Source: Candidatus Saccharimonadota bacterium
GTDB taxonomy: Bacteria; Patescibacteriota; Saccharimonadia; Saccharimonadales; UBA4665
Reading direction: 5' to 3'
Assembly (NCBI GenBank): GCA_016699935.1
Contig: CP064992.1
Coordinates: forward strand, 1,050,001-1,082,000
Length of the DNA stretch: 32,000 bases
Program-made: the position numbers and the translations under genes
Part shown: positions 1 through 32,000 of the stretch, one piece after another
How the letters are laid out: every line of letters starts with the position of its first letter
How positions within the stretch are numbered: position 1 is the first letter of the stretch
The notes under the pieces: model-generated
The model's input: the letters and a program-made list of their open reading frames with translations, nothing else
Database searches by the model: none
Told to the model about the DNA's origin: nothing

Positions 1-312
1 ACTATCGCCATATGTCGTTTCGCCAGCATTAGTTTTTAGTAACTCTGGGTGATGCACACCAGCATCAACAACCTTTTCCATCGTCGTAGTGTAGCGAGTA
101 ATATCTTCTGGTGTTCGCGTCTTGGCAAACATCTTAGCTACAAACTTTGCTTGGTCGGTCTCTATGACGACATTACAATCTTCATACCCAACTTCAACAA
201 TACTGCTTGCGTTTAAACTACCCACACCGAAGGCTTCGCATACACGCTCAATGACTGGCGTGAGGTCGCCTGAATACTCTAAGCGGTCTGCTGGTGTTTG
301 TAGCTCAGACAT
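1..312 (-). CDS. kinase-like phosphotransferase (APH/ChoK-fold family), N-terminal part; runs off the left edge
   Basis: Own minus-strand translation from ATG 312..310: MSELQTPADRLEYSGDLTPVIERVCEAFGVGSLNASSIVEVGYEDCNVVIETDQAKFVAKMFAKTRTPEDITRYTTTMEKVVDAGVHHPELLKTNAGETTYGDS. It stays open to position 1, so it has no stop in the window and is absent from the ORF track. The start overlaps the upstream stop (ATGTCTGA). The family call rests on resemblance of the N-lobe and was not searched. Confidence 0.45.
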   Translation of the reverse strand, partial: MSELQTPADRLEYSGDLTPVIERVCEAFGVGSLNASSIVEVGYEDCNVVIETDQAKFVAKMFAKTRTPEDITRYTTTMEKVVDAGVHHPELLKTNAGETTYGDS

Positions 313-632
313 CCGACAATTCCGCTAGCTCGTATATATCAATGGCTGGCTCTTCGTAGGAATGAGCTGCACGGATTGCATCAATAACTGCTTTAACATT
401 TTCACCGTCGCAGGTAATCTCTACGCGTTCTTTCTACAACTTCTTTAGGTTGACCGACTTGCCCTATGGCAGGATTAGCACCATCAACAGGCAAAAATCG
501 TCCTGTACCTTTTACTGAGAAACTGCAATGAATGTAGTTACCAACCTTACCGCCACCAGCGTCGCCGATAGCTTGACGAAGATTATCAGCCTCATCCTCA
601 GGAACGGTCACAATTACTTTATAATTAGTCAT
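305..632 (-). pseudogene. small NIF3/YqfO PII-like insert-domain family protein, one frameshift as assembled
   Basis: ORF 402..632 (MTNYKVIVTVPEDEADNLRQAIGDAGGGKVGNYIHCSFSVKGTGRFLPVDGANPAIGQVGQPKEVVE...) ends prematurely. Shifting frame at the TTT run at 431..433 continues as RVEITCDGENVKAVIDAIRAAHSYEEPAIDIYELAELSDV*, ending at 305 and overlapping the next start codon. Confidence 0.6.
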
Positions 633-785
633 AGGACAATAATAACAGTTCTGACACAGTATTAGCTATGAGTAAAGACAGCCAAGACCACCACCAAAAC
701 ACATAGACGACATCCACACTAAGCTGATTAGCCGTGTTGAATTTGCCGCCAAGCGAGGCACTGAATTTAGTACGGAGGTTCGTAA

Positions 786-1508
786 ATGGGGAATGACCAC
801 CCTGTATCATTAGGCGGTGAAATTGCGGATGACAGATTATCGTATAAGGTTGTTCTAAACTTTAGCCAACAACCATACCTTGATGATTGGGGCGCACCTT
901 TGGTGATGCGATGCATAACCTTAGAAGTGTGCTGAATAATATGGTCGCGGAAATTGCACAAGCCGAGGGGAGCAACAAAGGAACAAATTAAGAGTGTCCA
1001 ATTTCCGGTAGCGTTGAGTGTAAAACAATGGCGTTCCGAAAAAAGGCGAATTCAGACACTGCCACAAGAGGTACAATCTGCTATTGAGAAAGTTCAGCCG
1101 TTTACCGAGATGTCGCAGTCACCCGAGCAACATCCTCTTGCGGTCCTTTCCGCTCTTAGCAACCAAGATAAACACCGACTTGAGCTGACACCAGCTATTG
1201 AGCCTTTGCAGCTAGCTCACGATACATCTATTGAATTTGAGGAAGTTCCTGACCCTATCGTATTGCAGCAGGTAATGAATAGAATGAAGATTGATGGTCG
1301 TTTCCAAGACGGGGTTGAGGTTATTACTCATGACACAACACCTTATCGTGTTGCACAGCTTATCGGCTACCACCAATATCACGGTAGAGTGCAGGTAGTT
1401 ACGGATGATAATGTCACTCTTAGCCCCGCTGAAGTAATGAATACTGTTTTCCCAAAAGTAACTAGCATTATTGATACCGTTTTGTATGCTTGGGCTAACA
1501 AATCTTAG
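786..1508 (+). pseudogene. hypothetical protein (about 240 aa) with HNLRSxL and NxDKHR motifs; two compensating frameshifts
   Basis: Frame 0 from ATG 786 gives MGNDHPVSLGGEIADDRLSYKVVLNFSQQPYLDDW. Frame 2 from the GGGG run at 889..892 gives GRTFGDAMHNLRSVLNNMVAEIAQAEG. The sequence returns to frame 0 at the GGGG run near 966..969 and joins ORF 954..1508 (ATKEQIKSVQFPVAL...LSNQDKHRLEL...). I know of no assigned function for this protein. Confidence 0.5.
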
Positions 1509-1690
1509 GCTAAAATAACGGGGGGCATACCGCCCCACCCCTGTTAATTTGCGATACCACCGTATAAATACTCAATTTCGCGGAGCAATTCTGCCAGCGT
1601 TTTTTTGGCAAAAAGGTGGTGTCGAATTTTTGTCTCTCACTCTCAAAAAACGATTTTTGAGTAGTTTTGAGCATAAAGAGGACCTACTTT

Positions 1691-1699
1691 TGCTACAAT
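1691..1699 (+). promoter_or_regulatory. extended -10 promoter element (TGcTACAAT)
   Basis: TGCTACAAT at 1691..1699 lies about 6 nt upstream of the first helix of the structured element. No good -35 box is present at 17 bp spacing. Confidence 0.35.
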
Positions 1700-1704
1700 G
1701 AAGA

Positions 1705-1851
1705 GGTCCAAACCAGTTACAGAGGATATTTTTATATCCGAGCTTTTTAGTTTGAAAGCGGATAAACCCAAACAGGGGCATCTTGCTGACAAACAATAAG
1801 GGTTTATCCTTTGTTGCTGGTTTGGACACCTAGGCAGGGTGTCCCTTTTTT
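1705..1851 (+). ncRNA. candidate structured RNA, either a cis-regulatory leader (riboswitch or attenuator-like) or a small RNA; class not recognised
   Basis: Closing helix: GTCCAAACCAG (1706..1716) pairs with CTGGTTTGGAC (1817..1827). Internal hairpins are GGATAT/ATATCC, GCTTT/AAAGC and GGATAAACCC (1760..1769) with GGGTTTATCC (1800..1809). The element ends in an intrinsic terminator and lies directly upstream of the RBS and GTG of the next gene. Confidence 0.45.
1824..1851 (+). terminator. rho-independent terminator
   Basis: GGACACC (1824..1830), loop TAGGCAG, GGTGTCC (1838..1844), followed by C and six T. Its 5' arm shares GGAC with the 3' strand of the closing helix. Confidence 0.6.
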
Positions 1852-1891
1852 ATGTGGACCTCCTGCGAATAGCAAATTAAAGGAGGTCAAA

Positions 1892-2311
1892 GTGAATAAG
1901 CAAATCTTTAAAAAGTGGTGGTTTTGGTTAGCTGTGGTTGTCGTACTAGGCGCAATCGGCGCAGCCGGTCAATCAGGCAACAAGACTGACACCACTAGCA
2001 ACCCTAATAGCTCACAGACGACAGATAGCAATAAGAATACTGCTACCTTGCCAACGCTCAACGCAGCCGACTACAAAGGCAAAGAGGGGCTAGTAGTTTA
2101 CAAGGAGCTAAAGGGTAAAGGCTATACCGTTGACGCTGATTTTGAAAAGCAAGCACTGACCGACATAAATGGCAAAGCCTCAGATATGTTTGAGAAACTA
2201 GACCCAAACAAGGCGGATGACCGACAATCGGTAGACGCATTTGTAGTAGGCGACCTAGTACAGACTGGCGACAGCGTAAAGCTAACCATTGCGCATCAAC
2301 CAACTAACTAA
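1892..2311 (+). CDS. membrane-anchored hypothetical protein (N-terminal TM, Ser/Thr/Asn-rich linker, small C-terminal domain)
   Basis: AGGAGG (1881..1886) followed by GTG at 1892, in frame with ORF 1811..2311: VNKQIFKKWWFWLAVVVVLGAIGAAGQSGNKTDTTSNPNSSQTTDSNKN... The part of the ORF upstream of 1892 overlaps the terminator and is unlikely to be coding. Confidence 0.6.
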   Translation: MNKQIFKKWWFWLAVVVVLGAIGAAGQSGNKTDTTSNPNSSQTTDSNKNTATLPTLNAADYKGKEGLVVYKELKGKGYTVDADFEKQALTDINGKASDMFEKLDPNKADDRQSVDAFVVGDLVQTGDSVKLTIAHQPTN

Positions 2312-2312
2312 A

Positions 2313-2472
2313 ATGGAGGAAAAAGTGGACGCACCAAAAACAACCCAAATCAAACTATGTACGCGAGCAAAAGGGTCATAGTATCGTAAAGCATGTTCTT
2401 TTCGGCTGGCTGCTGCTGTGGATACCGGCAATTTATTACACCGTATCCCCAAACCACTACTGGCACACATAG
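2313..2472 (+). pseudogene. small membrane protein (about 48 aa, C-terminal SPNHYWH motif); one frameshift
   Basis: Candidate starts are ATG 2313 or GTG 2325 (GGAGG lies upstream). After the A5 run at 2336..2340 the other frame reads QPKSNYVREQKGHSIVKHVLFGWLLLWIPAIYYTVSPNHYWHT*, with the stop at 2470..2472. The antisense ORF 2282..2539 is rejected. Confidence 0.4.
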
Positions 2473-2860
2473 GGCAAGGTTTGTTGCCGCTTACACACGG
2501 GAATAATTTAGTTGAGTTATAATAAAACACTATTAACAATCTATGTATTTCATGTAGCAGCCAAATACGGAGACAGGACCGCTAAAAAGTCTGGGGCAGC
2601 ACAATACATGAAATGTAAGTAAAACGAGATACGACCTCGGCAAAAAAAACGGACTTACAAGCGTGGCTAACGATGCCATAGTGTACTTTTGTATGAATGG
2701 CTTGGGAGTATCAACGTGAGTACCGTTTCTCAAGAGCTTTCAGCAATCAGTCTTGTAAAGTTGATAGAGGCTTTGCAAAAATCAATGCGTCAACACCAAA
2801 GGTAAAATTAACGAGCGGTCAATAGACGACAATAACGGTGGGCGCATTATAATGTAGCTA

Positions 2861-4460
2861 ATGGGTAGAATAATCAAGCGACCAGCGCCGTATGAGATTG
2901 AGCAGGAAAAGCCGCTGCGCTATGTTTTATATGCCCGAAAATCGTCTATTGGCGAGGACGCTCCAGGCACAGTCAGTCCCCGACCAACTTAAACATTGTC
3001 GGGAATATGCAGAGCGCGAGGGCTTAATCATAGCCGCTACTATTGAGGAGGATGGCTCGGCGTGGACACCAAATAATAGAAAAAGTTTACGCAGATTTTA
3101 GCAGATATAACCGCTCATAAATACGGACGGTATACTAAGCTGGCATCCTGACCGACTGAGCCGCAATATGCTAGAGAGTGGCATGATAATGGACATGCTG
3201 GACAGCGGCATCATTAAAGACCTCCAGTTCCCTACGGTCCAATTTACTAATAACGCCGCTGGCAAGTTGTTACTGAATATCCTATTTGCAATGGCAAAGA
3301 ACTATACTGATAGCCAGAGCGAGAACACACTAAGAGGTGTTGGTAGCAGCTTTGAAAAAGGCAAGTCATCAGCATACAAATGGGGTTATCTGCGTGATGA
3401 GATTACCGGTCATTATGAGCCACACCCAAGAAACTTTGAGTTGATAAAGCAAGGCTGGCAGATGCGCTTAGAAGGTCGCACGGAGACTGAGATTGTGGAC
3501 TTCTGGGCTAAGAAGGATGTACATCGCCTGACTAAGATTAGTCGTAAGAACAAGAAGATTAAAAAAATCGTCATCACTAAACAGATAGCCTCTAGGCTCT
3601 TTCATGAACCATTCTATTTTGGCATCTTGGTCCAAGCTGGTCAGGAAGTGGACTTGCTAAAGATTACCAACTTCAAGCCAATGATAGACGAGGACACATA
3701 CAATGCCGTTCAAGCTATGAGCCAAAAACGAGCTAGGGTCTTACCTTTTAGCAAGCGCTCTACCTTCTACCCTCTCCGTGCTTTGGTGTTGTGTGGCGTA
3801 TGCGACAACGAGATACCTATGCGCGGGGGCAAGAACAGGTCCAGTAACGGCAAGTATTACCTTAGCTATCGCTGTGATAATAAGGCGTGTACACGCGCTA
3901 CAAAGAGTGTCCGTGCTAAATACATATTTGACCCACTTTATGAAGTGCTAGAAAAGATGAAATTTACTAGCAAGGAGTACGACCAATACAGCAAAACCAT
4001 AGACGGCTACACAGATGAGAAAATACAAGAGCTGCGTGCAGAGCGGCGCAGTCTTACAGGTGCTAGGCAACACAAGCAAAAAGAGCTGGATATTAAAGCA
4101 CGTCAATTAACGGCGTTGCCAGAGGATACACCAGAGGTTGCCCGCAAAACACTCATACACGACCTAGAGGACCTTGAAAACTCGCTCATTGACCTTGATG
4201 AGCAGGTTAAAGCCATAGACAAAAAAGTGGTTGACCCTACCAAAATCAAGATAACGAAAGAGGAGTTTTTGAACTTAGCTAATTCTGTTGCGGATAAGAT
4301 GAGGGCTGGCACATCCGTTGAAAAAGATATGCTGGCGCGTATTTTGCTTTTGAACATATCCCTAAATAACGAAAATGCTCCCTCCTTTATCTGGAGAGAG
4401 CCTTTTGCTGCCTTGCTCAAGAGCAAGAAAATCCTACTTGGTGCGGACGAGAGGACTTGA
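2861..4460 (+). pseudogene. large serine recombinase (resolvase domain, recombinase domain, zinc ribbon, coiled coil); at least 3 frameshifts
   Basis: ATG 2861 gives MGRIIKRPAPYEIEQEKPLRYVLYARKSSIGEDA, which contains the catalytic-Ser motif YARKSS. A shift near 2955..2965 leads to QSVPDQLKHCREYAEREGLIIAATIEEDGSAWTPNNR. The stops TAG 3099 and TAA 3108 are bypassed by a compensating indel pair (A5 run at 3080..3084 and around 3125..3130), giving KKFTQILADITAHKYDGILSWHPDRLSRN. The sequence then joins ORF 3168..4460, which carries the Cys-rich ribbon CGVCDNEIPMRGG...YRCDNKAC. Confidence 0.8.
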
Positions 4461-4525
4461 ACCTCCACGCTTTTTACGGCACTGGCACCTCAAGCCAGCC
4501 TGTCTACCAATTCCAGCACGTCCGC
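4439..4525 (-). tRNA. tRNA-Leu(GAG), class II long variable arm, CCA encoded
   Basis: Reverse complement: GCGGACGTGCTGGAATTGGTAGACAGGCTGGCTTGAGGTGCCAGTGCCGTAAAAAGCGTGGAGGTTCAAGTCCTCTCGTCCGCACCA. Acceptor GCGGACG/CGTCCGC, anticodon loop TTGAGGT. Confidence 0.9.
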
Positions 4526-4579
4526 ATATGCTAATAGGAACGTCCTTTATGGTATCTGTTTTTCGGATAAAACTCAATA

Positions 4580-4891
4580 CTACTTTACAGTTCTAAGAAA
4601 TCGTTTCCCCTTATGATAGCCACGTCGAAAATTTTTGTTTCGCAGCATGCGTCGCTCTGCATAAGAACTGAGACCGTGAAATGCTACAATTCCCCACACA
4701 ACATTGAGCAAGATATTAACGTAAGCATGTTTTTGCCAGGTGTAACATATCAGTAATATCGCTGCAATAAGATTATCAAATTCATACCAGATTGAAGTTG
4801 CTTTCCACCTCCCGGTGCTCGTACGCCAAAACGCAAAAAGTAATATCAATCCGCCAAGAAGCCCAATGTAGTCAATGGGTTGCCAGTGCAC
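4580..4891 (-). CDS. small integral membrane protein (about 3 TM), function unknown
   Basis: Intact 103-aa ORF with hydrophobic segments (IGLLGGLILLFAFW, LIAAILLICYTW, ILLNVVWGIVAF). It sits 3 nt downstream of the oxidase gene on the same strand. Confidence 0.55.
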   Translation of the reverse strand: MHWQPIDYIGLLGGLILLFAFWRTSTGRWKATSIWYEFDNLIAAILLICYTWQKHAYVNILLNVVWGIVAFHGLSSYAERRMLRNKNFRRGYHKGKRFLRTVK

Positions 4892-4894
4892 CTC

Positions 4895-6542
4895 CTAACT
4901 CCGAGGCATGTGTTTATAGAGGTAGTCGAGCGTGTAGTTTGAACGAAGTGAAGAACGCATATCTTCCTTGTCTATGGCAATTTTTACACCCGGGTTTAAA
5001 ATACCAAATGGGTCAAAAATTTGCTTAATATTCTGGAAAACTGTGTATACATCTGATCCGTACATATTCTTAAGATAACTGCTTCGCAGACGTCCATCGT
5101 TGTGCTGTGCCGATGTTGAACCACCTAGGCGAATCACCAACGAATAGTACTCATCCATCAGTTTAAAAGCCTTCTGCCTATCACCAAGCTGGCTTATATC
5201 TAGATACGGCTGTACGTGAAGGTTGCCATCGCCGGCGTGGCCCCAAATCGCAACATCAAGCTTGAGCACTTCAAATAACCCATACACACCTTCGATGAAC
5301 TCTGCCAATTTTTCGAGTGGAACTATGCCGTCTTCAATTATGGGTATAGCCTTCGATTGCCCTCGCTGTACGCCAAAGGCTCGCCGAGGCATGACGTATC
5401 TTCCATAGCTCGGCTTGTTCGGCAGCGCGATGCTTCACGGGATTCTCGGGCGTTTTTATCAATAATCTGGCGGATTCGTTTCACATTTTTCTTTCGACGT
5501 CGATCATTCGGATCATCGAGCTCTACTATGAGAACGGCTTTTGGTAAAACATCGGGCAAAACTTTTTTCAGTTGATTTGGGTTAAGCTGATTGACAATAT
5601 TGAGTAAGTTTCCATCAACAAATTCAATTGCGCTGGGAATATTTGGCAGCGCTTTTAAGGCAATTGCGGCATCACAGGCCGCCTGAATACTATCGAAAAA
5701 GGCGGCAAATACAACTGTTTCGGGATTATGAACCTCTGTTTCGCACGTTATCTCTGTCACGATACCCAGTGTTCCTTGCGCTCCAACAAACAATGGCGTA
5801 AGGTCAAAACTACCGTCTTTACGCTTAACATCGAAGATGTTATATCCAGCAGTATTTTTACTGATCTCACGAAGTGTTTTATCTATTTTATCGCGATTTT
5901 CCTCTATAAGTTTATCGAGCGAGCGGTATACTTCGCCCTCAAACGTTGTCAGTCCAAGCTTTTTACCGAGTTCACGCTTTGTGATCCGTCCAGTTTCTAT
6001 CACCTCCCATTTGCGAGCACAACACGCAGTGATTTTACGTAATCTTTGGTAACGCCGTACTTGACAGACTTTTCGCCCGCTGCGTTATTGCCTACAGCTC
6101 CACCAATGGAGCTGTATTCGATGCTTGCTGGGTATGGGTAAAAACCGTTCATGGGTCTGGAGTGTTTGTTGAAGCCGTCCGTAGTTAAGGCCAGGCTCAA
6201 CGACGACAATGCCGGTTTTTGATCGAGTGAAACAATTCGGTTCATATGAGCCGGGAACACCATCATGATTCCACTCCCAACCGCACCGCCGCTGAGGTCT
6301 GTTCCCCAGCCCCGTGGTGTAATGGGGATAATCCGACCTCGCTCTGCCAGTTGCCAGGTAAAACGAGCTGTTTTACGCACATCGTTTTCATTGCGCGGGT
6401 ATACCACGATACTCGGTGCAATACTGAAGATACTGCAATCGGTCGAAAAATACCGACGAGCATCAGTGCTTGTCATTACCTCGCCTAGTAGGTGTTCTTG
6501 TAGATAGTGTGCTACTTTGCTCATGCTCCCCAGCCCTCTCAT
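4895..6542 (-). pseudogene. FAD-binding oxidoreductase (FAD-linked oxidase, GlcD/D-lactate dehydrogenase-like family); at least 4 frameshifts
   Basis: Three ORF fragments (6000..6542, 5338..6003, 4895..5392) read colinearly. A further compensated indel pair (T5 run at 6216..6220 and A5 run at 6140..6144) hides LDQKTGIVVVEPGLNYGRLQQTLQTHERF. Motifs include SSIGGAVGNNAAGEKSVKYG, and the C-terminal part reads WGHAGDGNLH. Confidence 0.8.
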
Positions 6543-6770
6543 GTATGGATGTTATGATAGCATAATCGCTATAGCAAATACATAGCCATGTCCCTTGAAA
6601 TGGCAAGCTAAACAGGCTATCCTAGCATAGTTACACTAACAAGGTCGTGGCGGTCACTGCGAAGCAGCGCCAGTAATAATCGTAGACATTCGTCTACCAG
6701 TCCGCCAGAAACAATATGACAGTCCGAAATGACGGTAAACTACATAGCACATTTCACTCTAGACAGTCAC

Positions 6771-6854
6771 GCGGATGTGGCGGAATGGTAGACGCGCTAG
6801 TTTCAGGTACTAGTGAGGCAACTCGTGGAGGTTCAAGTCCTCTCATCCGCACCA
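6771..6854 (+). tRNA. tRNA-Leu(CAG), CCA encoded
   Basis: GCGGATGTGGCGGAATGGTAGACGCGCTAGTTTCAGGTACTAGTGAGGCAACTCGTGGAGGTTCAAGTCCTCTCATCCGCACCA. Anticodon loop TTCAGGT. Confidence 0.9.
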
Positions 6855-6884
6855 CTGCAAATAACCAGAATCATACATTGTTAC

Positions 6885-8674
6885 TTACTTAGGAATTTGG
6901 CCTTGTTTTACTGCCCAGTTTGTTACCGAATAGTAGCGGTCGGCGTCAGTATTGATGCTGTGCTCATTCAAGCCCTGCACGACTCCTCTGGATAGGTAAA
7001 GAATTTTTGGTTGGAATAATCCGACCGCTGGAGCATCATCTTGCCATGCCTTGAGAAATGCTTTGTATTTCAAAGCTCGAACCACTGGATCCTGCCGAGT
7101 CCGACCGCCTTCTAGGGCCGAATCTGCCACAGCCGACTTGTATTCAGAGAAGTTCAAGCGATTACTGCTCCGCGGGTCCGCCTGGGTGCTACTCCAATAC
7201 GCGTAAACATCAGGGTCGGGACCTATGGAAACTGTATATAACAATGCTGAAAAAGCGTGTGCTTCTACAGAACTTTGAAAGTCAGTGGATTGTTGCAGCG
7301 CAGCCTGTACATCGACCCCGACACCCCGCCACTGCTCTTTCAATTTTCGCAGTATTTGCTGATTTTCCGGTGTCTCTTCGGCAACAACTATGATGCTAAG
7401 GGGCTGATTACTTTTTACCCTAATACCATCTTTTCCGTTCACCCAACCTGCTTGCTCGAGGATTGTATTGGCAGCGGCTGGGTTGTAGGCGGGTTGATTA
7501 TACTCTTTCGCGTAGCCTGTCTGCGCAACAAGGAACGGCTGATGCACAAGGCGCAAATCATCGCTTAGAGCGCTTTTAATGCTCTGTTTGTCGGTTGCGA
7601 GAACAAGCGCCCGCCGAACTGCCCCATCGCTCAATGCGCCTTCTGAAGTTTTAAAGAATACCATGGTGGCGGCTGTTGCATTAAACCGATAGGTATAGAG
7701 CGAGCTGTCATTGTCAAGCACATCAGGCAATCGTTTTAGTCCAGCAATTCCTTCGATTGACCGCTTTTTGTAAGCTGAAACCATCTTTTCTTCATCGTCA
7801 TAGACATGCAAAATGAAGCCATCTAGTTTCGGGCGTCCGGTGTTGTACTCTTCATATGCCTTAAGCGACAAAAGCGTCGAGGCTTCGCCGGAGCCAGCCG
7901 CACTACCAAATTGCAACGACCCCACATGAACGGACCCGCACCAACTGGTTCCGTCGTATTGAAGCTGCTCGTACGTAGCTGCGAAACCGGTACCTTTTGA
8001 AGCAAATGTGCGGGAATGATCCCAGTAGTCAAACTGTGCGGAAAAGCAGTCAGCGCACTCGGTAACCCAAAGATAACCGTTTGTGGGTTTGGCGCAGTGA
8101 TCACTATGCCTTGCCAACTACTCAATAGAGGTGAGCGTGTGTCAGGGTTCTGGATAGTGCGGAAGGTATAGACAACATCTGCGCTCGTGAGCGGAGCACC
8201 ATCATGCCACCTCAGACCCGGCTTTAAAGTAAATGTATACTGCTTACCAGAATCATCGGCCTTATATTCTTTTGCGAGATCTCCGATTAGCTGATTGTTT
8301 CCGTCGTACTTCAGTAGACCAGCAAATAGCAGCCGTGACGCCGCTGTATCAACCGCTCCGGTAGCATAAATGGGGTTTGCATTACTATATGTTCCGAGCA
8401 TCCCCTCGTTATACACTCCACCTGGCACTGGTCCAGATTTGAGATAGTAGCTACTGAGATTGACAGCTTGAAGGAACGTAAGCGCACTGATGGTCACGAC
8501 AAGAAACAGCCATCCGCCAACGAATCGTTTCACGTCAAGTAGTCGTTCCAGCCTGTCTATAAAGTGCGAGTCGAATCCAGCTTCAGCGCGAGATGCGACT
8601 GATCCAACCTGTCGCTGGTGGCGCCGGAAAGATCGTCTAATTCTTAATTTGGTTGCATGATTCATGAATGACAT
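6885..8674 (-). pseudogene. ABC transporter substrate-binding protein, peptide/nickel type (SBP family 5), N-terminal membrane anchor; one frameshift
   Basis: Fragments 7823..8674 (N-terminal; TM segment FVGGWLFLVVTISALTFL; ...FTLKPGLRWHDGAPLTSADVVYTF) and 6885..8117 join near 7925..7935 (EPVGAGPFMW then GSLQFGSAAGSGEAST...). Confidence 0.75.
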
Positions 8675-8700
8675 GATGCTCTGTTCCCCACCAGATACGC

Positions 8701-8916
8701 TTAACCAATGATGATACCGAGCAAAATTGCAAGAATAAACACAAGCGCAGACACAATAGTCAGTTGATAAATTGTTTTGTCAGTTCCCCGCCGTTCGGTA
8801 TTTACCTCGCCACTACTACCGATACCTGCACCCAAAGACGCACCCCTCGTCTGTACTAAAATAAGCAGCGTCATAAAAAGCATCGATATAATTGCGACAT
8901 AGTTATATATACTCAT
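8701..8916 (-). CDS. secG: preprotein translocase subunit SecG
   Basis: Intact 71-aa ORF with two TM helices flanking a Gly-rich loop (LILVQTRGASLGAGIGSSGE...), which is the typical SecG layout. Confidence 0.7.
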   Translation of the reverse strand: MSIYNYVAIISMLFMTLLILVQTRGASLGAGIGSSGEVNTERRGTDKTIYQLTIVSALVFILAILLGIIIG

Positions 8917-8925
8917 AGTTTTTCT

Positions 8926-8934
8926 AGTATACCA
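8926..8934 (-). promoter_or_regulatory. extended -10 element (TGgTATACT) 9 nt upstream of the secG ATG
   Basis: The reverse complement of 8926..8934 reads TGGTATACT. The ATG is at 8916..8914, so the 5' UTR would be only about 2 nt. Confidence 0.3.
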
Positions 8935-9034
8935 CGAATTTCTGGCCAGCCAGTCTCGCAGTATTCAGCAAACGAGATTCCACACCCTCGGCCAAAATAG
9001 CAGTTACGTAACAAGTGTTCGCACTGCACGGGTC

Positions 9035-9416
9035 TCACGAACTTCGGTCCAAAATAGCTGACACAAGGTAGTTTACGACGCCTATAATCAGTCCCGTTAC
9101 GATCGCAACGCTGAAGCTTTCAATATGAAGGGGCTCATATAGCTTACTTGCCAGATAGACGGTTGCGCCGTTGATGACTAGCATAAAAAGACCCAGCGTC
9201 AATAATATTGCAGGCAGGCTCAGCACGACAAGCAGGGGTTTGATAAATGAATTGATTAGTGCCAATATTGCGCCGGCAAACACAACTACAGCAAAACGGC
9301 TCTGATAATCAACCGAGCCACGCAGCAGACCGGCCGCAATCCAAAGCCCAAGGCTACATACAAACCACCGTAAAAAGAAATGAATACACGAAACTCTGGT
9401 TTTTATATGCCGTCAT
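9035..9416 (-). pseudogene. phage-holin-IV / DUF360-type 4-TM membrane protein; two frameshifts in the N-terminal part
   Basis: ORF 9035..9283 (FAGAILALINSFIKPLLVVLSLPAILLTLGLFMLVINGATVYL...) is the conserved core. The upstream frames read MTAYKNQSFVYSFLF / YGGLYVALGFGL / AAGLLRGSVDYQSRFAVVV, starting at ATG 9416. Confidence 0.55.
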
Positions 9417-9427
9417 TGTTATAAGCA

Positions 9428-10669
9428 TTATAGAACGTATGCATCGTATGAGCAATTAGCGCTCAAGTTTTTAATGCCAGTTTTTGTTACAAGCACGTCA
9501 TCTTCAAGTCGAACGCCAATACTTTCTTCGGGTATATACAGCCCTGGCTCACACGTCAAAACCATACCAGGCTCAAGTGGAGCTCGGTAATCTCCGACAT
9601 CATGAACGTCAAGTCCCAGAAAATGTGATGTCGCATGGGGATAGTACCGACGTAGTGCATCATAGTCATCCTTATTGGTGGCCAACCCGAGGCTAACAAG
9701 TGCTTTGCCCATTTCCCGTGCGACTGCTTGTTCATAATCTTTGAGCATTACACCAGGCCCTAGCAACCCAAGAGCCTGCTGCTGGACAGCCTGGACGGCC
9801 GCCAGAACTGCCACCTGGCGTTTTGTGGGTTCAGTCGGGCTGAGCGTCCGCGTAATATCTGCAGCGTAGTTTTCTACCTCTGCACCAACATCGACAACTA
9901 TGAGTTCGTTACGTTCAACTATGCCGTTGTTTGTAACATAGTGTAGCGTCGTGGCGTGATGACCACTTGCGACAATTGGGCTGTAGGCATGCCCGGTGGC
10001 GCCTCGTGAGCGCAAACCGTTCGAAATTGCCGCCTCAAGTTCATATTCGTTCTGAAATGACTTTAACCGCCGCGCAGACCGTATGTCATTGAGTGTATCG
10101 GTAGTAATGCCAACAGCCTCAGCAATCGCCGCCTGCTCACATGGCTGTTTTATAGCGCGAAGTTTTGCTAGATTTGATCGTACATCGGTAAACTGAGCGT
10201 TCCTGGCAATACGTCTCAAGCGCTGCACAAGCTGCCGTCTTGCTGGGTTCACATAAAAAGCAGCTTGTTTATGCCTGACTGGTCCCGGTACGATAGTGGC
10301 GATGGTTGCAGCGTCTTGAAGCTGTGTTTTTAGCCTAGCCCAACCCTCACGTTGGGAAAATACGCTGGCAATACCAGAACGAGCGCTCAGCTCCATAGGA
10401 TTAATTGCGCCGTCGAACACTTCACGAACTGCATCACCCTCTGGCAAAATGAGATATTCACCATCTGCATCCATGACCAGCATGACATCTGGCGCCGCAA
10501 TACCGGTGAGGTACCAGAAGTTTCGGTCTTGTGAAAATGGGTACGTCGTGTCGCCAGTCCGCTGCACAGTCCCCGCTGCCGTAAAAATCGCAATCTCACC
10601 CTTCGAGAGCATGGTTCTCAACTTTTGGCGATTGCCCACAAAGAAATCAGATGAAAAATAGCTTGTCAT
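9428..10669 (-). CDS. pepP: Xaa-Pro aminopeptidase (aminopeptidase P, peptidase M24B family)
   Basis: Intact 413-aa ORF. Metal-ligand regions are present: VVDVGAEVENYAADITRT, HATSHFLGLDVHD, LTCEPGLY, VRLEDDVLVT. Confidence 0.8.
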   Translation of the reverse strand: MTSYFSSDFFVGNRQKLRTMLSKGEIAIFTAAGTVQRTGDTTYPFSQDRNFWYLTGIAAPDVMLVMDADGEYLILPEGDAVREVFDGAINPMELSARSGIASVFSQREGWARLKTQLQDAATIATIVPGPVRHKQAAFYVNPARRQLVQRLRRIARNAQFTDVRSNLAKLRAIKQPCEQAAIAEAVGITTDTLNDIRSARRLKSFQNEYELEAAISNGLRSRGATGHAYSPIVASGHHATTLHYVTNNGIVERNELIVVDVGAEVENYAADITRTLSPTEPTKRQVAVLAAVQAVQQQALGLLGPGVMLKDYEQAVAREMGKALVSLGLATNKDDYDALRRYYPHATSHFLGLDVHDVGDYRAPLEPGMVLTCEPGLYIPEESIGVRLEDDVLVTKTGIKNLSANCSYDAYVL

Positions 10670-10723
10670 GTATCTGAGCGTACCATAAATGAAGTGAAAA
10701 GCTGCTACCTAGCCTGAGTTCGA

Positions 10724-10877
10724 CATAACTGTCGACCTCAGAAGTGGAGGGCTCGCCCTCCCCACTTTTGGCTGGAGTAAGTCCAGCCAAAAAGTTCCCC
10801 CCCCTAAAGGCGCCGCTCTCGCATCGCTGCTGACGGCGAGTAGGGCCTTTGTAGTATGCTCATGTCGAATTGAGGTT
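10724..10877. repeat. about 155-bp structured intergenic element with terminal inverted repeats (MITE-like or ncRNA); class unknown
   Basis: The ends CCTGAGTTCGACAT (10724..) and ATGTCGAATTGAGG (..10877) pair at 12 of 14 positions. Internal perfect hairpins are CTTTTGGCTGGA-GTAAG-TCCAGCCAAAAG and GGAGGG-CTCG-CCCTCC. A C8 run is present. TACCTA is found on both flanks. Confidence 0.4.
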
Positions 10878-12099
10878 ACCTAAGGCGTGTTAATCGCCAC
10901 CATAAGGTCGGACCTTCTGCGGGTTTTGCAATCTCTAACGTTGTACTAGCTTGCACCTCGCCTGCGCGTACAGCAAGTGCACCGACGCTATCGGCTACGG
11001 TAGCTCGCGTAGACAGAACAGTATGTTGCTCACTTACGGCTGTCGCCTTCCATCGCACAAGCTCAATGCTCCGCGTGTCCGAACTGGGGTGCTACTACCC
11101 CATGCAGTACGTGCAACACCAACAACTTGGCCGGGTTGTGTGTATGGCACCACTTCAAAATTTAACCCTGTACTAGCTACCAGCGCTTCAGACGCTTCGA
11201 TAGCAGCCGCAAGCGACGATGCGCCCATAACACTGCCGGTAAGCTGAACTGTGGTGTTGCCTGTCGGAATATCTGCTGTAAACAACAATGCACCAGGGTT
11301 TTGGTCATTGTTTCCAGTTTTCAGTCCGTTTATACCATGGTTGCCAAGCGCCGTGTTGTAGTTTGCGTAGGTACCTAATTCCCCAAACGATACGTTTTCT
11401 TGGCCGGCGATGCTCATGAGTACAGCATTTTTCGAGCCAAAATGCCCAACCGTGCTAAGTCTTCTGCCGTGCTGACTGTGGATGGATCATAGCCACTAGC
11501 GTCATTGCCAACACGCGTATGGATGAGGCCGTTACGCTCAAGGTAATTATTGGCGTACGCAGCGTATGTTGCATGGTCTCCAAAGCCCACAGCACAAGGC
11601 TATCAGCAACGTTATTCGCCGAGGGAACCATTATGGCCTCCAACGCTTGTCGCTCAGTTAACGTTTGCCCTTCAGTGATAGCGAGCCGCGAGCCGTTTTG
11701 TTCAATTTGTTTTGGTATATGCTCACATCCCGGGCGCTCATGGTCAAAGTAGGTCCCGGCTCATTCCGTTGATTGGATGTTTCTCGAGCACACAGAGTGC
11801 TGTGATAACCTTGGCTATACTAGCTGTCGCAAGCGGTTGCTGATTACCGTGCAGTGCCAATATACCGTAGCCATCAGCTGCTAACGATGCTTGCCCGCCA
11901 GCTGGCCAAGTCAGCTGGGGCGCGTTACTTTGGGGTAGCCGGGGAAATGAAAATGTTATGTTCGCATTAGGCAATGGTCGCAGCAATTGTAGCAGTACCA
12001 CGCTAGCAACACCGATTCCTATACTAAACCAGCGCCCAGTATGACGTTTGGCGCGTTTTTGGGTGGTGGTTGATGAGACGATACCTGAACAAGACGCAT
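10876..12099 (-). pseudogene. D-alanyl-D-alanine carboxypeptidase (peptidase S11, PBP5-like); at least 6 frameshifts
   Basis: Colinear fragments run from ATG 12099 (MRLVQVSSHQPPPK..). They contain SxxK (ATASIAKVITAL, ORF 11744..12001), SxN (MVPSANNVADSL, ORF 11455..11643) and KTG (NGLKTGNNDQNPGALL, ORF 11034..11417), plus the tail ORF 10876..11058. The linking segments read in alternate frames (for example FGDHATYAAYANNYLERNGLIHTRVGNDASGYDPSTVSTAEDLARLG). Confidence 0.75.
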
Positions 12100-12382
12100 A
12101 TGGCTTACTATACTAGACTGACGCGGGAATCGCATTTACATCAACCTTGTCTAGGTGTAATTGTAGAAACTACTTTACGTGGAGGATCAGGAAACCAATG
12201 CTCCACAGACAAAAAGAGCTCATCGACTCTCCTAGCGAGGTTGAGACGATGGGCAGCCCCTGCGTCAGTCGAGTCTTACATCGTCATTGTCACTCCTGCC
12301 AGGCATAAGCTATACTACTACTCAAGGAGTGATGGCAGCACAGGTTACGATGAAATGACCGAAGCTAGCCGAATTACAACGT

Positions 12383-13361
12383 ATGGCAAAAGGCCAAAAC
12401 AAAACGAAGCATGTCTCCGCCAGCAAGCCACAGCAAGCGAAGCCTCGGACGAGAACATTAGCAGCCACAAAGCGTACCTGGTATAAGCCACGAACTTGGC
12501 AACGTCCAAAACCATCGCGCCCCCGCCTTCCAAAAGCGAGTGTAATTTTGCGTGCTTCCCTGAAGCGATTGCAGGAAAGCAAGCGCGCAATATTTGGTGT
12601 CACTGCCGTCTATGGGCTCGGGGTTATCATACTCGTTCGTGGGTTTTCGGCGAGTCAAGATTTTGAAACGCTACGCGTGCTTCTAGATAGCCTGCTGACT
12701 GGGTCTGTTGGTAAGCTCAAGAGCGTTGCCCTGCAGCTCACCTTCTTATTTGGCGGCGGCGGGAGTAACAATACTCTGCCCAACGCAAGCTTGTACCAGA
12801 CCATTTTGCTTATAGTTTGCAGCCTTGCGCTCATATGGGTATTTCGGCAAAAGCAAGCACGGGCAGCCGTGTCGACCAAACAAGCATTTTACCAGGGTAT
12901 GTACCCACTCATTCCATTTCTGCTCGTTGTGTTTATCATCGGTCTGCAAGTCTTGCCTCTAGCTATAGGTTCTTACTTGTACAACGCACTGGTCAATAAC
13001 GGCATCGTCGTGCATTTTTGGGAACAGCTGCTGGCTCTCGGTGTGTTCCTTCTCGGCGCATTGTGGACATTCCGCATGATTACCGCTTCCATGTTCGCCA
13101 TGTACATCGTCACTCTACCTGATATGGCACCACTGCGAGCCATGCGCAGCGCAAAAGAACTTGTTCGTGGTAGGAGGCTTATGATCTGGCGCAAACTCCT
13201 CCTCCTTCCGGTAGTACTATTTCTTGGCACCACTATCGCTGTTTTACCCTTCCTCCTTTTTTTGACGTCACTCACTGTTTGGGTGTTCTTCCTACTTTCT
13301 ACTGCATGGTTCGCCATCATACATAGCTACTTCTACACGCTGTACCGGGAACTCCTTAACA

Positions 13362-13369
<8 letters not shown>
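12383..13369 (+). CDS. multi-pass membrane protein with a basic N-terminal tail, function unknown
   Basis: Intact 328-aa ORF with a Lys/Arg/Pro-rich first 60 aa followed by about 6 hydrophobic helices. Its stop overlaps the ligA start (ATGGCTAG). Confidence 0.65.
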
Positions 13370-15374
<2,005 letters not shown>

Positions 15375-15378
<4 letters not shown>

Positions 15379-15923
15379 CACATTTACCAGTCTTTATAAC
15401 CAGTAATCAACATAAAGCTGATTACTTGAATCGCCAGCTTGGACTAAAAGTTGAACATATACCACTGGAACTTGACGAGATTCAATCTGTCAACCTGCAC
15501 CTAGTTGTTTCACACAAGCTCATGCAAGCATACAAAATAGTGGGAAAACCAGTAATAGTTGAGGACGTAAGCCTGGTTTTTAGTGCACTTAATGGGTTGC
15601 CCGGTCCGTTCATCAAGTGGTTTATTGAGCATGCTGGCGCAGAGGCTTGTTGTCGCATGCTCGACGGTTTTAGCGATAGATCAGCCGTCATTACATGCAC
15701 CTATGGTTATTATGACGGGAGTGAGATCGTCTATTTTGATAGCGAGATGAAGGGTATGATTAGCAAGCACCCGAGAGGGGCAAACGGTTTTGGCTTTGAC
15801 AGAATTTTTGTGATGGACGGTGACACGCGAACCCGCGCCGAGTTGCCACAAGATGAAGTGGAGAAAACTTATGCTGACCAAATGAAACCATTCAAACAAG
15901 TCAGCGACTACTTAAGATCGTAA
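15375..15923 (+). CDS. non-canonical purine NTP pyrophosphatase (HAM1/ITPase/RdgB family)
   Basis: Intact 182-aa ORF: FITSNQHKADYL, EDVSLVFSALNGLPGPFIKWF, GANGFGFDRIF. Its start overlaps the ligA stop (ATGA). Confidence 0.75.
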
Positions 15924-15972
15924 ATATAATCAATTAGTAAAATATATCCGAATATACTATGCTAAAACCATA

Positions 15973-16674
15973 ATGCTAAAATCAAAAACTACACAGTTCA
16001 ACTGTTTTTCACCGCCAGTGATGTTGGCAACTTTTTTGATAGAAATAGGCCTTGCCACGTGGACGCTATGGCGATACCGGCAAACACTATTGGTTAAGCT
16101 TGTGACTGCAATTTTAGTTTGTCTTGCGGTGTTTCAACTGGCCGAGTTCACTATTTGCGAAAATATGTTCGGTTTGTCGGGTATTACTTGGGCTAGAATT
16201 GGCTACGTGGCTATTACAGCTCTACCAGCGCTTGGTATTCATGCCTTGGCAACGATTGCTGGGCGTAAAGCAAGGTTGCTTGTTTGGGTGTCTTATGCAG
16301 CAATGTTAGCCTTTATGGGTTATTTTGCCTTCGTTGGGCATGGTATAACTGCGACTACTTGTGGTGGCAATTATGTAATATTTAAAACTAATGCCGCTGC
16401 CACATTGTGGTACGCCTACTATTATTACGGACTAGAGTTAATTACTCTTTTCGCGGCTGTCTATTTTGCTATAAAGTCTGGCAATCGTCGTACAAAACAA
16501 GCACTGTACGGGTTAACGCTCGCCTATTCTACCCTTCTTGTACCGACGGCAACTGTCAATATCCTAAACGACGAGCTGATTCATGCCGTACCAAGCATAA
16601 TGTGTGGTTTTGCTGTGTTTTTGGCACTAATCGTGACACTGTATGTATTACCACGATCCGCCGAAGTAAAATGA
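15973..16674 (+). CDS. polytopic membrane protein (about 7 TM), function unknown
   Basis: Intact 233-aa ORF that is hydrophobic throughout. I recognise no catalytic motif. Confidence 0.6.
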   Translation: MLKSKTTQFNCFSPPVMLATFLIEIGLATWTLWRYRQTLLVKLVTAILVCLAVFQLAEFTICENMFGLSGITWARIGYVAITALPALGIHALATIAGRKARLLVWVSYAAMLAFMGYFAFVGHGITATTCGGNYVIFKTNAAATLWYAYYYYGLELITLFAAVYFAIKSGNRRTKQALYGLTLAYSTLLVPTATVNILNDELIHAVPSIMCGFAVFLALIVTLYVLPRSAEVK

Positions 16675-16870
16675 CATGCCAGCTGCATTGACAGTTACGG
16701 CCATAGAGATTATGCTTATGTTAGTTCGTGCGCTAATTGCGGCGTTTGAAACAAACACCTTACAAATACAAACAGGAATTGTGCCGGCAGCATGAGCCAC
16801 AAGTTTTTATGCTGAGCGGTCGTCTCTCTTGAAGACGCTTCACCCGCCGCGGGTGGGCGCGCACGAAACA

Positions 16871-16897
16871 AAAAACGGGTCAGAGCACCCGTTTTTT
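16871..16897. terminator. bidirectional rho-independent terminator between convergent genes
   Basis: AAAAA-ACGGGT-CAGAGC-ACCCGT-TTTTT. It lies between the + strand membrane protein gene and the - strand HAD gene. Confidence 0.55.
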
Positions 16898-17060
16898 GGT
16901 ATATACACTATCTGCAACTTGCTAGCGGTGTCTGCTTAGATCGTTTTGTTATCTAGTTAGACCTGAGTAAATATACTGACCCTACCTAACAGCAGAGTCA
17001 TTTTTTATGTCAACGTTTTTATAAATACTGATAAAACTTATTACTCTATTGATGAAAATG

Positions 17061-17819
17061 CTATTTAAACTGATCAGAAACGGAGTTAAAAATTAGATCC
17101 GCAAGACCATCTTCATCAACACTTTTACATACAAAATCAGCTTGCGATTTCAATAAGTCAGTGGCATTGCCCATGGCAACTTTCATGCCGACTCCACGAA
17201 ATAGATGGACATCGTTATTACCGTCGCCAACACCCATTGTCTCATCTCTGGAAATGCCAAGCATCGTTAAAAGTTCAGCGATTGCATGCTCTTTCGTAGC
17301 TAGCTTATTAGTAATATGGATATCTAGGCCCTCACCAGTCCAAGACAATACTCCTGCGGCTGTGATTCCTGAAATATCGTCTAGTTGTTTGAGTAGTTCC
17401 GAGCCCTTTTCCGAACAATGCATAGCGTACATAACATTAATGGGCCCCTCTAAATTACGGGATCTTGCTGGTGCGCCTTCACCCAGCAGCTCATTCCGGA
17501 CTAAAATTTCAAAATCGTAAGGCTTACATAGCTTCAACACCGCCTGGACATCTTTGGGGTCAATCAGGATTTCCCAAACTACTTCGTCAGTGTGGGGATT
17601 GATTATTTGGGTGCCGGCAGAAATAATGCACGGTTCATCAAGATTTAATTTATCTAGGATTGGTTTGGCATTTGTTATGGGTCGTCCTGTCGCAGCGGAT
17701 AACCGAATGAATTCTTTTGAATCGGCTATAGTTTGGACTAGTCTATTAGAGGGTAGTCCGTTTGGTATATTTGGAATCGCTGTACCGTCTAGATCAAAGA
17801 TTATTAGCTTTGGTTTCAT
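17061..17819 (-). CDS. HAD-superfamily hydrolase, Cof-type (HAD-IIB) phosphatase
   Basis: Intact 252-aa ORF. Motif I is IIFDLDGTAI, followed by SAATGRP, and the C-terminal motif is GVGDGNNDVHLF. Confidence 0.75.
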   Translation of the reverse strand: MKPKLIIFDLDGTAIPNIPNGLPSNRLVQTIADSKEFIRLSAATGRPITNAKPILDKLNLDEPCIISAGTQIINPHTDEVVWEILIDPKDVQAVLKLCKPYDFEILVRNELLGEGAPARSRNLEGPINVMYAMHCSEKGSELLKQLDDISGITAAGVLSWTGEGLDIHITNKLATKEHAIAELLTMLGISRDETMGVGDGNNDVHLFRGVGMKVAMGNATDLLKSQADFVCKSVDEDGLADLIFNSVSDQFK

Positions 17820-18023
17820 TGAACTAATAATACCAGTTTTTAACGATTGTGAGATAGGTATAGCATATTTCTAACATGACAATAAACATTTATCATAAGG
17901 GGCTCAAGGAGTTGAACTATTCAACAGGGGTAAGAAAATCCAGGAAAACAAAATGATCACATTCGAAAATGTGATCAACTGAGGTGAATAGTTCTATCAT
18001 ATTCAAAATGACACCGTTCTCAA

Positions 18024-18044
18024 TTCGTGGCAGGTGCTCTTGGA
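18024..18044. repeat. degenerate copy of the tRNA-Trp 3' end and flank (18 of 21 positions); candidate distal att remnant
   Basis: TTCGTGGCAGGtGCtCtTGGA at 18024..18044 versus TTCGTGGCAGGGGCACGTGGA at 20605..20625. The first 11 nt are identical. Confidence 0.4.
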
Positions 18045-18185
18045 CGATTACCGAACTTATTGTGATGTAATAGGTATTTATGAGATGAAGGAATACGATG
18101 AAGAATATCTATCATGGAGAGATGGTTAGATTTGTACTGCTAAGAAATACTGCGTAAGAGTATAATTCAATGTATAAGAGGAAGT

Positions 18186-18791
18186 ATGGCGTTACCGAAG
18201 TATAAAGAAGTAAAAGCAATCATCGAGAAGAGAGTTTCACGGCGTTTTCACGATGTCTCCAGACTGGAGATGCGGCCATTCAACGAATCGCCGAGCTTTA
18301 TTCAACATGCAGGAAAACTTTAATACACAACACCCTAGACAACCAAGAATCTAAAAGACTATAAGTTACAAAATGGCCGAGGCTAAACATATAATTGAAC
18401 ACTCAAAAATACCAGATATGACACCTGAGGAAGTGTTTGTGATAGTCGACGAAATGGCTAAGGAAATAGGTAGCCAGATGGCTAAATATCAATTTGAGGT
18501 TCTTAATAAGACAATTGAGGAGACGGGCAATAGTGTTGACGCAAAAGGCCAAAAGCTTAGTCCTGAATTATTTCTGGAGACGATCAGTATGATGAGTATT
18601 TCCTTTGATAAGGATGGAAATCCGAAGCTACCAACAATTGTAATCAGCCCAAAGACAGCCGACCAATGGAAACGCGTAATGTCTGGAAGCGGAAGCAGAC
18701 CCAGAACACAAGAAAAAAATTTGATGCGATTATAGCGCAGAAAAAGAAGGATTTCGATGCAGAGCAAGCTAGTAGAAAACTGGTTGACTAA
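18186..18791 (+). pseudogene. hypothetical protein (about 200 aa), first gene of the islet cassette; about 4 frameshifts
   Basis: GAGGA RBS followed by ATG 18186. The frames read MALPKYKEVKAIIEKRV.. / ..FSRCLQTGDAAIQRIAELYSTCRKTLIHNTLDNQESK / KTISYK-MAEAKHIIEHS...ADQWKRVMS (ORF 18373..18735) / EAEADPEHKKK / FDAIIAQKKKDFDAEQASRKLVD*, with the stop at 18789..18791. Shifts fall at the A4 run at 18353..18356, GG at 18685..18686 and the A7 run at 18713..18719. The N-terminal joins are the least certain. Confidence 0.4.
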
Positions 18792-20337
18792 CGCCGGCGA
18801 ACTCACATACACAGCACCCTTCGTTCAGTTGCTTATTAACGAAGGGTACACGGTTTTGCAAGCAAAAGGTGGTCCCACAGAACAGGGCAAGGATATTATT
18901 GCGCGAGACACAAATGGGAATATTCACTGTTATCAGCTCAAACATGGGAGTATTGGCAGTAGCGATTGGCAGCAATATCGGGCTCAATTAGACGACCTTA
19001 CCGAAATTCCACCAAAACACCCTTCGATTCCAGCGAATTTGACTTCATGGCAGTGTCATCTAGTCACTAATGGTGATATTACTGGTCAAACATCAATTAC
19101 TATTGTCGATTATTCTAAGGCCAGAAGTAAAAAAGGTAATATGGCACTGCAAACGACCTCAAAAGAGGAGCTGTTACGACGATTCACCGACTCATTTGGC
19201 AGATTTTTCCCGATAGAGCCAAATGATATACGTGTATTCTTCGAGCTATTCTGTGATGACGGTGATAACACTCTAAAACGAAGTGAATTCAAATTGCTTT
19301 TTGAACATTACCTCAGCGAATTTGACGTTAAGAGATCAAAGCAAAAAAAGCTAGAATCTATCCAAGCTGCACCGATTCTCACAAGTTACCTGCTAACCAA
19401 TAAATATGCTAAAGAAAACTACACTGCTTTAATAGATGCATGGGTACTAATGCTGCTGACAATACTGCACTACGCAGCTAAATGGTCACTCGATGAAAAG
19501 AAATACGCTGCAACAGAAAGCCTAATACTTGACGAGATAGACAGACTAATTTCTTGTCTATTTAATGATGTCGCAACAGATGACAATAATCTGGTAGATG
19601 CATCCTATGGTCTGTTCTCCGAACCGATAATGACATACAAGCTAAGGTGCGCGGAATTGCTTGGCTATATATCTGCAGCAGTCAATTATTCCTCCTTGTC
19701 GGGTCGAGCTTTGCCTGTTGTGGACGTAGTTTTGGCGGAGAAAATGGCGCAAATGCACCAGAAAAAGATCGTGATTAGTGAGGCAGGATTATCATTCCAA
19801 TTCAACTATATCCTGGCATCTGCCATACATGGCAAGGAAACAGCTACTGTCGCCGAACTTATCAGGCTGGTGGATGGTGTACTATCCGCGCATGTTGATG
19901 AGGGAGATGGTCTTTTAAGCCCTTACTACACTACCGAACAAGCTGTGGCAAATATGCTTGATGTGGGTGAACCGATTGACGAGACGTTTAATAATCGGAG
20001 TTACATGCTTTGGCCTGCAGTACTATTACTCGCCAAATACGACCAACGTGACTTCTTGAATGATCGATGGCAGGTTCTTTCCGAAATCTCAATGGAGGAG
20101 ATTGTTGCACATGACTCAAATGATCTGCTACTTTGGAGGATCAAAAATGCAGACCTGTTAGACACTTTTCCAAACTCAGCGCAATCATGGGCAAGCCTAA
20201 GAGCGATAGCGACTAAGTCGTATGACAACGATATACCGGCTATCTTACTCAAACGCAAATATCTCATCCCGCTTTGGGTGTTAGCGATGCCGCACAGACT
20301 AACACCAAATGTCATATTGTCACTGGTGAATAAGTAA
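18757..20337 (+). CDS. Mrr-like PD-(D/E)xK nuclease N-terminal domain fused to an uncharacterised, mostly helical region of about 400 aa
   Basis: Intact 526-aa ORF. The N-terminus FVQLLINEGYTVLQAKGGPTEQGKDIIARDTNGNIHCYQLKHG...HLVTNGDIT matches the Mrr_cat layout (core D in GKDIIA, QxK in YQLK). I saw no P-loop or other known motif downstream. The start lies 35 nt inside the preceding gene. Confidence 0.6.
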   Translation: MQSKLVENWLTNAGELTYTAPFVQLLINEGYTVLQAKGGPTEQGKDIIARDTNGNIHCYQLKHGSIGSSDWQQYRAQLDDLTEIPPKHPSIPANLTSWQCHLVTNGDITGQTSITIVDYSKARSKKGNMALQTTSKEELLRRFTDSFGRFFPIEPNDIRVFFELFCDDGDNTLKRSEFKLLFEHYLSEFDVKRSKQKKLESIQAAPILTSYLLTNKYAKENYTALIDAWVLMLLTILHYAAKWSLDEKKYAATESLILDEIDRLISCLFNDVATDDNNLVDASYGLFSEPIMTYKLRCAELLGYISAAVNYSSLSGRALPVVDVVLAEKMAQMHQKKIVISEAGLSFQFNYILASAIHGKETATVAELIRLVDGVLSAHVDEGDGLLSPYYTTEQAVANMLDVGEPIDETFNNRSYMLWPAVLLLAKYDQRDFLNDRWQVLSEISMEEIVAHDSNDLLLWRIKNADLLDTFPNSAQSWASLRAIATKSYDNDIPAILLKRKYLIPLWVLAMPHRLTPNVILSLVNK

Positions 20338-20426
20338 CTTTAACCGAACTATCTTAACAGGTGGCAAAAATAAGAATAAAAATAACCGAACCTGAATTAC
20401 AGATTCAAAAATCATTTTGTCCGACT

Positions 20427-20445
20427 TGGCAGGGGCACGTGGAAT
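20427..20445. repeat. perfect 19-bp direct repeat of the tRNA-Trp 3' end (att-like)
   Basis: TGGCAGGGGCACGTGGAAT at 20427..20445 is identical to 20609..20627, which covers the CCA, the acceptor 3' strand and part of the T arm on the antisense strand. Confidence 0.7.
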
Positions 20446-20581
20446 ACTTTGTATAGCCTTGCATTGTGCTCGGAACAAGATTCCTGCGCGCAATGCTTCG
20501 TTATCGAACACACGATCTACGCATCTTGCTTTGCAATCTGCTAGATCGTGGTTCGACTCAGCATACCTATAACACGAAAAA

Positions 20582-20606
20582 AGACCAGCAGATGCTGATC
20601 TTTCTT
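20582..20606. terminator. weak hairpin flanked by A6 and a T-rich tract, just 3' of tRNA-Trp
   Basis: AAAAAA-GACCAGCA-GA-TGCTGATC-TTTCTT. The stem has one mismatch and a tight loop. Confidence 0.3.
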
Positions 20607-20608
20607 CG

Positions 20609-20683
20609 TGGCAGGGGCACGTGGAATTGAACCACGATCTAAGGTTTTGGAGACCTTTATACTGACCGTTGTACTATGCCCCT
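20609..20683 (-). tRNA. tRNA-Trp(CCA), CCA encoded
   Basis: Reverse complement: AGGGGCATAGTACAACGGTCAGTATAAAGGTCTCCAAAACCTTAGATCGTGGTTCAATTCCACGTGCCCCTGCCA. Acceptor AGGGGCA/TGCCCCT, anticodon loop CTCCAAA. Confidence 0.9.
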
Positions 20684-20767
20684 TCGGCTAAGAACAGATA
20701 TGATTATACTGGTGAGTGGGCTTTTTTCCAATGGTTCAATTGGACGGTAAGCGTTATACTAGCTATT

Positions 20768-21442
20768 ATGAACTTTTCAACTGATAAAGCAGACAAGGCA
20801 GCAGAAAACATCTACCAACAATTTGCCAAGGCGATAGGTAGTGGCAAAAACACATTGTGGTTGATATCCGGTGGTTCAGCTATTAACTTACAGGTAGCGA
20901 TAATGCGCCGTCTACACCAAACATTACCAGATAAATTATCACTTTTAACTATATTACCTGTCGATGAGCGGTTTGGTCCAGTAGGCCACGAAAACTCAAA
21001 CACTAGCCAAATGAAAGCATCTGGTTTCGAACCAGCCGATGCCCAGTGGTACGACGTTCTAGCAGAAAACTTACCGATGTCGGAAACGGTCGCATTGTAC
21101 GCCGGATTGGCCGAAGATGCATTTGCCAGTGCAGAAGTAGTTATTGCAACCTTATTGATGGGTGCAGATGGCCACACGGCAGGTATTTTACCTGGGAGCC
21201 CCGCTATAACAGATACGACTTCCACCGCGGTTGGTTATGAGTGGTCGGACTTCACAAGGCTTACACTCGGAGTAACCATGCTGCTCAAGATTGACCAAGC
21301 GTACATACTGGCTTACGGCGACTCGAAAAAGAAAGCTTTAAACAGGCTAAAAGACAACTCTGAACCCATAGAAGCTCTGCCTGCCAAACTTCTTTATGAC
21401 ATTGCCGAGGTTACCGTTTATAATGATTATATAAATACGTGA
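20768..21442 (+). CDS. pgl: 6-phosphogluconolactonase
   Basis: In ORF 20669..21442. I prefer ATG 20768 (MNFSTDKADKAAENIYQQF...) because the upstream part overlaps tRNA-Trp. Motifs: LISGGSAINL, LPVDERFGP, MGADGHTAGILPGSP. Confidence 0.75.
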   Translation: MNFSTDKADKAAENIYQQFAKAIGSGKNTLWLISGGSAINLQVAIMRRLHQTLPDKLSLLTILPVDERFGPVGHENSNTSQMKASGFEPADAQWYDVLAENLPMSETVALYAGLAEDAFASAEVVIATLLMGADGHTAGILPGSPAITDTTSTAVGYEWSDFTRLTLGVTMLLKIDQAYILAYGDSKKKALNRLKDNSEPIEALPAKLLYDIAEVTVYNDYINT

Positions 21443-21454
21443 GGGACAAATAAG

Positions 21455-22375
21455 ATGAAACTAGCGATTCACGGCTTGGGCCGCATGGGGATGCAGATAG
21501 CACGCAAACTGGCCGAAAGTGGTCAGCACGAAGTGATTGCCTACAACAGAAGTCACGAACCCATAGAAGAAGCTGTCGGCTATGGGGCAATTGCAGCCTA
21601 CACTGCCGAAGAAGTGGTCGCAGCCTTCAGTGGAGAGCAAGCCGTGGTATGGGTTATGCTGCCAGCCGAGATTACAGATGGGGTTGTCATGGAATGGGCA
21701 GGTCGACTACCTGGTGGTTCAATCATCATCAACGGTGGTAACTCCGATTTTCGTAAAACCAAAGAGCTAAATGAGTCTGTCAAAGCAAAAGGCATGCACT
21801 TTGTAGATATTGGCGTCAGTGGCGGCGTTTGGGGCTATCAAAACGGTTTTCCGCTAATGTGCGGCACAGATGAAGCTCAGGCTTTTACGGTAATCGAACC
21901 AGCGCTCCAAACACTAGTCAAACCCGGTGGTATGTATTATCATTTCGGTCCAAGTGGGGCTGGACACTACGTAAAAATGGTCCATAACGCCATTGAGTAC
22001 GGCATGATGCAAAGTCTGGGCGAAGGCTTTCGTATGTTGCACGACGGTCCGTACAAAGTTATGAACCTGGCAGCTGCAGCAGATCTCTGGCAGCACCACA
22101 GTGTGATTACTAGTTGGCTAACTGAACTCAGTCGTGACGCTTTAGCTGAAAACCCTGAGCTAGAAGGAATATCTGGTTATGTGGCCGAAAGTGGTGAGGC
22201 TCGCTGGACACTGGAAGCCGCCAAAGATATGGGTATAGATTTGCCGGCTATTCAAGCAGCCTTTGATGTTCGTTTGCGTTCTCAACAGGGAGAGACAAAT
22301 TTTGCGACCAAAGTCGTCGCCGCCCAGCGCAATAAGTTTGGCGCCCATAATCTCAATGGCGAAGGCAAAGCATGA
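21455..22375 (+). CDS. gnd: 6-phosphogluconate dehydrogenase, decarboxylating, short (about 300 aa, YqeC/GntZ-like) form
   Basis: Intact 306-aa ORF: N-terminal Rossmann GLGRMG, VDIGVSGGVWG, GAGHYVKMVHNAIEYGMMQ. Confidence 0.8.
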   Translation: MKLAIHGLGRMGMQIARKLAESGQHEVIAYNRSHEPIEEAVGYGAIAAYTAEEVVAAFSGEQAVVWVMLPAEITDGVVMEWAGRLPGGSIIINGGNSDFRKTKELNESVKAKGMHFVDIGVSGGVWGYQNGFPLMCGTDEAQAFTVIEPALQTLVKPGGMYYHFGPSGAGHYVKMVHNAIEYGMMQSLGEGFRMLHDGPYKVMNLAAAADLWQHHSVITSWLTELSRDALAENPELEGISGYVAESGEARWTLEAAKDMGIDLPAIQAAFDVRLRSQQGETNFATKVVAAQRNKFGAHNLNGEGKA

Positions 22376-22526
22376 TTTACTCTAATGACCAGTGCACGAG
22401 CACCAAAACCCAATCAATGACTAAATACCCGAATTTTCGAATGAACTCCCTGTGGTTCTCAGGATATTTGGTTACTGCTTGGTCATTCAGGTACAGCAAT
22501 TTGGGCTTTTACAGAGGAGTATCTGT

Positions 22527-23914
22527 ATGAATGATTATCTTGATAGGCCAATCATCCTTATCATATTCGGTATAACCGGAGACTTGTCGCAGCGGAAGCT
22601 CTTGCCCGCTCTTTATCACCTCATCAAGCACAGACAGTTGCCTGAAAACGTCACCATCATTGGTGTAAGCCGAAAGAAAATTCCTGTCTCAGAGGTGTAC
22701 GAGGATCTCAAGACTAAAATTCACGGCGAAGATTACGACCGAGTCGTCGTGGAGCAACTGCACGATGCCACGCGGATGGTGCAGGTGGATCTCGATAACC
22801 AAGATGATTATACGCGGCTTCTTGAAAAACTGCGTGTGATTTCTGATGAGCTGGGCTCAGGAGTTAGCCGACTGTATTACCTTTCGATCCCGTCACAAGC
22901 CTTTGTGAACGTTGTACATCACCTAGGCGAGACAAACCACCATGAGCCATTCGGGCAGGACGGCGAGCGGCCGCGACTACTGGTAGAGAAACCGTTTGGC
23001 TACGATGTAGCGTCAGCTGAAACGCTCGTGAGGGCGGCTGACGAGCATTTTGGCGAACAGCAAACATTCCGTATAGACCATTATCTTGCGAAAGAAACGG
23101 CTCAAAATATATTAACCTTTCGGTTTCAAAACCCGTTATTCCAGTCCATTTGGAATACACGGCACATCGAAAGTATCCAGATTGTGGCGCACGAAACCAT
23201 CGGCATAGAGAAGCGGTCGGTATTTTACGAACAAACAGGAGCCTTGCGTGATATCTTGCAAAGTCACCTCTTGCAACTGCTTGCGCTCATCACCATGGAA
23301 AAGCCTGCGGCGCTTGAGAGCCATGATATCCATAAAGCCAAGCTTCGCCTTCTTGAGAGATCGACACAATAACGCCTGAATCAGTTGAAACACTAGCGGT
23401 TCGAGGGCAATACGACAGCTACAAAACAGAGGTAGATAATCCTCATAGTCATGTTGAAACATTCGCGAGATTACACCTGAACATCGATAACGAGCAGTGG
23501 CGCGGCGTAAAAGTTACTATAGAAACCGGGAAAGCCCTTCATGAAAAATGTACCGAGATTATTGTGCGGTTTCGCGCTAACGAAGACGCACCTGGCACAA
23601 ACACACTGACATTCCGCGTGCAACCGCAAGAAGGCATTACCTTATCATTGCAGGCAAAGCGGCCAGGGCTTGCAAAAGAAACAGAAACCGTACGGATGGA
23701 TTTTGACTACGATCGAGCCTTTTATGGCTTGGCTGGGGAGGCTTACGAACGTGTTATCATCGATGCCGTGCGCGGTGACCAGTCACTCTTTGCCACCGCT
23801 CAAGAAGTACTAACTTCGTGGCGAATCGTTGAAAACGTCTTGCAAGCGTGGAAAGCAGACGGCAAAAATCTTCGTCTGTACCCTGTTGGCTCACCTGCTC
23901 ATGAAATTTTGTAA
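22527..23914 (+). pseudogene. zwf: glucose-6-phosphate 1-dehydrogenase; one frameshift
   Basis: AGAGGAG RBS followed by ATG 22527: MNDYLDRPIILIIFGITGDLSQRKLLPALYHL, RIDHYLAKE. A frame change near 23350..23356 (LRLLE / IDTITPESVETLAVRGQYDSYK...ETFARLHLNIDNEQWRGVKVTIETGKAL) continues through ORF 23564..23914. Confidence 0.85.
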
Positions 23915-23931
23915 TTAAATTGTAAAAATTC

Positions 23932-23961
23932 TTGCAATTCTGCTTGTGCTTGGTATAGAAT
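23932..23961 (+). promoter_or_regulatory. candidate sigma70-type promoter for the alpha-glucan cluster
   Basis: TTGCAA (23932..23937), a 16 to 18-nt spacer, then TGgTATAGAAT (23951..23961). It lies about 75 nt upstream of ATG 24037. Confidence 0.4.
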
Positions 23962-24036
23962 GGGCATATAATCAAAGTTGATAAAACAACAATGTTTTAA
24001 AAAGTTAAAAACAAGATTAAAAACAGAGAGACAGAC

Positions 24037-25280
24037 ATGAGGGTATTAATGCTTGGGTGGGAATTACCACCACATCATACCGGGGGGATGGGCGTAGTCT
24101 GTTACCAGATGTGCAAGCAATTAGCACGGACCGGTGCACAGATAGAGTTCGTATTGCCATACACCGCCGATTTTTCACACATTGACTTTATGAAAATAAA
24201 CCCTGCTCTTCCTGATAACGTCGAGGAGGTCATTGGTTCGCGTGCTGGTAGTACGTATGACAGTCAGTATTTTGAATACGTACTACGTGATGGCTCGACT
24301 CGTGGCGCCGCCATGAATGAGCACCAAGCAAACTATCTGCAATACGTATCACGACTTGTCGAGCTTGGGGACTATGATGTTATTCATGCCCACGACTGGT
24401 TAACCTTTAGAGCGGCACTGGCGGCAAAGCAAGCCACTGGGCTGCCCTTGTTTGTACACATCCACTCGACTGAGTATGATCGTTCTGGGGGCAACAATGG
24501 GAATCCGTTGTTCGCGAGATTGAGTACATTGGACTACACCTTGCCGACAAAATTTTTGCAGTAAGCCAGGCTACCAAAGATACGATTGTCCGTGAATATG
24601 GCATCTCGCCCGATAAAATTGAAGTTGTACACAACGCTATGGAGTTTCAGGCGCATGAGCTCTACGAAGATACCTCAGACAATGCCTTTCGATATTTGAC
24701 TCGCATGCAACAAGCCGGTTACGGAGTAGTTGTTAGTGCTGGCCGTCTTACCATCCAGAAAGGACTGCCTCACTTGCTCAAAGCGTTTCGTATTGTGGTT
24801 GATGAGCGGCCTCAGAGCCTCTTGCTCATCGTTGGCCCGGGCGAACAGTACCATGAACTGATTGAGCTTTCAGCCGAACTTGGCCTCAGTGGCAATGTAA
24901 TTTTTACTGGGCATCTCAACGGTACGGGCAAACAGTGGCGTGACGCGTTTCGAGTAGGCAACCTGTTTGTTATGCCCAGCGTCTCTGAACCCTTTGGCTT
25001 AACACCGTTTGAGGCACTCGCGCAGCATACGCCAGCACTGATAAGTAAGCAGACAGGTGCAAGTGAAATCTTACACAGTGTTCTCAAGGTAGATTACTGG
25101 GACACCCAAGAAATGGCCAATAAGATTGTCGCCGTTCTGGGTCACAAAGAGCTGGAAGAAACTTTGGCAGAAGAAGGACACAGTGAACTCATGAAACAGA
25201 GCTGGCAACGCCCAGTTGAGACCGTGCTCGAGCACTACCATCGACACGCCAGTCAGCACAGGGAGCTTGCATATGTCTGA
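24037..25280 (+). pseudogene. glycosyltransferase (GT4/GT5-like, glycogen/alpha-glucan synthase type); one frameshift
   Basis: MRVLMLGWELPPHHTGGMGVVCYQMCKQLA.. Fragments 24037..24564 and 24639..25280 join near 24510 (GGNNGNPL / VREIEYIGLHLADKIFAVSQATKDTIVREYGI). The C-terminal part reads PSVSEPFGLTPFEAL. Confidence 0.75.
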
Positions 25281-26500
25281 ACAGAGCACCGACAAGCGGG
25301 CAATCGTATTATACCTACACGTACACCAACCGTTCCGCGTACGCCACTACACTATTTTCGATGCTGGTCGCAACCACGATTACTTTGACGCGCCAAGTGG
25401 TAGCCGTGAAAACAATGCCGATATTGTACGCAAAGTAGCGCACAAATCGTACGTGCCGACAAACGAACGCCTTATGCGCATGATTGAGCACAATCCGAAG
25501 TTTAAGCTTTCGCTCTCCATAACTGGCACCATCCTTGAGCAACTTGAGACCTATGCACCTGACGTCTTAAAAAGCTTTCAAGATCTGGTAGCGACTGGGC
25601 GTGTCGAGATTGTCGGTGAAACATACCACCATTCTGCTCGCGTTTTTCTACAACCGCGATGAGTTTGAGACCCAAGTACAAATGCACCGTGATATCGTTC
25701 GAAGGCTCTTTGGTGTTGAGACAACCGCGTTTCGAAATACCGAACTGAGTTACAATAATGATCTTGCCTATTGGGCAGACCAAGCTGGCTACAAGGCTAT
25801 ACTGAGCGAAGGCTGGGATCCAGTGCTTGGCTGGCGTAGCCCGAATTTCCTCTACCGTCCGGCTCACACCGAAAATGTGAAACTTCTCACGAAAAACTAC
25901 AAGCTCAGCGATGACATTGCGTTCCGGTTTAGTAACAAAGACTGGGAAGAATACCCAATGACCGTAGATAAGTTTATGAACTGGACAAAAGACTCCTGGG
26001 ATCAACCACTCCTCAACCTGTTCATGGATTATGAAACATTCGGCGAGCACCAGTGGGAAGATAGCGGCATATTCGACTTTTTGGAGCACCTACCTAAGGC
26101 CTGGCTTGAGAAAGAGGCTCACACCTTTATGACAGTGTCTGAAGCGGCAGACGCGTTTGAAGCCAAAGACACCGTGGACTGTCCGCAAACGGTTACCTGG
26201 GCAGACACCGAACGCGACTTGACCGCTTGGCTTGGCAACAAGATGCAACAAGGCGCCATCGCGAGTCTCTACGGATTGGCTGGACCGATGATGCAAAGTG
26301 GCGACTTTGCCCTCATCGAAGATTGGCGCAAGCTACAGACAAGCGACCATTTCTACTACATGTGCACGAAATACTTCAGTGATGGCGACGTCCACGCCTA
26401 CTTTAGCCCGTACGAAAGTCCGTATGAGGCATACATTGCATTCATAAATGCTTACCACGACCTAAAGTTCCGACTCACCGAGAAAGGTCTGCCGGTCTGA
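25273..26500 (+). pseudogene. glycoside hydrolase family 57 protein (alpha-amylase / alpha-glucan-processing type); one frameshift
   Basis: ATG 25273 overlaps the upstream stop (ATGTCTGA): MSEQSTDKRAIVLYLHVHQPFR... The frame changes near 25635 (VEIVGETYHHS / LLAFFYNRDEFETQVQMH), then ...FMDYETFGEHQW... Confidence 0.75.
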
Positions 26501-26611
26501 TGACACTAGGGTGGGTCGTTGCTCGATTTTGGAATTTTGGATTTGTTGTTTTGAGTTTATTTTGTATTTGGATTTTGGTGCTTGTTCATTTTCGCTCCAA
26601 CGGAGTTAGTC

Positions 26612-28537
26612 ATGGGTAGGCCTGTTATCCTGGGCAATGGTGCCCTGACTGTCGGGCTTAACGAATCGGGTCTTGTTCATGATTTTTACTATCCGTATGT
26701 TGGCCTCGATAATCTCACGACGTCACGGAGTGTCCAGCATCGCATAGGCGTATTTGTCGACGGCACGTTTTCTTGGGTCGACGACGGATCATGGATAACA
26801 CACGTCAACGTCGAACATGACGCACTCGTCAGCGATGTACAGCTTGCAAACGAAACACTCCACCTGACGCTTCGCCTGAGCGATTTTGTCGACACGACAT
26901 ATAATGCCTTTTGTAGAGATATTCGTGTTCAGAACATGTCCGACCAAACACGTGATATCCGGGTATTTCTCCACCAGGTATTCGAAATATCTCGTGGTGG
27001 CCGCGGTGACACCGCGCTGTATGTACCCGATGGGCCTTATATCCTTGATTACAAAGGCCGGTGCAGTCTACTTGTGTTTGCACGAAGTAGCGAAGGCACA
27101 CCGTTTGATCAATACTGCGTTGGAAATTATGGGATTGATGGAAAAGAAGGTAGCTGGCGCGATGCTGAAGACGGCGAGTTATCGGGTAATGCCGTCGAGC
27201 ATGGAGGTGTCGATTCGGTCATATCTTCTGTGGTTACAGTACCTGGCAACGGTGAATCGTCGGTAGAATACTGGGTCGCTGCTGCCGACTCGCAGTACAG
27301 TGCTGAAAAAATTCATGATCAACTGCTGACACACGGTTTAGCAGCCCGGCTTGAGAGCACCCGGAGTTGGTGGCAAAAATGGCTCCATACCGCCAAACCA
27401 TCACTCACCTCTGTTCCAGAACTCGAGCAGATAGCCATCAAACAATCGCTGATGGTCATAAAAGCACACACCGACCGTCGGGGAGGTATTATCGCCAGTT
27501 GTGACTCGAGCATCTATAACTACGGCCGTGACTACTACAGCTATGTCTGGCCGCGTGATGGTGCCTATGCGATGTGGCCGCTCATCAGGCTTGGCTACAC
27601 TGAGGAGCCAAAGAAGTTTTTGAGTTCTGCCGTGACATAATGAACCCAGATGGCTACATGATGCACAAATACCAGCCAGATAAAGCTATTGGTAGCACCT
27701 GGCACCCACTCGTACACGGAAAACGATCCGAGCTTGCCATTCAGGAAGATGAAACTGCGATTATCGTTTATCTCCTCGCAGAGTTCTACGAGGAGACCGA
27801 AGACAAAGAATTTGTCCAAAACCTGTATGAAACCATGATCCAGCCAATGGCAAATTTCATGTCCGACTTCAGAGATGATACAACCAAACTTCCCCCATGC
27901 CAGCTACGATCTGTGGGAGGAAAATTCCTAACCAACACATACACCACTGCCCTAGTGCATCGAGCACTCAGTACCGCGGCTGACCTTGCCGAGCTTTTTG
28001 AGTACCCAGATGACGCAGATAAGTGGCGTACGGTTGCTACTGACATAGCCGAAAACTGCCAAGTATTTATCGATCCGACGCGGGGTTTCTGCGAAAAGGG
28101 CTACCTACTCGATGACAACGGAGAACTCCAGTTTGATAATACCTCGATGTTTCAAGTGCATACGGCAGTATGATGTTTGCCACAAAGTCATTGGGGCTAC
28201 CAACATCCGTGCTACTTTTGATGGTATCGAGAATTTACCTTAACCAGTCATCAGTAGGCGGTAGCCCTCGCTATGAAAGCGATTCCTACTTCAGAGCTGA
28301 CCCAACGAGCATGGGTAATCCATGGTTTGTCACGACGCTCTGGATTGCACAGTACTACCTGCAGACCAACCGTGATGAAGAGGCACAGCGCTTAGTGGAT
28401 TGGACGCTCTCCCACGCACTTCCTAGTGGCGCACTAAGCGAACAAATTAATCCCAAAGACGGTAGCCCCGTTTCAGTACTCCTCTCGTATGGAGCCACGC
28501 CGAACTAATCAACACCATTCTGGATTTGCATAGCTAG
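26612..28537 (+). pseudogene. glycoside hydrolase family 15 (glucoamylase/glucodextranase-like); at least 7 indel events
   Basis: GGAG followed by ATG 26612: MGRPVILGNGALTVGLNESGLVHDFYYPYVG. Fragments 26582..27640, 27640..28173 and 28170..28508 are supplemented by alternate-frame stretches: KKFFEFCRDIMNPDGY (T5 run near 27616..27620), LPHASYDLWEEK (27892..27924), GATNIRATFDGIENL (about 28193..28245), and the tail TPLVWSHAELINTILDLHS* ending at 28537. Confidence 0.8.
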
Positions 28538-28617
28538 GTCATTGACAGCTTATCGCTGCCCGAAACTAAATGGCAACGTAAAATCAATAGCCGTATAAGG
28601 ACCATCCTACTATTTAA

Positions 28618-28829
28618 CTACCCGACTACTTCTTGGGTTTTACTTCGTTGCGACCGAGGTTTTTCTTTGGTTTCAGTGAAAACAACGTGCTTACGTAGTT
28701 TTTTACTGTATTTACCGGAGGCTCAGCTTCTCCGGAGTGTTCATTGTGTTCTTGCTTGTATAGTATATGCGCTCACCGGACTCTTCACCACGAGACCGAT
28801 TAGTTTGCGCTTTTCACCTTTTTTGCCAT
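28618..28829 (-). pseudogene. rpmG: 50S ribosomal protein L33; at least 3 frame changes in about 200 nt
   Basis: ATG 28829 gives MAKK / GEKRKLIGLV / [42 protein letters not shown].., read from three frames. The exact C-terminus is ambiguous: stops fall at 28618 or 28626 depending on frame. Confidence 0.7.
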
Positions 28830-28838
28830 ATGCCGTTC

Positions 28839-28867
28839 ATTCTAACAGATAAATCCATCCCTGTAAA
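28839..28867 (-). promoter_or_regulatory. sigma70-type promoter for rpmG (TTTACA, 17 nt spacer, TGtTAGAAT)
   Basis: On the reverse complement the -35 TTTACA is at 28867..28862, the spacer is 17 nt, and the extended -10 TGTTAGAAT is at 28847..28839. The ATG lies 9 nt downstream of the -10. Confidence 0.5.
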
Positions 28868-28978
28868 CCATATCTCCCACGAAATCCCACCCATATATCA
28901 ACGCGGTATATACCATACACGAACTTGAATGGAATATACCAGTATCTGGTATGGTGAATGTCTCAGTAACATACAAAA

Positions 28979-29005
28979 ATACCGAGTGATCGGCTCGGTA
29001 TTTTT
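28979..29005. terminator. bidirectional rho-independent terminator
   Basis: AAAA-ATACCGAG-TGATCGG-CTCGGTAT-TTTT. It lies downstream of the minus-strand tRNA cluster. Confidence 0.5.
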
Positions 29006-29213
29006 GCATCCTGCAGGAATATTGAGGAGGTTTTGGTAAACTTGTTCGCTAGTTTGGCTAACGATAGTTTACGAGGGTCTGACCGTTTAGGTTTGCTTTG
29101 TATTCACATTCCTCTTTGGTCAACATTTTGTAAGTGTTTCGGTTTTTTAACGCCGGAGCGCTTACCTCATGTACCATATCAAACCGATTATGTTTTGTCA
29201 AGAGCGGTACTCG

Positions 29214-29289
29214 TGGAGCCCCAAACGGGATTCGAACCCGTGACCTCATCCTTACCATGGATGCGCTCTACCAACTGAGCTATCGGGGC
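29214..29289 (-). tRNA. tRNA-Thr(GGT), CCA encoded
   Basis: Reverse complement: GCCCCGATAGCTCAGTTGGTAGAGCGCATCCATGGTAAGGATGAGGTCACGGGTTCGAATCCCGTTTGGGGCTCCA. Anticodon loop ATGGTAA. Confidence 0.9.
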
Positions 29290-29296
29290 ACACATG

Positions 29297-29485
29297 CTAC
29301 TTTTTGGTTTTTGATGAATTGTTGGAGTCTATGCTGATGGGAATTTCTGTGCTAACCCAAATATCTTCTTCTTGGCAGTGATACAACACTTTATTATATT
29401 CTACAAAATCACTACCCACCTTGAAGTTATTGGCAATTTCCCAGCGTACTTTACGCATTGGATTACTACAGTTAGGACAATTCAT
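29297..29485 (-). CDS. small hypothetical protein (62 aa) with an N-terminal CxxC, embedded in the tRNA cluster
   Basis: Intact ORF MNCPNCSNPMRKVRWEIANNFKVGSDFVEYNKVLYHCQEEDIWVSTEIPISIDSNNSSKTKK. It has no clear Shine-Dalgarno sequence. It sits between tRNA-Tyr (27 nt upstream) and tRNA-Thr (8 nt downstream) on the same strand. Confidence 0.35.
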   Translation of the reverse strand: MNCPNCSNPMRKVRWEIANNFKVGSDFVEYNKVLYHCQEEDIWVSTEIPISIDSNNSSKTKK

Positions 29486-29511
29486 AGAGTCTTTATGCTA
29501 ATATTGTTTGT

Positions 29512-29597
29512 TGGTGCAGGGTGGAGGATTCGAACCTCCGAAGGCATAAGCCAACAGATTTACAGTCTGTCGTGTTTGACCGCTTCACTAACCCTGC
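29512..29597 (-). tRNA. tRNA-Tyr(GTA), long variable arm, CCA encoded
   Basis: Reverse complement: GCAGGGTTAGTGAAGCGGTCAAACACGACAGACTGTAAATCTGTTGGCTTATGCCTTCGGAGGTTCGAATCCTCCACCCTGCACCA. Anticodon loop CTGTAAA. Confidence 0.9.
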
Positions 29598-29609
29598 ATA
29601 ACTTGTAAA

Positions 29610-29686
29610 TGGAGCCACCTGAGGGATTCGAACCCACGACCCGCTGTTTACAAAACAGCCGCTCTGGCCAACTGAGCTAAGGTGGC
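29610..29686 (-). tRNA. tRNA-Thr(TGT), CCA encoded
   Basis: Reverse complement: GCCACCTTAGCTCAGTTGGCCAGAGCGGCTGTTTTGTAAACAGCGGGTCGTGGGTTCGAATCCCTCAGGTGGCTCCA. Anticodon loop TTTGTAA. The T stem has one U-U mismatch (GTGGG/CCCTC). Confidence 0.85.
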
Positions 29687-29754
29687 AATAGACAACGCCT
29701 AGTGTATCAAAACAGAGGTTAGCTGGCAAGTTTTGAGCGTGGTACAATGACTAT

Positions 29755-30021
29755 ATGCCTTATGTACAACAAGATATGCGAAAAGACTTAGACCCCACCA
29801 TCCAGCTGCTCATAGAAAAGCTTGCGGCCCTCCCCCTAGACAAACAAGACGGGGCGCTGAACTACACAATTACTCGTTTACTACATGGCGTATATCAGCC
29901 AGAAAGCTATTTTACCTATAACCGATCCATGGGTGTGCTGTCATCAGCACAGGCCGAGTGGTATCGTCGCAGGGTTGCACCGTACGAAGACCGAAAGATT
30001 TCAGAAAACGGCGATGTCTAG
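29755..30021 (+). CDS. conserved-looking hypothetical protein (88 aa)
   Basis: Intact ORF MPYVQQDMRKDLDPTIQLLIEKLAALPLDKQDGALNYTITRLL...AEWYRRRVAPYEDRKISENGDV. The extended -10 TGGTACAAT at 29740..29748 lies only 6 nt upstream of the ATG. The stop overlaps the NUDIX gene start. Confidence 0.6.
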   Translation: MPYVQQDMRKDLDPTIQLLIEKLAALPLDKQDGALNYTITRLLHGVYQPESYFTYNRSMGVLSSAQAEWYRRRVAPYEDRKISENGDV

Positions 30022-30430
30022 CGACGGAGTAGTCCAAAAGGCTGGTGGCATAGTCAGGCACCAAACGACTCATAAGATTGCTGTTGTGACTAATGAATTG
30101 GGGAAATGCGTGCTGCCAAAAGGCAGTATTGAGTCAGGAGAGTCCGTTGAAGCCGCCGCTAGGCGCGAGATTTACGAAGAAACTGGGCTTGAAGATCTGA
30201 TGCTTGTGCGTGAGCTTGGCGTGCTCATGCGTCCAGGTCATGAATCGGCTCACTCGCAAGACGTCGATGTGGTCAAGCATATTCATCTGTATCTATTTTC
30301 AACGACTAGCGATTCACTTAAGCCCGTTCAGAATGACAGTGTTTCAGCAAATTGGATTGCGCCAGATGAGCTTGCATCTACTTTGAGCTGGCTCGAAGAA
30401 TACGACTTCATCAGAGGACACTGTCCGTAA
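30014..30430 (+). CDS. NUDIX hydrolase
   Basis: In ORF 29885..30430. I prefer ATG 30014 (ATGTCTAG overlap with the upstream stop). The Nudix box is LPKGSIESGESVEAAARREIYEETGL. Confidence 0.75.
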   Translation: MSSDGVVQKAGGIVRHQTTHKIAVVTNELGKCVLPKGSIESGESVEAAARREIYEETGLEDLMLVRELGVLMRPGHESAHSQDVDVVKHIHLYLFSTTSDSLKPVQNDSVSANWIAPDELASTLSWLEEYDFIRGHCP

Positions 30431-30443
30431 CTGTTCCCCGGTG

Positions 30444-31118
30444 CTAAATAACAACTCTGCGGGGGCGAAGGATGCGGCGGGGCTTACCAGATGGCACAAT
30501 GAGCGTCTTTAGCTTTTCTTCTATAACCTCCGCTTCGGCGTCCATACCGTGTTCTAAGTACGCTCGTTGCAAGAGAGCGTATGTTTCGTGGTTTGGCTCA
30601 AGCTCGACTGCCCTCATGAGTGACGCGAACATTAGCTTTTCGTTGCCAAGTTTTTCATTTACCTTCGCATAGGCCACATGACGAGCGGCTAGGTCTTCCT
30701 CTAGTTTCAGGGCTTGTTCAAAAGCTATGCCAGCTTTTTCGTAATTTTCCGTTTCATAGTAAATGAGCCCCAGATTATGGAGGCTCGACGGTGTCGCTTC
30801 AATGCTGCTGGCAATTTCGAAACAGTCTATGGCATCACGGTATTCCTTTTGTTTGGCATAAAGTATACCAAGGCGGTTGTAGGCGGCCGCGTTTTTTTCG
30901 TCAATCTTTAGGATGGTCAGGAGGGCTTTTTCGGCACGCAAAAACCTATTTTCGCGCATGCCCTGGTGTGCTATGTCCCATAGCTTCCCTATGCGGTCGC
31001 CAACCTTCCGCGAAATATCTGACTCTTCATCAGAACGCTTCCGCGTGTGAAGCAAACCCATAAACCCAAAGGCACCGACTACCAATAGTTCGTACATATC
31101 GTTCCAGTAGTATAACAC
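30444..31118 (-). CDS. tetratricopeptide-repeat (TPR) protein with an N-terminal membrane anchor
   Basis: Intact 224-aa ORF with the TM segment YELLVVGAFGFMGLL and TPR-like repeats (AAAYNRLGILYAKQKEYRDAIDCFEIA; LHNLGLIYYETENYEKAGIAFEQALKL). Confidence 0.7.
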   Translation of the reverse strand: MLYYWNDMYELLVVGAFGFMGLLHTRKRSDEESDISRKVGDRIGKLWDIAHQGMRENRFLRAEKALLTILKIDEKNAAAYNRLGILYAKQKEYRDAIDCFEIASSIEATPSSLHNLGLIYYETENYEKAGIAFEQALKLEEDLAARHVAYAKVNEKLGNEKLMFASLMRAVELEPNHETYALLQRAYLEHGMDAEAEVIEEKLKTLIVPSGKPRRILRPRRVVI

Positions 31119-31120
31119 AT

Positions 31121-31991
31121 CTAGAGGGCGAGCATGAGCTCGGTCAAGACAATTTTTTGATTGCCACTACGAGCGAGCGACTGAGCGGCAGTATCACTCG
31201 CAGCTACTATGCCATGCCAGCGGCGGAGCGCTTCTATGTCTCCTCTGTCTGCGACACGGTATGCGCTAGACGAAGCTACAGTACTGAGCGTACTTACGAA
31301 ATCGCGGGCGATAGTTTTATCCTTGAGGTCTCTGTCGACCATGACGAGTCGTTCGAATGGTTCTGCAACCAAGGCCTGCTTGACTAGTTGAATCGTTTGA
31401 TCAGTATCTGCGCTCCCAGATTCAAGTAAACGAGCTGTTTCGGCGATGTTTTGGCTAGTTACCAGGAGCAATTGGGTAACTTTATTATGCTCATAGCCGG
31501 TATTAGTAAAATATTTGATGATTTCAGACTCATCTGGGCGTGTGGCACGCAGTTGCTGCACGCGGGAGATTATGGTTGGTAGCAAAAGACGGGGGTGCGA
31601 AGAAACGAGCAATATAACTGTTTGCTTGGGTGGCTCCTCCAGTAGCCTTAAGAGGGCGTTCTGAGCCTCTCTCGTCATGGTGTGCGCATCATCTATAAGG
31701 ATAGCTCGCCCAACCGGAGCTTTGAGATGGCACTTGCAGGCTGACGAAGTTTTGCAAGTCACGTATATGCGCTATGCCGATTGTTCCATTTTCAGGAGTA
31801 ATGATACGCACATATGGGTGCTCGTGCAGCTTATCTTCCCGAGTAACAAGCAGAGTTGCGGTGATATCTCTAGCCAGCGTCGACAACCCTGAACCAGACG
31901 CGCCGGTCACCAAGAGAGATTGCACTGGTCGAGCGAGATATCGATCTACCGCCTCCCGTGTGCTGGGATGTAATACCAAATTGTGGCTCAT
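31121..31991 (-). pseudogene. holB: DNA polymerase III subunit delta-prime; one frameshift
   Basis: Fragment 31689..31991 (MSHNLVLHPSTREAVDRYLARPVQSLLVTGASGSGLSTLARDI) and fragment 31121..31762 (APVGRAILIDDAHTMTREAQNALLRLLEEPPKQTVILLVSSHPRLLLPTIISRV) join near 31725..31740. Confidence 0.8.
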
Positions 31992-32000
31992 GCTTCCGCA

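What the first reader, a model, noticed from the sequence alone, without database searches (positions are those of the whole stretch)
18024..20683. A small genomic islet inserted at tRNA-Trp, delimited by copies of the tRNA 3' end
tRNA-Trp(CCA) lies at 20609-20683 on the minus strand. Its last 19 nt (TGGCAGGGGCACGTGGAAT) recur perfectly at 20427-20445. A degenerate third copy, which also includes 4 nt of flank, lies at 18024-18044 (18 of 21 positions, first 11 identical).

The approximately 2.4 kb between the outer and middle copies holds only two overlapping non-housekeeping genes and looks more AT-rich than the flanking HAD and pgl genes (by eye, not computed).

This is the classical footprint of site-specific integration into a tRNA 3' end. 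Here no integrase is left, and there is a tandem (three-site) arrangement, which suggests either two successive events or a decayed element.
Basis: partly seen in the sequence, partly recalled or inferred. Interest (0 to 1): 0.7.

Follow-up and report, generated by a model that had tools for sequence, protein, structure and literature searches.

The report
Decayed mobile islet beside tRNA-Trp
Next to the tRNA-Trp gene of an uncultured Saccharibacteria genome lie two stacked leftovers of DNA that once inserted into the end of the tRNA gene, one carrying a two-gene nuclease cassette that moves between genomes; this is a familiar kind of scar, though poorly described in this group of bacteria.

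Summary
tRNA-Trp(CCA) lies at 20609-20683 (-). Its last 19 nt recur exactly at 20427-20445 (R2), and an 18/21 copy lies at 18024-18044 (R3).

The reading as an integration scar holds in outline, with corrections.

- **Cargo.** It is a conserved operon of a 201-aa gene and a 526-aa gene. The "120-aa ORF" is a fragment of the 201-aa gene, broken by four 1-nt indels in an indel-prone assembly. The 526-aa protein has an N-terminal PD-(D/E)xK nuclease fold. The pair occurs in unrelated defence or mobile islands, and next to tRNA-Trp or tRNA-Asn in other Saccharibacteria.
- **R2.** In the closest cassette relative, homology runs straight into the tRNA at this point. R2 is therefore the former tRNA end, displaced by a later 182-bp insertion: a 163-bp spacer "X" plus a new 19-nt end.
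- **R3.** It is the best-conserved piece of the HAD-upstream spacer in the closest HAD relative, which has different cargo beyond it. One relative carries an exact 17-nt repeat around the same cassette.

No integrase is left in the islet. No empty site could be retrieved. AT-richness does not separate the islet from HAD.

Verdict: an ordinary decayed, accreted tRNA-linked islet, and a new member of a known kind.

The parts
20609..20683 (-). tRNA-Trp(CCA), intact. Its last 19 nt (20609-20627) form repeat R1.
   Evidence: ARAGORN; Rfam tRNA 65.8 bits; sequence.
20703..20731 (-). Promoter-like site for the tRNA (TTGGAA-17-TATAAT).
   Evidence: Consensus scan, 10 of 12 matches. Consensus match only.
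20446..20608 (.). Spacer X: 163 bp between R2 and the tRNA. Interpreted as the remnant (or the whole) of the youngest insertion.
   Evidence: Unique sequence with no homolog in 1.44 Mb of fetched loci. As minus-strand RNA (with 26 nt of flank on the R2 side and 4 nt on the tRNA side) it folds at -82.9 kcal/mol, z = -8.0. Window/L094 colinearity stops at R2.
20573..20610 (-). 17-bp hairpin plus T-run directly 3' of the tRNA: the terminator of the present tRNA gene, supplied by X.
   Evidence: Fold; sequence.
20503..20557 (-). 19-bp imperfect hairpin. Both arms resemble the 5' half of the tRNA T-arm (inverted copy TAGATCGTGGTTCGACTC at 20542-20559; direct copy at 20503-20519).
   Evidence: Inverted repeat I1. 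Local alignment scores 36 (inverted; the aligned stretch also spans the terminator palindrome, so partly trivial) and 22 (direct, not significant alone). Fold.
20427..20445 (.). R2: exact 19-nt copy of the tRNA 3' end (T-loop middle to CCA). Interpreted as the displaced former 3' end of the tRNA.
   Evidence: Colinearity with L094 up to this point, where L094 continues into its tRNA.
20386..20408 (-). Terminator-like hairpin between ORF526 and R2. It sits 3' of R2 in the tRNA orientation and also directly follows ORF526. Orthologous to the perfect hairpin AACCGAACCTAAT...ATTAGGTTCGG in L094.
   Evidence: Scan; alignment.
18757..20337 (+). 526-aa protein with an N-terminal PD-(D/E)xK nuclease domain (invariant E42, D46, Q60-x-K62) and a C-terminal helical domain of about 400 aa.
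   Evidence: 48 homologs; invariant columns. AlphaFold model pLDDT 88.9. Foldseek: NucS/EndoMS probability 0.97-0.99 over about 125 aa, LmuA 9hr5 E 0.04. Rhodococcus plasmid 'restriction endonuclease' 31% identical over aa 6-145. PADLOC: LmuA E 0.004 for the window protein; 4 of 26 homologs hit OloB at E down to 1.7e-5.
18186..18791 (+). 201-aa partner gene, overlapping ORF526 by 35 nt. It is interrupted in this assembly by four 1-nt indels (two deletions, two insertions; three at A or G runs).
   Evidence: tblastn frames +3/+2/+1/+2/+3. DNA alignment with L094, L001 and L095. The frame-corrected translation is 94% identical to the intact P0169. The pair is always together in L001-L006 and L094-L104.
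18161..18166 (+). TATAAT, a likely -10 box of the cassette promoter.
   Evidence: Read from sequence. The same (G)TATAAT(G) sits upstream of the 201-aa gene in L094 and L001. Inference only.
18010..18129 (+). Remnant of a small ORF (...DTVLNSWQVLLDDYRTYC...EYLSWRDG*), homologous to a 53-aa ORF with a strong Shine-Dalgarno in L094. It has no canonical start codon here.
   Evidence: tblastn E 2e-8. Codon comparison: 13 identical, 9 synonymous, 16 non-synonymous; core 5 synonymous against 1 non-synonymous.
18024..18044 (.). R3: degenerate copy of the tRNA 3' end plus 4 nt of flank. Interpreted as the oldest displaced tRNA end or recombination junction.
   Evidence: A 37-nt block at 18028-18064 is 84% identical to L094 while its surroundings are not. 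GAGCAC(T)CTGCCACGAA is the best local match between the HAD-upstream spacers of the window and L087 (p = 0.008).
17954..17977 (-). Terminator-like hairpin (10 bp plus T-run) about 50 nt 3' of R3 in the tRNA orientation. Candidate original terminator of tRNA-Trp.
   Evidence: Scan.

Best explanation
The 2.6 kb downstream of tRNA-Trp is a stack of two non-autonomous remnants of elements that integrated by site-specific recombination into the 3' part of the tRNA gene. Each event supplied a new 3' end plus a terminator and pushed the previous end outwards.

**Step 0 (inferred).** tRNA-Trp was followed by its own flank and terminator (17954-17977) and then by HAD. R3 is what remains of that original end.

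**Step 1 (inferred from comparison).** An element carrying the 201-aa/526-aa nuclease operon, probably an anti-phage defence cassette, integrated. After this the tRNA ended at what is now R2, with the hairpin at 20386-20408 as its terminator.

[quoted passage not shown] It left an exact 19-nt duplication (R1/R2). It has since been reduced to, or always was, the 163-bp structured spacer X, which now provides the tRNA terminator.

**Recombinase.** No recombinase gene remains in the islet. Any further movement would need one supplied in trans or by a newly accreted element. A large serine recombinase is a candidate type, because one reads into the 3' end of tRNA-Leu 14 kb away and others flank the same cassette in relatives.
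For: **Shown**
- Exact 19-nt repeat from mid-T-loop to CCA. This is the geometry reported for the 20-bp ssrA repeats of Dehalococcoides islands (PMC3146451).
- All three copies are followed, in the tRNA orientation, by a hairpin plus T-run.
- Window and L094 are colinear from 18176 up to TGGCAGGGG. There L094 continues into a tRNA and the window into X.
- The cassette is mobile. The same gene pair sits next to type I restriction-modification, Mrr, GmrSD, Fic, ParB-methylase, T4SS genes and large serine recombinases in L001-L006 and L099-L104. It sits directly 3' of tRNA-Asn in L002-L004.
- Homology among these loci is confined to the two genes.
- L095 has an exact 17-nt direct repeat (10 nt of flank plus TGGCAGG) around the cassette.
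- L094 has three further TGGCAGG copies that bound single-gene modules.
- R3 is statistically unusual.
- R3 is the best-conserved piece of the HAD-upstream spacer in L087, where a Nudix gene follows instead of the cassette.
- L087 shares 13 nt, CTGCCACGAAGAA, with the window's tRNA end plus flank (p = 0.002).

**Inferred**
- The order of events.
- That X is a remnant.
- The identity of the recombinase.
- The defence role of the cargo.
Against: - No integrase or recombinase lies in 17.8-20.7 kb.
- No relative with an unoccupied tRNA-Trp/HAD junction could be found. The genome, metagenome and contig look-ups gave only distant, non-syntenic loci.
- Composition does not set the islet apart from HAD.
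- R3 lies in a small ORF whose conserved core shows mostly synonymous change relative to L094. Homology with L094 extends at least 18 nt to its left. Its resemblance to the tRNA could therefore be partly a by-product of coding for W-Q-x-L-L-D-D, and it is not a sharp boundary.
- R1/R3 and the L095 repeats include flank 3' of the tRNA, whereas R1/R2 do not. One single recombination geometry does not explain both.
- The assembly is indel-prone, so fine details are uncertain. This applies to the state of the 201-aa gene and to single bases in the repeats.
Confidence: 0.6

Rival explanations
1. There is only one integration scar. The R1/R2 duplication with spacer X is real, but the outer copy R3 is a chance or coding-driven resemblance inside a small gene of a three-gene cassette. 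That cassette has long sat next to tRNA-Trp by descent in this clade.
For: - R3 alone has p of about 0.01.
- Its TGGCAG encodes the conserved W-Q of a small ORF. The 12-codon core shows 5 synonymous changes against 1 non-synonymous relative to L094.
- The small-ORF homology extends left of R3.
- The three closest cassette homologs (76-79% identical) all lie next to tRNA-Trp, about the same divergence as HAD (75%). That is compatible with vertical descent.
Against: - L095 has a 17-nt exact repeat around the same cassette, with 10 nt outside the tRNA.
- The flanks beyond the cassette differ in every lineage: HAD, Nudix, or a 102-aa ORF.
- The R3 motif is conserved in L087, which lacks the small ORF and the cassette at that place.
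- L094 carries further copies that bound unrelated single-gene modules.
Confidence: 0.2
2. This is an active cassette platform. The region 3' of tRNA-Trp in these Saccharibacteria is an array of small integrase-less cassettes (0.2-2.4 kb). Each carries a tRNA-end-like recombination site of about 35 nt plus a terminator, and is inserted and excised by a recombinase encoded elsewhere. This would be functionally analogous to integron cassettes.
For: - Modules of 182 bp and about 2.4 kb in the window, and about 0.55, 0.7 and 2.4 kb in L094, are each bounded by a TGGCAGG copy.
- Repeat sites that are 74% identical over 39 nt (own count on the alignment) precede different cargo in different genomes: L095_c1 precedes the nuclease cassette and L094_c2 precedes a Nudix gene.
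- The 37-nt site is conserved between window and L094 while its neighbouring DNA is not.
- X contains long imperfect hairpins.
Against: - Only three contig families show this, two of them truncated inside the tRNA.
- No circular forms, no empty sites and no dedicated recombinase were identified.
- R3 and the L094 copies are degenerate, as expected for dead scars.
- The same picture arises from ordinary accretion and decay.
- No matches to these sites or to the cassette were found in the viral-contig collection.
Confidence: 0.12
3. The tandem arrangement, or part of it, is an assembly artefact of an error-prone long-read metagenome assembly.
For: At least seven housekeeping genes in the window are split by frameshifts, as is the 201-aa gene.
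Against: - The errors seen are single-base indels, not rearrangements.
- X is unique sequence, not a collapsed or duplicated segment.
- The cassette-next-to-tRNA arrangement is reproduced in independent short-read contigs from other samples.
Confidence: 0.03

Closest known systems
[quoted passage not shown]
   Same: - Tandem islands lie 3' of a small structured RNA gene, each bounded by a direct repeat of about 20 bp of its 3' end.
[quoted passage not shown]
- Some units lack the integration module and were proposed to be cis-mobilizable.
- A large serine recombinase ORF runs across the att site. The window shows that geometry at tRNA-Leu (3168-4460 against 4439-4525).
   Different: - The target here is tRNA-Trp, not tmRNA.
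- The units are far smaller (0.18 and 2.4 kb) and none keeps a recombinase.
- The outer repeat is degenerate.
- The cargo is a nuclease operon rather than reductive dehalogenases.
- No recombinase has been linked to this site.
Cis-mobilizable elements (CIMEs) and tandem accretion, as in ICESt1/ICESt3-type elements (review PMC5704250)
   Same: [quoted passage not shown] A three-site tandem arises by integration of a second element into an att site of the first.
   Different: - Whether the sites are still recombination-proficient is unknown. R3 has 3 mismatches in 21.
- No parent ICE or IME was identified.
- Mobilization was not tested.
Classical tRNA-targeting integrative elements with a T-loop-to-3'-end identity block (sublocation scheme of Williams, Nucleic Acids Res 2002; cited from my own knowledge, not read here)
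   Same: The R1/R2 identity block starts in the T-loop and ends at the CCA. The tRNA is reconstituted by element DNA.
   Different: No tyrosine integrase lies adjacent. The R1/R3 and L095 repeats extend into the 3' flank instead of into the T-arm.
Olokun (OloA/OloB) and Lamassu (LmuA) nuclease effectors of anti-phage systems (PADLOC models; bioRxiv 10.1101/2025.07.10.664194)
   Same: - The 526-aa protein joins a PD-(D/E)xK nuclease domain to a large helical domain.
- It is encoded in a two-gene operon found in defence islands.
- There are weak profile and fold matches to OloB and LmuA.
   Different: - The matches are marginal. The window protein itself does not hit OloB, and Foldseek TM-scores to LmuA are 0.18-0.25.
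- The partner is a 201-aa coiled-coil protein with no match to OloA, LmuB or any library family.
- No NTPase is present.
Integron gene cassettes
   Same: Short, mostly single-gene, recombinase-less modules sit in a one-sided array next to a fixed site, each with its own recombination site.
   Different: - No IntI, attI or attC-type sites are present.
- The repeats are direct copies of a tRNA end.
- The modules carry their own promoter and terminator.
- The resemblance is in layout only.

Membership tests
tRNA-linked genomic island formed by site-specific integration | Intact tRNA gene at one boundary | tested here: met
   tRNA-Trp at 20609-20683, Rfam 65.8 bits.
tRNA-linked genomic island formed by site-specific integration | Direct repeat of the tRNA 3' end at the distal boundary | tested here: met
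   R2 is exact over 19 nt. R3 matches 18 of 21, p about 0.01.
tRNA-linked genomic island formed by site-specific integration | Integrase or recombinase gene inside the island | tested here: not met
   The only ORFs are the 201-aa and 526-aa genes and a small ORF remnant. None has a recombinase domain.
tRNA-linked genomic island formed by site-specific integration | Absent from the same site in related genomes (empty site or alternative occupancy) | tested here: inconclusive
   No empty site was found. L087 shows alternative occupancy (Nudix) beyond an R3 ortholog, but on a 2.8-kb contig without the tRNA. Other relatives are not syntenic.
tRNA-linked genomic island formed by site-specific integration | Composition distinct from the flanks | tested here: not met
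   GC is 0.413 against 0.426 for HAD. The low-GC trough spans 17.0-20.2 kb and includes HAD.
Cis-mobilizable element (CIME) | Lacks integration and transfer genes | tested here: met
Cis-mobilizable element (CIME) | Retains functional attL and attR | not testable with these tools
   R1/R2 are identical and R3 is degenerate. Recombination proficiency needs an assay or read evidence.
Cis-mobilizable element (CIME) | Derived from, or mobilized with, an ICE or IME using the same site | tested here: inconclusive
   Relatives carry the cassette beside large serine recombinases or T4SS genes. None of these was shown to use tRNA-Trp.
Olokun defence system | OloB nuclease | tested here: inconclusive
   4 of 26 family members hit the OloB profile (best E 1.7e-5). 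The window protein does not.
Olokun defence system | OloA partner | tested here: not met
   The 201-aa partner family has no OloA or other PADLOC, Pfam, NCBIfam or PHROG match.
Lamassu defence system | LmuA effector together with the LmuB SMC-like ATPase | tested here: not met
   The LmuA match is marginal (E 0.004; Foldseek E 0.04, TM 0.18-0.25). No SMC-like gene lies in the operon in any locus.
Integron | IntI tyrosine recombinase, attI and attC sites | tested here: not met
   No tyrosine recombinase among the long ORFs (at least 110 aa) that were scanned. The repeats are tRNA-derived direct repeats.

The most novel reading that the evidence does not exclude
The stretch 3' of tRNA-Trp in a clade of Saccharibacteria may be a working cassette platform. 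Small recombinase-less modules would each carry a tRNA-end-like site of about 35 nt plus a terminator. A recombinase encoded elsewhere would insert, stack and exchange them, possibly one of the large serine recombinases that read into tRNA 3' ends in these genomes. On this reading the small ORF across R3 is a coding tail that is completed only in the excised circle. That would be an integron-like gene-capture system built on a tRNA gene, in ultra-small symbiotic bacteria.
Probability: 0.12. Interest if true: 0.75.

Novelty: new member of a known kind. Interest (0 to 1): 0.35.

Why it matters
Mobile DNA and defence systems of Saccharibacteria and other candidate-phyla-radiation bacteria are poorly charted. 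A full-text search for Saccharibacteria with genomic island, integrase and tRNA found only two papers, neither on this subject.

- **Integration hot spot.** This locus indicates that tRNA-Trp is a recurrent integration hot spot in one Saccharibacteria clade.
- **Untested cargo.** It identifies a widespread, unannotated two-gene nuclease operon. It has 48 and 71 detected homologs for the two proteins, found in Saccharibacteria, Nocardia and a Pyrinomonadaceae assembly. The operon travels with defence islands and is worth testing as a defence system.
- **Candidate integrases.** It points to large serine recombinases that overlap tRNA 3' ends as the likely integrases in these genomes.

None of this changes current concepts. 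It extends known island biology to a new lineage.

Tried and rejected
- **Empty-site search.**
  - A genome-contig scan with pgl gave 50% identity at best, with no tRNA-Trp next to pgl.
  - A metagenome scan with a 47-nt tRNA-Trp pattern gave one hit, in the classical secE-nusG context.
  - Contexts of the closest HAD homologs were not syntenic.
  - The window's own proteins are not indexed for look-up.
- **Phage or plasmid origin.**
  - The 19-nt core, both extended site patterns, ORF526 and its family profile gave nothing in viral contigs.
  - The phage collection gave no match. In plasmids only a Rhodococcus restriction-endonuclease N-domain matched.
- **A fourth tRNA-like copy at 17898-17917.** It scores 20, at the null median, and was rejected as unsupported.
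- **A decayed full pseudo-tRNA in L087 or in X.** ARAGORN and Rfam find none. Only short pieces align.
- **An ORF completed across a circular junction.** Frames stay open for L095 and for R2-to-R3, but without ribosome-binding sites or homology. This was not pursued.
- **The 201-aa protein fold.** The model is only moderate (pLDDT 70.6) and has no structural match.
- **Repeats of the tRNA-Asn end in L002-L004, and of the tRNA-Leu end in window 1-4438.** None was found.


Full report
**Source and observation.** Names attached to identical proteins place the window in a Candidatus Saccharibacteria metagenome-assembled genome (locus tags IPL68_06950 and IPL68_06955, 1.23-Mb contig). ARAGORN and Rfam place tRNA-Trp(cca) at 20609-20683 on the minus strand.

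The last 19 nt of the tRNA (plus strand TGGCAGGGGCACGTGGAAT) recur exactly at 20427-20445. Parsing the tRNA shows that this block starts after the fourth base of the 7-nt T-loop and ends at the encoded CCA.

The third copy at 18024-18044 (TTCGTGGCAGGTGCTCTTGGA) matches 18 of 21 positions, including 4 nt of flank. No shuffle of the window reproduced three such matches. An unbiased local alignment gives it a score of 27. The null best score has mean 20.4 and 99th percentile 27. The exact copy scores 38.

**Corrections to the description.**
- *Composition.* The islet has GC 0.413 against 0.467 for the window. HAD has 0.426 and ORF526 has 0.429. With 2.4-kb windows, the lowest-GC and most atypical tetranucleotide stretch is 17.0-20.2 kb, which includes HAD. 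Composition does not delimit the islet.
- *Gene content.* In every relative, the 526-aa gene is preceded by a 201-aa gene that overlaps it by 35 nt. In the window that gene (18186-18791) is present but changes frame four times.
- *Nature of the breaks.* They are four single-base indels: two deletions and two insertions, three of them at A or G runs. The frame-corrected translation is 94% identical to an intact homolog (P0169).
- *Assembly quality.* zwf, ligA, a glcD-like oxidase, a solute-binding protein, glgA, a GH57 gene and a GH15 gene in the same window are also split. The breaks are therefore most likely assembly errors, though recent decay is not excluded.

**The cargo.** The 526-aa protein has no Pfam, NCBIfam or PHROG match. 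Its 48 detected homologs occur in Saccharibacteria, two Nocardia strains and a Pyrinomonadaceae assembly.

- Invariant residues E42, G44-K45-D46 and Q60-L61-K62 form a PD-(D/E)xK-type motif.
- A confident AlphaFold model (pLDDT 88.9) matches NucS/EndoMS nuclease domains over about 125 residues (probability 0.97-0.99). It matches Lamassu LmuA only weakly (E 0.04, TM 0.18-0.25).
- A Rhodococcus plasmid 'restriction endonuclease' aligns to residues 6-145.
- PADLOC gives LmuA at E 0.004 for the window protein. OloB reaches E 1.7e-5 for 4 of 26 homologs.
- The 201-aa partner has 71 homologs and a largely helical, moderate-confidence model. It matches nothing in any library or in the PDB.

The pair is embedded among type I restriction-modification genes, Mrr, GmrSD, Fic, ParB-methylase, Eco57I-type enzymes, a reverse transcriptase, T4SS genes and large serine recombinases in other contigs. 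DNA homology among these loci is confined to the two genes. I infer a mobile two-gene nuclease cassette with a likely defence role. It works like nuclease-plus-partner systems but is not a member of Olokun or Lamassu, because their second components are absent.

**Evidence that the repeats are recombination scars.**
1. The two closest cassette contig families end, 30-125 nt after the 526-aa gene, in the 3' end of a convergent tRNA. The tRNA ends read L094 ...TGGCAGGGGAGACAGGACTTGAACCTGC and L095 ...TGGCAGGGGCATGAGGAATCGAACC.
2. Window and L094 are colinear from 18176 through the terminator hairpin up to TGGCAGGGG. There L094 continues into its tRNA and the window into the unrelated 163-bp spacer X. 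R2 is therefore the former 3' end of the tRNA. R1 plus X is a later 182-bp insertion that recombined in the T-loop. This is the best-supported step.
3. L095 carries an exact 17-nt direct repeat, AATAATTTCTTGGCAGG, on both sides of the cassette, with ten of those bases outside the tRNA.
4. L094 has three more TGGCAGG copies to the left. They bound a Nudix gene and a 190-aa ORF as separate modules. In ungapped register all copies keep traces of the T-arm.
5. In the tRNA orientation, each of the three window copies is followed by a hairpin and T-run: 20573-20610, 20386-20408 and 17954-17977. This fits each copy having once been the end of the expressed tRNA gene.
6. In the closest HAD relative (L087-89, 75% amino-acid identity), the HAD-upstream spacer is homologous overall (global score 20.5 against a null of 0.1 +/- 5.8). 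Its best local match to the window is exactly the R3 motif, GAGCAC(T)CTGCCACGAA (p = 0.008). Beyond it L087 has a Nudix gene instead of the cassette. L087 also shares 13 nt, CTGCCACGAAGAA, with the window's tRNA end plus flank (p = 0.002).

So the window resembles L087 to the left of R3 and L094 to the right of it, with the repeat as the overlap. That is the pattern expected at a site-specific junction.

**Difficulties.**
- No recombinase lies in the islet.
- No unoccupied site could be retrieved. The genome scan with pgl reached only 50% identity. The metagenome scan with the tRNA found one non-syntenic locus. The HAD relatives are rearranged.
- R3 lies inside a small ORF remnant (18010-18129), homologous to a 53-aa ORF with a strong Shine-Dalgarno in L094 (E 2e-8). 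In the 12-codon core WQxLLDDYRTYC, five of six codon differences are synonymous. That points to protein-level constraint. The homology also extends at least 18 nt to the left of the repeat.
- The R1/R3 pair and the L095 repeats include flank 3' of the tRNA, whereas R1/R2 do not.

These points leave room for a rival in which only X is a scar and R3 is partly a coding coincidence. I give that about 0.2, because it does not explain L087, L095 or the L094 array.

**Spacer X.** X (20446-20608) has no homolog in the 1.44 Mb of loci fetched and no Rfam match. Folded as minus-strand RNA with a few flanking bases on each side, it gives -82.9 kcal/mol with z = -8.0. The fold has three parts:
- the tRNA terminator;
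- a 19-bp imperfect hairpin whose two arms both resemble the 5' half of the tRNA T-arm;
- a third hairpin.

I read X as the stub of an element, or a miniature one, whose end supplies the present tRNA terminator. The T-arm-like arms are unexplained.

**Which recombinase?** This is inference only. At 2892-4460 the window encodes a frameshift-split large serine recombinase with Resolvase, Recombinase and zinc-ribbon parts, XisF-like. Its last 22 nt overlap the 3' end of the convergent tRNA-Leu(gag) at 4439-4525.

Relatives show a large serine recombinase convergent with tRNA-Gln (L090). Others show one next to the cassette at tRNA-Asn (L002, L003) or within the same island (L099).

[quoted passage not shown] They use a serine recombinase whose ORF overlaps the att site, and units without the integration module were proposed to be cis-mobilizable (PMC3146451). 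That is the closest described system. The CIME/accretion model is the general frame (PMC5704250).

**Verdict.** The finding is a genuine, two-layer, recombinase-less remnant of integration at tRNA-Trp that carries a mobile nuclease operon. It is a new member of a known kind. Its interest is moderate, resting on the lineage and on the uncharacterized cargo. The most novel reading not excluded is a working tRNA-linked cassette platform, to which I give a probability of about 0.12.

Noticed in passing
window 2892-4460 (+) and 4439-4525 (-): A large serine recombinase, split by a frameshift into a Resolvase N-terminal piece (2892-3101) and a 430-aa XisF-like piece with the Recombinase domain and a zinc ribbon. 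It reads 22 nt into the 3' end of the convergent tRNA-Leu(gag). This suggests a second integrative element at another tRNA. No tRNA-Leu repeat was found in 1-4438.
   Followed up: partly
window 4895-6542, 6885-8674, 13362-15378, 22452-23914, 24037-25280, 25216-26500, 26582-28508: Housekeeping genes are each split into two or three ORFs by frameshifts: a glcD-like oxidase, a family-5 solute-binding protein, ligA, zwf, glgA, GH57 and GH15. The assembly is indel-prone, so apparent pseudogenes here should not be trusted.
   Followed up: partly
window 18048, 20341, 20383 (+): The 9-mer TWACCGAAC occurs only three times in the 32 kb. All three are on the plus strand and all are at the ends of the islet: 4 nt after R3, 4 nt after the ORF526 stop, and inside the terminator before R2. 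The pattern was chosen post hoc; 2 of 100 shuffles gave three or more matches.
   Followed up: partly
window 20446-20608 (-): The 163-bp spacer, folded with a few flanking bases, is extraordinarily stable as RNA (z = -8.0), with three long hairpins. Two arms of the middle hairpin look like the 5' half of the tRNA T-arm. It has no Rfam family and no homolog in the fetched loci.
   Followed up: partly
L094 1-3725: An array of modules lies 3' of a tRNA: a 190-aa ORF, a Nudix gene and the nuclease cassette. Each is preceded by a TGGCAGG copy (at 62, 762 and 1317), and hairpins read by eye as terminators lie near the copies.
   Followed up: partly
L002/L003 7072-10860; L004 267-4059: The same 201/526 cassette lies directly 3' of tRNA-Asn, co-oriented with it. 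A large serine recombinase or a resolvase fragment sits just beyond it, followed by Fic and type I restriction-modification genes. No tRNA-Asn repeat was found in the DNA held.
   Followed up: partly
L090 3108-4837; L092 9824-10750: In HAD relatives, a large serine recombinase is convergent with tRNA-Gln (L090). In L092 the HAD gene itself starts 102 nt 3' of a tRNA-Gln. HAD may often sit at tRNA-linked variable regions.
   Followed up: no
window 15800-20200: The low-GC trough of the window covers the 233-aa membrane-protein gene, HAD and the left half of the islet. HAD has the lowest GC3 of the genes checked (0.368). The variable region may extend beyond R3.
   Followed up: no
window 20350-20359 and L094 1223-1232: The 10-mer TATCTTAACA occurs once in each. 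It sits at the right end of the cassette in the window and just left of the small ORF in L094. This could be a hint of circular permutation or simply chance.
   Followed up: no
L099 6835-21151: The cassette sits in an island with a reverse transcriptase (RVT_1), a ParB-methyltransferase, T5orf172, a 1315-aa Eco57I/ResIII enzyme and a large serine recombinase.
   Followed up: no

Follow-up and report, generated by a model that had tools for sequence, protein, structure and literature searches.

We identified a two-gene cassette in a 32,000-nucleotide stretch of Candidatus Saccharimonadota DNA (hereafter the window, to which all coordinates refer), in which gene A, encoding a 201-aa partner protein, lies directly upstream of gene B, encoding a 526-aa protein with a predicted nuclease head. 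We favor the reading that gene B acts as the effector in a two-gene conflict system that is unnamed and horizontally mobile, whose defensive role we infer from genomic context, and we give this reading a probability of roughly 0.55. The cassette probably encodes a defense module, so far undescribed, against phages or plasmids. More tentatively, we propose that it could represent an unnamed prokaryote-wide immune system, spread over at least 15 phyla of Bacteria and Archaea, common in ultra-small Patescibacteria, exchanged between Saccharibacteria epibionts and Actinomycetota hosts, and governed by a new mode of nuclease control, the latter because neither the 390-aa C-terminal domain of B nor its 200-aa partner has sequence or structural relatives. 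Confirmation would add a widespread family of gene pairs, with 815 clusters at 50% identity, to the catalogue of prokaryotic immune systems, and would establish the C-terminal domain and the partner as two new folds or families of protein that regulate a classical restriction-type nuclease. The cassette comprises the following features:

18186-18791, plus strand: partner gene A, 201 aa once repaired (tblastn, DNA alignment, partner HMM)
18757-20337, plus strand: nuclease gene B, intact, with an ATG start and 526 aa plus stop
18757-18791, plus strand: dual-coded 35-nt overlap, encoding the partner terminus AEQASRKLVD with its stop and the nuclease start MQSKLVENWLT
18757-19161, plus strand: Mrr-type PD-(D/E)xK head of gene B, residues about 1-135 (invariant residues, AF2 fold, Foldseek)
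18799-18801, plus strand: putative catalytic E15 (invariance in the family alignment)
18892-18894, plus strand: putative catalytic D46 (invariance in the family alignment)
18934-18942, plus strand: putative catalytic Q60 and K62 (invariance in the family alignment)
19162-20334, plus strand: orphan C-terminal domain of gene B, about 390 aa (AF2 model, 72-member alignment)

A nuclease head fused to an orphan helical domain

The first-pass annotation had described gene B as an intact frame and the longest of the window, and the listing of open reading frames bears this out, the 526-aa frame exceeding every other one. The product is 100% identical to the NCBI hypothetical protein IPL68_06955 from a Candidatus Saccharibacteria MAG, and its AF2 model reaches a pLDDT of 88.9 and a pTM of 0.89 over the whole chain. 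In an alignment of 72 diverse relatives, whose members share only 22-46% identity, residues E15, E42, G44, D46, Q60 and K62 are invariant and K45 is nearly so. The motif segments from which an Mrr-like head had initially been proposed turn out to be the conserved core of this domain: FVQLLINEGYTVL corresponds to helix a1 and strand b1, GKDIIARD holds G44, K45 and D46, with D46 at the start of b2, IHCYQLKHG (b3) holds Q60 and K62, and HLVTNGDIT forms b4. In the AF2 model, the head has an a-b-b-b-a-b core (helix 16-28, strands 32-35, 47-50 and 56-62, helix 68-83, strand 99-104), and E15, D46 and Q60-L61-K62 are placed on the secondary-structure elements expected for PD-(D/E)xK enzymes. Two hallmarks of the superfamily, the core fold and the pattern of active-site residues, are thereby present in the head. 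The middle residue of the b3 motif is a glutamine, neither aspartate nor glutamate, and a glutamine as the second catalytic residue is typical of Mrr-type enzymes.

Structural comparisons point in the same direction. Foldseek searches of the PDB returned NucS/EndoMS with probabilities of 0.95-0.99, the Lamassu nuclease LmuA as the top match, and EcoO109I, while searches of BFVD matched the head to Mrr-type restriction endonucleases of phages and giant viruses with a probability of 1.00. Membership of gene B in the Pfam Mrr_cat family (PF04471) is transitive rather than direct, because only a relative encoded on a Rhodococcus plasmid passes the Pfam threshold (22.8 bits, with a cut-off of 21), and this relative is homologous to the gene B family at an hhalign probability of 99.6%. 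The window protein itself has no Mrr_cat match at E<=1, and one of the 72 family members has a match, at E=2.8e-4. Searched as a whole against Pfam, NCBIfam and PDB sequences, the window protein yields no significant match. Taken from its conserved residues and its predicted structure, the N-terminal head is an Mrr-type PD-(D/E)xK nuclease fold, with predicted catalytic activity.

The rest of the protein had been reported to lack any recognizable signature over some 400 aa, and about 390 aa are indeed unmatched in every library that we searched: nothing significant was found for the C-terminal domain in Pfam, NCBIfam, PADLOC, PDB sequences, PDB folds or BFVD folds, and PDB sequences again yielded nothing significant when searched with the 72-member gene B profile. 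In the AF2 model, this domain folds confidently and is nearly all helical, apart from a small beta-hairpin spanning residues 445-470, and the family conserves P152, N221, W229, R297, E342, Y390, W438, W460, W478 and P512-H513-R514 within it. EF-hand and calbindin matches at residues 157-191 (E=0.12-0.4) were dismissed as noise, since the family does not conserve the calcium-ligand positions. Gene B is currently annotated as a "hypothetical protein".

The obligate partner gene

The first-pass annotation had noted that gene B overlaps a small partner gene. The overlap holds; the small intact frame does not, as the real gene A is 201 aa long and is broken in this assembly. The Nocardia partner, used as a tblastn query, matches gene A in three frames, and DNA alignment to three intact relatives locates four single-base indels:

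18186-18323, 18373-18735 and 18666-18791, plus strand: gene A open reading frame fragments of 45, 120 and 41 aa (ORF listing)
18313: missing A (DNA alignment)
18352: missing A, A5 to A4 (DNA alignment)
18685: extra G (DNA alignment)
18713: extra A, A6 to A7 (DNA alignment)

Repair of these positions gives a stop-free frame of 201 aa, and gene A homologues are 200-201 aa long in all 21 database sequences. The indels are very probably sequencing errors that leave the local copy only apparently broken, because the window shows the same kind of splitting in housekeeping genes, ligA and zwf among them, and in glycogen synthase and GH57, which upholds the earlier description of the region as ridden with indels. 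We rejected programmed frameshifting, given that every relative carries an intact frame; if the interruption were real, the local cassette copy would be defective. In the present assembly, gene A is mis-annotated as a 120-aa fragment. Nothing in Pfam, PADLOC or the PDB matches the partner, and its predicted structure is of low confidence (pLDDT 64); the best PDB fold match to the model, a phage procapsid protein at E=2.9, was regarded as meaningless.

The first-pass annotation had proposed a check on whether homologues of the two genes occur together, and the pairing proved to be strict. Starting from an alignment of closer gene B relatives, we found gene A, with the partner HMM, directly upstream of gene B in 65 of 65 related loci. 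The same 35-nt overlap geometry is present in 57 of these, in 50 a canonical start codon occupies the corresponding site, and the overlap nucleotide motif GAAAAYTGGYTGACTAR is kept from Saccharibacteria to Bathyarchaeia. A GGA-rich, Shine-Dalgarno-like stretch lies just 5' of the gene B start and overlap. This arrangement implies translational coupling. Genes A and B co-evolve, the pairwise divergences of the two being correlated (r=0.82).

A smaller upstream gene overlapping a downstream nuclease gene, in strict pairing, is also the layout of a toxin-antitoxin or addiction module that stabilizes mobile elements, in which B would be a nuclease toxin, A its antitoxin and phage defense a by-product. 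The frequent presence of cassettes on plasmids, ICE-like elements and recombinase-bearing islands would suit such a module, as would the solitary cassette insertions seen among housekeeping genes. However, at 201 and 526 aa both products are far above the sizes typical of type II toxin-antitoxin components, no DNA-binding or antitoxin fold was recognized in A (including HTH, RHH and AbrB domains), and the conserved extra 390-aa domain of B would be superfluous for a simple toxin. Orphan copies of A or B were seen in none of the 65 loci, and an intact B toxin should have killed this host had the frameshifts in A been genuine. On balance, we consider a toxin-antitoxin role unlikely.

Comparison with known nucleases and defense systems

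We found no named system with this architecture in the literature, in line with the initial failure to match the cassette to one; the only PADLOC 2.0 matches, to LmuA and OloB, are weak and confined to the head. Mrr is a close reference for the nuclease itself, since gene B shares its PD-(D/E)xK subfamily fold and a D...QxK-type active-site pattern. Mrr carries a winged helix at the N terminus and the catalytic domain at the C terminus of a single polypeptide, whereas the catalytic domain of gene B is N-terminal, is fused to the orphan 390-aa domain, and is accompanied by the 201-aa partner. No winged-helix domain was detected in gene B among Pfam, PDB and BFVD folds. With its N-terminal head and an obligate partner gene in addition, gene B was rejected as an Mrr type IV enzyme in architecture.

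These comparisons bear on whether the cassette might encode a constitutive type IV or sequence- or structure-specific restriction endonuclease, whose C-terminal domain and partner would recognize DNA without any sensing of infection and without need of a methylase. The head falls within the Mrr_cat lineage, the founding member of which is a type IV enzyme, and PGAP labels one family member a "restriction endonuclease". Restriction-modification genes often adjoin the cassette, and neither a conserved methyltransferase nor any other third conserved gene accompanies it in the 65 loci. Against this, the domains of gene B run in the opposite order to those of Mrr, known DNA-binding folds were found neither in the 390-aa domain nor in the partner (Pfam, PDB and BFVD fold searches), and an obligate, translationally coupled 200-aa subunit would be unusual for type IV enzymes. 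We regard such an enzyme as a rather unlikely explanation.

Among defense systems, Lamassu offers a comparable effector, as both gene B and LmuA (Salmonella enterica, PDB 9hr5; DdmA in Vibrio cholerae) combine an N-terminal PD-(D/E)xK domain with a helical C-terminal domain. In Lamassu, a monomeric PD-(D/E)xK effector is sequestered by its partners via its C-terminal domain and activated by oligomerization (bioRxiv 10.1101/2025.03.14.643221). LmuA is the sole PADLOC match of the window protein (E=0.004, 15.2 bits, residues 23-78 only), and weak matches to its profile occur in 2 of 72 family members. Although LmuA 9hr5 is the top Foldseek match in the PDB, the match has E=0.07 and a TM-score of 0.19-0.24. 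The 200-aa gene A product differs from the Lamassu partners in having no ATPase motif, and SMC-like LmuB or LmuC were found beside none of the 65 cassettes and are absent from the window too. Three SMC_N matches near cassettes come with equal counts of ABC_tran and ABC_membrane and are for this reason probably ABC transporters. Since neither LmuB nor LmuC adjoins the cassette, and with the LmuA profile match so weak, we rejected membership in Lamassu.

Olokun resembles the cassette in its two-gene layout, its PD-(D/E)xK effector with a helical domain and its partner without an enzyme signature: OloB, a PD-(D/E)xK nuclease with a helical domain, forms a complex with the non-enzymatic OloA (bioRxiv 10.1101/2025.07.10.664194). 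In contrast to gene B, the helical domain of OloB is N-terminal, and OloA is large and adaptin-like (bioRxiv 10.1101/2025.07.10.664194), unlike the 200-aa gene A product. Weak OloB matches occur in 8 of 72 family members (best E=2.8e-4) and not in the window protein. The differences in partner type and domain order set the cassette apart from OloAB as described, and we rejected Olokun membership.

Distribution and mobility

At a threshold of E<=1e-3 and with clustering at 50% identity, the gene B family comprises 815 cluster representatives, nearly all of about 520-550 aa and matched end to end. It spans at least 15 phyla across Bacteria and Archaea, with Bathyarchaeia included, and is especially frequent in Saccharibacteria, other Patescibacteria, Acidobacteriota, Chloroflexota and Bathyarchaeia, lineages in which defense is poorly charted. 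Searches of phage and viral sequences for the family were both empty. The gene B tree conflicts with the species tree, and no conserved synteny surrounds the cassette, even within Saccharibacteria, the context changing lineage by lineage. By this distribution, the cassette is an accessory element, patchily distributed and mobile between lineages by horizontal transfer. In the gene tree, copies from Saccharibacteria and Actinomycetota are intermingled, a hint that genes pass between an obligate epibiont and the phylum of its hosts, which is of note for candidate phyla radiation biology.

The same data address a vertically inherited housekeeping role in DNA repair, of the NucS/EndoMS kind. NucS/EndoMS gives the best rigid-body superposition of the head, over about 120 columns at an rmsd of about 5 A and with a probability of up to 0.99. 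What is shared, however, is only the generic PD-(D/E)xK core of those roughly 120 residues; architecture, partner, distribution and context are unrelated, and the patchy distribution, the incongruent gene tree and the lack of synteny all speak against vertical inheritance. We consider a housekeeping role highly improbable and effectively refuted by distribution and context. A head of another fold, or a housekeeping family conserved in synteny, had been named at the outset as the outcomes that would overturn the defense reading; neither was found, because the fold holds, the distribution is patchy and synteny is not conserved.

Several cassettes are physically associated with mobile elements. 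One resides on a MOBP Rhodococcus megaplasmid, another, on a soil Saccharibacteria contig, directly follows, and is co-oriented with, a T4SS coupling-protein gene, a serine recombinase adjoins the cassette in one context, and the anti-restriction genes ArdA or ArdC do so in others. It might be argued from these loci that the nuclease serves the mobile element itself, in conjugative establishment, entry exclusion or competition between elements, instead of the host. In most loci, though, the two genes flanking the cassette on each side include no transfer genes, conservation of any transfer gene alongside the cassette is lacking, and many copies reside in chromosomal defense islands; we consider a function of the mobile element itself very unlikely.

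Defense neighborhood

The host-defense reading gains from the genes that surround the cassette. Source annotation or precomputed Pfam domains cover 11 contexts, of which 7 (a raw count) have defense or mobile-element genes within about three genes of the cassette, and 4 have no such neighbor (the window and loci L008, L080 and L081). The neighbors include, at various loci, a Bil system with UvrD-PDDEXK; Mrr_cat; type I restriction-modification with Fic and SocA; an OLD nuclease with a DEAD helicase; an EcoRI methylase; GmrSD-HNH; and Mrr/NA-iREase. Strong PADLOC matches among 127 neighbor proteins comprise DISARM DrmA/DrmD, REase_I, MTase_II, mad2, SoFic and BrxH, and the known defense types often found beside the cassette are DISARM, type I, II and IV restriction-modification, Bil, MADS, SoFic and OLD. 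The first-pass annotation had recognized defense-like features in the locus, and its case is strengthened by the obligate pair, the patchy cross-domain spread, the defense-island and mobile-element neighbors and the lack of synteny.

It is tempting to hypothesize how such a module could work. Genes A and B would be co-transcribed and translationally coupled via the conserved 35-nt overlap, and coupling of this kind would make synthesis in a fixed ratio and formation of a complex probable. The head of gene B would be the DNA-cutting effector, with D46, Q60-x-K62 and the helix residue E15 as its catalytic residues, and the 390-aa helical domain together with protein A might serve as a regulatory or sensing platform. 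By analogy with LmuA and other PD-(D/E)xK defense nucleases, the head could be kept as an inactive monomer in the resting state. An invasion signal, for example foreign DNA or a protein from a phage or plasmid, would then release or rearrange the A/B complex, allowing the freed heads to pair or oligomerize and to cut DNA, with the result that the invader is destroyed or the infection aborted. We infer the A/B complex, the direction of regulation (A as inhibitor or sensor), the DNA target and the defense phenotype.

Putative expression signals and integration site

The immediate surroundings of the cassette in the window contain the following elements:

18161-18166, plus strand: putative promoter TATAAT, ahead of the gene A ATG at 18186 (direct reading)
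18176-18184, plus strand: putative expression signal AAGAGGAAG, ahead of the gene A ATG (direct reading)
20427-20445, minus strand: exact 19-nt copy of the tRNA-Trp 3' end (ATTCCACGTGCCCCTGCCA), between cassette and tRNA
20609-20683, minus strand: tRNA-Trp (CCA) (ARAGORN; Rfam tRNA, 65.8 bits)

A TATAAT occurs at a similar upstream distance in all three aligned relatives of the cassette. For lack of a good -35 element it was not called in the consensus promoter scan, and the expression signals are therefore tentative. Neither the promoter and terminator scan nor RNA folding downstream of gene B rose above shuffled controls; a terminator-like hairpin follows tRNA-Trp on the strand of the tRNA itself.

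The locus had been portrayed initially as a tRNA-flanked islet. One tRNA, the att-like repeat and a dip in GC content support this picture; an integrase, for its part, is absent at the window cassette. The tRNA-Trp gene lies 271 nt downstream of gene B and is a probable integration hotspot, and the 19-nt repeat looks like an att-type integration scar. A degenerate third copy of the repeat (14 of 19 nt, 18028-18046), marginally above chance, lies just upstream of the cassette. An empty-site comparison at the pgl flank yielded a single metagenome locus and was uninformative, and the closest HAD-hydrolase relatives (68% identity) do not share synteny. GC content is 0.38-0.42 over the cassette, compared with 0.45-0.50 in its flanks.

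Architecture of the nuclease

The 526-aa ORF to which the first-pass annotation had drawn attention is real, and its product is identical to 'hypothetical protein IPL68_06955' from a Candidatus Saccharibacteria MAG (1.23-Mb contig). It lies among the following features of the window:

18757..20337, + strand: nuclease gene, ATG start, 526 aa, longest ORF of the window
18186..18791, + strand: partner gene, 606 nt (exactly the Nocardia length), scattered over three frames
271 nt downstream of the nuclease ORF, opposite strand: tRNA-Trp

Searched singly, the window protein has no match in Pfam, NCBIfam or PDB sequences, and its sole PADLOC match is a weak one to LmuA (E=0.004, residues 23-78). In a family alignment of 72 members, each just 22-46% identical to the window protein, W9, E15, L26, E42, G44, D46, Q60, K62, P152, P512 and R514 are invariant. 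A confident AlphaFold2 model (mean pLDDT 88.9, pTM 0.89, 27-sequence alignment) places an a-b-b-b-a-b core in residues 16-104, with E15 at the start of helix a1, D46 at the start of strand b2 and Q60-L-K62 within b3, a placement that corresponds to PD-(D/E)xK geometry of the D...QxK type. The top Foldseek match of this model in the PDB is LmuA (9hr5), with NucS/EndoMS aligned across ~120 columns (probability 0.95-0.99), while BFVD returns, at probability 1.00 over 130-160 columns, phage and giant-virus proteins labelled 'Restriction endonuclease' or 'type IV Mrr domain'. Additionally, a Rhodococcus plasmid protein that is a distant family member (hhalign against the family profile, 99.6% probability, E=1.7e-23) scores above the Pfam Mrr_cat threshold (22.8 bits, cut-off 21). 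The fold searches and this Rhodococcus member, together with the invariant residues and the modelled core, therefore confirm the earlier proposal of an Mrr-like head; it has the PD-(D/E)xK fold and, by homology through the Rhodococcus protein, is probably a divergent Mrr_cat member.

The remaining residues, ~136-526, are nearly all helical and modelled with high confidence. As the sequence-only reading had indicated, they remain unmatched: nothing significant came of scanning the 72 members one by one against Pfam and PADLOC, of running the family profile against PDB sequences, or of comparing PDB and BFVD folds. Within this region lies an EF-hand-like helix-loop-helix, FFELFCDDGDNTLKRSEFKLLF (residues 157-183, window 19225-19305), with E=0.12 to Pfam EF-hand_6 and, for the family profile, E=0.4 to calbindin. 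Apart from an invariant G169 and a nearly invariant D170, the Ca-ligand positions are not conserved across the family, and the segment is probably not a calcium site.

An obligate partner gene

A partner profile locates the partner directly upstream of the nuclease gene, on the same strand, in 65/65 nuclease-encoding genome loci. In Nocardia and an acidobacterial contig, this 201-210-aa gene precedes the nuclease homologue with an overlap of ~35 nt; in 57 of the 65 loci its stop codon falls exactly 35 nt into the nuclease gene, and a canonical start codon occupies the equivalent nuclease position in 50. The dual-coded stretch GAAAAYTGGYTGACTAR, with a GGAGG-like motif just 5', is kept from Saccharibacteria to Bathyarchaeia. 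At eight loci (L038, L047, L048, L053, L055, L056, L067, L071), which form a subclade of non-Saccharibacteria Patescibacteria plus one Thermodesulfobacteriota MAG, the overlap has been lost and a spacer of 34-148 nt replaces it, so the overlap is not strictly required. Pairwise identities of partner and nuclease correlate (r=0.82 across 820 locus pairs), and the locus neighbourhoods contain no third conserved gene. Partner and nuclease are thus an obligate, co-evolving pair.

The partner has no relative in Pfam, PADLOC or the PDB. Its model, mostly long helices, is of low confidence (pLDDT 64), and a fold search with it was empty. E42, G43 and R197 are invariant, and a C-terminal RKLVD is nearly so.

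The first-pass annotation had described translational overlap with a small partner gene. The overlapping partner exists, but it is not small: the full gene encodes 201 aa and is split here. Alignment to three intact relatives located four indels:

18313: one A lost (A5 to A4)
18352: one A lost (A5 to A4)
18685: G gained
18713: A gained (A6 to A7)

Once repaired, the gene is stop-free and ~89% identical to its nearest relative, and its length agrees with that of database homologues (200-201 aa in 21/21). Other genes of the window are also split:

13362-14219 and 14602-15378 (span 13362-15378): NAD-dependent DNA ligase (ligA), at least two pieces, the middle absent from any long ORF
22452-23372 and 23564-23914: G6PD, two pieces
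24037-25280 and 25216-26500: glycogen synthase and GH57, two pieces each

Since ligA is essential, these splits are almost certainly homopolymer errors of assembly, and because essential genes are split likewise, the partner indels are best explained in the same way. Even so, the partner may have genuinely decayed in this strain: its four indels in 606 nt are a higher density than seems to hold elsewhere in the window, and the 1581-nt nuclease gene has none. All gene calls in the window should be treated with frameshift errors in mind. Split partner genes also occur at L027, L051, L063, L064, L069, L070 and L072, and truncated nuclease genes at L054, L062, L069 and L070; in such copies decay and assembly error are indistinguishable, as many come from long-read MAG collections.

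Relation to known systems and proposed function

Lamassu is ruled out, as LmuB and LmuC are missing and the likeness to LmuA is marginal. Olokun is likewise ruled out: the helical domain of OloB is N-terminal, whereas that of the window nuclease is at the opposite end; OloA is adaptin-like, unlike the partner; and weak OloB matches appear in just 8/72 family members (PADLOC). PADLOC 2.0 matches the cassette to no further system. None of the libraries or literature searches put a name to it, and we therefore take the cassette for a candidate nuclease-effector defence module with novel regulatory parts.

The evidence best supports reading the pair as an unnamed conflict or defence cassette whose effector, an Mrr-type nuclease, would be regulated or triggered by the orphan C-terminal domain and the obligate partner. 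The Lamassu effector, in which the PD-(D/E)xK nuclease is also N-terminal, is kept as a monomer by way of its own C-terminal domain and activated by oligomerisation (bioRxiv 10.1101/2025.03.14.643221). By analogy, the partner and the C-terminal domain might block pairing of the heads until an invasion signal arrives. The obligate pairing invites a rival reading as an addiction or TA module, and the Mrr-type head one as a constitutive type IV-like restriction enzyme plus accessory subunit. A repair enzyme is effectively excluded; nor does the gene show the synteny of a housekeeping family. Predicted nuclease-based defence cassettes are already a crowded category; among them this is a solid and widespread candidate, notable for its two orphan protein families and for an intriguing distribution over epibiont and host lineages.

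Distribution across bacteria and archaea

In an exhaustive phmmer search, 815 cluster representatives passed E<=1e-3 and 220 of them E<=1e-30; almost all run to ~520-550 aa and align end to end. Named genomes with the family belong to:

Saccharibacteria and other Patescibacteria
Actinomycetota: Nocardia, Actinospica, Jidongwangia, Solirubrobacteraceae
Acidobacteriota, Chloroflexota, Planctomycetota
Bacteroidota, Rhodothermota, Clostridia, Nitrospirota, Thermodesulfobacteriota
Pseudomonadota, Poribacteria, Eisenbacteria, Dormiibacterota
archaeal Bathyarchaeia

No family member was found in phage genomes or viral contigs. The gene tree, a neighbour-joining tree without bootstrap and hence only indicative, is at odds with taxonomy. 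One clade (L001, L010, L011, L016, L018, L019, L061 and the window) interleaves Saccharibacteria with Actinomycetota (Nocardia, Actinospica, Jidongwangia), other Patescibacteria copies form a separate clade with just 23-27% identity to the window protein, and the Solirubrobacteraceae copy is nested inside Acidobacteriota. Since cultured Saccharibacteria are epibionts of Actinomycetota, the interleaving may reflect host-epibiont gene exchange.

Genomic context

GC content drops to 0.38-0.42 across 17.5-20.5 kb, whereas the flanks lie at 0.45-0.50. The terminal 19 nt of the tRNA-Trp 3' end (20609-20627) are duplicated exactly at 20427-20445, 163 nt past the tRNA and adjoining the cassette, and a degenerate copy (14/19 nt) lies just 5' of the cassette at 18028-18046. 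Integration into a tRNA hotspot would be compatible with these repeats. Also present is an imperfect inverted repeat of 49 nt with a T-arm-like segment (20542-20590 versus 20593-20641, span 20542-20641), and together the duplications and inverted repeat look like scars of at least one integration/excision event at tRNA-Trp. The ORFs and domains inspected in the vicinity of the cassette include no integrase gene, and an empty-site comparison found no syntenic relatives. A function serving the mobile element itself is a further rival to the defence reading.

In Saccharibacteria, the neighbours of the cassette differ each time, and elsewhere its surroundings are also varied:

Saccharibacteria: T4SS genes
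Saccharibacteria: serine recombinase, Fic, RadC, type I R-M, SocA
Saccharibacteria: reverse transcriptase
Saccharibacteria: full restriction island with EcoRI-type methylase, GmrSD-HNH, Fic, Mrr/NA-iREase
Saccharibacteria, some loci: metabolic or transport genes only
Outside Saccharibacteria: Bil system, UvrD-PDDEXK, ArdC adjoining
Outside Saccharibacteria: Mrr and ArdA adjoining
MOBP Rhodococcus megaplasmid: OLD-type endonuclease, exonuclease, DEAD helicase around the cassette

Among 127 neighbour proteins of 54 loci, PADLOC gave strong matches to DISARM DrmA and DrmD, type I REases, type II MTases, MADS mad2, SoFic and BrxH. On Pyrinomonadaceae contigs (L002-L004, 6606-9422), a complete BilA/BilB/BilD set for ubiquitin-like conjugation lies directly 5' of the cassette, a 1139-aa UvrD-PDDEXK helicase-nuclease is likewise immediately upstream, and an ArdC-like gene and a large AAA_34/ResIII protein follow downstream; all of these together make up a dense island of defence or mobile-element genes. 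At L075, the closest relative of the window cassette, a 446-aa reverse transcriptase (RVT_1, 6619-7959) lies 41 nt 5' on the same strand, and may belong to a group II intron, be a defence RT of retron or DRT type, or be functionally linked to the cassette.
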